DNA of 64,000 nucleotides from Prorocentrum cordatum. Lineage: Eukaryota. A program made the translations under genes and the position numbers. The notes below the pieces were generated by a model. That model searched no databases, was not told the origin of the DNA, and saw only the letters and a list, made by a program, of their open reading frames with translations. The stretch is from assembly GCA_963575745.1 (NCBI GenBank), contig CAUYUJ010000037.1:310001-374000 (forward strand). The letters run 5' to 3'. Every line of letters begins with the position of its first letter. Position 1 is the first letter of the stretch. Shown piece by piece: positions 1 through 64,000 of this stretch.

Positions 1-3000
1 ATGCCTACGAGTAATGGTTGGTAACGGCTGTTTGTCGTTGCAGTTCAAGGTGCACGAGCGTGTGTTTAGTCGTGGAATGCGGAAGCCGTCGGAAGGCCAG
101 TTGAAACCCGCGGAAGCAAACAAACATTGCGTCCCCAAGAGATGGCAAGGTTTTTGTGGTTCATGGTTTCCAGAGCCGGCCACATACTTATCGGTTCTCA
201 GTGGCGTAATTCCCGTCATGTTAAAAGCGCGCTGCTCCGGGGCGAACGCATTGCAATATTGCCTCGTCGGCTTCCGCGGCACACGCGGCATTCTAACAAG
301 ATCGCGCAGGGCCCAATGTATCTTGCTTCATGTACATTATCACACCATGCACATTCTCATGCACATTCTTACACCATCGCGCAGGGCCCAAAGTATCCCG
401 CTTGAGTACACCATCACACCGTTCTCACACCATTAACTATCCCATGCAAAGTATCCCGCTTCACCAACATACTCAACTGAGCTACGCGCGGGGCGGCGCA
501 CGAAGTTCAAATTGGCTGTAGAGTTGGGCCTCATGGCAGCTGAGCCTCATGGCAGTCCTTCCTCATCTTCTCCTCGTCATCGTCGTCCTCCACGTCCTTC
601 CCTTCTGTGGAATGGACATGCAGGGTCAGAGGGCGGCAATGCTGACCAAGGAGCAAGTGTAATGGCCATGCCACGCACGAAACGGGGAGCATGAAACAAT
701 TGACGAACATGTGAATACAGGCGGCGGAGTGGAGGTGCAAGAGGAGTGGGAAGAGGAGGAGAGGCAGGAGGAGCAGCAGGAGTAGAAGGATGATGTCCAT
801 GAGAGGGGTCTGATGGTCCACCGTGGATGTTGGAGCGGGTCGCCTCAGTCTTGCGGCCCTCGAGGACTTTCAGAAGCTGCAGGACATGGTCTTGAAGCTG
901 CGCGACGAGGCCCCCTTCACCTGTTCCCGCCCTCCCTGCTCCCCCCCCCCCCCGCCCGTGGCGGATTATCCATTTTGCCCCTTTACCCTCTCTCTCTCTC
1001 TCTTATGGCTGTATCTCTATCTCGTTATGTTCCTCGTTCTCCCTCTCTCTCTCGAGGGGGTGGGGGGAGGGAAGGGCGAGGAAAGTCCCGCACGCCCCCA
1101 GCAACAGGGCCCGGGGAGGGACGGCTTGCGGCGGCCAAGGGGCGCGGAACCGCGGCTGGGGCCACTGCTGAAAGAAAGCCCCGCCGAACCAAGGCGTTCT
1201 ACGAGGGAAAGGGAGGAGGAAGGAGGATGTGAAGGGGCAGGAGGGCAGACCGCGAACACCATGCAGGGGCGGCCGGGCGCAGGGGAGGGGGGAAGGGGGG
1301 GATGGGAAGGCGGGGGGATCGGGGGGCGGTCGTCGCGCCGTCGCTGTGGCGGGCGTGGTCGTGTTGATTGTCGTCACGGCGGTAGTTTTTCGTGGCGGTT
1401 GTGGTCTTCGTCTTGGTCGTGGTCGCTGCGCCGCGTGCGGTGGTGGTTGTGGGCGTTGCGGCTGGCAGCGTTGGTCGTGGTAGTCATCTGCAGCGGAATT
1501 GGCCGCGCTGGTGATCGACTTGGTCGACGATCATGACATCACCCTGGCCGTTCACGATGCACTAAGCAGCATCTCAACGTTGCCGAGGGCCAGACAGCGG
1601 TGAATTTTCTTCCATGTGGAATTACTCCAGACCCTTCGGTCTCAGGCAAGTCCTGGCCATACGGGCTGACGAAGGCGACCTGTTCTTCCGCTGCGTCCTA
1701 CTTTGGTCTAGCTTGCATATCGGAGTCTTTCCCTGCCTACGTGGCTACTTTGGGTTGGCCGCGCTCTTGTCTATATCGCTGCAGCCTCTGGCATTGTGGT
1801 TCAGCCAACCTTGGCTCAACTCGTTTGAGATTACCTTCACATGGCTTGTCTTACCGAAGATGTGACGGGTGAGGAAGGTAGGGGCAGGGTGAAGAGAAGA
1901 CCTTGGACGGGGGAAGAGGATGATGATGAGGAGGAGGAGTAGCAGGATGAAAAGGATAAAAATGGTAGTGGGGACCATCCCAAGTCGCATTCCGGGTGGG
2001 CTCTTTGCGGCGTGAGGTGGCCACGGTGGAGCGCAATAGCGCACGATGCAGTGAGGAGAATGGACGATGGAGGAAGACGGGACGATGAAGACAGGCGGAG
2101 TCAAAGTAAGCAGCGTGGAATGGGGATTGCTCGCCATGATGTTGGGGAACCGCTTGTCACACCAATGGGCGCCGCTTACGGCATGTTCGCGCCGCGTCGG
2201 TGGCGAAGTTCAAGGTTGGACGCCGCCAGAGGCCTGGCTCGGCCGATATCGAACGATCTGCGTTATGGGAAAGTCTCGACTGGTCAAGATTGAACTAACC
2301 ACGCGGTGTCAGAAACCAACGCGCTCGTCGTCACCACATGAACCTGCCGTGCCTCGGCACTGAAGGGCAATACATATAATTTTTGGATATGCGTATGGTA
2401 AGGGTGTGGAAGAGCACGATCATGGTACGAAGATGGTTAAAGTGTTTCTGATGGTGGCGATGATGATGGGGATGATCATAATGGTGGTGATGATGATAGT
2501 GAAAATCATTACTGACGCAAGGGGCCAACGATCTGGGTTCAAATGGTTCCATTGCAGGCGACGCAGGGTCCGTGGAGGACCCCAATCGGAAACTGGAACA
2601 TACACACTACCAGTGGCGGGCGATTGCTCAATCCCAGGACTTTTTGAGGGTCGGGGACGACGTCGGGGTGGTGTGGTGTATACTTTTTTCCCGTTTCCCA
2701 GGGAACAACGAGAAATGTATACACCAGGATCCGCGTTCCTGTGCGAATTTCAGCGCAGGGTCGGAAAAAGCGTCGGTGTATAGGGTTCGTTTCCCTACCC
2801 AAGATAGCCAGAGGGAGGCCCAAGCAACCGCAAGATGACGCGACAGCGCCTCGAGACGTCCCAAGACTGCTCCAAGACAGGCTCCAGGAGGGCACGACGG
2901 GCTCCCCGCCCCCCCCGTGGCGGGTGCGGCTTCGGGCTCCCAAACCCAACCTGTGCGCCCCGGTTTCGCTTGCGGGCCCACGCGGGCCTTCTTGAGTCGT

Positions 3001-3429
3001 GCTCCCTGGCTGCGGCTGCGGGCGCCCCCTTGCAGGGGGTGGGCCCACGCGTGCTCCCCCACCGCGGCTGCGGCTGCGGGCGCGGGCGCCCGCGGCCGGC
3101 CCCGGAGGTGTTCGGTGGAGGCTCCGGTCGCCCACGGTGGTGGGTGCGGGTTGCGGGCGCGGGCGGGCGGCTCCAGATGTGCTCCCCGGCTGCGGGTGCG
3201 GCTGCGGGCGCGGGCGCCCGGGGGCGGCTCCAGCCGGGTTACCCGATGGCGGTTGCGGTGGCGGGCGCCCGCGGGCAGCCGAAAGTGTGCTCCCCAGGTT
3301 CGGTTGCGGTTGCGGGCGCCCGCGGTCAGCCGAAAAGGTGTCCCCAAGAGCTGTCGGTTGACGTCAGCCGGTCAGTCGTCCAGCGGTGGCCAGCACGGGA
3401 GTTCACCCAGCGCAGCAGGGAATGAAAGG

Positions 3430-4449
3430 GAAGGGAGGAGGTGGATGAGGCAGGACGGATGACGGACGGGGGGAGAGGGGGGATGAGGGAGGAGAGAGGA
3501 AGGACCAGGAGGAGGGAGGAGGGAGGATGGATAAACCAGGATGACTTTGGAAGCAATTTGGCAGTGAGTTGTACAACGACGCGTTGCGAAGGGAAGGAGT
3601 ACTTGGTGATGGTGTTGAGGATGATGTTGATGATGGTGTTGAGTATGCTGATCATGGTGCTGGTGAGGATGACGACGATGACGATCCCAATGACGATGAC
3701 GATAGCGAAGCTGTTGATTGTGATGATGGTGATGATGATGATACTGTTGATAAGAATAGTGATGTTCTGAGGATGATTGGAACGATGGGGAGAAACAAGA
3801 CAGGGAAAATAAGGCGGATGGAGGGGGAGCAGCATGAGCAGTACCAGGATGGAGGAGGAGGAGGAGGAGGAGGAGGAGGAGGAGGAGGAGGAAGGGGAGG
3901 AGGGTGAGGGGAACAGGCAGCAGGACAAGTATGTAAAGCATGATGATGAGGAGGATGAAGAGGAGGAAAGGAGGAGGAGGAGGAGGAGGAGGCGGAGAAG
4001 GAGGAGGAGGAGGAAGAGGAAGAGGACCAGGCGAGCAGGAGGAGAAGGAGGAGGAGGAGGAGGAGGGGAGGAGGGGAGGAGGAGGAGGAGGAGGAGGAGG
4101 AGTAGGAGGAGGAGGAGGAGGAGGAGGGAGGAGGAGGAGGAGGAGGAGGAGGAGGAGGAGGAGGAGGAGGAAGAGGAGGAGGAGGAGCGGCGGCAGCAGA
4201 TATGGGCGCCGCCCGCAAGAGGAGCACGCCGAGCAGCCGGGCGCCGGCGAGGCCCGCAACTTCTTCCAGACCCTCGTGCAGCAGAGCAGGGAGCGGCGCG
4301 AGCAAGAGGCCAGGGCGCGAGGTAGGAGGAGGAGGAGGCGGAGGAGGAGGAGGCGGAGGAGGAGGCGGAGGAGGAGGAGGAGAAGGACGAGGAGGAGGAG
4401 GAGGAAGAAGAACACGAGCGAGGAGTACGAGGAGGACGAGGAGGCGGCA

Positions 4450-4482
<33 letters not shown>

Positions 4483-4555
4483 GGAGGAGGAGGCGGAGGA
4501 GGAGGAGGAGAAGAGAAGAGGCGGAAGGGAGGAGGAGGACGACGACGAGGATTGA
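3430..4555. repeat. (GGA)n/(GAT)n simple-repeat region; similar tracts at 5740-5905, 6310-6480, 12910-13080, 16544-16638, 21750-21792, 63200-63250
   Basis: Direct inspection. Confidence 0.95.
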
Positions 4556-6929
4556 CTTCCGTCCCAATTGAGTTTTGAGAGCCCCTTGCCATGTCTGCGT
4601 TTCTGCGGGCCTCTCCGGCGTCAGGGCGACGACAATGACGTCGAAACGACGGCATTCTGTTCAAACATAGCCAAGCGTCAGGTTTGAACACTCCAGCGCC
4701 ACTTCCGCTCGCCACTGGACATCACCGCGCCATGAAGGAAGCGGTCCTGAGGGAAACGGGTCTTGAGGCGTTCCGCCGTTTTCGGGGCTCCCCGGGCCCT
4801 CCCCTGGCCCCCGGACCGCCACACATCGAGCCGGGATGAAGAGCTGCTCCTAGGGGAAAGCCCCAGGGTCCAGGACCCGCTTCTCTAGGACCTGTTTCAC
4901 ACGCGCTGCGTGAGAAAGAGGCCAGGGCGCAAGCGACGCTTCCGACCGCCACTGGAGTTCACCGCTCCGACGTCTCGATCGTTTCGAGGCGTGGCCTCCC
5001 CCGTGGGACCTCCCATGGGTCGGCTCGGGGCCGCCAAGATGTATCAGAGATGCTGGAAGACAGTCACGTCCCAAGTCCCCTCCTCTTTCGCCCCTGATTG
5101 CAAGCATTATGTTTCGCAGCGGAACTTGCCAGCCTTGAACAACTAACGCCCCATAGACCGCAATTCAGTCGGGATCTACATGTTTGAAGAGATTACCCTT
5201 GATATGTCGAGCTTTGAGGAATAACGCACAGATGGGGTGATGGGGCTACAAAGTTACACGAAATGCCCAGCGACAACCACGCTTCGAAAAGGCACTGGCC
5301 TCAATGCGTGTATACGTTGCACAGCCTTGTATGTGTGACTGTAGTTATGAACGATGCGCCAAGCGAGAGCCACACGGTGAAAATGCACCGCCCCCCCATC
5401 CGTGCAACTGATGCACAATGTGTTTTTTTCATGTGTGGTAATCTAACTGTTTAGTTCTCGGGCGATGTCCCTCTCTTGAGCAGAGGCTGCTTTCCATCCG
5501 CGTGGCCGTGGCAGTCGTCGAGGCGGGTGCTCGCGGCGCCCAGGGAGGGACCCCCACTACGAAACAGCTCGCCTTCCATCCGTGTCACCGTTGGGCTGTT
5601 TCAGGGCATCGGTGCGCGGCGCCAGGGCGAGCGCCCCATGTTGCGAGGACCACCCGCCCCCCATTCGTGCAGACGTGAGGCATACCAGGCGTCAAACCCG
5701 TAGGTGGTGAGGAAGTCTCGGGCGAAACGAAAAAAAATGAGGAGGGAGGAAGAGGGATCGAGGAGGGAAGAGGTGAAGGGGAGGAGGAGCAGGAGGAGGA
5801 GGGATAAGATCAGGGAGGAGGAGGAGGAGGAGGAGGAGGAGGAGGAGGAGGAGGAGGAGGAGGGAGGATCAGGTGGCGGCGGCGGAGGAGGAGGAGGAGG
5901 AGGGAGAAGCTGCGGAATGACAGGCGTTCTGCCGCCCAGGCTCTGGCAGGGTACCAGCCTCTTTCTCCAGGAACCTTCGCCAGCGACTCCCGTGACTCCC
6001 CCAGCTGCGCCGAGCTCTCAACCGCGACTGGGTCAGCTCGGCTCTTCCAGCCTCTGCTTGTGGCCCCGAACTCGGAGGGCGAAAAGAGCTCAGAGAGCTT
6101 CTCGGAAGGCTGGAGGCCCTCTTAGGTGATCTTGAGGCAATCTTGGATGCCTCGTTGGCCATCCTGGGCCCTCAAAAGGCCTTTCTGAAGTAAACTGTAG
6201 AACCAGTCAGCCCATCCAGGAACGATGCCCATGCGAGTTGACTTGACCAGGGATGTGGAGGAGCATGCAGTGGACTATCGGGCTGGGGAAGCTGTCATAC
6301 CCCCCCAGGGGGAGGATGGAGGAGGAATCGAAGGAGGAGGAGGAGGAGGAGGAGGAGGAGGAGGAGGAGGGGGAGCGAGAGGGAGAGGGGGAGGGGGAAA
6401 CGGTAGCAGGGAGGTGGTGGAGGAGGAGGAGGAGGAGAAACAGGCGGAGGAGGAGGAGGAGGAGGAGGAGGAGTAGGAAGAGGCCGATCAGAATGCCTCT
6501 TGGAGTCTCTTCCGATGTCTCTTGCGAGCGTCGTGGGGTCTTCTTGGAGCATCTTGGGTGCCTCTTGGTGGTCCTTGGGGCCTCTGAGAGCGTCTTGGGA
6601 GCCTCGGGGTAGCCTCTTGGGGCCTCTTCGGGGTCCCTTCGGAGCCTGTTGGGGCCTCTGGGGCCTCTCCGGCGCCTCGCGGGGCCCTCGTGGGGCGCTC
6701 TTGGGAACCTTGGGGGCCATCTTGCGGCCATCTTGGAGCAGTTTGATCAAAGAAGGGGGGTATTAATCACGTTCCCCCGCAGAGGCCAAACTGTGCCAAA
6801 CACCTAAGTCAAATCAATGACTTGTGCCTTCTCGCCAAGGCCTTCTTGGACGCTCCAAAATGTCGAGACACCCCACCGTTCAGGTCCAGGGGTAGGGGGT
6901 ATGGGGAAGGGTAAACAACACCATTGTGA

Positions 6930-8210
6930 GGGGGCTCCCGCTCGAGACTGACTGTCCTCGCGATTCACTCACACACGAATCTCCCTTCAAGCCCAGGAAG
7001 CCAAACAGTGATGATCAGGAGAAGATTCCCGCTCGAGAACTCCTCGCGATTCACTCATAGACTGAGGCTCCCGCTCGAGACTTCCTTCAGATTTCGGCTC
7101 GAGGAGCCCACACGGGGTGACAGTTGGTAACACAAAGTGTGGAGCGGGGGGGGGCTCCCGCCCGAGACTTCCTCGCGATTCTGTCACAGACGAGGCTCCC
7201 ACTCAAGACTTCCTCCACATTCATGCCAGCAAAGCCCAACAGTGAAGACAGCTACAGGTTTCGGATGACCCGCTCGGACTGGTAACATGAAGTGGGGTCC
7301 CCATAGGGCGGGGGGCGCCTGCTCGAGACGTCCTCGCGATACACACACAGACGAGGCTCCTGCTCCATAGCTTATCAGGGTGACTGTCTGAGCATCTGAG
7401 TGTGTGAGGGGGTGTCAGTGTGATGATGGTAACAAATCATCCTGATGGGATGATGGGATGACAGTGGTGATGGTGACAGCGTGATGGTGATGCTGCGTGT
7501 GAACGGTGAAACAAGGGAGGGGGGCGCTGAGAGGGGGGTGTGGGGTGTGATGGCTGCGCGGGGCGCCCAGAGAGAGCAATAATCCCATTGAGGATGTGGG
7601 TAAAGCAATATGAAACGACCAACAAACACGAACCAACGGTTTTCGAGACCCCAGGCGGGGGAGGGAGGGGCAGAGTAACATGAGGAGGGGGCGCCCGCTC
7701 GAGACTTCCTCGCTATTCACTCACAAGCGAGGCTCCCGCTCGAGACATCCTCACGATCTGCCCCTGAGGGTGCTCAAGTGCTTTGCTTGCTACAGTACGC
7801 CCGTTACGGGCTCGGATTGGTAGCATGAAGTGCGGGCCCCCATAGGGGAGCTCCCGCTCGAGATTTCCTCGCGATTCACTCACAGACGAAGCCCCCGCTC
7901 GAGAAATCCTCACGATTTGCCCTCGTGGGGTGCTCAAGTGCGATGCCTGCTGCAGTAGGTCAGCAGCCCGCTCGGATTAATGACATGAGGAGGGGGCACC
8001 CGCTCGAGACTTTCCCACTATTCACTCACAAACTACCGCTTTAGACATCCTCACGATCTGCCCCCTTGGGGTGATCAAGTGCTATGCTTGCTACAGCACG
8101 CCGATGACCCACTCGGATTAGTAACATGAGCTGCGGGTCCCATAGGGAGGGGCTCAAACTCGAATTCCCCTCGCGATTCACTCACAGACGAGGCTTCCGC
8201 TCGAGACGAT
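6930..8210 (+). repeat. Degenerate tandem repeat array (CTCCCGCTCGAGACTTCCTCGCGATTCACTCACAGACGAGG core)
   Basis: Core recurs more than 10 times with a larger ~160-bp period. Confidence 0.75.
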
Positions 8211-8408
8211 GATCGATGATTCTTATGATCAGTATGATGACGATGCTTGATGGTCAGGTTGACGGCGAGAGTGAAGAAATGGTGTGGTGATGATGGTGGT
8301 CGATGATCATGATGGGATGGTGGTCGTGATGATGAGGAGGATGCTGCTGCTGATGATGACGATGGTACTCATGCTGATGGTGCTGATGATGTTGATGATG
8401 ATGGTGAC

Positions 8409-8442
<34 letters not shown>

Positions 8443-8623
8443 CTGATGATGATGATGATGATGATGATGATGCTGATGCTGATGGTGCTGATTATACTGA
8501 TAATGGTGATGATGATGATGTTGATAAAGATGACGATGATGACGATGATGCTGATGATGATGTTGATGCTGCAGCTGCTGCTGCTGCTGCTGACGACGAC
8601 GATGATGATGATGATGCTGATGG

Positions 8624-8676
<53 letters not shown>

Positions 8677-8683
8677 CTGATTC

Positions 8684-8753
<70 letters not shown>

Positions 8754-8755
8754 CA
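8205..8755. repeat. (GAT)n microsatellite; another at 25940-26355
   Basis: Direct inspection. Confidence 0.95.
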
Positions 8756-9239
8756 GGTGATCTTGATGAGGTGATCTTGATGGTGAGCCTGATACGGGGG
8801 AGGAAAAGAGAGGGTGAGGCGCTCTTTCCTGCGTGGGGGCATCCAGAAAAAAACAAGAAGCCCGCTTGGGATGTGGAGCAAACCTCCGCCTCGATGTTTC
8901 GAGACTGGATGCCCAGGTAATTTCAGCCCGTCCCACCCCTCGTGTTGCCCCGCGGCCTTCTCCCGAGGCCGCCCAACCTCCCCGCGGCACGCCCTGGGCG
9001 CGCCCCCCCCTCTGCGCCTTGCCACCCGCAGGCCGAGCAGCAAGAGGCGCCTGGCACCTCCGAGGAGACGGCGGCCTCGCTGGGGGGAGGGGGGGAAGCA
9101 GGGGGGTCCACGCGAGGTACCGCCTGCAGGCCACAGATCTTGCGCATCAGGTCCGAGGCAGCAGGAAGGCGGTGGTTCAGTTGGCTGCGCAGTCTGCCGT
9201 CCGCGCTCAGCCGTGGGCCCGGAAGCAAGGCGAGTAGAG

Positions 9240-11282
9240 ATGTCAGTGAAGTCCGGGATCCTTGCCAGCAGTTCTCAGCTAGCCCCTGAGGTGCTAGGGA
9301 AGCTCAAGGAGGCTGGGGTGAGCATTCAGCAGTCCCAGGTGGTTCGAGACTTGGGAGTCGATTCCAGCCTCACCCGGCGCAGGACTCAGACCACCCAGGA
9401 ACGAATAGGCCAGGTGAGGACAGCCAGGATCAGGCAGTTCCAGGCAGCGAATGCAGCAGCAAAGAAACTAATTTCGACGGGGTTGCGACCACAGCTATGC
9501 CGGGAACGGGGACACCTGGCCAAAGCGGTGGCCCCAACCCGGGTACAGCCACTGTGTCGCTCTATGATTGGTGTTTCGGAAGGCCAGCGCCTTGGAGGGT
9601 GCACCAGCACAGCGTTCAGATTGGCGTTTTCACACTTTGCCGACCCCATAGTTTTCCTCCGACCTGAACTGTTCAAGATGTCGGGGGCAGTATCGCCAGC
9701 TCTAAGGGAGCAGGAGGAAGCTGTTAAGAAAACATGGACTTTCTGGCAGGCCACACTGGATGCAGCGCGATATTCTTAGAGCCTCGTCGTAGGCCCCATC
9801 GAAGGCCATCATTCACACTTTGAGGGATCTTGGTTGGAACCCCGAGATCCTCTACAGGTGGAGAGGCAACGACGACAAAGAGTACCAGCTCGAAGGGGAC
9901 CGGGTGGACGCGCAGTTGCATATAGTGCAGTTCAACGTTGAGGCGTCAGCAGAGGCAGAGGTGTGGAGGAGGGCAGCGTAGCACGAGGCAGGAGGAGGAC
10001 TTGCGTAGGTCTTTGATGTCACCGTGATTGAGTCACACCTACGCTTGCGACGTCGCGAAGGCCAGTACGGCTATGCCGCTGTCTTGGACTTTCTTGCACG
10101 AGGATCATTCTGGCCAGAAGCTCGTCGATATCCTAAGAAGGATCGGAGGATGAGCAACTCTGCCCGCGGTGTCAGGAGGCCCCAGAAACTCTCAAACGCC
10201 AGTGTTGTGGTTGTCGATGTATTTGGGATGTTGAGGGATGGGCCCCACGGGGCGACCTTTTGCAGTCCAGGTTCGCGCGGAGGTAACCCAGTGTTTGTGC
10301 TTCGGGGAAGCGAATGCGCACCCAGCGCAGGAACGATTTCCAGAGGCAAGGTCGCTTTCAGGACTGCGAGGTTCTTAACTTCAGCCTAATCGACCCAGGC
10401 CGCGCCTTCACGGGGGCAACAGACGCGTCGGGGGGCGAGTGCTCAGCCAGGTGTCCGCCTCCGGCGTGTGGGCATTGGCGGGGTTGTCAGCCAGGAGCAC
10501 CAAGTCATAGGGGTCCTTCTCAGGCATCCTGGAAGGACAGAAGCAAACATTACCGCGAAGAGAGCTGATGGCACGTGTGCGCATGGCAGAATGCAGTGCG
10601 TGGAACCGCGTTGTTTTTGTGGGTTCCAAGTATGTGGTCAAGAGGTTCCTCAACGGCCCTGCAGCCTGTAACCCGTCGCGCGCAGACCTGTGGCGGAGTC
10701 TTTGGACTAGGCTAGCGGAGCGCATGGGGATCTGAATGTGAAGTCCCACCAACACTTGCACGAAGTAGACACTACTGCAGAAGGGTTCCTTGCGTACCGT
10801 GTGAACGCTCCTGCGGACGAGGACGAGGCGGCCGAGAATGGTGCACAGATAGCCCAACTACTTTTTTGGCAGTCCAGATGACGATCCGGTATGCCGATGA
10901 ATGGGCCTGGAGGTTCAGAAGTTGTAGCTGCATGTCGGCATGCACGTCGTAACACAGCACTCGGAGCTGTTGGGGCCTTGCCTCAGCCGCCCCACGGCGT
11001 TTGACCCTTCGCACGACCTCCAGCTGCACCGAGGGTTGTGGTTGTGTAGGTTTTGCGGAGTGCGGGCAGCGGCCTAAGCTGGAAAGCTCGGCGGTCGCTG
11101 CCGCAAAGAAGCGGGCAAAGAGGGCAAGGTGGCTTTGCAGCGAATGCGAAACGACCAACTTCCTATGGGATGCAGTGGTTGGCCAAATCGGGCAGGAAAC
11201 GACCAGTCAGGTCTGGACAGCATTAGTGACATCTCCCAAGCCCGCCTGGCCAAACAATAGGGCAGAAGGTGGAGCCTCCTAA
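9240..11282 (+). mobile_element. 5'-truncated degenerate non-LTR retrotransposon remnant with RNase H domain
   Basis: VRDLGVD (end of RT); RNase H-like TDASGG, GIGGV, QT.PRRELMA, ADLW, VKSH, N.PADE across shifting frames; Cys-rich tail. Confidence 0.6.
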
Positions 11283-11514
11283 GGAACGATGGCGCTAGCT
11301 CATGCAGCCGAAACGGACAGCGAAAGCGAGGAAGGCGGGCCTGTCTTCTTCTTCGCAGCTGCTGCTTATCCGCAGCAGCACCGTCCGTAGACGTTTGTAT
11401 CAGGTTTGTTCCCGGCGGAGCCGGGTGACCTTCCGTGCTCGCCGGTGACTGATTGATTGACTGACTGATTGACTGACTGATTGACTGACTGAATGTCAGG
11501 AGGGCACCTTGAAC

Positions 11515-12460
11515 GACACATTTCAAACCGCCCGCGGGCGCGCAACCGCAACTGGGCGACACATTTCGACCCGTCCGCGGGCGCGCAACCGCCACCGCTA
11601 CTGGGCGACACATTTCAACCCGCCCGCGGGCGCGCAACCACAACCGCACCTGGGCGGCACATTCCGACCCGCCCGCTGGCGCGCAACCGCAACTGGGCGA
11701 CACATTTCAAACCGCCCGCGGGCGCGCAACCGCAACCGCACCTGGGCGACACATTTCAAACCGCCCGCGGGCGCGCAACCGCAACCGCAACTGGGCGACA
11801 CACGTCACAGCGCCCGCGGACGCGCAAGCCCAACTGGGCGACACATTTCAATCCGCCCGCGGGTGCGCAACCGCAGCCGCAACTGGGCGCCACATTTCAA
11901 GCCGCCCGCGGGCGCGCAACAGCAACCGCAACTGGGCGACACATTTCAACCCGCCTGCGGGCGCACAGCCGCTATATACTGGGCGACACATTTCGACCCG
12001 CCCGCTGGCGCGCAACCGCAATTGGGCGACACATTTCAACTTGCCCGCGGGCGCGCGACCGCCACCGCAACTTGGCGACACATTTCAACCCGCCCGCGGG
12101 CGCGCAACCGCAACCGCAATTAGGCGACACATTTCAAGCCGCCCTCGGGCGCGCAACCGCAACCGCACCTGAGCGACACATTTCAACCCGCCCGCTGGCG
12201 CGCAACTGCAACCGCTACTGGGCGACACATTTCAACCCGCCCGCGGGCGCGCAACCGCAACCGCAACTGGGCGACACATTTCAACCCGCCCGCGGACGCG
12301 CAAGCCCAACTGGGCGACACATTTCAATCCGCCCGATGGTGCGCAACCGCAGCCGCAACTGGGCGACACATTTCAACCCGCCCGCGGGCGCGCAACCGCA
12401 ATCCCAATTGGGCGACAAATTTCAACCCGCCCGCGGGCGCACAACTGCAACCGCACCGTT
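11515..12460 (+). repeat. Tandem minisatellite, ~45-51-bp unit CTGGGCGACACATTTCAACCCGCCCGCGGGCGCGCAACCGCAACCGCAA; related inverted array at ~2950-3350
   Basis: Direct inspection; roughly 19 units. Confidence 0.85.
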
Positions 12461-14494
12461 CACCTGGCGTCCTCCAGGGGATCTGAGGCGGAGGAAGGGT
12501 GGGAGGGAGGGGGGAGGGAGGGGGGAGGGAGAAGGGAGGCGGGAAGGAGGAGGAAGTAGGGGGGGAGAAGGGACGGAGGGAGGGTAGAGAGCTCACAATG
12601 ATTGGGGGCGGACAACTTCTGCCCCCCCCGTTCCACGCAAGTGGATTTCCACAGGGCTCCAGACCCTGGGTGCCTTATCCAAGGCCTCCACGGTCTGCTA
12701 GCGGGATGGGTGGGTTAACCTGCCCCGAAGGGGGGAAACGAGGCTTTGACACAATCGGCCCGTTGCACCGCCTAGTTTGGAGTTGGGGGTCGATGCCGCG
12801 GGGATCGATTGTGCGTTCACCCGCGCGCAAGCTGCACGCGGATGTCGTTGCATCGGCGCCGCCTTATTCATGCAGCCTGCCGCGTCTTATCCATGATCTG
12901 GTGCAGGAGCAAGTGGAGGAGGAGGGGGAGGAGGACGAGGAGGAGGCAAAGGAGGAGGAGGAGGAACAGCAGGACGATGAGGAGAATGATGAGGAGGAGG
13001 ACGAGCAGCAGGACGAAGAGGGGGAGGAGGAGGAGGAGGACTAGGATGGCCAGGAGGAGGAGGAGGAGGAGGAGGACGATGGGGAGGGGGATGCCAGGGT
13101 GGTGCTGCTTGGGAAGGTGCACGAGCAGGTGCTTGTTGCGGAGGACTGAGGAGGATAAGGTGGTGGACGTCAAGGAGGATGGAGGTGGATGTCTTCCTCG
13201 CGGCCTCTGGGCGCGACCCGCGGTTCTCCGCCGGGACATTGCAGCGGGGAATCCCCATTCCACGCTGCCTCTGATTTATGTCGTGCGCACGCGGTGCGAG
13301 CAAGCGCGCGACAGCGCCATGCACATGACGGTCCAGGGCATGAACATGTGTCATTCGGTTTGATATCTCGCTCCATATTGGAGGGAAAAGCAGCGAGGAA
13401 GAAGGCCCTGATCTCGGACTCGCCGTGCTGCGTGCGATGCCGCAGAATATTGCGACAATGCCCGCCCTACTTTGCAAGCTCCTTTGGTGTCGATCTCCGC
13501 CCTGCTTTGCCGTCGCTGTTTCCGCAGCGCCTTTGCGGAAATATCCTCGCTTCTTTCCCTGAGGCGCAATTCCCGCCCCACTGTTCCCCATCTCTCGGGG
13601 TTCATTCTGACACATTGCACGAACGTGGCAATAGACGGAAGAGGGTGGGAAGGTGGCAGAAACCCCGGTGCATGGGGGGTGGGGTTGTCGTGCCTCCCCC
13701 CCCCGTCCACGGCGCCCATAAAGGACGACTTCGGACGACGACGAGCCGGTCGTCGTCGTCGTTGGCCGGCGCGAGGGGGGGGACCCCTTTCCCCTCCCAG
13801 CACCAAAGGGTAGGTGAGGGCCACGGGAGAATTAGGGGGGGGCTGTGTGGGGGGGGGGGGAAGGGAAGGAGTCCCGACATCGAGAGACGCTTCTCCGCCT
13901 TCCAAAACATGCTAAGAATTTCACTGCTGCATCGGGTCTGAGAAAACACATTGCCATGGGCACGCGGTGTCGTGATGCAAGTGGTCAGCGCGTGCGCTCT
14001 CGCAGATGCGCGTACGTCGTGGCATGGAGCACTTCCTCCCTTGATACCCCCCTCTTCCACATCCCCAAGCTTCGCACAGCCAGGAGGATCATGTCCCTCC
14101 TGCGATTGCTCGTGATCTGTCTTTCATATGGGTTGCCAAAAAAGTGGGCACAATTTCCGTCCACCGTCGCAGTCAGCGCCACTGGATCATGACTTCTAGG
14201 AGGCGGAGGGGGAGACGCAGCCAGATCGGACGTAATTCAGTAGTGGGCCACGTTGATCGTCCGTGAAGATGGCGAGGGACCAGCGCTTTCCATTACTCGA
14301 TGGCGGACGAATGTGACGGTCGTCCACTTCACATGTTGTTTCCCCGCGGATGTTGTGCGAACGCCAAGCTAGCAGCGCGCGCAGAGTTGTGGACAGGAGG
14401 CCAAGCTGCACCACAAGCGTCTCAAGATGCACGACCAGGTCTTGGAGCTGTGGCAGCACTAGCGGCGCTTGCATCCGAATGGGACAGTCTACAT

Positions 14495-14690
14495 TCGAAG
14501 AGGACAAATAACAACATAAACATTCGGAACTCCGTGCGGATTTCTTGCATCGGCGCTGCGCCCCTTTGGCGGCGCCTCTGGCACTGCCCCTGGTGCGCTC
14601 CTCGAGCCAGAGAGGGTGGTACAGCACCGATCCAAGACATCCGCGCGGACCTCCGACAGTTTATGCTTATGCAGTTTTTTGGCATATCTC
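14495..14690. mobile_element. Family-A palindromic MITE copy (intergenic)
   Basis: Arms CGGAACTCCGTGCGGATTTCTTGCATCGGCGCTG / CAGCACCGATCCAAGACATCCGCGCGGACCTCCG; flanks TACAT/TCCAT. Confidence 0.75.
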
Positions 14691-15517
14691 CATGGGGCCG
14701 TGGAGTGGGCTCTCGGCCAAGCGGCTCGTGTTCTGGATGGACGTTTCGTGTATCCATGTTTCGTATGTATCTGCCATTCCTGGCTCAATGCCCGCCCACT
14801 CCTCATCACAGTCGTTGCCCTGTGTCGCGGGCCACTCCGGAGCGCTCCGAGCACCTGCCAGGAGAGATTCCAGGACGAGCGCAAAGCACGCGAACTACGG
14901 AATCAATACTTCCTCGCTTCGAGCTTGTCGCATAGCAGAAGTTCCGTAGCCCGCGAGCGTTTCCCATGAGCGGGGTGAGACCTGACTGATCCCTCCGGAC
15001 TTCGCAGGAGCATCACGGTCTCTTCGGGTGGGCCAGATCCAGTCTTTCCTATCACCCTCCATGGCGTCCGTGCCGCCAGGGCGTTTCCAGTGTCGCGAGG
15101 GAATCGACGAACTGGCAGCCAACTCCGTGCGTCACTGACAGTTGGGCCAGTCATCAAGGGATATCCCTCTTCGGTGTTCTGTCCCCAGCGTCCCTTCACT
15201 AGGTTGCAGGAAGTTGGTTCAGTTGCTCAGCCCTCCTCCCCATGCACGCGCGCGGGACTACGTCAGGGCACATCAAAATTAGACGTCGGCCTGCCAGCAG
15301 GTGCCGCGCGGAAGTTTCTTATCCTCCGATTGCCCCAGAGGTTTGCAGAAGCCCCCCTCCACGATCGACGACTTATGTGCCCAAAGATGTGTCTGGCATG
15401 CACGCGTAAGGCTGCCCGGCTGCCCCAGCTTCTGCGCAAGGCGCTTGGGGCGGCGCGCTCCGAGCCGCAGTCTTGGCCGTGAGGCTCCCCCCCCCTTCCC
15501 CCCCCCCCCCCCCCCCC

Positions 15518-16134
<617 letters not shown>

Positions 16135-16638
16135 CTCCCAGGGCGCCCCGTGCGCTCCCAAAGCCGCACGGAAGCTTCATCCGGATCAAGGAGGAAACGG
16201 AGTCCTGGCGGCAGAAAGTTCCGATCAGCTTTTAACCTGGGCTAGGCCAGCGCCGATCCAAGCGCCGATCCAAGCAATCCGCGTGCACCTGCGACAAGTG
16301 ATGTTTATGCAGCTCGCTGCTACTCTGTAAGAGGATGCGGAGGAATCGACAAGGGCCGAGGAGGCGGGGGAGGATGATACGGACGTCCGGCGTAGTGATC
16401 TTTTCACCGCGTGGCTTCCCAGAGGCCTGGACCTCTTCCCAGGGACAGTTTTTTCATCCGAACTGGCCTTTTGAGTGCCTGGGGCCCACGAGAGGCCGCA
16501 AAACCGGCAAACACATCCCATCGCGAACGCCGAGGAAACCAGGGTAGGAGGAGGAGGAGGAGGAGGAGGAGGAGGAGGAGGAGGAGGAGGAGGAGGAGGA
16601 GGAGGAGGAGGAGGAAAAGGAGGAGGAGGAGGAGGAGG

Positions 16639-16660
16639 TCCGTAGCCATTTTGGTTCAAG
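16639..16660 (+). other. Dinoflagellate spliced-leader sequence (21/22 match) at the LINE 5' end
   Basis: TCCGTAGCCATTTTGGTTCAAG versus DinoSL DCCGTAGCCATTTTGGCTCAAG. Confidence 0.9.
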
Positions 16661-16853
16661 GCTAAACGTTGTGAAGGGCTATAGACGCCCGAGAATGAGC
16701 GATTAGCTTTGGACCCTTCCGTAGCCTGTCTGGCACAGACAGACTTGGGGCTGAGGGCCCACGGTAATCTGACCAGCCGTGCGCCACAGCACGCACAGTT
16801 CTCGTCACAACCATTTCTCGCGGGTGCAGGTCTACGAGTAAAACTACGGAGCA

Positions 16854-17906
16854 ATGGCCAGCGCAGCAAGTAGCAACTTGGCAAAGCAGACCGACGCCAT
16901 GCCGACGTTTGCCAGTCAAGTCCGTCCTCGTACTTCTGATCCTGAGCGGCCTCGTGTGGTTGGTGGTGAAGTCGAGGAAGACTTCGCTTCCCTGCCTGGA
17001 GATGCAGGCACTGCCCAGATCAAGGCCTACGTCGACGACGCGCAGGCTTCCATGCTGGCCGCACTCGAGCAGGCCAAGGGCCAAGAACGATATGGCCACA
17101 TCGGTGCAGAAGTCTGTGGGTGGCTTGGGAGAAACGATCACGCGCTCATGCGCAGCATTGGGCAACCAGGCGGAGAGGCGCTGCGCAGCAGTGGAATTCC
17201 GTCTCGCTGGACATGACGAACAAATTGCAGATCATGCGCGCCAACTTGCAGATATTCGGCGTTTGGTTGGAGTGCCTCAGACTGACACACCTCCGCAGCA
17301 AGCTATCGTCGACAGGTCGCAGTCCGATCGCACCCGTGATTGTACCGTGCTGGTGGCCAGGTCTAAGCCACTCACCACTATGGAGGCGTTCAAGGTGGCG
17401 TTCAAACCCATTTCTTGAGCGCAGCAGCATGGAGGATAGTGCCGTCCGCTTCGAGGGCTTGTCGGCGAACGCGCGTATTCAAGTTTGTGTTTTGGGTGCC
17501 AAGGGATATGCATCTCGGAAGGTCGCACAGATGTTCGGCTCGCTTCGTGAAGCTGATGGATCATGGCTCCGTCACACCGTGGTGGGCTCGCTCGGCGCTC
17601 GCGAGGAGATGTACATCGACGCGGGCAAATCCCCGTGCCAGATCAAGGCGGAGCAGCTGGTCGAGGCTGTTCGCAAAGCATGTTCGGAGTCCTACCCCCA
17701 TAAGAGGTTCTTCGGCGACAAGTTCAAAGGCACCGTCAGTGTCGGCTGGAAGCCGATCATGTCCATTCTTCCCCAGCCTGGGGACAATCCACCCGAGGCC
17801 AAGTGGGCGCAGCAAAACTTGGTTAACGAGGGCATCGACAAAGGGCACGATCTTGCAGGGCATCGCCAACATTGTGTCGGGGCCTGAGCCCGCGCAGTGG
17901 GTTTAA
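16854..17906 (+). pseudogene. LINE ORF1 (coiled-coil nucleic-acid-binding protein), frameshifted
   Basis: Overlapping ORF pieces 16854-17216, 16909-17418, 17120-17887 and 17415-17906 join into one protein with a heptad-like segment, directly upstream of the endonuclease. Confidence 0.6.
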
Positions 17907-17939
17907 CACCATATTCGCGGCCAGATGCCGCAAACGCCC

Positions 17940-20900
17940 GTCTCACTCGCTTATCCTCTTCGGTTTCTGGAACGCTCGGGCTCTGAACTTTCATTCGCGG
18001 CAAGTTCGGGACCAAAAATACCAGTATTTAAAGCAACTGATAGGTTAAGGGCCCATCATTAGAGTCCAGGGGGCCCACGGGACAGCGACCGAGATCCAGG
18101 GGATGATCTATCGGCTACACCTTCCTGTCCTTGCTATCCATTCGTTCTTTCCCCCTGAACCTGATGGCACTCCGCGGGCTGCTGGCGGCGTCGCCACCTT
18201 CGCGCCGAAGTTCCACGGAGTTGCAGGGCGGCCTGCGCCTAATATCGAAGATTGTGTTCTAGCTACGGGGAGGGCATTGAATGTTCGGATCCAGTTTTCA
18301 GATGGGACTCTGATTGCCCACAATAACATTCCCAATTTTGGTTTGTCATGTGCTGTGCGCGACTTCATCTTAGAGACTATCTCCCAGGACCTCGATTTGG
18401 CCCGATTGAACCCCATGCAGATCCTCGTGCTCGTAGGAGGCGACTTCAATATTGCTGGAGCCCCACCGATCGCAGCTCCCAGGACTTCCCCGATTTCCCA
18501 TGCCAAAAACCGAGATTGGCGCCGATCCAGGAACCAGATTTGGGGACCGATGTTTCAGGAATATGTGCGAAATCGAACTCAACAAACCGACCCACTTTCA
18601 CGCTGCGCAAGGGACTTTAAGCAATATCGACCGCTCGCCCGTGTCTCTGCCAGGGCGGTGCGTGGCGCAGTCTTGCGCACGCGCGCGCGCTCGCGGGCTT
18701 CCTGAAGTTCCCCATGCCACTAACTTGTCTGGCCACGTGGAGATTTCCTGCACGGTGGCCCCCGGGAAACAGGTAAAGCCTCAAGACCGTGCCATGCCTG
18801 CTGGTATCTTTCGCCGCCCTGAGTTCGCAGCGAATGTCTCGAATATCTTAGAGCAGGTGGACATGTCAGAACCCCCCCCCCCTCCACTCGAGCTCGCACC
18901 CCAGAAAAGACAGAATGAGGGAAGCCGCTCGCGCTACCAGGGACTCCATCATTCGCGGTCGCCCTGATGATCCGCTCGCTCGTCTTATCGTTCCCCGCTC
19001 TATCTCGCGGGCATTTTGGCAGCAGAATGTCCACCTTGCTCAGCGAGTTACGAGGTCGCGCGCACTGGGCCGGCAGTTTTTGCCCGTCGATTTCGCCGCG
19101 AATTCGGTTGCGATGCTCGACGCTGAGGGCCTCCGCGAGGCGACTGACGCAGCGCACGAGCAGATGTTCCTTTCCGGGCGCGATGCTGTTACTCGCCGGC
19201 TGCAGGACACATCCTGCGAGGTATCGCGCGCCAAGCGTCGCCAGAGGAATGAGGGGGCTTCAGAAACGTGGGCGTTTGTGGGCCCCGTTCAATCGTAAAC
19301 TGTGTCTCCGCGGGATTCGCCCTGCCCCTGACCCCTCGTCGAACTCAGCTGCCATCGCGGACCCGTCCGACGTGCGAACGGAACTGGCGAAGCATTGGGG
19401 CCCGGTCTTTTCGGGTCAGGCGACGGACCGAGCCGCCGCCAAAGTGTACCTGGAGCGCTTCGGGTTCAACTGCGATGTGAGCGACCTACCCCCGCCCACG
19501 GTCTTAGACATCCGCATGTGTTTGAGGAGTTTGAACTCGAGTGCCCCAGGGCCCGACCAGCTGCCATGCGACGCCCGGCGAAACCATCCATCTGGAGAGG
19601 TTGTCTGGGAGAAAGCCATGTCCTGGATGCTTGGGGGTAAATCGCTCTTGTTCGGGACCAACGTGCAAAAGGGCGCGCCCTTCGCTAATGGTGAAGAAGC
19701 TGATGACGATCTCGAAGCACTCAGACATTCGTCCCAGACGCGGCCTCTCGGGCTGAAAAAAACGCGGACATCAAGATTCGGACCAATGTGTGTAGCCGTG
19801 CTTTAACTACAAGATTACCAGATATAAATATCCGACATCAGCGAGGTTTTGTTCCGACACGAAACTGCGGAGAAAACAATTTAGAACTAGATGCGATGAC
19901 CCGTATCACCTCCATGGAAGAGGATGTTGGTCGAAGGCTGCCAGCGCTGGCGTCTTTCGACTTCGGGCAGGCCTTCCCGTCGGTCAGCCACTCGTGGATA
20001 TTTGCAGTGCTCTGCACCCTGCACGTCCCAGAGCCGCTCCGGACGTTCCTGCAGTTGATCTACGAAGACGTTTGGTGTCTCGGGGGCTGTGGTTCCTCTC
20101 TCAGGATCCTCTTCCTGGTCTCCTCGGGGGTCGTCCAAGGGTGCCCTGCTTCAGGAATGCTGTGCGCCTTGGCCTCCCACCCATTCATGTGCCACTTCGT
20201 CGAGGTGCTCCTGGAGATCCCTGGCCTCGGTATTGCGAGGGGATGCGCTGACGACAAAGGACCTGTAGCTTTTGCCATTTCAGGTTTGGGAAAGCTGCAC
20301 ACTGTTTTTAAGGCGGGCCAGAGAGTCGCTAATCTTCGGCTGAAAGTGAACAACTGTTTCATTGTCCCGCTCGTTGGGAAGTTTGCCCCCCGTTTTGAGC
20401 GTGTGTACTCAGAATGGATAGCGACTCACATTCCCGAATGGTCCGAGTTTCAAATCGTCGGATCTTGAAAATACCTTGGCCTAGTGTTAGGCCCCAGTGC
20501 TGGGCTGAGCTTGTGGGATGCGCCTCTTTCCAAATGGTCCAGCCGCTCGATGGCGATTGCTGCCGTCGGTGCGCCCTTCCCCACTTCCTCCTATATGTGC
20601 GAGAGCCGTGCCTTGTCGACGCTGTCACATGTGGGGCAGTTCCAGCGGTTGCCGTTCAAAAAAGTGAGCCCCCTTGGACACCGACTCTTTGAATCGATGT
20701 TCCGTATGCCGCATTGCTGTCTTGCTCGTGCCGACTGGCTCCACTTGTGAAAGCGGGGCGGCCCCAAAGTGCGAAGTGCGATCTTTGTCAACCTAGCTAC
20801 TCTAATTCGTACTGCTTTAAAGGCTCTGCCGATGTGGGCGGAGCTTGCCCCGGAGTTGGTTTCCAGGGCTCGAGATTGTCTTGGGATCCAGGACCTCATT

Positions 20901-21454
20901 CAGCGTCGTCTTTTTCCAGGGTTCTGGGACTCACCATGTTTGGTTCTGGAGCTCCAGGAAGCGGCCAACGGTTTCCCGTCTCACCTGCAGCGGCACCAAG
21001 CAGGCGAAAGAGCTGTTGAGAGTGCTACCCAAGCGATGAGCGACGGGAGAAAAAAGTACAGCGAGCTGCGTTTGACACGTTGCCTTCTCGCCTCTCCCCC
21101 TCGCCCTTAGTCTCTGTCTTCTCTGTTCGTCTCCTTCACCTCTACCCCGGCAGCGCCCAGGAGTTTGCCAAAATCCCCTGGCACCGCGCCCGGTCGGCCA
21201 TCCTGCTCTGCCCTCAAAGCTGGGGAAACAGCCTGTGCAAGACGCTGGCCGGAGCTTGGCGCGCGGAATCGCGATTTCAGAAATCTTCCTGCTGTGCGTT
21301 TGGCTGCTCCTCGTCCTATGACGAACAAACGCATTATGCGAAATGCCCTCGGGTCACGACTCTTATCGGTCGTCTTTTCAATCAGCCAATATTCTCACAT
21401 TGCCCCATCCACCGCCTCGGGTTATTCGAACACCCCCCCCCCCCTCAGCTTTAG
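17940..21454 (+). pseudogene. LINE ORF2 (APE endonuclease / reverse transcriptase), multiple frameshifts and stops
   Basis: Motifs listed for the element above; RT core lies in ORF 19788-20468. Confidence 0.88.
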
Positions 21455-21829
21455 TTTCTTGGTCGCGCCCCGCCAGCTCTACTGCCTAGCCTCCTCTTCC
21501 CCGTCCTTCCCTCTGGATTCTGCTTCTGCGGTTGCTTTGCTCCCCGCTCTCTCCTCCTCCGCGGTTCCTCTGTCCGCCTCCGCCCTCCAACGGGGCACTG
21601 TGGACGACAGTGTGGTCTACCCTGCAGGCGGGCCCCCGCCGACGCCGCCGTCGCGCCGCTCGGACAGCTCGAGCAGCAGCAGTAGTGGCAGCAGTAGTTG
21701 TTGCAGCAGCTGCGGTGGATGATCGAACCCTGTTTTCTGGTGCGAGCGCAGGAGGAGGAGGAGGAGGAGGAGGAGGAGGAGGAGAAGGAGGATTGTCTGA
21801 AAAAAGAGTTGCCGTAGGTGTCCCTTCTG

Positions 21830-24500
21830 CTGCGGGTGATGCATGGCCTCTTGGTTAGACCGCCCGATGTTGTCGCGTCTACTGCTATGCTGCACTCGAA
21901 TATGCGCTGTCATTTCAATCGGTCGATGATCCGAGGGTCGCCCCGTGTGATGTCATTGAAGCCGTTGCTTATTTTGCAGCAGCACAGTGGAAGTGACAGA
22001 GTCGAACGGCCGAACCAAGATGCCATTCATCAGCGTTTGCAAACGGAACACTTACGGCAGTTTTTCGGCCTGGCGAAGGAGAAGCTCGAGGAGGATCTGT
22101 CTATATTACACGTGCCCGCATACGAAGGTAACATGGAAGAGGTGACAGAACATACTTTTCGGCTTCTCAGCAGCGCGGTTCTTCGAGTGTGTAAACACAC
22201 CGCGCTTTACTTCACAGGATGCCATCGCGAGCGCATGCGCGAAGTGAAAGAACTTGCTGCTCTACGACGGCAGGAACGGGAGCATTGCAATCTTGGCTTG
22301 TTGCTTGGAGGAGACTCGCCAGAAGTTAGTCTGGAACTTGTTCGCTGCAGCAGACGGATCAGGAGGACAGCCAGGATATATCGCAAATCCATCTAAGAGA
22401 GGCGAGTGGAGGAGCCGGTGCGAACCGCGAGGAGATTCGCACTCTGCGGACAAAGTGTTGCGACGACTGGCAGGCCGGCATCGAGGGCCGCGGCAGAGAC
22501 AGCGTCGGTTGTTGGTTGGATCGTCGGCGACGGCAGGGCAGTGGCAGACGAGCGCGAAGAATCCCGGTCGGCAGCGAGCTTGTGCAGCAGATGGCAATTC
22601 GAATGATGAGCTTCAACAGCGTTCACGCCTCACCAGAGCACACGGATGCAACGTCAATTATCTACGGGGGTTGGCGGTCGATGATTGAAAGCAGGTCAAA
22701 AACATGCGGCGCATCAAGTTGCGGCGCTCGTGGCCGGAGTGGGGCATGCCGGTGAAGATTTTGCGTATATCGCCGACGGGGCTTGGATATCAGAGTGACC
22801 TCGTGGAATTTGCACCGCTGCAAGTTGCCGTGGTTCGTTTGTTTGTGTGCGTTCCGTTATGCTGGGCGGATGCTAGTGCAGATGCTTCAAGCCTTAGCGC
22901 GTGGTATGCCCAGTAAAAGTTTGAAGGGGGGGCGTGGCGGGACTGGGTCATAATGGTGATGTGTATGGAGGGGGAGGTGTCTTCGCATGGTTTTCGTCTT
23001 ACACAACGATGCACCGAATGCTATAATTATTCAGTTTGGTGCCATGCAGGACTTCGTAGGTGGAGGAGGGGCAGGCGGTCTGGCATGTCGTCTTGACTGC
23101 CCCGATGGACCGGTCGCTGTTGAGGAACGACATGGGCGTCTTCCCCAGACATCGCCATGCTGACAGGATATTCGCAGCAACATATGTCACACAACTCAGC
23201 ATTAGACAGCGAAGTGCCTGGCAGTATGATCTATGACATACGCACAGCGCGCGCGCATGGCCTACCACGGGGAAGTTGGCACATACTGGGGTCACGACGC
23301 TCGTGGATGATATGCGGGGCGAGGTCATAGTGGATGAAGGGGCATCGTTCAGGCAGGGGCTACATATAACAAACACATCACTGGGGGCATAAACATATGT
23401 AGGGTAGCACAACATATAAGAAACAAAAAACTACCTCAATTATGTGACCGCGGCGCCATTCTGCTAGGAGATGTTGGCAAGGAAGGGCGTGTAGTACCAG
23501 CTGCGCGGTATCTAAAAGTGCGAAGTTCGGTTTGCTTGAGCGGCCAGCAGGAGATCACGTATAGGACGACAACTGTAGAAAGAGAGAGAGAGAGAGAGCG
23601 TGGTTCAACATGCGCGGCTTCTGGAGCAGCGGGGCACCAGTTTGAATTTCGAGTTCGAGCTTCCCGAGGCCTTCTGAACGCATGGCCTTGTGGTGCTGAA
23701 ACTCTCATGGCCAAGCGCGGCCGTCGTAGCCAGCAGTATGTACATCTTGTACATACTGCGGTTGTCAACTATGGGAGGGTGGTCTTACCGGGGGCGGCCG
23801 AGGTGGATGGGGGAACACTTGAGGCACATGACGGGGGTTGGGATGTTGAAGCGATCCCGGGTGGCGAGCTACTGGATTGAGCTTCGAGCACGAAGGCTAC
23901 AGTGGCTTCAGGCGGAAGCAGTGTTTCTTCAAACACATGTTTGGGTCATGGTCAGTGTCTTCGGAGAATTGAACGTCGGGGTCTCAGTCTTACAACGCGA
24001 CAGGGAGCCCAAACTGGATGTGAACCCATGGGCCACACAGTGGTGGCAGGCGTCGCGCGTGATTGGGGAGACACAAGACCGTCTCGAGAGATACCAGTCT
24101 CACTTACGCAGTGTGCTGATGGAGGGAGCTGTTTTCTGCCCCGTGGATATGAAGAAGCTACGTGAGCATGCTTAGCTGATCGCAGCGTAGACAAGATCAG
24201 GTGTTAGATGATGACAAACCGCACGCGTGAACCTTATTCGATGCACGTGGCAGCCCATACGCAGCTCTGTTGGTCACGCGTACCTGGTTACACACGTCAG
24301 GCACACACGCGCACTTAGAGGAAGGCGTGGTGCGTGCGATGTTGCGCGGCGCCTTGCAGTCACCAGTGTATGCCGGATATGTTCGACGCTTTTCACGGAT
24401 GTCAGTGCAGTTCGTGCGCACACCATGATCAACATCAGCCATAAGGTATGCCGCGCATACTTAAGTTGCCGAACGCACGAGCTTGTCGAGCGTTAGCCGA
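21830..24500 (+). mobile_element. Highly decayed LINE-like ORF2 remnant
   Basis: Fragmented protein-like frames; TTLVDD at an RT-like position (~23290-23310), RYL, FGELN...NPWATQW and terminal CRIC...H motif. Confidence 0.4.
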
Positions 24501-26290
24501 TCCAGGTCCCGTTGTCTTTGAGTATACGCAAGATCTTGCGTGACATTGCACGAGGCATATCGCCCAGCGTCTGCCGTTTGAATTCCGCGTCGAGTTTGAA
24601 CCGGAAGGAAGGCATTTGGAGGGATCTCAGTTCAACCGGGCAACATTCGAGATCAGCTCCTGTGACAGGTGGAGGCCCGAATGAGAGCGGACGCGAAGGT
24701 CACCGCGCGCAGTGCAGTACTGGCGCAGGATAGCCCCGTCATTCAGAATTGCAGCGATGCGTATCTCCGGTACCTCGAGAACGCTAGCGACGAGAATATG
24801 GAGGATGGGGTGATGGGCCACGATCGGGAGGGAACAGAGCCTCCCAATATGTTATGCATGAATCAACGCCGTAGAGAATTACACGTTCGCGGGTTCTGCC
24901 TTGGCGTCGGGGCAGTCGGCGCTCCAGCGTCTCAACGTCATGATAAAAGGGGGGAGTGGCTCAGCTCAGCTTGCGAGTCAACACGTGCGGGATCAAAACG
25001 TGCGCAGTTATCCCGATGTACAGGTCCAACGCCAAGAATAAAGTTCAGCGACATGTGCATTTCATCGGCCACATAGCCGTCATGGCGACGTCAGGGCACG
25101 AGGTCCTTTTCCGTTCGAGTCGTACAAATCTGCTCTATAGTCTTTAGCTTGGGAACAAGTGCAACTGAACTCGACTGAGGTGCCGGCAGCAAGCGCGCGG
25201 GCAGGAGAAATGGTGAACTGGTGCAGGTCAACGCCTTGCTGGTCCGATTTCTTCGGGCCGTGGAGGTCAACAACAATCCGGACGGGCGCCAAGGGGCAAT
25301 ATGGCCAGGTAGGCCAAGGGCAAGGGCAATGGAAAGGATAACAAGAACAAGGACGTGGAGGAGGGCAATGACTGGGCCAAGGACGCAGACAAATAGGACG
25401 GGGTCGAGGACGTGGAATGGAGGAGGAGGAGGGAGAATGCAGGGCAAAGCTCCGTCGTCTCATCGCAAGAGGCGCAGGTAAAAAGGGAGTCAGCATGCAC
25501 GCTGTGCCGCCACCTTGAGGGACCGCTCGGGAATGGGGGTCGTCGCCAACGCGGCCGACCGCAGAATGAGCGGGCTTCGCCGCCGAGTATGTATTACTCT
25601 TTTGATTTCTACACTCGTCCTGAGCTCGCTGTGTTTCTTAGTCACATCTCATATGTAATCTGCATACGCGCACTTCGTAACAGCACGAGAGCCAGAGCGC
25701 GGTCACTAGATTGTGCAGGCATCCCACATCGCAGCGTAGCATGGATTCTCCTCAGGAGTGCTTGGGTGGGGCGAAGGAAAAGGAGGAGGAAGACGAGGAC
25801 GAGGACGAGGACGTGCACGAGGAGGAGGAGGACAAGGGTGATAACGAGGAAACAAGGATGAAGAGAACGAAGAAGACGAGACGGAGGAGGACGAGGGCGA
25901 GGGGAGGACCACCAACAGGGCGACGAGGACGAGGCCGACGATGAGGATGACAAGGAAACGGAAGATGGCGGTGATGGTGATGGTGATGGTGATGGTGATG
26001 GTGATGGTGATGGTGATGGTGATGGTAATAGTGGTAGTGGCGACCATGGTGGTGGCGATTATACTAATAATGTGGGTGGTGATAGGGATGCGGATGATTA
26101 AGAGGAGGATGAGGACGGGAATCATGATGATGATGATGCTGATGCTGATGCTGATGCTGATGATGATGATGATGATGATGATGATGCTGATGATGATGAT
26201 GATGAGACTTCCGATGGTGCCCATGATGGCGGTGATGCTGATGATGATGATGATGATGATGCTGCTGCTGATGCTGCTGCTGCTGCTGAT

Positions 26291-26354
<64 letters not shown>

Positions 26355-28619
26355 GGGCGTGGGGGAGGAGGAAGACGAGGACGAAGACGAGGAGGAGGAG
26401 GAGGAGGAGGAGGGGGAGGACGTGTCGGCCGAGGTGGCGACGTGCGGAGGAGGCGCGCGACCAGCTGCGCGAGGGGCCCACGAGCGAGGCTGCTGTCCGC
26501 GCCACCGCCGCTGCCGGCCGCGGCCCGAGCCTGCGAGAGCCTGGCCTGCAGATCACCCCGCGCAGGACCGTGCAGATTCGCTATCGGGGGGCCTATCGCC
26601 GACTTATTGGCCTTGCATCTCCGATGTCAACTTGATGCCTCTCCCTGCTGAGCCTGTCCCCCCCCCCACCGTTGCCCCTCAAGACATGCTCGTCCATCCG
26701 CTGGGGGTCCGATATTCCTGGGCCTCGGGAGGCGACGCAAATGGGTATGTTCTGGTTGTGCTTGGGGCCCAACGTTTTCCAAAATGTGTACAACGTGTTG
26801 CGCATGCATGCACTTCGTCCTTTGCCACTATTTGACAGAGGACGGCCCTCCATTCATCTTACTGTTTCAACACATTCACTGATGGATGGCCGTCCTGTTT
26901 CACGACAGGGTTTTCGGTGGATTTCTCATTGCACTTTATTGAAACGCTTCGCTCATTCCGCAGGTCCATCTAACGCGCAGTTGTCGACTGACAGAGTGGT
27001 CTTTCGCGGTGCGGAGCTGTAGGGGCGGCGGCTGTTTTTTGTTTTTTTTTGTTTTTTTTTTATCAGGCTTTGCGTTCGGCATGTGAGGCTTCTTGGTGGC
27101 CGCTGCGGGAGTCTTGAACGCGTCGCGGGCCGTCTGGAAGCGTTTTGCCTGTGGGGACTCTTTCGGGAAGCCTCTTGGTGGCTTCGTGGGGACTCTTAAA
27201 CGCGTCGGGTTGTTGACACTTGCTTGCGTGCTCGGGGGGGCACTTGAGGTGCCTCCTGGGGCCGATTGGGGGCTATCCTGAGGGCCTGTTGGGGGCCTCT
27301 CAGGGGCCTCTCAGGGGCCTCTTAGGGGCCTCTTGGGGGCTCCAGGGGGCTTCTTAGGGCCGAGGGGCCGAAATGTTGTTTCGTGTTCCCCCCTTGGACC
27401 TCTCTTGGGGCGTTTTTGGGGCCTTCTTGGGCCGTCTTGGAGGCCACTCTTGGGCCGTCTTGGAGCCCTCTTGGGTCGTCTTGGGCTCTTTAGGTGGCCT
27501 CTTGGGCCCTCTTCGGGCGGTCTTGGGGGCCTCTTGAGCCGTCTTGGGGTGTCGGGAAGGGGAAAAGGTGGAAACGCGAAAACTTCTCCAAAACCTAAGG
27601 AAACAACAATGATGTTAGCCTCTTGGGGCCCTCTTGAGAGTGCCTTTGGAGGCCTCTTGGGCCGTCTGGGTGCCATCGTGGGCGTCTTGGAGCGATGTTG
27701 TGGCATCTCGGAGCTCTCTTGTATCATCTTGAGGGGCTCTTGGCGGCCTCTTGGCCTTTCTTGGGGCTCTCTGGACGGCCTTGAGGGCGGCGCCCAGGAG
27801 GAAAACCATCTCTGACCCGAGTCGTCAAGGACTTGCCCGGGGTACTTTTCGTCCTGGGACCCCCAGGGGCCGCCCCGCACGCGCGCGAAGTAGAATTACT
27901 GTAAAGCAGTTTCCGTAGATCTCAGCACGCCTCTGGCCCGTTGGGCCGGCGAATTGCGATCCTACCCGTCGTAATTATCATAGCTAGATATACATATTTG
28001 AGAGCGGGGCTCTCGCTTGCTTGCATGACCCCATGAGGCTCCTCTCACAGGGGGGGTCCCTGAGTTTGAAGGAAGTCACGCGTGCAGGGACTTCTCATGA
28101 TGAGGAGACTTGGGACTGAAGGTAGCGTCGCTGATGCACCCTAGGCTCACTCCCGCCCCACCTGCTCCTCCTCGCCCGCCTCCTCTGTTGTCCTCCTCCT
28201 CCTCCTGCCTTGTCCGTCTAAGCCTCTAGATCAAGCCACTCGGTTCGGACCACAGGGGCAGCCGAATCAAGAACAGAGACACCATCCCAGACATCCGACG
28301 TCTGGGTTTTTTGAACATGGGGTTTCCAGAAGTGCCGACCCTTTCCCTCGGGCTGGTTTTTCATCCCAGGCATTTGTTCTACGCGAGGGCCCCCACGGGC
28401 TGAACATTGCAGCAGACCTCCCATCGCGATTTGTCACGACGCGAGGTGGTCTGGGCCCCCCCCCTCCTCCGAAGACGCCGAGATTCAAGGGGCGCCCCGC
28501 GGGGCGCCGCCGCGGGCGCCGCGCCCGCCGCGCCCGCACTGGCGCCGTCGCTGGCAGCCTGCAGCCTGCGGGCGGCCTCCCGCCGCCTGCGGCTTGCAGC
28601 CCGCAGCTGGCTGGCCGAG

Positions 28620-30818
28620 ATGTGGTCCGCCGTGGCGGGCAGCCTGCGGCGCGCCGCCGCGGGCGCCGCGCTCGCGGCCCCGGCGGCGCGGCCCGCGCTG
28701 CACCGGTTGGCGGCGGCGCGCGGCCTGCTGGCGCGCGCGGCCGTGGCCTCCCGCGGCGCCCGCGAGGTCGGCGCTGGCCGCGGCGGCCGCTCCGCACGCG
28801 CCGCCCCGCCCTGGCGCAGGCGCCACTGGGCTGCGGCTCGGGGCCGTGCTGGCGGCGGCGGCGGCGGCGACGGCGGCGGCGGCGGCGGCGACGGCGGCGG
28901 CGGCGGCGGCGACGGCGGATGCGTCATCAGGGTGAGGGTCGGGGTCGCGCTGGCGGTGGCAGCGGGCGCGGCGACTGCAGAGGCGTCACCAGGGAGGCGC
29001 TCGGAGCCGTGCTCCTGGCTTTGCGGCGATGTGTGTTTTGTCACTGGGCGTTTTTCCGCCGAGTTCGGTCCCCGGGACCGTCGAAACACGGCTCAAGATA
29101 GAAAGCCCGTCCCTAGGAGTGTGTCAAGACTTCTGGGGGCGCCGCATGGGAAAAAACACGACATCGGATCTCTGGGACCGGCGTTTTCATTAGATGTTGG
29201 CCTTCTGGGGGCCGTTCTCGAGGCCCTGTCTGCGGATCGGGGATGGAAGATCTCCCCAGGCGAAGGGATCGGATCCTCTGAGGCGGATCATATCGTCGGA
29301 TGTCTGAGCTGGCGGCGGCAGCGGCAGCAGCGGCAGCGGCGGCAGCGGCAGCGGCGGCAGCGGCGGCGTCGTCGACGGCGTCACTGGGCCGCGGCTCGGG
29401 GCCGTGCTGGCGGCGGCGGCGACGGCAACGACGGTGGCGGCAACTGCTGCGGTGAAGGCAGCCGCGGCGGCGGCGACGGCGGCGGCGACGGCGGCGGCGA
29501 CGGCGGCGGCGACGGCGGCGGCGGCATCGGCGGCGGCGGCAATGGCGACGGCGGCGACGGCGACGGCATTGGCGGAGGCGTCACTGGGCCAGGGCGGGCC
29601 GCGCTGACGGCGGCGACGGCGGCGACCACGGCGGCGGACACGGCGGCGACGGCGGCGGCGACGGCGGCGGCGGCGGCGACGGCGGAGGCGTCACCGGGCC
29701 GGGGCTCGGGGCCGTGCGGAGCAAGCAGACGAAGAGGCAGTCCTACTACAAGCCCGCCCGCTCTGACCCGTGCGGGCAGCGAGAGAATAGGAAGGCGCGC
29801 ATCGGGGTGAAGGCGCTGCCCTCCGAGTACGTGGAGGCAGTCAAAGCAGAAACAACTGCGTAAACATCGGTTTCCGGATCTCAGCGCGGGTTTCTCGGAT
29901 CGGCGCCGTGCCCCCCTGGCGGCGCCTCCGTCGCCGCCCCTGGCGCGCGGGGGTCAAGCGCCAATCTAAGAAATCCGTGCGGAGCTCCGACGGTTTATGA
30001 TTTTTGTCTCTTGCTTCTAGGCAGGCCGTATGATCTGCCAGCACCGGAAGTTCCTTCCCAAGAACCCTCACGTCACACGGAAGCGGCACTTCAAGACGTA
30101 TCCAGGAGTCAATGTGAAGGTGATGAAGAACACCTCATTGCAGGCAGCATGCAGCGGCCGCATCAAGATGACACACGACGTTAAGCGCGATGTCATGATC
30201 ATGAATGTGTTGGCGGAGCCGAGGGAGGAGTTACTGCGGGAGGAATTGTGGCGGTACCGCACAGAGCATGTGGAGAGCATGGAGGAGAACAGATATGTTT
30301 GCAGCCTGCGCGCGAAAGCCTGGCCAGTCTTCGGCAAGAGTGGCGGCTGGGTCAACCCTCCAGAGGGTCCCAAGCCGATGCGCTGCCGCATCTCTTACGG
30401 CAATGACATTTGGAACAACATGAAAGTGCAGGACCCCATGGAGATCGAGCCCTACGCCTACCCTCTGCCGCGGAGCTCCAGGGCAACGGGCCGAATAGGC
30501 TCAGGGGGGGACACATCGACCCCCAACCGTCCGTGCATCGCCGATAGGGGCCCGATAGACCACGCCGCCCCGGAACGCGCTGTTTCGCGATCGAGGGCCT
30601 ATCGCCAATCAGTCGGCGGTGCATCGCCGATTCCAGCTCGATGTTCGCAACCTGAACCAGTCTACCCTCAATGCTGCCCTATCAGGAGCCTCTTGGAGAG
30701 GCATATCAAGAAGGTTCGCCGACGCCACGCTGGGGTGCCAGACGAGGAAAACGATCCGGAGTTCAGCCTGAAGGACACGCGGTACCACTTGTTCAAGGGC
30801 CAGGCAGCACAGAGGTGA
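28620..30818 (+). CDS. Mitochondrial ribosomal protein bL27m-like (alveolate extended type). Putative Ala/Arg-rich transit-peptide exon from 28620 (its junction unresolved), then exons ~29688-29836, 30021-30472, 30686-30818
   Basis: Spliced frame reads SKQTKRQSYYKPARSDPCGQRENRKARIGVKALPSEYVE|AGRMICQHRKF...KTYPGVNVKVMKNTSLQAACSGRIKMTHD...YPLPR|SLLERHIKK. This matches the L27 pattern (GVK...V.AG.II.RQR...YPG.NV...L.A...G.VK). Introns are GC-AG 29837-30020 and GA-AG 30473-30685. N-terminus MWSAVAGSLRRAAAGAA looks like a presequence. Confidence 0.78.
29841..30019. mobile_element. Family-A MITE forming GC-AG intron 29837-30020 of the bL27-like gene
   Basis: Palindromic arms as in other copies; TSD GGCAG at 29836-29840 and 30020-30024. 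Confidence 0.85.
30477..30684. mobile_element. Family-B TIR element forming GA-AG intron 30473-30685 of the bL27-like gene
   Basis: TSD GGAGC; terminal AGGGCA/TGCCCT; internal similarity to 45704-45926. Confidence 0.75.
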
Positions 30819-30826
30819 TCGACAAT

Positions 30827-30984
30827 TCGAACAACAAAACTGCATAAACAATTTTTCGGAGCGCCGCGCGGATTTCTTGGCTCTGCGATGGGCCCCCCTG
30901 CGCGCCAGGAGGGGTGTCCAGTGCCGATCCAAGAAATCCGCGCGGAGCTCTGAAATCTTTGTTTATGCCGTTTTCGTTCCTCTA
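30827..30984. mobile_element. Family-A MITE just downstream of the bL27-like stop codon
   Basis: Palindromic arms; TSD ACAAT/ACACT. Confidence 0.8.
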
Positions 30985-31659
30985 ACACTGGGGCCCACGG
31001 ACATGATTCAGACGAACTGATGTGGAGCCTGGCAGTGCCTCGTACTGACCACGTTCACCTTTTCATCGGATGCAGATTCGGGCTACGTAGTTTCACACGC
31101 GAGACTCTGCGAAAGGCGCATATGCGCGAGCGGTCTGAATTCTTCCTGCGTCGTTGCTCTCTTACCGCCCGTTTTCGCTTCGCGCGCCTTTGCTACGCAC
31201 ACCGCTGCTCGTTCTCCCCTTGTCTGCTGCTGCCGGCCTGGCACATCCCGCAGCCGGCGTTCGCTAGGTTCGCACCGCGTTGCCGCGGCGGCGGCGGAAA
31301 TGCCGACGTCGAACGATCTGCGCTGTCGGACAGCCGCGGTCGTTCAAGGTCGTTCAAGGTTGAACGATCCTCGCCGGGTGCGAGGCAGCCACTCGCACGA
31401 TTGTCCCCGCCCACCGTCGGTGCTCTTGCAAAAGCTGGTGCATGCAGCTGGTTTCGGTAAACAGCTGCATGCAGCTGGTTCGCCACCATCCCCCCGCTCT
31501 GCTACCCCGCACTTTGTCCGTTCCGAGACCCAGACGCACGATGTCATGTTTTTCCTACAATCCTGTGGTATTGCGTCCACCTTTTGAAGAGACAGCACCC
31601 CGCGCTTCTCCTTCTCACGTCCTTCTCCCTCCTCCCATCCCCCTGCCCCATTTCGGCAT

Positions 31660-32400
31660 ACCCCTCACTTGGCCCCACAGGGAACTCCACCGAAGGCACT
31701 AGCGGCAGGGCCCGCGTGGCGGCCCCGCATCAGATTCACGCACCCCTCACACGTTTCGTGGCCCCGTAAGGAGCTCCACCGAAAGTCCCAGCGGCAGGGT
31801 CCGCATGGCGGCCCCGCACAAATTTCGGCACACCCCTCAACACGTTTTGTGGCCCTGTAGGGAGCTCCACCGAAGGCCCCAGCAGCATTGTCCGCATTGC
31901 GGCCCCGCCCTATGTCAGCACACCCGTCACACGTTTCGCGGCCCCGTAACGAATTCCACGGAAGGCTTCAGTGGCAAGGTCCGGATGGCGACCCCGCACC
32001 CGATTCGGCACACCCCTCACACGTTCTGTGGCCCCACAGGGAGCTCTACCGACGGCCCCAGCGGCAGGGTCCGCGTGGCGGCCGCACAATTTCGGCACAC
32101 CCCTCAAAAGTTGTTTGGCTCCACAGGGAGCTTCACCGAAGGCGATAGCGGCAGGGTCCGCATGGCGGCCCCGCATCCATGTCGGCACACCCCTCACACG
32201 CGCTTCGTGGCGCCATAGGGGGCTCCACCAGAGGCCCCAGCCGCAGAGTCCGCATGGCGGCCCCGCACCAGATGTCAGCACACCCCTCACACGCGTCGTG
32301 GCCCCATAAGGAGCTCCATCGCAGGCCGCAGCGGCACGGTCCGCATGGCGGCCCCGCACCCGATGTCGGTAGACCCCTCACACGTTTCGTTTCCCCATGG
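31660..32400 (+). repeat. ~90-bp tandem repeat (GGCCCCACAGGGAGCTCCACCGAAGGCCCCAGCGGCAGGGTCCGCATGGCGGCCCCGC...); further copies at 38450-38570 and 39770-39940
   Basis: About 8 units visible. Confidence 0.8.
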
Positions 32401-33971
32401 GGACCCGCGCCTCCTTCGTCCCACCTGCCTTGCGGCGCTCGCACCCACATATGGTCGGGTCCTTCGCCCGGACTGACTTTTCATCCTGAGTCGTTTGTGG
32501 ACGGTCCCAGGGCCCGGCGAGGGCCCCTAGAGGCCGAAAACAGAACAACAGCAACAACACTAATCATTGTAGTAATTTCCGCTCCTATTTGTCCGCGTGC
32601 CATTCATCACATCTATCCTAAACACTCGGTTCCCGCCCTTTTTGTCTTCGATCATACCCTCCTTGGGGGCATATCTTCCTTACCTACCACGTGCATGTGG
32701 TGCAGCCCCGAAAACAGCGGAAGAAGGGGCGCATGGAAGAGGGAGGGAGAAGGCTGGAGCACGAGAGAAATTTGCAGGAGTGGGGCTAGGAGCAGAAAGC
32801 ACGTGGCAGAGCCAGACGGGCAGACCGGGCGGGCAGACCCTAGCGGGGGCGGGTCGGGAAGGCGGGCCCCGGCGGCCAGGTCGAGCAGGCGGGCTGCTGA
32901 AGCGTGCCCTTGAGTTCCAGACCCTTTCCCCATGTGTGTTTCATCCAGAGCCTTTGTATAACGGTCCTGGAGCCTAGCGAGGGCCTACAGGAGCCGAAAG
33001 CGGAGAGGAACTTCCGTATTGCTGCTTCAGTACGTGAGAGGTCTGGTGAGGTGCCATCCACCAGAGTGCAAACGGGAGAGTTTGGGAGCTTCAGGAGGCT
33101 TCGTGGAAGGGCGGGATCTTAAAAGATCTGCCACGGACTCTGTGCTTGGCCCCCAGGTGCCTCCTCGTGCCTACGGTGTGCCTGCCGCTTGTCTGAAGGG
33201 GGGGCTCCGAAGGGGGGGGCTCCAGGTCGGACGGGGCTAGGACGAGGATACATCTGTTCCAGAGCGTAGCGTTCCATGCAGGACGCTCTGAGAAGGCCGC
33301 GACGCCCGAGACATCCTCCAGAGCCTGCGAATCTCAGAGTTTATTGATTTTTCCTCACCCGAATTCGTCTTCGTCGTGTCTTCGTCTTACCAGGTGCCTG
33401 CTCCTCCGCGGCCTTCTTCACGCGGCTTTCCCCTAGCAGTGTTCACACTCGGGGCTTATGACTTCTCTTCTTCGGATTCTGGGCCGGGCTGTCGGCTTCC
33501 AGCCGGCCTGAGGCCGCCCGTCGCCGCCCGTCGCCGCCGTCCTTGGTCCCGATTTGAATTGTGCGAGGCTCGCACTGTGCATTGCTTTGCATTGCGCTGA
33601 GCACTGCGTTGCGTTGTTTTGCATTGCTCTACTTGGCTCTGCACTGTGCTGCATTGCTTTGCGCCGCACAGATTGCACCACAGGGATTGCGCCACCCAGG
33701 TCCCACCGCATACTGTCTAGGACATGACCGTTTGGGGTCCATGCTGGCTGACACCTTGGGTGTACATGTAGATATACGCACATACAGATTCAAACATGCA
33801 TCTGTTTTCACATATGCACATGTACTTGCTGATGTACGCATGCATATATAAATGAGTGTATAAATGTATCTATATGTGCATCTAGATGGGGGTGTGACGT
33901 GCGTGGGCCCATGTAACGGAGACTGTATGGCCGTCGTGCTTGTGGCATACGAGCGCACACGGCAAACAAAC

Positions 33972-33987
33972 GCCATTCTGGTTCAAG
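33972..33987 (+). other. Relict spliced leader upstream of the channel gene (possible older second relic at 33999-34015)
   Basis: GCCATTCTGGTTCAAG (14/16 to GCCATTTTGGCTCAAG) ends 66 nt before ATG 34054. The weaker AGCCACGGTTGGCCAAG follows. Confidence 0.75.
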
Positions 33988-34053
33988 GGTCGTGGCGGAG
34001 CCACGGTTGGCCAAGGCCGCGCCGTGGCCGGGCCGTGGCCAGCCGCCGCGCCC

Positions 34054-36533
34054 ATGGTCACCGCGGTCAGCACCGTGGGCTTCGTGCCCACGGGCAACAA
34101 GCAGAAGGCGAAGCCGAACACCGTCAACAGCCTGCTCAATGAGAGGTCGTTCAAGGGTGGCTTCAGGTCTCGCTCGCATGGCGCACCGGGGCAGGTGGCA
34201 GGCCCGGGCGGCGCTGCAGCTGGGATGGAGCAGTTGGTAGCTTCGAACATCCTGGACGGGTTGGCGTTCAATTGTTGGGTCACGTTCACGGTGACTGTCA
34301 ACATCATCGTCATCAGCCTGGAGCAGGACCTCTGTCCGAGCGGCAGCAGCCCCGTCGACTGCACGAGCTGGTTCCTGCTCGAGCTTCTCTTCGGGATGCT
34401 CTTCCTAGGGGAGCTGGCGATTCGCATCTTCTTCACCCAGCCCAAGAGGAAATTTTTCAACGATTTGTGGAATGTCATGGACATGATCCTCATCATCGCC
34501 GCTTTCCTCGACACCCTGGTCTTCGCCCCGATCGGCATCGGCGGCTTTATACGCTACTTCACCGTGTTGCGCGCTCTCCGCGCGATCAAGCTGGTGCGCC
34601 TGGTGCAGATGTTCCCCCTCTTCCGCGAGCTTTGGCTGCTCGTTGGCGGCCTCTCCAACTCGCTGAAGGCGCTGGGCTGGGTCGGGCTCATCGTGGTAAT
34701 GGTCCTGTACGTCTGCGGCATCGTGGTCACGATGGAGATCGGGAAGAACGACGACGTGTATGCCATCGGTCCGTCGTACGACGGGCAGGTGTCGGGGGCC
34801 GATTCATGGCCACCGCCCCCGCGCGCGTACCTTGTGCGCGACCAGCTTGTTTGTGGGGACGGTGTGCATAAGTCACGTCCCCAGGGGATGCCCCACTTTT
34901 GTACACAACCCCCGCTCCGCGGCCTTGTGCCGGACCAGCTTGTGCCGGAGGGGGGAGGTGGGAGGGCGGGAAGAAGGATGACGAGGACAGCACAAAACCC
35001 GTTTCCCCAAGGTGTGGCCGTACAAGAAGTATTTCGGGACAGTTTGGCGCTCCATGTTCACGCTCTTCCAGGTGCTCACGCTGGACAGCTGGTGCGACGG
35101 CATCGTCCGGCACGTGGTCTACCGGCAACCGTACATGGGCGTCTTCTTCGTGGTATTTCTGCTGCTGACCGCCTTCGGCCTCATCTCGAGGGAGAGAACA
35201 CGGCATAACCATCAACTCTCGGAGCTCCGCGCAGATGTTTTGGATCGGCGCTGGGCGCCCCTTGGCGGCGCCTCCGGCGCCGCCCCTGTCGCGCTCCGCG
35301 CGCCAGGGAGGAGGGCCCAGCGCTGGTCTGAGAAGTCCGCGCGGAGGTCCGAGAGCCATGCAGGTTGACGCCGTTGTGCCTCCCTCGACCCTCAACGTGA
35401 TCATCGGGATCATCGTGGAGAACACCCTGGCCGCGGCGCAGGTCACAGACCGCCGCGTGGAGGAGCGGGAGGCGCAGCTCCGCAGGGCCGCGGTGGAGCA
35501 CCTGTCCGTGATCCTGGAGAAGTCGGACGTGGCCCGCCTCGGGGAGATCTCGCTGGAGGAGCTGAAGGCGGCGAACAACAGCAACATAGTCAAGGATCGA
35601 GGGAGAACAATCGGGGAACAACCACTGACATGAACGTACAAACTCAGAGGTCCGCACGGATTTCTCGGATCGGCGCTGGACCACCCTCCCTGGCGCGCGG
35701 AGCGCGCCAGGGGCGGCGCCGAAGGCGCCGCCAGGGGGACCCCAGCGCGGACCTCCGAGTTGTTATGTTTATGTCATTGCTTGTTCCCCTAATTAACCCA
35801 CCGCCTCCCCACCGACCCAGCAGGTTGCGAGGGGCGGTGGACGTCCTCTTCCCAGACCCCCTCGCGTCAGAATGAACATCACAACGGAGGCTGTTTGGCC
35901 GTCTTCGTCATCCAGGGGGGGAGGTCTGAATTACTGGGCCCTGGGCCGTCAAGAAACGACCCTGCATGAAAACCCGTCCCTGGGAAGGGGTAGCGTCGAA
36001 GACTAAAACGCTGCAAAAACATAGTTTCTCGGAGCTCCGCGCGGATTTCTTAGATTTGCGCTGGACCCCCCCCCCCGCGGCGCCTCCAGCGCCGCCCCTG
36101 GCGAGCTCCGCTCGCCAGAGGGGGTCCAGCGCCGATCCAGGAAATCCGCGCGGAGCTCCCAGAGTTAATGCGTATGCGATTTTTTAATGTAAAGGAGAAG
36201 TTCGACAGGATCGGCATGAGCTTCGATGAAATCGAAGAGATCTTCAAGCTGCTGGACTACGAGCGGCGGGGTCGCGTGGAGCTGAAGCGGCTGGCCGCAT
36301 CCTGCTTGGAGCTCGTGGGCGGGGCCAAGCGGAGAGACATCGCCCAGGTGGAGGTCACCATTGGGTCGCTCGCGCAGCACCTCGACTCGCTGGATTCGAA
36401 ATTCTCAAGAATCGAGTCCGAGGTGCAGGGCCTCACGAGCATGGCGGAGGAGTTCGTGCAGACGACCGTGCGCCTGCTCACTGGCTTCGACGGAAACGAG
36501 AAGCCAGCGGTGGCGGGCGCGTCGGGGCGCTGA
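34054..36533 (+). CDS. Single-domain (6TM) voltage-gated cation channel, Ion_trans family (BacNav/EukCat-like), with degenerate C-terminal EF-hand-like motifs and a coiled-coil tail. Exons 34054-34788, 35012-35181, 35390-35594, 36195-36533 (~482 aa)
   Basis: Translation shows S1-S3 (ELAIRI, FFNDLWNVMD), S4 with periodic basic residues (RYFTVLRALRAIKLVRLV), S4-S5 linker FRELWLLVGGL, pore FGTVWRSMFTLFQVLTLDSW and S6 AFGLLNVIIGIIVENT after joining. EF-like segments are DVARLGEISLEEL and FKLLDYERRGRVEL. Intron 1 is GT-AG, intron 3 is GA-AG, intron 2 is non-canonical. Confidence 0.9.
35186..35388. mobile_element. Family-A MITE forming non-canonical intron 2 of the channel gene
   Basis: Perfect 9-bp TIR TCGAGGGAG/CTCCCTCGA; degenerate TSD TCATC/CCCTC. 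Confidence 0.85.
35597..36191. mobile_element. Composite of two family-A MITEs (~35597-35792, ~35996-36191) forming GA-AG intron 3 of the channel gene
   Basis: Two palindromic copies separated by ~200 nt; single TSD AAGGA at 35592-35596 and 36192-36196. Confidence 0.8.
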
Positions 36534-37890
36534 GGACAAGGCTACTTCGCGACAGGCTCCGATCAGCGCTCCGGTTTCTGTGCCCACTGCCTTCATAATT
36601 ATGTGTTTCACGCTGGCTGCCTTATCTTAGCTTTGCGCTGCGCGCACCCTCACCAGGGGAGCGGGGACGGGTGGAGAAGGGGAGGAGAGAGATCCGAGGT
36701 GTCGGTGGTCTTTTTCACACGCGGGGCCCCAGGCAGTCCGTCCCTCTCCGCAGGGACGGCGTGTTTCCGTGCTGCGCCAGTGTTTGGACGGTCCCAGGGC
36801 CCGGCGAGAGATCCCCTAGATGCCGACAACGAAGCGGGAGACCCTCGTTTTTCTGTCAAGGCCTTGGAGGGCTGGGGAGGAGAGGGGACGGGTGCGGCGC
36901 CGCAGGGTGGCATTTGCTGAATTCTTCTGGTCCGGAGTTGTCCTTGTCATGGCACGGGGGGAAGGCGGAGCCCTGCGCGCTGGTTGCAGGGCCTTAAGCA
37001 CATGCAGGTGATGGAGGATCTCTGGGCGCCAATGAGGATGTTGCAACTCAGGATCTTGCAAGATCCGTCTGGAGTAAGCGGATGATTGACAGCTCTTCGA
37101 CCCACCGATGCAGTTTTCTCGGGCGCGCCAATGGCCTGGTTTGGCTAAAGTCCTCGTTTACGGCGCCCTGAGGTGCGAGGACCGATGATCGATATTTTCG
37201 GACGAACTTGGCCCTTTTCGGGCCTCCAGGGGAGGTCTTGTCGCCATAGCTGGATCCCCTCGAAATTCTAGTGAAAGCGCACACCAGGACAGGTCTGGAG
37301 ATCTACGTTCGACCCCGTGGCTGAGGGGAGGAGGAAGGAGGCGCCCCCTCTTCCCATCCTGAGGAGGGAGGAGGACACGCCTCCTTCCCTCTCATCCTCA
37401 TCCCTCCTCCTGGGGAGGGAGGGGGGCCCTCCGCATCCTCATCCCTTGTCTCCCCCCTCGACGAGCACTCCTGCGCCCTCCCCCGTCTGCATCCTCGACC
37501 GCAGGCGCCGCCCTCGCCCCGAAGCCAGCCTGAACGGACTCTGCGACCGGGCCGCACTTCCTTAACTTAGCCCCCAGCTGCGCGCCCGTGCGTCGGGCCT
37601 CCCCGGAGACGCGCGCACGCGCCACTTGCCACCTGTTCTCGAGGGGCGACAAAAAAGGCATGCTCCCATTCTGTCGGAGGTCTCTCGTGCGCGCCCGCGC
37701 GTCGGGCCTCCCCGGAGGCGCGCGCACGCGCCACCTCGCCGCCTGTGCTCGAGGGGTGGCAGAAAAGGCGTGCTCCTCTCCTGTCGGAGGCCCGAGCGGA
37801 TGCCCGGGGTCGGCGCCAGAGCCGCGTTACTGCCCCTCCCCTCCGGCGGAGCCTCCGGATGGGCGGTTCGATGCCGACCCAAGCATCGCA

Positions 37891-38086
37891 GGCCTAGAGA
37901 TTGACACCAACACCAAGATCGGCGGTGTGCCTCCATCCAGGGAAGACGATCCCGATCTCGGTGATGGTGGTAATATTCTGGCTTCCAAGGTGGCCGAAAT
38001 ATTACCACCAACACCGAAATCTAAGATCACCTTCCCCCTGTGGAGGCAAACCCCTTGTGTTGGTGTTGGTGCCCATTTCCAGGCCT
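37891..38086. repeat. ~200-bp fold-back (MITE-like) palindrome
   Basis: CACCAACACCAAG...GGTGATGGTGGTAATATT mirrored by AATATTACCACCAACACCG...CTTGTGTTGGTGTTGGTG. Confidence 0.65.
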
Positions 38087-38574
38087 CCAAAAGCAGTCCT
38101 CGCGGCACTACGTTGCGAGAGTGCAGCCCGCGGAAGTCATCAGGAGCTCCCCCCTTCCAGCAAAAGGGTAACACCTCCCCGCACCGGAAGCATTACTTTC
38201 GCAACTGGAGGATGATGCGGCTCTCGCCCCAGCGCCGCACACATTCGTTCCAAACACTTGCAAGAGCTTCACGGCTGGAGGGCGGGTCGTTTCAAAATGT
38301 GGCTCTCGCCGTAGTGCCGCGCACATTTGTGTGAAACAGGTGTAAGAGTTTCACGTGTTGAGGGAAGGTCAATAGTTTGAGACAGGCCTGGAGGGAGCGA
38401 TAATTTGTTGGGGGGCTGTTTGGCACGGTGCTAAAGCTATCGTTCGACACGCTTCGTGGCCCCATAGGGAGCTCCACAGTCCGCATGGCGGCGCCGTCCC
38501 ATTTTGGCACACCCATCACACGTGTCGTGGCCTCATAGGGAGCTCCACCTCAGGTCCCAGTGGCGCAGTCCGCG

Positions 38575-39600
38575 TTGTGTACATGTCCTCCCCTGATGTT
38601 GTTTGCGCATGCCGCTCTGTTGTTCATTTTCTGCGTGGTGTGCCTGCTTGCCGCGCCAGACGTGGCCGAGCCCCGTGTGCCGCCATTTCGTCTTCATTTT
38701 CTTCCCGCCCTGTGCGCGGCCGTTCCGTGTTCAGTTTTTCTCTGGCTGTTGTTGTTCTTGATACCGCTTCGTGACACATTGTTCCGCATAGCGTGCCTGC
38801 TTGACACGCCGAAGGTGGCCGAGCCCCTCCCGCCGCCGCCATGTTTACGTCAATGTCCTTCCCTCCTTGTGCGCGGCCGTGTTGTGTCCATTTCCCTCCC
38901 TGCTTTGTTTTCTTCCATGCCGCTTTCTGACACATCGGCACGCCGAACATGGCCGAGCCCCGTGCGCCGCTATTTTGACTTCACTTTCTTCCCGCCCAGT
39001 GCGCGGCCGTTCTGTGTCCATTTCCTTCTCTGCTGTTCCCACCCCCATGCCGCTTTATGACACATTGTTTTGCGCAGTGTGCCTGCTTGCTACGCCGAAC
39101 GTGGCCGAGCCCCGTGCGCCGCCATTTCGTGTCAATTTTCTTCCCGCCCTGAGCGCGGCCGTGTTGTGCCAATTTCCTTCCCTGTTGTGTTTCCCCAATG
39201 CAGCTGGCACGAGGGTCAAGAATAACTTCGGCGTCGCAGGGGTACCCTCATGTTCTCCGCCTGGTGGCCCCCAGCCCTATGATGTTCCCTGTTTTGGGCG
39301 TGTCCGTGGGGCCCTTGGCCTTCGACGAAGGGGCTCGCGTTCTTGATCCACGTTCTGGTGTTGTTACATGTTATTTTGCGCAGCGTGCTATCTTTCCGCG
39401 CCGAATGTGGCCGAGCCCCGTGCGCCGCCATTCTGTCTCTATTTTCTTCCCGCCTTGTGCGCGGCCGTTCCGTGTCCATTTCCTTCCTTGCTGCTTTCTT
39501 TCCCCACGCAGCCGTTTTACACACTGTTTTGCGTAGCGTGCTTGCTTGCCACGCCGAATGTGGCCAAGCCCCGCGCGCCGCCATGTCATGTCCAGTTCTT
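38575..39600 (+). repeat. Degenerate ~130-160-bp tandem repeat (GTGGCCGAGCCCCGTGCGCCGCCATT core)
   Basis: Core at 38662, 38815, 38950, 39101, 39407 and 39560. Confidence 0.7.
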
Positions 39601-42600
39601 TCCTTGGTATTTGTCCTTTTGCTGGCCCCTTCCTTCATCTCACCTGCATCGCGATACTTGCAGCTCTCTCTCCTCCGCCTCCTCCTCTTGCTTCTCATCC
39701 TCCGTCCTCGCATGCCTGCTTCTTTCCTGCGCATCGTTATTATCTTCGCCATCATTGCCTCTCGCCCCTCGCACGTTTTGTGGCCTCATTGGGAGCTTCA
39801 CCGAAGGCCCAGGTGGCAGCGCCCGCATGGCGTCCCCGCCCCATTTGGGCACATCCCTCACACGCTTTGTGGCCCCATAAAGTGGGCTCTACATCAGGCT
39901 CCAGTAGCAGCGCCCGCATGGCGGCTCCGCACCATTTCGGCTCGCTCTTTCGGCCCCGCTACTAATAACGACTGAATTCACAACCGCGTATGGTTGGGTC
40001 CTTCGCCAGGCTAGTCATTTTTGGGGGGTTGGTTGGCACGATGCTAAAGCTATCGTTCGGCGAACATCCCCCCTGGATTGTTTCGCGCGGTGCTAAGATA
40101 ACACCGCGGGGGTTCCTAATAACTTCCGCGGGTTATGTCTACGCAGTGTTACTTCTCTTTTTCTCAATGCGGCGCAGCAGCTGCCCATTCAGTAAGACGC
40201 AGCAGTGGTACGAGGGACAGATCATGGTGAAGTGACCGGCGGATAGTGCGAGAGAGGAGAACTCGACTTGAAAGCGGTCCTGTCATCCTGACGCAGCAAG
40301 TACGTCAGGTTTGCCGCATCCCCCTCATCATCTTCCTTTTTCTCTTCCCCATGATCCCCATCTTCGCTCCTCCCATCTGCTTTCCCCTGTGCCCCCTTCC
40401 CGTGCCGATCCTCATCCTCCCAGTCTTCCTCCTCCTTCTCTTCTTCTTCTTCTTCTTCTTCTTCTTGACCTCCTCGTTGTTATGATTCTTGATGACACAG
40501 GTCTCCGCCTCGGCATCGGCTGGCGACACAGCCGCAACAACGCTAGCCGTGTCCATGGGCGGGTCGTGAGGTGTCTGCTCCTCTGCGCGCTTCCTTGCCG
40601 TTCAGCCGTGCGGTATCGCTCCCAGAGTGCTCATGGGCGATAGAAATATCCGCATCCGCGCCCTCGCGCGCCGGGCCCCTGGCCGCGGAGACCCCACCCG
40701 GGACCTATCCGTGCGACCGCGTATCCGCGAGATCGCCCCCGGGAGCCCAGATCGCGAGGGCGCGAATACGGATAGGTTTGCCGCTCGTGAGGTGCGGCGC
40801 GTAGAGCACCGCCGCGGCGGCAGGCGGTGTGTAGAGCTCCCAGGTGGGGGGGACGCGGTATCGTCGAAACCGACGATTGGGATGGGACACCTTTGCATGG
40901 GTACCCTTGTATACTTGCCTCTCCTGCCCATCATTAACCCCTTTCGATGGGCAGCTCCGCCCGAAAAGCTTCGATACGGGCGTCCAAGGGGACTGCATCC
41001 TTGCCGTGCATCCTTGCCATCACTTTTGACTGTCTCGCCGCCGCGGCCGGCGCGCTTGACACGCTGCTGTGGCGGGAGGCGGCCGCGGACCCGCTGCGCA
41101 GAGATCACTGGCGTGGCGGCGCGTGGCGCGCGCGCGCGCGCCACGCGGAGGCCCACCGGCAGGCCGCGCTGGCCCCGCTGCGGAAGCTGGTGGGCGCCTT
41201 TGCGCTGGAGGCGGGCTGCCTGCCGGGGGCCCAGCCTGGGGGGGCAGCGGGACGCTCGCTGGACGGAGGGGGGAGGCCAGAAGAGGAGAAGGCACCGATG
41301 CCGCCACCCTTCCCTCGTCGTCGTGGCTGGGTCCTCCTCGAAATTGTTGGCAGAATGTGCCACAGGAGAGGTCTGGGGAGTAGTGGTATCGATATCTTTT
41401 TGCTCCACCAGGGGGTGGGAGGGGCACGCCCGCCAGTTTCGCTTGGGAGGCCCTGGAGCCTCCTGCCTCGCTTTCTCGTCAGGTTGCTTTGCAACTGCAC
41501 GATGCCACGATGCCCCCTTGCGAGACCGAGTGCCATCGGGTTCTCGGTTACCCCTCCGTGTGCAATCGTGTGCTCGTTCCCAGGGCTATTTCTCAACGCA
41601 TGGCTGGTCAGCAAGCCAGCCCAGCCAGCATACGCGCGGGAGCCGCCCCCAGAGGCCAGGCAGGCTTAGGGTGAGGGCGAATCGTTCCAGAGCGTTGCAA
41701 GTTTCGGTGTTGGAGCCTCCTCCTTCGCTTTTATGCGTGGGAGCCTCCCTCAAGCGAGTTCAAGAGGCCGCGTAGGCCGAGCAGGAGGCAGGCCTGGGAT
41801 GAGGACACATCGTTCCAGAGCTGTCCAGGAAGCTCTTAGGGGATTCCTAGACGCTCCAGAACCGACCGCGGCGCCCGACACATCCTCCAGCCCTGGCAGC
41901 TCTCAGGGGTCCCCAAGTGGTTTCATCTTCCCACTTGGGCGACGCAGAAACACGGGGTCATCTGCGCTGACATTGGCGCGTAAGCTTCCCGCGCAAGGTC
42001 GCGCGTGAGCGCCCTCGTCTCCAATGTGGCGTGCCGCGCCGGCGGCCTGCGTAAGCCGCCGCGTAGGGTCGCCATGTCATGTCGCGTTGGACATGTTTTT
42101 GAATGTCGCTGCTAGAAGGCGCGGGCCTTGTCTGTAGATGTAGGGCTGCGCCTCCTGAGAAGCGGCTTCCTTGTAACGAGTTTTCCCCCGTCCCCCCGGA
42201 CCCCATTGTGCGCGTCGCCAGCTCGAGAGAGAGCGCCGTGGAGCATCAGAGCAAGAGGCCGCGCCAAGGGCCCCCCTCCGAAGCTTGAGCGCGTCGAGCC
42301 TGCGGCCCCCAGCAGGGGGGGGGAGGGGGCGGTGGCCCGCGACCAGGGACTCGGTCGTCGCCCTGCCTTCGCCTGAGAGCAGGAGGCTGCCTCGAGCGAG
42401 GCGCAGCACGCCTCCCGTGCGCCGCTCGGAGGCCTCGCTGGCCCGGCGGCGGCGGGTAAATACTCAGGGTGCAAAGTCGGTCCCCGAGAAGAGGTGGAGG
42501 TTTTGGGGGGCCCACGGCGTGAGAAATCATGACGTCGGGAGTCTGGGGCCACTGTGATTCCACATAGGGGACGCTGAGTCATGAACGAAGGGACTTGCCT

Positions 42601-45600
42601 GGCCACGGCGAGCCTCGGTCGCGAAGAGGTTCTCCCTGGCCCAGGTCCGAGGAGCGGTCTGAGCACCAGAGCCCCTCCTGACCCCGAGGTCCCAAAGCCC
42701 TCTCCCCAGGCCCAGCCTTGCAGCCCGCGGCCGTTCCCTTCACGGCCTCAGGGGGTGCCCGGCGCGGGCCCCGCAGGTGGGCCGAAGAGGGCGAGAAGCC
42801 TCCGCGCTGTTTGGCTCGGCGCGCTGGAGGTCTGGGCGCCCGCAGGCGTGGAGGTCGGCGTCCGCGTGGCCTCTGCGGTTCAGGCCTCCCGCATGGGGTC
42901 CGAGCAGAGGGGGTCGGAGGACCCCTCTCGCCGATGCATCCGCGATATGATGGCGCGATGTGGAGCCCCATTCCCAGGCATGCGGTGCCTTGATCTTTCA
43001 GCGCCGGCCGCCATCCCAAGCCGTTGTTGCTGCGGGACCCGGCGAGGGCCCTCAGGGGCCGAAAATCCAGAGACACCGCCGTCCTGATCGCTTCAGGACG
43101 AGGCATGTCTGGGTGTCCTCGCAGCCGCGCCACCTCACGCTCGTGCATTTCCTCGGCACGCCCGCGATGAAACTCACGTTCTGAGCGGCTCTTGTCCTTC
43201 CCCCGCCTCTTCTCTCCCCGCGCCCCTTCGTGCCCAGGTTGCTCCCGGCGAACCCCGCCCGCGGCCCGACCCGCGCCTGCACCTGCTCCGGCTCGCTTGC
43301 GCCTGCTGACTTGAAAAGTTTGGGTTTCCTCGCACGGGGCTGGGACGAGGACATATCCGTCCCAGAGCGTTCTGAGAAGGCCGCGGCGCCCAGAACATCC
43401 TTTAGAACCGCTGGGCCCCATAGCTTTCCGATCCATCCTCACCCGAGTTCGTCCTCGTCCTGGCTTCGCCTTAGTTCCTCCACGCCGACGTCGCCGATGC
43501 CTCGGCGCTGCCTCGGCGAGGCGGCGCAAAACTCTCCGACCCCTCCGGGCCGCGGCGGCCACCTGCGCCACGGGCCGAGGCCCCGCGGCGGTGGGGCGGC
43601 GGCCGCCGCCGAGCGGCTGCTGTGCAGGAGGGCCGGGGCGCCAGCGGGAGGAGGGGTCGGAGGAGGAAGAGGTACGCAAGCCGCTACCCTCGCCTCGTTT
43701 CCCCCCCTCTTTGGGCCTGCGGGGAGGCTCGCGGCACCACCGCTGGATTCGCTTCGAGGTTGTGGTCAGAACGCGCCCAGGGAGAGGTCCTGGGAGCCTG
43801 GGAGTAGCGGTGTCGGTACCTTTGGGTTTCCCCCAAAGGGGGCATCTGGATTCTAAGGGCTGGGCGACTTTTCGCCCATCGACTTGTCGGGGCCAAGCCG
43901 GATAAGCCCAAGCCCGTGCAGATGAATCGAGCCGAGTCCAGGTAAATCTTGGTAAATCCGAAAATCTCCCGGGATTTTTGGAGTAAATCGTGGCCGCTCA
44001 TGCGCGAGTCGAGGGGCGGCAGGTCTTTAAACCATTAACGACGTTGGCACCCAGAGTTCCAACGTTTAGAAACAATCAACGCGGAGGTCTTCTCCGTTTT
44101 CGGCCCCTGCAGGTTGGCGGGCCTCAGGACCATCAAAAAATGACCCAGCATGGAAAACTGGTACCTGGGAGTGGGTCGAGATTTCAGGGGCCCCGTATTG
44201 AAACAAACACGCGTCGGGTCTCTGGTAGTAGGGTTTGGGATTGCGCACGGACAGGCCCCCCAGGCAGCTCCGGCTGGCCTGAGCAGGCCCCCCGAATGGC
44301 ACGGGACAGTGTCAACCCCCTGGGCCGCTTCCGGCGGCGCCCCTGGGACCCTCCGCGCCCCAGGGTTGGGTTGGACACCGCCCCAGACTACTCGGGGGCC
44401 AGCCGGGACTGTCGGAGGGGGGCTGTCTGTGCGCAACCGAAGGCATCTGGTGAGGCGTTTTTGGTTGTGGCTTGGCTGGAGTCATGGCACGGCACGGCAA
44501 ATTGGTTGCTGCCCGAGGAGTTGGAAGAGCAATTGGCATGGTCCTGTTCAGCATGTTGACCGACGTAGACACACAGAGAGTGGCATAGTTTGCAATTGTT
44601 CTACCAAGGTGTCAATCCGCCTCTGGGGTCGAGGCAATCGCTTTGGATACCGTATTGAGTCACCTGCTTCACACAGTTCTCTCGGGGCATTAGAACGGGC
44701 AGCACAGGGGCGTAGGTTGCACGAGAAGAACAAGACAAGCAATGCTTCAGAAGCGCAGAGCAAAGAGGACATGTATCGAGCATGAACGGCGCAATGCAGG
44801 GTTCCATTTGATCCGACTTATCCGATGTGAAATCGATTGGTGGCTGGATCGACCCGGTTCATCCTGGAGGCCCAGTGTGCAATAGTTGTATTGCCGAGTC
44901 CACACGTCCGCCCCGTACGGAATGGGACGGTGTTCTCGCGGCGATGCTCCGACGTGAGTCTGGCGTAATTTCGATTCGAATCCGATGCACATCTGGCGTA
45001 AACACGAAGTGGATTTGATGCACATTGGGTCTCAAGTTGTCGCGCCAGGCTTGCAGATTTGCCTCATCGATCCCGATCTTCCGACGGTGCGAATCGGACC
45101 GAGGTTTGCATGGCGCTGGGCGCTGTTTGTGCATCTTGGCGGGGCCGATCCGGCTCGATTCCGACTCCGTGCCGATGCGGCCCGATTCGGACCACGCCCC
45201 GACCGGACTCTCGACATCACCCAAACATGCTTGTGCTATGTGACTGTGCGTCGGTCCTCCCAGGGGCGACGCGCTCATATATTGATATATACATAAGTAT
45301 ATATATATATATACATACACAAATCTTTCTATATATATATATATATAAATGTATATGTATATATATATATACATATTATGGATTGTAAGATGTGTGTGTG
45401 TGTGTGCGCCATGTTTCCGGCTCGGACGTGCCCCTCCGAGGGGGGCGCACTCGGTGATGGCATTATATAAGAACCATGGGATGATTAACCCAGGGTCTGG
45501 AGGCCAACGGAGCTCCAAATCGTGGATTGGCCATGGATATCGCCGCCGCTCTCATCAGATCAGGAACACTCCAGGGTCTGAAGCCTCCTGGGCACTCTCC

Positions 45601-45703
45601 TGAACCAACGCCCCCACCGTGCTAGTATGTCCTGCTGCTTCCCCGATCCGACCGAACGATCCCACGCCGACTGACCGCCCCTGCATCGAGTGTCCGCCTC
45701 TCA

Positions 45704-45926
45704 GGGGCAACCTTAGGGGGGGGGGGATGGGCAGTGCCTTTGGGGGTGGGGGCACATCAAACCCCGGTCGCCCATTCGTCGCCGACAGGGGCCCGAGAAC
45801 CCACCCCGCCCAGCACCGTGCGGATTCGCCGTCGGCTGCCAAGCGCCGATCCACTGGCGATGGATCGCCGATTCCAGCTCGATGCTTTTCCCACCTGAGC
45901 CGGTCCCCCCCCTAAACGTTGCCCCA
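45704..45926. mobile_element. Family-B TIR element
   Basis: TIR GGGGCAAC/GTTGCCCC; shares TCGCCGA.AGGGGCCCGA and ATCGCCGATTCCAGCTCGATG with 30477-30684. Confidence 0.7.
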
Positions 45927-46263
45927 CATCGTCTCTCCCTGCAGGTTTGTCCGCCAGGGCCTGGAGGCCATCGTCGCCGCCGCGCTCGTGGACGCGCTGG
46001 GCGCCGTGCGGCAGGTTGCCGTGTGCCTCACCAGCGTCTTGGTGCCTGGATTTAGCCTCCGCTCTCTTTCTGAAAGTTGGTTTGCGGCCGCTAGCGAACC
46101 CTACACCTGCGGGTCCAATCGACGCTGGGGGTATCGGACACCCCCGCTAGCGTTCGCTGGTTTGCATTCGTCCTTCGATTTCTGAGCTTCAGTCGACTTT
46201 TTCAGGAAGCTGATCTTCAGGGGTAGGGCTCACATGTTGCCTATTGTGGCTAGCCGCATGAAG

Positions 46264-46472
46264 TCGCAGAAGAAACCGCCCAAAACATGAGCTTTCGGAT
46301 CTCCGCGCGAATGTCTTGGATCGGTGCTGGGGCCCCCCTGGCGGCGCCTCAGGCGCCGCACCTGGCGCACTCCGAGCGCCAAGGTGGAGGGGCCCATGGC
46401 CGATCCGAGAACTCCGCGCGGAGCTCGGACAGTTTATACTGATGATGCTTCCGCTCCTCCTCTGCGATTCGA
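46264..46472. mobile_element. Family-A MITE
   Basis: Palindromic arms; TSD TGAAG/GGAAG. Confidence 0.78.
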
Positions 46473-48942
46473 GGAAGTTGTGGCCAGCTGCGCACACGCA
46501 TCGGTGTCAAGCGCAAACGGGGTGGTGCGAGGGAAGCGGCCTGCTCAGGAGGTGGGCGGGTTTCCTGGGAGGCGTGGTGGCGTATAAGGAGCAGGGAAGG
46601 CTTCTAAGAGGGCCCCGTTCTCCCAAGCCGCCTTCGTAGAATGCCGCCCCTTGCGTCGCGAGGGGGGGCGGTCTTCTACGAAGGCGGTGGTGTTCTATGG
46701 GTAGAGGGTTCGCTCTCAGGGTGAAGGGTTCGTTCCCCCAGTTGGCATATGACTGGGCAAAGGGTTCGCTCTCCGGTTGAGACCCTCTCGAGCATCTTTC
46801 GTGCTGTGAGGTCTCTCTGGATATCCTTCAAGGTTCCGTGGCCCTTCCCAAGCGCACCAAATAGCACACGAATTTCAGACCACGCGTACCCAAAATGCAC
46901 ACGCCTTTGAACCCCAGAACGCGCTCGAACCCTAGCCACCAAAACAGCCCACGCACGGAACCCCCCCACGCTCAAAAAGTACATTCGCTCAAACCCCAGT
47001 CACCCAGATAGCGACCACACGCTCTCGGAGTGCTGGACTCCTCTGCTGCGCGTCTCGCCCCCCGTGACGGCCCAGTGCGCGCATCTCGCTCCTCGCGACG
47101 GCCCTGGACTTGTGCGCGTGTCTCCGTCTCTCCCTTATCCGCGCCTCTCCGTCATCCAATTCAAACCCTTTTGACCCTCGAGCCCCAATGTCCGATGGCA
47201 TGGAGCAAAGACGACGTGACAGACAGCACGACCAGAGCTAGAGCTCTCACGCCCATCTCTTTGTGCGGCATTGCTGTAGCCAGATCAATGGTCGAAGGTG
47301 TGATGCCAGCGGAAACGCTCTTGACCATTCGACCCCGGATCTGACGGTCCCCCTCCCCTTCTCTCACTCCGTGCACACAAGATGAGGCAATCTGGTTTCC
47401 TCCTCCCTCCTCCCCCTGTGCTAAAGGGGGACAAGGCGGGTTGAAAATGGCCTCTGGGCTCGCCTTGTCTCCAGGTCGCTGCCGCTGCGCGTCCGAGAGA
47501 TTGGCGTGTGCCGCGTTGGCGAGTCGCCTGGAGCTTTGGCGCAGCGATGATATATTCCCAGAGATCCGATGTCTTGTGTTTGTTCCATTCGGTGCCCCTG
47601 GAAGTCCCGACCTCTTGCCCAGGGCGGTTGTTTCATCCCGAGCCGATGCTTCACGGTCATGTGGCCAGGACCCCCAAAGGCCGAAAACGTTGAGAAACGT
47701 CCGCATTGTTTTCTTCAGAAACGTGGAAGGTTTGGATGACGTCGAAGGTCTGTGAAAGCATCGGCGTTTGGTTGTTTCGTCTCTCTTTCTCTCTCCTGGA
47801 TCGCGGGATGTCTCGTTCGCTCGTTCTCTCGCTGAGTCTCTCCTCCTCTAGCTTCCTCCTCCCCCTCGTCGTCGTTCGCGTCGTTGACGATTCGCACCAG
47901 TGTCGCAGGCAGCGTGCCATAGACGACTGTTGAACCATTCAGCCACTCTGCATCTGCTGAGATCCGACGTTGCGAAAAGATGCGACACCTCGACAAATCA
48001 CAACTGAAGCCCTAGATCCCATCTGTGTGCGGCATGTTTCGAGCCAGATCGATTTGTGATGGTCCCGAAGCCCGAAATTCAACGACAACGCCCGGTGCGA
48101 AATCATTGGAATGCCAGGATTTGAGGGGACGTCCACATGTCTCTTCTTTTGCAGAAGCAGCGGCGATCCCAGTCCGATTTTGTCTGGCCCGATTTTGTCC
48201 CGACTTGTCCTGGTATGATGATGTCCCCGTCTTGGCTTCGTCTTAGTTTTAGCTCTGCAGGGAGCTAGCGCTTGACTCTAGCCCACGCGCAAATTCTCTG
48301 GCGGGAAGCATATCCGTATCCGCGGCCTCGCGGTCCGGGCCCCTGGGCCGCGAACCCGCAGATACGAGGCGCTTTTTCGCCCATGCCCTGCGCGGAACGT
48401 AGCCGTGCGACTGCGTGTGCGCGGGATCGCACCCTGGAATCCCCACCGCGCTGGCGCGGATCCGGATCTGGTCGCCGCTCGTGGCAAGTGTTTGAAAAAG
48501 CCGCTCCCTCCGCAACAAATTGCAGCGGCCATCCGATGGGCGCCGCGAGAGCTCCGGAAAACTCTCTCGGACTTTTGCGGAGCGCGCGGGGCCCCAGCCC
48601 ACGCCCATAGCAAGATCTCGCTCTTCCTCTGCAAAAGCAGCGGCCATCCGGTGGGCGCCGCCAGAGCCTCGGGGCCGTGCCCGAGCCTCGAGCGACGCCG
48701 CGGGCTCGGCGGCTGGCCCGGTGGCCTTGGCCCGCGCTCCGCGCCCTGCGCCTCTCCACGCAGCTCTCCGTTCTTGCGGTGGCGACGGCGGTGGCGAGGG
48801 TGAGCATCACGACAGCGACGAGGGCAGCGACAACGAGACGACGGCCAGCGCGGGCAGGGAGAACGCGGAGGACGAGATGCAGTGAGAAGCGTTTGACATA
48901 TATATATATATATATATACACATATATATATGTATATATGTA

Positions 48943-48981
<39 letters not shown>

Positions 48982-49574
48982 CCCTCTTCCTATATTTTTA
49001 TAAGCCCGGGCGGGGGGAAAACCCATCACCCCCCCCCCCAAAAACCGGACTCCCGGGACCTGGGGCTTTGGGGCCCTCCGGACGGGCCTCGAAGCGGCCA
49101 CCGGGCCTCGCAAGGCGTTTTGCCAAGCCTTCCCAGCACACTTGGGGCGATCAGGGGGTCATCGGAGACGTCCCAAAGACCCCCAAGACAGTACAAGAGC
49201 GCTCCAAGAGTGACCGACGTGGCCTCAAGATGGCCCAAGAGGCCTCCAGGACGGCCCCAAAGAGGCCTCCAAGAGCACTCCCAAAAAAGCCCCCCGAGGC
49301 AAAAATTATTGAACTTCTGCGCGTTTTGGTGAATTTGGGGGTTCTCCTCTTTGCGGCTTCCCGACGCTCCAAGACGGCGGTCTTCTGGGCGTCCGAAGCC
49401 GCCTGGGAGGCTCCCAAATCGCCCCACAACCATCCGAAAGGGCTTCCAGGCAGCCCAAGAGAGCCCCAAAACTCGGATTCACAAAGGTGAAGCAAAGTTA
49501 GACTCCCCGCGTCCCCCTCCTCGCATCTTGGCCGCGCACGCGCCGCTTGCCTGCTGCCGTCTTGGGCTCAAGGG

Positions 49575-51487
49575 CGGGAGCCGCCCTCGCAGCCCAGTGC
49601 CGGTTTGGCCGCGCCATAAACGAGGTGCGCCTGAAGAGGCTGGCGCTTTTGAGGGTGTGGAAGCGCGAGTTGCACGAGAAGCAGACGCGTCTGGCGGCGG
49701 CAGCAGACCCTGCCCTCCGGGGGTTTGCCAGTAAACCCACCCTCCTTTTCCTCCGTCTCCTCCGCCTCATCGATTCCCCCGCCGTCGCCTTTTTAGAGGA
49801 GCTGCACAAGGGGTTCCGCGACACCGGCGTACCCGTCGCGTCTGGCATTTTCCCGCCTGTGCCCGAGGCGAAACCAGAGTGGACCGTATAGCAGCTGTTG
49901 GCGCACAGCCAAGGTCGCAACCTTGAGCTCGTCGACAAGTTACGCCGGAGCCACCCTTTTTCGGAAGAGCTCTGGCGCCAGGGCGCGCAGGCTGAGTCGA
50001 CAGGGTCGCTGGGCCCCGCGCGGCCGGTCGAGCATTTTCTTTTTGGAGAGGGCGGAGGGCCGAACGTGGTCTTCTGTAGGAAGTTCCCTGTCCAGCAGCG
50101 GAGGTGGTCTGACGAAGAGGCCGCTGAACCGTCGTTTTCGGTGGAAGTGCGCGCCTGTGTCGACGCCTCCGATTCTCCGGGGGGCTGCTGTTTTAACTTG
50201 GCGTGGACCGCCGCCGAGAAAATCGTCTGCTCGGACAGCGAAGTTATCCTGTCGCAGATGGTGGCCTATCAGCGTGCCTTCGGGGCCCCGCCGGTAGGTT
50301 GCAAGGACGACCTGCGCAAAGCATACCACCAGGTGGGTCGCCGCCGCGACCCTGTTCGGGTGGTACAATTGTTCTGGCACCCACGGAAGAAGCAGGTGGT
50401 AGGGCGCGAGCTGCTTTCGCAAGATTTCGGCACGGGCGGCGCCGTGACGAATGCTAATGTTGTGTTCCGGAGTTTAAGGGACATCCTCAACAGGTGTTTT
50501 TTCGGCAGCGCCGATATTTTTTTCGACGATTTCTGGTCGTGGGAGCCCGCCTGGTGCGCAGCCAGTGCGCGTTTTGTAACTAGGGAGTTTTTGAACACCT
50601 TGGAGTACGGGGTGAACGACGAGAAGTCAAAACACGGGTGTGTAATACCCCTGCTTGGTCTTCTGTTCACCTCCTGCGAGGGGGGCCCGCGCGTCGGCAA
50701 CCGCAGTTGCCGGCGCGAGCCGTTGGCGCAGGAATGCGAAGAGTTGGCCCGCGCCCGCCCGCTGGCAGGCGCCGCGTCGACGTGCGCAGGGAAACTCGTT
50801 TTTGCTTCGCGCGGCCTCCACGGCAAAGCGGGCGCGCACGCCCGGCGACCGCTTTTTGAAGCGCTGGGGAATATGGAGGCAATCCAGAAAGCCGGCACGT
50901 GGCCGCCGCCCGTGCAGGTCGCTTTGCACCTGTGGGCAGCCCTACTGCGCAAAGGCCCGCCGCGCGTTGTACAGCTGCTCCCGACTGGAGCTCCAGTCGC
51001 AGTGCTGTACGGCGACGCAGCCCTAACCTCGAAGCGGGCAGCGGCCCTCCTGGTCGTGCCCAGCCAGAACCTGCGGGTGGGCTTCAGCGTCGTGCTGCCC
51101 CCGCCTGTGCTTGCAACTTTAGGCCCTTGCGAAGAGCACGCCATCAATGGCGCAGAGGCGTGGTGGATCGCAAAATCGTTCGAATTGTGGGGCGACCGGC
51201 TGCGCTCTCACTGTGCGTTCTGTTTTGGGGACAACGCTGCAGCCATCAATGGGTGTATCAAAGGATATGCCAAATCTCCACATGTAGCGTGCGTGGTGGG
51301 GGCCATCCACGAACAGCTGTGTCGATACGACATCAGAGCGTGGTTTGAATATGTACATACTCAGTCGAATCCGCTCGACCAAGCCTCGCGCGAGGACGGC
51401 GAAGCCGCGCTTCGTAGGCTCGGGGCGGAAGTGGTTACTGTATCGCCGACGCTTTCGGCGAACCTTGGCCGCTGCCACGGAGTGTAA
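49575..51487 (+). pseudogene. Pol (RT + RNase H) of YR element 1; in-frame stop at 49889-49891
   Basis: RT: DDLRKAYHQV, QDFGTGGAV, FFDDFW. RNase H: LYGDAA, INGAEA, FGDNAAA, WFEYVHTQSNPLDQASR. Confidence 0.88.
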
Positions 51488-51527
51488 GCCGGCGCGTGTC
51501 CTGCTGTGGGATATATAAAAAAGTGGG

Positions 51528-51558
<31 letters not shown>

Positions 51559-52115
51559 GCGTCGCCTCTCTGCTCCTCCCCCCTTGCCTTCTGCTTCCGC
51601 CCTCCCCCTCCCCTTCCTGCCCCCCCCTGCCCGTCCCTCCCGCCCTTCTCCTCCCGCTTCCCCGTGTCTGCTCCCGCCCTCCCTGCCCCCCCCATCCCCG
51701 GGGGGGGCCGGGTCCGCTCGGCGGGTCTGCCGGCGGTGGGTGGCCCGCAGGTGTCCGCTCGTAGAACTTCTTGCGGTTCCCCCGGCCAGGAGAGGAGGCG
51801 ACCAGAGGTGGCAAGCGTCCGCTCGTACGATTTCCTGCGATTCCTCTGCCAGGAAAAGAGCCGCGGTGAGTCTCAACCGACCGAACTCCTCGCGAGGGCG
51901 CCCGCCGGGGCGGCACGGAAGGGCGAGCGCGGACCCGCCGCCCGCCCCCCCCGTAAAAATCCCTGCGATTCCCCGGGCCAGGAAAGGGGGACGAGGAGGG
52001 AGGACGAGCACGAGACGAGAACGAGGATGAACGATGTGGAGGAGCTCCATGCACACGAGGCTCGCGCAGCCGTCTCGGCTCGCGCGCCCGCTGGCGCGCC
52101 GGCGCCCTCCGGCGC

Positions 52116-53447
52116 ATGAGGAGGAAGCTGCACAGGGTGGGGCCGCGGCTCCCATCGCCCAAGCGGCCGCGCGCCGTCGCGCAGCGGGCCGCCGGGCCAG
52201 GGCGGCAGGCGCCGGCCGCTCCGGCTTCCGACGCGCTCGTCGTTGCGGCCGCCGCGGAGCTTAGCTCGTCCGCCTGCGGCGCCGCGGGGCAGCCCGCGGG
52301 CTCGTCTGGCCAGCTCCGCTGGCCACGGTGGCAGCGGTGGCCCGCTTGGCCACCCGCGCGCTGCCTGTTCGGGCCCCCGCGGGGTGCAGTCTCTTGCAGC
52401 CGCAGCTGCCCCGCAAGGTGCCGCAGCACGGTGGGACACGTATTGGGGCGTCCTCGACTCCATCACCCAAGCAACAGACCGGCGAAATTGGGACATGATG
52501 GTTGTTCTCAGCAGGGACAGGGGGTGTAGCCAGAAACCACCGGACGGGGCACCCCCGCGCGTGGCGTTGACAGCCATGGCTGAGGCCCGCGCGGCCGGCG
52601 CAAACCGCATGGCCGTTGCGGACTCGGTGGTCCAAGAAAGGTTCCTGTGCAAAACGGTTCCGTCCACGCTGCGGACTTACGCATCGCATTTGCGCATGAT
52701 TGCGTGGGCCAGCGAGTTGTTAGGTGAACCCCCGCTGGGGTGCTCCGTGCAGCACGTTCGTAGGGTCGCTGCAATCTGTGCGCGCGCCTCCACACAGCGT
52801 GGGTGGTTGAGCGCATGGGCCCTGGCGCATCAGGTCGCCGCCGGGCGCCCCGGCTACCCAGGCAACGGGTTGACCGACTGCTGCTGCGGCGGTTGCTCCG
52901 CATCGCGCTGTCGCGTCAGCGCAGGTGGTGGTGCGTTATTGCAGCGCTTGCATACAATTTTCTGTTGCGGATGCCATCCGAGCTGTTTGCGCAGTGCACG
53001 CGCGCTCGCGTGCAGGTGCAGGGCGGTCGGTTCGTGTACGGGCCGATCCGCCGGAAGCAGAGGTTCGACTTGTGCACCGTTTTCGCCTTTTGTGCGTGCG
53101 GGGTGGATGAAGGCATCTGCCTTCACACGTGGTTGCCCGTTTGGGATGAGCTCCTCGGGGTCGGGGGCCGCCCGCTCGGCGGATACGCTCCTGAGTCCTG
53201 GACGGCAACGGCAGAGCTCCGGTGCCATTTGCGGGCGGTCGGGGTCGCTAACCCCGAGGCGTGGTTTGGGCACGACGTCCGGCGGGGCGCTGCCGCAGAC
53301 GTTTTTGCTGCGTCAGGCGTGGAAGCCATGCTCGCACGGGTTGGTTGGCGATCGGTGGCATCAGCCCGGCCGTGCGTGTCGGGCGACGAGGTGGCCGCCG
53401 GCCTGCTGGCGCAGGGCGTCGTCGATGACTCCGGCCCCGAGAACTAG
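52116..53447 (+). pseudogene. Tyrosine recombinase of YR element 1, frameshifted
   Basis: PSTLRTYASHLR (N-terminal binding domain), AYNFLLRMPSELF (catalytic R), WFGHDVRRGAA (HxxR) and GWRS..SARPCV, where the expected catalytic Tyr reads Cys (TGC 53373-53375). Confidence 0.82.
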
Positions 53448-54341
53448 GCACCGCAGTGCCCCGTTCCTTTGCCGCTCCCCTCTTTTCCGTCATTGGCATT
53501 GGGGCCGGGAGCGGCCTCGGAACCTTGATGCTTGAGCCAATGGACAAAAAAAGGAGGGAAGGGAACGGGAGCTAACTCGGATTCACAAAGGTGAAGCAAA
53601 GTTAGACTCCCCGCGTCCCCCTCCTCGCATCTTGGCCGCGCACGCGCCGCTTGCCTGCTGCCGTCTTGGGCTCAAGGGTGGGACCGCTTGTCCCGCCCGC
53701 ACACCCTGGTTTTTCACTTGATTGTTGCGGCGCCGCTGCGCCTCCTGCGCTAGCTGTCTGCCGCTTCGGCCCCGAGTTGGGGGCCGGGAGCGGCCTCGGA
53801 ACCTTGATGCTTGAGCCAATGGGGGGAAAAAAAAGGAGGGAAGGGAGCGGGAGCTAACGGCACAACACGGGTCCAAGATGGCCCTCAGAAAGCCCCATGG
53901 CGGCCCAAAACGGCCCAAAGACACCCTCCGAAGAATTCCAAATCGTGATCCGGTCGTTCAGGGAGACGGCGGTTGGAGGCAGGGTGGCCCGAGGAAGCTC
54001 CCGGAGGCCCCCAGAATGCGCCCAGGAGGCCTCCAGAAGGCTTTAAGAAAACCCGAAACAACTTTCGTGAGCCCCCTAGAGGCTCTCCAAAGAGGAGCCT
54101 CCGCAAAAAATGAGCTGAGGAGGATGGGGAGAATGCGCAGTGTATGGCGAAAATAGGGAACAATAAGCATGGAGGAAGGATAACGAATAACATCATTATA
54201 GCGGCGATGCCGGAAAAAGGCAACCATGAGTTATCGCTAAATTGTCGGCTTGACCTTCCTGCCATTCCGCCTGCATACCAAACTTCAAGGACCAAGGTGC
54301 ATGGCGCGAAGCGCCACTGCAGTCTTGTGTATATATGTATA

Positions 54342-54382
<41 letters not shown>

Positions 54383-55733
54383 GGGGGCAGGTCCAGGGCC
54401 CACAAACAGGAGGGCCTCCAGAGGCCCCCCAGGCGGCCCAAGCGGGCCCCGAGTCGCCGAAAGACCGTTCCTGGACGCCCAATGTAGGCCCAAGACCGCC
54501 CGGGAGGCCCCCCCAAGGCATTCCACGACGCTTCAAGACGCCTCTCGAGAGCGCTCCAAGGCGGCCCAATAGGCCCCCCAGAGCGCCCCAAGACGGCCCA
54601 AGAGGGCCCCCAGACGGCCTCAGAGGCGCCCAAGACAGCCCAAGAGAGCCCCAAAACGGCCCCAAGATGCGCCCAAGAGGGGGGCCACGACTCCAAAATT
54701 CGACCCTCCCGCTTGAAGAGTGCCCCAGGAGGCCCCAAGGAGCCCCCAAGAGGCCCCAGGAGGCTCCCGAGAGGCACCCAGGAGGCCCAACCGAGGCTTC
54801 AAGAGGCCACAAAACAGCCCCGAGGAGGCCCCACAACGGTCCCAGCACGGCTACCGAGAAGCTGCGAAACTGCCTTCACGACGTCCCCGACAGGCCAACC
54901 ACGAGATCCAAACCAACACCCATGAGGCCTCTGACCCACCACCTAGGGCACCCGCCGCCCGCCCGCCGTCCGTGTAGCACGCACCACTCTGTACTCAACA
55001 GCTTCAGTCTCCAAGACAACACCCTGTAGTAGCCCCCGTCTCAACAAGCTCCCGCTGCAAGAGAGCACAAGGAATTCCTTCAAATCCCGACCCGCCCGCC
55101 CGCCACCTGCCCGCCCGCCGCCCGCCCGGCCGCTCGCACGCCTTCCGCGTAGCACGCGCCAACCTGCACTCAACAGCCTCCGCCTCCAAGACAACACCTA
55201 GCATTCAACAGCCCCCAGGGGTCCCGGGACTGCCCGGGCCCGCTCCCAGACACGCCACGACACGCCAAGAGGGCCCTAAATATTGCCAAAACAGCCTCAA
55301 GAGGCCCCGGACACTCCGAAGATGGCCTCAGGACGGCCGACGACGCCGCCAAAATGCTTCAAGAACCCCTCCAGAAGCCCCTTCACAGGGCCCCGCATTT
55401 TTGCGCTCTCGCATGTTCCGCCTCCCCACGGTCCCGGACGGCGTCAGGGGCCCTTCAGATCGCTCCAAGACGGCCGAAGAGGCTCCCAAGAAAGACCAGA
55501 GACGGCCCAGGAGGCTCCCCAGATAATTCAAGAGGGCCTCGAGAGCGCCCCAAGAGAGCCCCAAGAACGACCCAAGAGGGCCCGAAGAGCGCGACATTTC
55601 AAGGTCTCCGGCCTGAGAGGCTCCTAGAACGCCCCCAGAGGCCTTGGAGATAGTGTATCGGGTTGGCCTGTCAATTTGTTGATCCGCAACCGTTGGATCT
55701 AATCAGCCGCGCGAGCCGGTAGTTCGCCCCTCT

Positions 55734-56174
55734 ATGGAGTGGGCGAGGGCTGCCGCTGCTGGCGCCGGCGGCTTGGCACACCTGGGCAGCCTGTGGTACG
55801 GCCAGCGCTGTACCTGCCAGGTCGAGCTGGGAGACGGGTTCTCGGTGGACCGTGAGCTGCTGCGCCTGCTGGAGGGGCAGCTGCAGAGGTGCGGGCCCGC
55901 CAACCTCACGGTGCCTGCGCCGTGCGCGCCCCCAGAGTGTTCGGGCTATCCTGGGCTGGTGGTATTCCTGGTGGCGGTGCTGGCTTTCCTGTCAGGGTTC
56001 GCCGCTGCTGCCGCCTGTGGCTGGTGGTGCTTGAGACGTTCGGAGGGTCGTGCTACGTCTGAGGGCTCAGAGACTCCGTACTTGACCGACGGAAGCGATG
56101 TCAGAGCATCTTCGTCAGGGCCAGCGGGTGCTCGTCTCTTACGACGAGGACCCCCGCGAGCTGTTGTGGCATGA
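55734..56174 (+). CDS. Small predicted membrane protein (ORF0) of YR element 2
   Basis: ATG-initiated 146-aa ORF just inside A1, with a CTC motif and the hydrophobic stretch GLVVFLVAVLAFLSGFAAAAACGWW. Confidence 0.45.
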   Translation: MEWARAAAAGAGGLAHLGSLWYGQRCTCQVELGDGFSVDRELLRLLEGQLQRCGPANLTVPAPCAPPECSGYPGLVVFLVAVLAFLSGFAAAAACGWWCLRRSEGRATSEGSETPYLTDGSDVRASSSGPAGARLLRRGPPRAVVA

Positions 56175-57369
56175 GCGCCTTCTGTGCGCGCACGTGCACG
56201 AAGGCTCCCGGGTGGTGACAACACCCGAGAGAGACATGTACTTGGAGGACCTTCAGGAGGGCGTCGAGAGCCTCGTGTTGTTGGGCCCCATGGGAGGCCT
56301 GCCGATCGGATGGAACCGTGGGCCCACGCACCTGTTCAGGAACTCGCCCCAGGGCCCGCTGCACCGCGAGGAGAGCTTGCGGCTCCAGTCGGAGGGCGCT
56401 GAGTTGGCCTTGCAGGAGAGGCGCGGCTTGGGCCTTGCCGCTTCGCCGCCGCTGCCGCCGCCCGCGGGCGCGCCTCCGCCGCTGGCGCTGGAGGGCGCGC
56501 CGAGCTCGGGCGAAGGAGGGCGGCGGTACTCGGAGAACCGCGGTGGTGCTCGGCTGGGCGAGCGCGTCGGCGACGCGGAGCTGGAGGCAGGCTGCCATCG
56601 AGGAGATCGTGGAGTGGCTCTGGTGGACGACGTCTTCGTGGCCTGCTCCTTCTTCAGGCCGGGCCAGCAGATGCCTGCGCCTAGGGAAGTGGAGGCGGCG
56701 GAGCCTGCGCCCAACGAGCTGCGCACCCTCCCGGTGAAGTACGAGACGGCCAGCCAGCGGCATCGCTCCTACAAGGAGGCCGCATCGCTGACCACGACGA
56801 CGGCGTTCGAGGACTGCCCGATCAGCGGCCCGAGGACGGCGGAGTGGCTGGCGCGGGAGATCGCTCGGCAGGAGCTGACGCCCGTGCGCCGCCACTTCTG
56901 GTGGAGACAGCTGCTGGGCTTGGGCCCCAGCGATTGGGGCGTCGGGGAGCGCGAGTCCTTGAGCCGGCTCTTCGAGTACGCTCTGACGTACGACCAGCTG
57001 AACTTCGGCGAGCTGGCGTCGCTGGAGCTTTCAGGCAGGCGCTACCAGCTGCTCGAGGAGAGGTACGCCCGCATGCTGATCGCGGCGACGGCGGGTGGCG
57101 ACAGCGGCCATCTCGACAACGACAGGCCGTTCATGGGCGAGGAGGGCCGCCATGGCCGCGCGCTCGTGGCGCCTGCGCTAGAGTCCTGGATATCCCAGAA
57201 GCTGTCCGAGGAGAGCGCGGTGCTCAAGGGGCGCCGCAAGGCGAAGGAGGAGCGGCAGCTGGCCCGCTCGACCGATGTTGCTCCAGGTGCTGGAAGCGGC
57301 AAGAACGACGAGAAGCCCCCCAGGCGCCCGAAGAAGAATGGTGGCGGGCCGGGGGGTGACGCTGCTTGA
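56098..57369 (+). CDS. Gag-like ORF1 of YR element 2
   Basis: Open 423-aa ORF in the gag position preceding pol; LWHERLL, PISGPRTAEW, YDQLN and a basic C-terminus. Confidence 0.65.
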   Translation: MSEHLRQGQRVLVSYDEDPRELLWHERLLCAHVHEGSRVVTTPERDMYLEDLQEGVESLVLLGPMGGLPIGWNRGPTHLFRNSPQGPLHREESLRLQSEGAELALQERRGLGLAASPPLPPPAGAPPPLALEGAPSSGEGGRRYSENRGGARLGERVGDAELEAGCHRGDRGVALVDDVFVACSFFRPGQQMPAPREVEAAEPAPNELRTLPVKYETASQRHRSYKEAASLTTTTAFEDCPISGPRTAEWLAREIARQELTPVRRHFWWRQLLGLGPSDWGVGERESLSRLFEYALTYDQLNFGELASLELSGRRYQLLEERYARMLIAATAGGDSGHLDNDRPFMGEEGRHGRALVAPALESWISQKLSEESAVLKGRRKAKEERQLARSTDVAPGAGSGKNDEKPPRRPKKNGGGPGGDAA

Positions 57370-57439
57370 GCTGCCACGGGCGGCGGAGGCCCCCGGCCGC
57401 CGCCCATTCTGCAGAGGGGGGGGCTGCCCGCTTGAGGAG

Positions 57440-59560
57440 GATGGCGGGCCGCCTCGGTGTTGCAGGTGAAGGCCTAGACTGGGCTCGGGACTTGCTGCCG
57501 CTGCCATCTGGGCGCTGCCTGGCTGATCTCCTGGAGGGACTTTCGCCAGCTGGCCTGGGCGCGTCGCGCTGTGCGGATCGGCGACGCTCGCGCCGACGGG
57601 CTGCTGAGGCGCGGCTGCAGGACGGCATCTCGATGCTCAACGTGCTGGGCGGCCGCGGCGAGGAGTGGGGCCCAAAAGTGCTGCCAGGTGCTATCCAGCG
57701 CCAGGCTGTGGCCAGCTTGGCCCTGGCCTACTTTGCCGTGCCGCCGCCGCCCGACGACCTCACCGCCTCGGGAGCGTGGTCTGCGCTTCGGGGCTGCGGT
57801 TCCAGCTACGCCGTTGCAGGTGTTGTCGCCGGAGAGTTCGCGACCTACCAGCGTGGCGGGCTTGCCCTGCCAGCAGTCGGTAACCAGGCGATCGACCTCG
57901 TCAGTTGCCTGCCCGACCACTACCAGAAGTTGCTGGAGGATAGTGGCCGCGCTATTCGGCTACCAGCAGTGTGTGCAAAGGACGTGGCGGCAGAGGCGGA
58001 CGAGTTGGGCCCTGCGATGGATCCCATCCTGGCGAGGTCGCCCAGCAAGTACGCCGAGTTTTTGATGTCAGCATGCGAATCGGGCGTCGTCGAGCGGGCG
58101 ACTGAGGTTCGCAGTCTTGTGGGAGTCTTGTTTGTGCGTAAGAAGGACGGCTCGTTGCGGATCATCTTCGATCCTCGAAAGACGAATTCGCAGTTTGTAC
58201 CTCCAGATGGTGTCGCTCTGGCTTCTCCTGAGGCCCCGGGTGATCTTGAGTTACCTGCAGGCCAGCGGTTGTGGGTCAGTGAGGGCGATGTCGAGAACTG
58301 CTACTACCAGTTCCTGCTGCCTGACGGCCTGAGGGCCGACTTCGCGTTACCTGCGGTGCCTCGGAAGTTGCTGGCGCGGAGCCTGCGCCGCCTGTTCCCG
58401 CCCGGGGACGACTTCGTTCACTTCCAGGTGCGCGTGGTGCCGATGGGCTGGAGCTGGGCCGTGGCGCTGGTGCAGGCGGCGAACGCGGAGCTGCTGCGCG
58501 CCGGTCCGCAAGGGGCCCGCCGCTGGATCTGCAATCGCCGCTGCGCGCCTGCTGTCGCTGGGCGTGAGCCCGCTGCTCTCCTGTACATCGACAACTCCGC
58601 CTCGCTGGAAACCGCAAAGGAGACAGCCCAGCTCGACGGCGACTCGATGGAGAGGCAGCTGAGGGGGCGCGGTCTGACTACTCGCGACATTCGGGGCCGC
58701 AAGTTGACGTGGACCTGCTCGGGTTCCACGTCGACGGGGCGAAGGGGGCGACCCGCATCGCGCCCAAGCGGTTCTGGAGGCTAGCCACGAGTCTGGACTA
58801 CATCCTGAAGCACCCCCTCCTGACGGGGGCCGAGCTAGAGCGGCTGATCGGGCGCTTGACTCACGTGCTGCTGCTACGACGCGAGGTGCTCAGCTTGCTC
58901 AGTGCATCCTACGTCTTTGTCAGCAAGTGCCACGCTCGTCGCGTGCGGCTCTGGCCTTCGGTGCGCCGAGAGCTGACCTGGATGCGAGCGCTGCTGCCGC
59001 TGGTGTGGGCGGATCTGCGCGGCGCCTGGGCCCCCAGCGCGATGGCCGTGGACGCCTCGCTGACTGGCTTGGGCGCGGTGGAGCGCTCCGCGGACCCCCG
59101 CGAGGTCGGGCGCATCGGCCGAGTCAGAGAGCGCTGGAGGTTCAAGGAGCACGAGCTGGTGGCCGAAGGCTCGCGTGCACGCGCCTTGCGTGAAGGCGCC
59201 GTTAGCGACTCCCCGTTCCCCGACGTGCCGTCGGACTTCTGCAAGGCCGCCTCGTGGAAGACCGCGGCCTCGAGGCGGTGGCGCCATCGTGCCCCCGTCC
59301 ACCTCCTGGAGGGCGAGGCGCTGCTGTGGGCCATGCGGCGGCAGGTGCGGCGAGCGGGGCATCATGGGTGCAGGCTTCTCTTTTTGTCAGACAGCATGTG
59401 TATTTGCTGCGCAGTTGCAACAGAAAGAGCCTCGGACTTTCCCATCCTCGCTCAGTTGAGACACTTCACAGCTCTTCAGCTTGCATCGTCTTATCATGTG
59501 TCAGCGCGATGGATTCCTTCAGAGTGGAACCCCGCCGACGGTCCTTCAAGGCGGTTCGAG
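57440..59560 (+). pseudogene. Pol (RT + RNase H) of YR element 2, frameshift near 58700
   Basis: RT: FVRKKDGSLRIIFDPR, DVENCYYQ, VPMGWSWA, LYIDN, DLLG. RNase H: AVDASLTG, HLLEGEA, FLSDS, RWIPSEWNPADGPSR. Confidence 0.88.
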
Positions 59561-59579
59561 CCTCGCCGTTTGCGGGGCG

Positions 59580-60740
59580 ATGGAGCGCCGTCGGCTCGTG
59601 GCGGCCGCGCCGAGTGCGCAGCCGCTGCCCGCTCCGAGTGCGCCGGCGAGCGGCCATGGGCGGAAGCGCCGCCTGGGCTCGCCGGGCCGCGCGCGCTCGG
59701 GTCAAGCGAGGGCCAGTGCCAGACGCCCCCGGCCCGCTGCCGCGACCCGGAGGTCGACAGCCTTGCCGTGGCACCGCCTCCCGGGCTCGATCGCGTCAGG
59801 ACTGGAGCTGGAGGCGGTGAGGCCCTCTACCCAGCAGAACTACCTGAAGTGCCTCAGTGGCCTCTGCAACTGGCTCGGAGCGGAGACGCTGCCCAGCTGG
59901 AGCGCGCTGGGGTGGGACGACGCACTGCTGCAGTACCTGAACGACGAGTTCGCGCAGGGAGTGCGGCCGAACAGGGCTGCGAAGCTGTTGTCGGCGGTGC
60001 TCTGGGCGCGACCGGCGCTGGGGCGGCCCCTGCGGGTGGTGCTGCCGAGGAGCAGCCGGGCGCTGCTGAGCACTGCTGGGCTGGAACCGCAAGCGGCCTG
60101 GCCACTCTCGGCCGCCGCTCCCTTGGCTGGTGCTCTGCGGCGTGCTGGAGATCCTGCTGCTGAAGCGGGAGGTGGCGATGGCGTGCGCTCTCTGCCACGC
60201 GTTCCATTGCTACCTTCGGCCCGGAGAGCTCCTGGCGATGAAGGCGTTTCAGCTGGCGCCGCCGGCTGCAGGGCTGCAGGGCGGGTTTCGCTGGTGGACC
60301 CTGTTGCTTCACCCAGAGGAGCTGCTGGTGCCCGGCAAGACTGGCGAGCTGGACGACTCGCTGCCGCTAGACGCGCCCGAGCTCCAGTGGCTTACGCCCG
60401 CGCTCAGGGATCTGAAGGCGCGGATGGAGCCTCGCGAGCCGCTGTGGAGTTTCGGCTACGCGCAGCTGCGCGAGGAGCTCGAGGGCCCGCTGGCTGCGCT
60501 GGGACTTCAAAGCCTCGGTGCCACGCTGCATTGCCTACGGCGCGGAGGAGCAAGCCACGATCGAATCGTGGTAAGGAGGTCGCTCGAGGAGGTGGCCAAG
60601 AGAGGCAGGTGGCGAGCTCGCCTGTCCGTGCGGAGGTGCGAGAAGCACGGCCGCCTGGCGCTGCAAGTGGCGAAGGTGCCGCCCGTGGTGCAGGAGCGGC
60701 TGCGACTCAGCAGGCAGAGGCTGCCGCAGCTGTTCGCCAA
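59580..60740 (+). pseudogene. Tyrosine recombinase of YR element 2, frameshifted near 60070
   Basis: VRPSTQQNY, FHCYLRPGELL, LHCLRRGGASHD and RGRW...SVRRCEK, where the expected catalytic Tyr reads Cys (TGC 60637-60639). Confidence 0.85.
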
Positions 60741-61527
60741 CTGCTCAACGCGACGCTCCACAGAGTGCGCCTGGGGCGAGAGTGGGTCGCCGTCGAGGTC
60801 TTCGCTGGGTCAGGCCGCCTCGCCTCGGCGCTTCGTGCCAGAGGAATCCCCGCGGTCGAGTGGGACATCATTCGAGGAGCGCAGTTTGATCTCACCAAGG
60901 CGTCCAGTGTCGAAGTTCTGAAAGGATGGACTCTCAGCGATGAGGTGAGCATCTTGTGGTTAGGAACCCCATGCACTTCTTTCTCGTTGGCCCGTAGGTA
61001 CACCAAGTCTGGGCCAGGACCTTTGAGGTCCAGGGAGTTCCCTCTTGGACTGCCGGGCCTCTCAGGTCCCGATCAAATGCGAGTGCAGTTGGGCAACCGT
61101 TTGATGCGTGTCTCTGTTGTGCTTGCTAAGCTAGCTCACACTAGAGGGATCCCTGGAGGGCTCGAGAATCCCGCTTTTTCTCGTCTTTGGCTGTGTCCGC
61201 CTGTGCTAGGTCTCGGTAGGCTTCCCAATGTTCACGATGTTTTCGCGGACTTTTGTATGTGGGGTGAGCCGTGGCGCAAACGAACACGGCTTCGCCTCTG
61301 GCACGTTTCTTCGGAGCTTCTTGGGCGAAAGTGCCACGGTAAAAGGCATTTGTGAGAGGTCCCAGAGGCCTCACCAAGTGTTAGAGGGCAAGGCCCCCGG
61401 TGGCCAGTTTTGGACTGCAGTAGCACAGCCTTGCCCAAAGGCGCTGTGCAAGAACCTTGCCAAGTCTCGTGTAGATGCGTCGAATAATCGTAGGCTCTCT
61501 CGGTTGTGGGACATTTGTAAATTCTGA
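60740..61527 (+). pseudogene. C5-cytosine DNA methyltransferase domain carried by the retrotransposon (possibly fused to YR), frameshift near 61350
   Basis: Motif I VEVFAGSG, motif II EWDI, motif IV WLGTPCTSFS, motif VI LENP, motif VIII-like FCMWGEPWRKRT, C-terminal AQPCPKALC. Confidence 0.85.
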
Positions 61528-61915
61528 GCCGTATTACCAGTGCACTAATGAATCCGGACGTGAATATGGCCCAGAGTTTTTTACTTGTTCGATGCTGCTG
61601 CGTTCTGTTGTCACTGTTGCCGATGCCTCGCCCCAGCGCCCTCTCAAGCTTGTGCTGGAGAAAAATAGAAGGCCTTGGAAATTGTTTATCGGGTTGGCCT
61701 GTCAATTTGTTGATCCGCAACCGTTGGATCAGCCGCGCGAGCCGCCCGTCCCTCCCTCCCTTCTCTGCTCTTCCGCCTTTCAATCCCACACGAATTCAGA
61801 ATTTAACAGGCCCAGAGTGTTTTACTTGTTCGATGCTGCTGCGTTCTGTTGTCACTGTTGCCGATGCCTCGCCCAAGCGCCCTCTTAAGCTTGTGCTGGA
61901 GAAAAATAGAAGGCC

Positions 61916-64000
61916 ATCAGGAGGCTCCCAAGAAGCCCCGTGATGCTCCCAAGAGGTTTCCCAGAAACCCCAATAAGAGCCCAAAGGGCCCACAGGGAAG
62001 CCCCCTGCGGGCCCCCCAAGAGACCTCGGTAAATAGTATGTCCCAGAGCTTTCCGGGAACATGATTCCTTAGGCTTCCGCCCACCGCCCCAGACATGTTT
62101 CCAATAGGCTTGCCGACAAGGTCAAAAAGGGCCCCTCGATAAGCCCCCAGAGGCCCCCTTCGTAAGAGAGCCGAACCAATCATGCTCCCGGAAAGCTTCC
62201 CTGGAACATGATTATCGGGTTGCCGCCCTCTCCCCAAACCATGTTCCCTAAACGCCTGCCAGGATAACAAAAAACAGGAGTCCCAAGCAGCGCTACCTGC
62301 CGCCACGCTCGGAAACGCGTCAGGCCCCGAAGCCTCCGGAGGCGCCCAACGACACCCCAACAAATCATGTTCCCAGGAAGACTCACGGCCAGTGTCGCCG
62401 ACGTTGAAGGAGGACGGTCCAGGACACCCAGAAATCTTCCAAACAGGCTTCCAAGAGGGCGCCGAGACAGCCCAGGGCCGCCCCCAGACGGCCCAAGAAA
62501 GCCCCAACACAGACGAAAAGGGCCGCAAGAGGCCTCCAAGAGGCCCCGAAACGAGGACATATCGTTCGAACACGCCCAAGATGGCCTCCGGACGGCCCAC
62601 AAGGCTTCCAACACGGCCCAAAGGGACGCCAAAATCATTGATTGTCCTTTGGTTTTTGATGGATTTCAGACACCCAATGTCGCCCCAACAGGCCCCCACG
62701 ATGGCGCAGAGACGGCCCAGGGACGCCTTGCCGCGGGCACAAGGCGGGAGCCCGGGACGGGGCCTTCGCACAGGGGGGCCCGGGGGCCCTACCATGGGGC
62801 CTTGTAAAGTCGCCCGAAGACGGCCCTGGATTTCCAGAAATGGCGTTTCCAGACAACGAAAACGACCAATGACCGCCCGAGATCACCCCAGAATTGGCCC
62901 CTGACTGTCCAAGAGGCCTCCAAGACGCCTCAAGAGGTCTCCAAGATGGCTCCCAAGGAGCCCCAGGAGGCACAACTAATTTGTTATCCTCTCTGGTTTT
63001 TGATCGATGTTCGAAATCTCGCCGTTTGAGTTCCCTGACGCTCCACGACGGCCCAAAGGGCTTTAAATTTCTGCTCCGAGGCCTCCCCAGAGGCCTCGCA
63101 GACGGCAAGACAGCCCACGGGGGTCCCAAGACGGCGCCAGAGGCGCCCACGGCGGCCCGAGAGGGCCCCAAGAGGGCCCCAAGATGGAGCCAAGAGGGTT
63201 AGGAGGAGGAGGAGGAGGAGGAGGAGGAGGAGGAGGAGGAGGAGGAGGAGGGTTGACACAAACCGAAAATCCGAGCCTTCCACCCCGAGAGGCTCTCTGG
63301 AGGCCCCGAGAAGCCCCCAACAGGCTCTCTGGAGGCCCCAAGAGGCCCCCCAGGAGACCGAAGAGTATCCAAGAGGCCTCCCACGAAGGCCCCAAGAGGC
63401 AAACATCCATGTCTTGCTGTTGGTTTTTGATTGATCGAGTTTTCAGCCTTTTGGCGTCCTGACGCTCCAAGACGGCCCAAAAGGCCTCCAAGACCAATCC
63501 ACGATAGCCCAAGAGGCCTCCAACAGGGCCCAAGACAGCCCGAGAGGGCACTAATACGGCCCCATGGGGGGGCCCAAGAGGGGTAAGACGAACCGAAAAT
63601 CCGAGCCTTCCACCCCGAGAGGCTCTCAGGAAGCCCCAGAGGCTCCCTAATGAGACCCAAGAGGCCCTCAAGAAGCTCCCCAGAAGGCCGAAGAGGTTCC
63701 AAGAAGCATTGTCTTCCCATCGGCTTTTGATGGATTTTAGAGTTCCCAGCCTTTTGACATCCCGACGCTCCAAGACGGCCCAAGTGGCTCCCAAGACCGC
63801 TCAAAGATAGCCGAAGAGGCCTCCAAGAGGGACCCAAGACGGCCCACGAGGGCCCCAAGACGGTGCCCGAGGCGCCCAAGACGGCCCCAGAGGGCTCCAA
63901 GAGGGCACCAAGAGAGCCCCAAGAAGGGGAACGCGAACCCAACAGCAGAGCTTTCCGCCCTAAGAGGCCCACAGGAGGCCCCAAGAGTCCCCAAGTGGTC
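61916..64000 (+). repeat. Abundant GGCC/CCAAG-rich interspersed repeat family; other copies at 6480-6760(-), 27090-27900(-), 49030-49470, 53860-54060 and 54380-55640
   Basis: Recurrent CCAAGACGGCCC, CCAAGAGGCC and GACGCTCCAAGACGG motifs with strong strand asymmetry. Confidence 0.8.

What the first reader, a model, noticed from the sequence alone, without database searches (positions are those of the whole stretch)
29836..36196. All five resolvable introns in two neighbouring genes are T...A-ended insertions with 5-bp TSDs
Seen: TSD/element pairs are GGCAG (29841-30019, GC-AG), GGAGC (30477-30684, GA-AG), AGGTG (34792-35009, GT-AG), TCATC/CCCTC (35186-35388, non-canonical) and AAGGA (35597-36191, GA-AG). 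At least three dissimilar sequences share this geometry. Donors come from the TSD itself, and in two cases the acceptor AG is the element's last A plus the first G of the TSD. Non-coding family-A copies (14495, 30827, 46264) also show 4/5-matching 5-bp flanks. Established: Introner elements are known in dinoflagellates. Inference: one transposase type mobilises several families, and relaxed GC/GA donors let many insertions be spliced cleanly.
Basis: partly seen in the sequence, partly recalled or inferred. Interest (0 to 1): 0.7.

Follow-up and report, generated by a model that had tools for sequence, protein, structure and literature searches.

The report
Transposon-made introns in a dinoflagellate
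All six introns of two neighbouring dinoflagellate genes look like small inserted mobile elements that are cut out of the messenger RNA, a known way for introns to arise, but two of them are removed without the usual splice signals.

Summary
All five stretches sit at the stated coordinates. Four have perfect 5-bp flanking repeats and T...A ends; I4 has 3 of 5. RNA contigs from 4 runs skip exactly element + 5 nt at each. Spliced products align without gaps to homologues.

Amendments:
- I1, I4 and both halves of I5 belong to one palindromic family (P). I2 belongs to a second family (Q). I3 has no relative, inverted repeat or hairpin.
- I5 is a composite, not one element.
- The 'non-coding' copy at 30827 is also spliced, as a 3'UTR intron at 30831-30980.
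- I4 and the UTR intron have no G[TCA]..AG reading. Both are the strongest complete hairpins.
- The 4/5 flank matches claimed at 14495 and 46264 are not robust.

These are introner-type MITE insertions. Splice sites come from the duplicated target, and in two cases also from the element's last A. Such elements are already described in dinoflagellates (Roy 2020, Farhat 2021, Mendez 2015).

'One transposase' stays untested: no genome is held and the window has no transposase.

The two non-canonical excisions resemble Amoebophrya introners. Here they sit in what looks like a core dinoflagellate, and RT artefact or empty-site gene copies are not excluded.

Verdict: new member of a known kind.

The parts
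29694..31201 (+). Transcript 1 (ribosomal protein L27 family). Exons 29694-29836, 30021-30472, 30686-30830 and 30981-31201; stop codon 30817-30819.
   Evidence: RNA contig pieces. Translation. Weak Pfam L27 match: E 0.0024, 18.3 bits, below the 20.5 cut-off. Homologues carry PF01016, with 77% identity to an Alexandrium catenella protein.
29837..30020 (+). Intron 1, GC..AG, phase 0. Family P element 29841-30019 plus one copy of TSD GGCAG (29836-29840 / 30020-30024). Acceptor is element A30019 + TSD G30020.
   Evidence: (skip 184, ambiguity 6, 4 of 4 runs). Hairpin -93.3 kcal/mol, z -3.5.
30473..30685 (+). Intron 2, GA..AG, phase 2. Family Q element 30477-30684 plus TSD GGAGC. Acceptor is element A30684 + TSD G30685. 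The intron is 213 nt and open in frame.
   Evidence: (skip 213, ambiguity 5). Q relatives at 45701-45928 and 26550-26681. Fold z -1.6, not significant. ORF 30021-30818 reads through it.
30831..30980 (+). 3'UTR intron, AC..CC, no boundary ambiguity. It lies 4 nt inside each end of family P element 30827-30984 (flanks ACAAT/ACACT).
   Evidence: skip 150, ambiguity 0, 4 of 4 runs.. Hairpin -94.6 kcal/mol, z -11.3, stem base 30829:30979.
33983..36665 (+). Transcript 2 (single-domain voltage-gated cation channel, Ion_trans). Exons 33983-34788, 35012-35183, 35392-35594 and 36195-36665; ATG at 34054.
   Evidence: Ion_trans E 7.9e-22. Homologues 90.7% to 56% identical, gap-free at all 3 junctions in 5 of 5.
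34789..35011 (+). Intron 3, GT..AG, phase 0. Stretch 34792-35009 plus repeat AGGTG(T). No relative, no terminal inverted repeat, no hairpin.
   Evidence: (skip 223, ambiguity 6). Only self hit plus a 26-nt match. Best end-to-end inverted match 11 nt. Fold z +0.55.
35184..35391 (+). Intron 4, non-canonical (TC..CC; may lie up to 2 nt to the right), phase 1. Family P element 35186-35388 with TIR TCGAGGGAG/CTCCCTCGA. Flanks TCATC/CCCTC, whose two mismatches lie in the excised part.
   Evidence: (skip 208, ambiguity 2, 4 of 4 runs). Whole element is one hairpin, -147.3 kcal/mol, z -9.8, base pair 35186:35388. Junction restores the S6 sequence FGLINVIIGIIVEN found in homologues.
35595..36194 (+). 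Intron 5, GA..AG, phase 0, composite. I4-type left end and hairpin 35597-35792 (its right arm lacks about 16 terminal nt). Unrelated 35793-35995. Family P copy 35996-36191. Outer repeat AAGGA.
   Evidence: (skip 600, ambiguity 5). Two separate hairpins, z -13.3.
14495..14688 (.). Family P copy, not known to be spliced. Right end uncertain.
46264..46467 (.). Family P copy with TIR TCGCAGAAGA/TCGCAGAGGA. Flanks TGAAG/TTCGA do not match.
45701..45928 (.). Family Q copy (TCAGGGGCAAC...GTTGCCCCACA) inside the long intron 43628-45944. Flanks GCCTC/TCGTC, 3 of 5.
26550..26681 (.). Family Q copy truncated on the left. Right end ...GTTGCCCCTCA.
37886..38090 (.). Family R hairpin element. T...A ends, perfect 5-bp TSD AAGCA (37881-37885 / 38091-38095), outside any known splice context.
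   Evidence: Found by the unbiased scan. Sequence. Hairpin -117.8 kcal/mol, z -12.3. High multi-variant RNA contig depth (tables 2 and 3).

Best explanation
The two genes (an L27-family ribosomal protein and a single-domain voltage-gated cation channel) lie in dinoflagellate-type nuclear DNA. Their six introns are insertions of short non-autonomous DNA-transposon-like elements (MITEs), that is, introner elements.

The elements end in 5'-T...A-3' and duplicate 5 bp of target. Removing the element plus one target copy restores the uninterrupted coding sequence.

Where the target reads GGHNN, AGGHN or NAGGH, the spliceosome finds G[T/C/A] in the left target copy. It finds AG either in the right copy, or as the element's last A plus the first G of the right copy. 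This gives GC-AG, GA-AG and GT-AG introns (I1, I2, I3, I5).

Two copies of the palindromic family P whose targets do not fit (I4 in the coding sequence, and the copy in the 3'UTR of gene 1) are still removed from poly(A) RNA. They are cut at non-G..AG positions within a few nucleotides of the base of a very stable hairpin.

Shown: positions, repeats, family membership, hairpins, RNA junctions, and exact restoration of conserved protein sequence.

Inferred: transposition as the origin, selection for splice-competent targets, and that the two non-canonical removals happen in the cell and are guided by the hairpin bringing the ends together.
For: - Element + 5 nt is skipped at all 5 sites, and 150 nt at the UTR copy, in 4 of 4 RNA runs from 4 studies. 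The contigs run unbroken through all junctions.
- Perfect 5-bp repeats occur at 4 of 5 sites. A fifth perfect case lies outside splice context at 37886-38090.
- Family P has 7 aligned copies in 64 kb plus fragments. Similarity starts at the T that follows the left repeat. Family Q has 3 copies.
- TIR and hairpin statistics: I4 z -9.8, UTR copy z -11.3, I5 z -13.3, R z -12.3.
- All 4 perfect targets allow G[TCA]..AG.
- Junctions are gap-free against 5 of 5 channel homologues. They are also gap-free against L27 homologues, read by eye.
- The two mismatches in I4's right target copy lie in the excised part, as expected for an old, tolerated insertion.
- The same kind of element is published for dinoflagellates. 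Roy 2020 preprint: 4-nt TSD in Symbiodinium; 3, 4, 5 and 8 nt in Polarella, with splice sites recruited from the TSD. Farhat 2021: inverted plus 3-5 nt direct repeats at non-canonical introns.
Against: - I3 has no relative in the window, no TIR and no hairpin. Its repeat sits in an AG|G context where 5 nt or more arises in 25% of random pairs.
- I5's outer ends belong to two different copies, so its AAGGA repeat needs either composite transposition or coincidence.
- Non-intronic P and Q copies show poor flank matches: 1 of 5 and 3 of 5.
- A window-wide scan for 5-bp repeat + TIR found no excess of T...A cases: 10 against a control mean of 6.6, and 8 of 60 controls reached 10.
- No transposase was found and no copy outside the window.
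- Gain, meaning absence in orthologues, could not be tested.
Confidence: 0.8

Rival explanations
1. The two non-canonical 'introns' (I4 and the 3'UTR copy) are not removed in the cell. The junctions would then arise in one of two ways. Reverse transcriptase may jump across the base of the very stable hairpin during library preparation. Or the transcripts may come from another gene copy or allele that lacks the insertion.
For: - Both are the most stable complete hairpins, -147.3 and -94.6 kcal/mol.
- I4's junction has a 2-nt microhomology, TC.
- The spliced product equals the empty site, so RNA contigs cannot tell excision from an empty-site copy.
- All runs were contigs, which drop rare variants and give no read-level view.
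- Dinoflagellate genes are often multi-copy (general knowledge).
Against: - The same junction is the only path in contigs of 4 of 4 runs from 4 studies. The contigs pass it unbroken, with 0 other letters in 3 of 4 runs. Abundant exon-hairpin boundary reads would be expected to break them.
- The UTR junction has no microhomology.
- The channel reading frame downstream of I4 is intact, and its differences from P0001 are conservative.
- 2 of the 3 unconstrained positions of I4's right target copy have changed, which suggests an old insertion in a gene that is still kept.
Confidence: 0.3
2. The boundary repeats are not target-site duplications. They would be the 'identically repeated intron boundary' that follows from the dinoflagellate AG|G splice consensus, or from repair of staggered breaks. 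The repeats inside the introns would have arrived later. This applies mainly to I3, I5 and the long intron 43628-45944.
For: - Under AG|G[ACT]..AG|G, 25% of random pairs share 5 nt or more.
- I3 has no element features.
- I5 is composite.
- The 2.3-kb intron has a 6-nt repeat TGCAGG but no T...A ends.
- Mendez 2015 reports 2-9 nt repeats at all introns examined, without invoking transposons.
Against: - I2's repeat GGAGC is not in an AG|G context (p about 0.03).
- In I1, I2, I4 and I5 family similarity or the TIR begins exactly next to the repeat.
- The intergenic element R has a perfect non-splice repeat, AAGCA.
- The skipped length is element + 5 in 5 of 5.
Confidence: 0.15
3. Several unrelated transposases, not one, move families P, Q and R. 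The shared 5-bp repeat and T/A ends would be coincidental or convergent.
For: - Terminal sequences beyond the first T differ: TCGAGGGAG/TCGAAGA, TCCAGGGCAAC and TCGCAGGCC.
- Right ends are heterogeneous.
- Another palindromic element, 40630-40791, has C...G ends and only a GTG flank repeat.
- Roy 2020 finds many TSD lengths in one species.
Against: - Left ends all read TC followed by a purine-rich stretch ending in G.
- The 5-bp length is shared by 5 perfect cases in 3 families.
Confidence: 0.35

Closest known systems
Introner-like elements of Polarella glacialis and Symbiodinium (Roy et al. 2020 preprint 10.1101/2020.10.14.339549; parts 1-2 of 4 read)
   Same: - Non-autonomous DNA-transposon-like elements that create introns.
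- Splice sites are recruited from the TSD in several frames, with GA/GC/GT donors.
- Class 12 has a 5-nt TSD (NAGGH or NNAGG), and I5's AAGGA fits NAGGH.
- Several families occur in one genome.
   Different: - Here the element starts with T (TC...), not the C described for class 12.
- Two introns use GGHNN targets, with the acceptor A supplied by the element's last base. One uses AGGHN.
- Symbiodinium elements have 4-nt TSDs.
- Sequence relationship could not be tested, because the preprint's supplementary data are closed.
Amoebophrya introner elements / non-canonical introns (Farhat et al. 2021, PMC7789003; passages read)
   Same: - Introns without GT-AG.
- 8-20 nt inverted repeats pair the two intron ends into a hairpin.
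- Short direct repeats lie at the boundaries, and no transposase is inside.
- I4 and the UTR intron fit this picture.
   Different: - GC/GA-AG make up 4 of the 7 introns seen here, against under 3% reported for Amoebophrya (review PMC11453091).
- Proteins are 75-77% identical to Alexandrium and Polarella.
- This therefore looks like a core dinoflagellate.
- Direct repeats at the actual cut sites are only 2 and 0 nt.
Identically repeated intron boundary, IRIB (Mendez et al. 2015, PMC5032977; passages read)
   Same: 2-9 nt repeated at both intron ends, kept once in the mRNA, and usually containing AGG.
   Different: IRIB was described as a splice-site pattern with no link to repeat families or inverted repeats. 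I2's repeat has no AGG.
Pattern-defined introner elements in Prorocentrum cordatum and other free-living dinoflagellates (Dougan et al., 10.1101/2022.07.25.501386 and PMC10666404 supplement; passages read)
   Same: - Introns with 8-20 nt inverted and 3-5 nt direct repeats near both ends.
- A high-G+C genome (59.7%), like this window (0.55-0.72 per 2 kb).
   Different: - Only 2.4% of introns were called, no families or termini were described, and only GT/GC/GA-AG introns were annotated.
- No tool result names the organism of this window.
Nonconventional introns of Euglena (PMC12501133; search listing and abstract start only)
   Same: Introns lacking GT-AG boundaries. As I recall, they are defined by base pairing between the intron ends.
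   Different: Unrelated lineage. No transposon link that I know of. Not examined here.

Membership tests
Introner elements (transposon-derived spliceosomal introns) | The intron sequence belongs to a multi-copy repeat family. | tested here: met
   P family: I1, I4, I5a, I5b, the UTR copy, 14495 and 46264. Q family: I2 plus 2 copies. Not met for I3, which has no relative in 64 kb.
Introner elements (transposon-derived spliceosomal introns) | The sequence is removed from mature mRNA. | tested here: met
   6 of 6 junctions appear in 4 of 4 RNA runs. These were contigs only, not raw reads.
Introner elements (transposon-derived spliceosomal introns) | A target-site duplication flanks the element, and one copy supplies a splice site. 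| tested here: met
   4 perfect 5-bp repeats, 1 with 3 of 5 and 1 with 4 of 5. Donors lie in the left copy.
Introner elements (transposon-derived spliceosomal introns) | Recent gain: the site is empty in orthologues or other strains. | not testable with these tools
Introner elements (transposon-derived spliceosomal introns) | Copies create introns on a genomic scale. | not testable with these tools
   Only 64 kb was available. Scans of metagenome, viral and prokaryote collections gave 0 true copies.
Polarella ILE class 12 (Roy et al.) | 5-nt TSD of form NAGGH or NNAGG. | tested here: inconclusive
   The length of 5 is met. Only I5 (AAGGA) has that form. I1 and I2 are GGHNN and I3 is AGGHN.
Polarella ILE class 12 (Roy et al.) | The element begins with C, which serves as the second intron base. 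| tested here: not met
   All elements here begin with T.
Amoebophrya-type non-canonical introners (Farhat et al.) | Boundaries are not GT-AG or any G..AG. | tested here: met
   I4 is TC..CC, CT..CT or TC..TC. The UTR intron is AC..CC.
Amoebophrya-type non-canonical introners (Farhat et al.) | 8-20 nt inverted repeats join the 5' and 3' intron ends. | tested here: met
   I4 has a 9-nt perfect TIR and a full-length stem. The UTR stem runs from 30829:30979.
Amoebophrya-type non-canonical introners (Farhat et al.) | 3-5 nt direct repeats overlap the exon/intron boundaries. | tested here: inconclusive
   Exact repeats at the cut are 2 nt (I4) and 0 nt (UTR). Element flanks match 3 of 5 and 4 of 5.
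Known DNA-transposon superfamily | A cognate transposase and diagnostic TIR/TSD. | tested here: not met
   Pfam on 81 ORFs of 200 aa or more found RVT_1 at 19707-20465 and, weakly, at 57360-58781, plus Ion_trans. No transposase was found. From recall, I know no superfamily with a 5-bp TSD and T...A ends.

The most novel reading that the evidence does not exclude
A core (non-parasitic-type) dinoflagellate removes hairpin MITEs from its mRNAs at positions set by the base of the hairpin rather than by G..AG signals. This would let such elements sit in coding sequence at targets that offer no splice site (I4), and be excised even where nothing selects for it (the 3'UTR copy). It would extend the Amoebophrya-type non-canonical introner mechanism beyond Syndiniales. 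Current dinoflagellate annotations accept only GT/GC/GA-AG, so they would be missing a class of introns.
Probability: 0.4. Interest if true: 0.65.

Novelty: new member of a known kind. Interest (0 to 1): 0.4.

Why it matters
Introners are the best-supported route of large-scale intron gain, and dinoflagellates are the richest case. This window gives a compact, RNA-verified example.

- Every intron of two adjacent genes is element-derived.
- One insertion geometry (T...A ends, 5-bp duplication) serves at least three unrelated families.
- The target sequence decides whether a canonical GC/GA/GT-AG intron results.

The practical point is the two hairpin introns without G..AG. If they are real, gene models built with GT/GC/GA-AG only will break such genes. 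The question of how Amoebophrya-type introns are spliced could then be studied in a free-living dinoflagellate.

Tried and rejected
- More copies elsewhere: a 19-nt core motif of family P was scanned in three collections. Metagenome contigs gave 45 loci, viral contigs 0, and prokaryote genome contigs 44 loci. None is a copy: the longest blastn alignment of any of the five introns to the 89 loci was 42 nt.
- Window-wide scan for 5-bp repeat + 9/12 ungapped TIR:
  - It gave 182 raw hits against a mean of 57-58 in Markov controls, inflated by simple repeats.
  - I dropped three simple-repeat zones (8600-8760, 25970-26020, 28380-29700). That left 99 hits, 10 of them T...A, against a control mean of 6.6; 8 of 60 controls reached 10. 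So there is no enrichment.
  - None of the five introns passes this filter, because their TIRs are gapped or their TSD is imperfect. The scan is insensitive; its one useful product was element R.
- First chance simulation: contaminated by tandem repeats and replaced.
- Rfam on the whole window: 0 matches.
- Earlier findings of this scan: 4 look-ups, nothing.
- Organism name: cluster look-up of the closest channel proteins gave no organism.
- Helitron reading (5' TC): rejected from recall of the family's features. The 3' ends are not CTRR and target repeats are present.
- Transposase search with TCGAGGGAG or GGGGCAAC ends: TCGAGGGAG occurs only at I4 (both ends) and I5 (left). GGGGCAAC occurs at 5 places, none paired around an ORF.
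- Sense versus antisense fold energies: I4 -146.6 vs -135.5, UTR copy -94.6 vs -88.5, other copies mixed. With two cases this is too few to count as evidence for RNA-level selection.
- Joint 36949>37531 (TG..CC, one run, 'between: not known'): no hairpin at its ends. Left unexplained.
- Parts of the stretch without RNA cover are not interpreted.

Full report
**What the window is.** G+C is 0.55-0.72 per 2 kb. No whole genome is held. The two genes in the finding lie on the + strand.

Gene 1 (transcript 29694-31201) belongs to the ribosomal protein L27 family.
- Pfam on its largest exon is weak: E 0.0024, 18.3 bits, below the 20.5 cut-off.
- 66 database relatives were found, most carrying PF01016. 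Named ones are from Alexandrium catenella (77%), Polarella glacialis (75%) and Durusdinium trenchii (50%).

Gene 2 (transcript 33983-36665) is a single-domain voltage-gated cation channel.
- Ion_trans matches at E 7.9e-22.
- Its relatives include Effrenium voratum and a Pelagodinium-labelled transcript.

Of the 7 introns seen, 4 read GA..AG or GC..AG. Together with the homologues, this makes the DNA dinoflagellate nuclear DNA. It is probably a core dinoflagellate rather than Amoebophrya, for which a review reports under 3% GC/GA-AG. No tool result names the species. The G+C resembles the 59.7% reported for Prorocentrum cordatum, but that is only a resemblance.

**Check of the observation.**
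- I1 (29841-30019), I2 (30477-30684), I3 (34792-35009) and I5 (35597-36191) start with T and end with A. Each is flanked by a perfect 5-bp direct repeat: GGCAG, GGAGC, AGGTG and AAGGA.
- I4 (35186-35388) has flanks TCATC/CCCTC (3 of 5) and a perfect 9-nt terminal inverted repeat.
- In I1 and I3 the repeat is actually 6 nt (AGGCAG, AGGTGT). One terminal base of each is therefore ambiguous.

I laid RNA contigs of four runs from four studies on 26500-46499.
- In 4 of 4 runs, contigs join across all five sites.
- The skips are 184, 213, 223, 208 and 600 nt, which is element + 5 in every case.
- The contigs run unbroken through all junctions of each transcript.
- These are contigs, not reads, so they show presence of the joined form, not its share.

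**A sixth intron.** The same contigs skip 30831-30980 (150 nt, no positional ambiguity) in 4 of 4 runs. This lies after the stop codon of gene 1 (30817-30819). So six of six introns in the two transcripts are built on repeat-like insertions.

**Do the junctions make sense?** The spliced channel protein aligns without gaps at all three junctions to 5 of 5 homologues that are 56-91% identical. This includes the S6 segment FGLINVIIGIIVEN across I4. For gene 1, the junctions EYVEA|GRMICQ and PLPRS|LLERH match the homologues. I read this by eye.

**Splice signals.** Because of the repeats, each junction can be drawn in several places.
- A G[T/C/A]..AG reading exists for I1 (GC..AG, 29837-30020), I2 (GA..AG, 30473-30685), I3 (GT..AG, 34789-35011) and I5 (GA..AG, 35595-36194).
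- With a T...A element and a 5-bp duplication, only targets of the form GGHNN, AGGHN, NAGGH or NNAGG can give such an intron. By hand I estimate these at about 9-11% of random 5-mers.
- All four perfect repeats are of these forms. This fits survival of insertions only where the spliceosome can remove them exactly.
- I4 (TC..CC, CT..CT or TC..TC) and the UTR intron (AC..CC) have no such reading on either strand.

**Is the repeat more than chance?** I paired random donor-like and acceptor-like sites from the window. A boundary repeat of 5 nt or more occurs as follows:

| Constraint | p |
|---|---|
| none | 0.007 |
| G[ACT]..AG | 0.014 |
| G[ACT]..AG, then G after the acceptor | 0.032 |
| AG\|G[ACT]..AG\|G | 0.25 |

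- I1, I3 and I5 have the strict AG|G context, so each repeat alone is weak evidence.
- The case for duplication rests on other facts:
  - I2's repeat is not in that context.
  - In I1, I2, I4 and I5, family similarity or the TIR starts exactly beside the repeat.
  - An intergenic hairpin element, R (37886-38090), has T...A ends and a perfect repeat AAGCA with no splice context.

**Families.**
- blastn and alignment show that I1, I4, the left part of I5 (35597-35792), the right part of I5 (35996-36191), the UTR copy, 14495-14688 and 46264-46467 share one palindromic core. I call this family P. Fragments lie at 16258-16313, 28490-28537 and 44316-44365.
- Left ends of P read TCGAAG, TCGAGG, TCAAAG or TCGCAG directly after unrelated flanks.
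- I2 belongs to family Q, with copies at 45701-45928 and, truncated, at 26550-26681. Q ends read TC(C)AGGGCAAC...TGCCC..CA.
- I3 has no relative in the window, no terminal inverted repeat (best 11 nt) and no significant fold (z +0.55). Its transposon origin is not shown.
- I5 is composite. It has an I4-type left end and hairpin whose right arm lacks about 16 terminal nt, then about 200 nt of other sequence, then a complete P copy whose right end abuts the repeat. Either the two outer ends moved together as one unit, or the AAGGA match is partly coincidence.
- Flank matches of non-intronic copies are poor: 46264-46467 has 1 of 5 and 45701-45928 has 3 of 5. The right end of the 14495 copy is uncertain.

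**Hairpins.**

| Stretch | MFE (kcal/mol) | z |
|---|---|---|
| I4 (one hairpin from T35186 to A35388) | -147.3 | -9.8 |
| UTR copy (stem base 30829:30979) | -94.6 | -11.3 |
| I5 (two hairpins) | not listed | -13.3 |
| R | -117.8 | -12.3 |
| I1 | -93.3 | -3.5 |
| I2 | not listed | -1.6 |
| I3 | not listed | +0.55 |

- The two non-canonical introns are thus complete, very stable hairpins, and their cut sites lie within a few nucleotides of the stem base.
- I4 is cut 2 nt outside the stem on the 5' side and 3 nt outside on the 3' side, or up to 2 nt further right.
- The UTR intron is cut 2 nt inside the stem on the 5' side and 1 nt outside on the 3' side.
- In I4 the amount removed is still element + 5. 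The two mismatches of the right target copy lie in the removed part. That is what an old 5-bp duplication in a still-functional gene would look like.

**How it most likely works.**
- Short non-autonomous elements with T...A ends insert with a 5-bp duplication.
- At suitable targets, the spliceosome uses G[T/C/A] of the left copy. For the acceptor it uses an AG formed in the right copy, or by the terminal A plus the right copy. Element plus one copy is removed and the reading frame is restored.
- This is the introner mechanism described for dinoflagellates: 4-nt TSD in Symbiodinium, and 3-, 4-, 5- and 8-nt TSDs with several splice frames in Polarella.
- For I4 and the UTR copy, my preferred reading is removal in the cell, guided by the hairpin bringing the ends together, as proposed for Amoebophrya introners. 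I put this at about 0.6-0.7 for those two introns and about 0.4 for the full hairpin-positioned mechanism. Whether the spliceosome or another nuclease-ligase pair does the cutting is unknown.

**Rivals.**
- The two non-canonical junctions could come from reverse-transcriptase jumps over the hairpin, or from a gene copy without the insertion.
  - Against this: the junction is the only contig path in four independent studies.
  - The UTR junction has no microhomology.
  - The channel sequence downstream of I4 is intact and conservatively diverged.
  - Contigs cannot settle it.
- For I3 and the 2.3-kb intron 43628-45944 (GA..AG, 6-nt repeat TGCAGG, not T...A), the repeat may simply be the known 'identically repeated intron boundary'.
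- Whether one or several transposases act is open. No DNA transposase is in the window; of 81 ORFs of 200 aa or more scanned, the only hits were RVT_1 twice and Ion_trans once. Another palindromic element at 40630-40791 has different ends.

**Comparison with what is known.**
- The phenomenon is published: Roy et al., Farhat et al., Mendez et al., pattern-level counts in free-living dinoflagellates, and broad surveys.
- What is specific here:
  - the T...A/5-bp geometry shared by three families;
  - the GGHNN frame, in which the element's last A completes the acceptor;
  - two hairpin introns without G..AG in what looks like a core dinoflagellate.
- In four literature searches I found such non-canonical hairpin introns reported only for Amoebophrya. 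The library lacks most subscription papers, and I did not see the final Current Biology version of Roy et al. or its data.

**Verdict.** This is a new member of a known kind, of moderate interest. The open point worth following is the non-canonical excision.

Noticed in passing
window 43628-45944: A 2317-nt intron (GA..AG) joined in 2 of 4 RNA runs, with a 6-nt boundary repeat TGCAGG but no T...A ends. It contains a family Q copy, a family P core fragment and TA-rich microsatellites.
   Followed up: partly
window 37886-38090: A 205-nt hairpin element (family R) with T...A ends and a perfect 5-bp repeat AAGCA, covered by RNA contigs at high depth with several variant letters. Whether it is spliced is unknown.
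   Followed up: partly
window 40630-40791: Another palindromic element (58-nt arms, 72% complementary) with C...G ends (CTCATGGGCG / CGCTCGTGAG) and only a GTG repeat on its flanks. This is a different insertion geometry from P, Q and R.
   Followed up: partly
window 31670-32403: A tandem array of a 91-nt unit, 8.2 copies, 77% matches, in the spacer between the two genes.
   Followed up: no
window 29311-29690 and 28851-28918: Long (GGC)n-type simple repeats directly upstream of the first RNA-covered exon of gene 1. The RNA contig of run X1 carries 41 further letters at its 5' end that do not lie on this stretch (an upstream exon or a spliced leader; not seen).
   Followed up: no
window 19707-20465 and 57360-58781: ORFs with reverse-transcriptase (RVT_1) matches: E 6.7e-07 at the cut-off, and E 2.3e-04 below it. 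These look like retroelement remnants.
   Followed up: no
window 36949-37531: A joint skipping 581 nt with no G..AG reading (TG..CC, GG..CT, GC..TG), seen in one run only and flagged 'between: not known'. There is no hairpin at its ends.
   Followed up: partly
window 30473-30685: Intron 2 is 213 nt, a multiple of three, and has no in-frame stop. The ORF 30021-30818 reads straight through it, so retention would add 71 residues rather than break the protein.
   Followed up: no
P0005 vs P0011 (Effrenium voratum channel homologues): The two gene models differ by a 38-residue insertion after ...IIGLEQ, which looks like a retained intron. The window's gene has no intron at that position. This is a hint of differing intron positions between lineages.
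   Followed up: no
window 35186-35388 and 30827-30984: The two non-canonically removed copies fold more stably as sense than as antisense RNA (-146.6 vs -135.5 and -94.6 vs -88.5 kcal/mol). The other five P copies show no consistent bias.
   Followed up: partly
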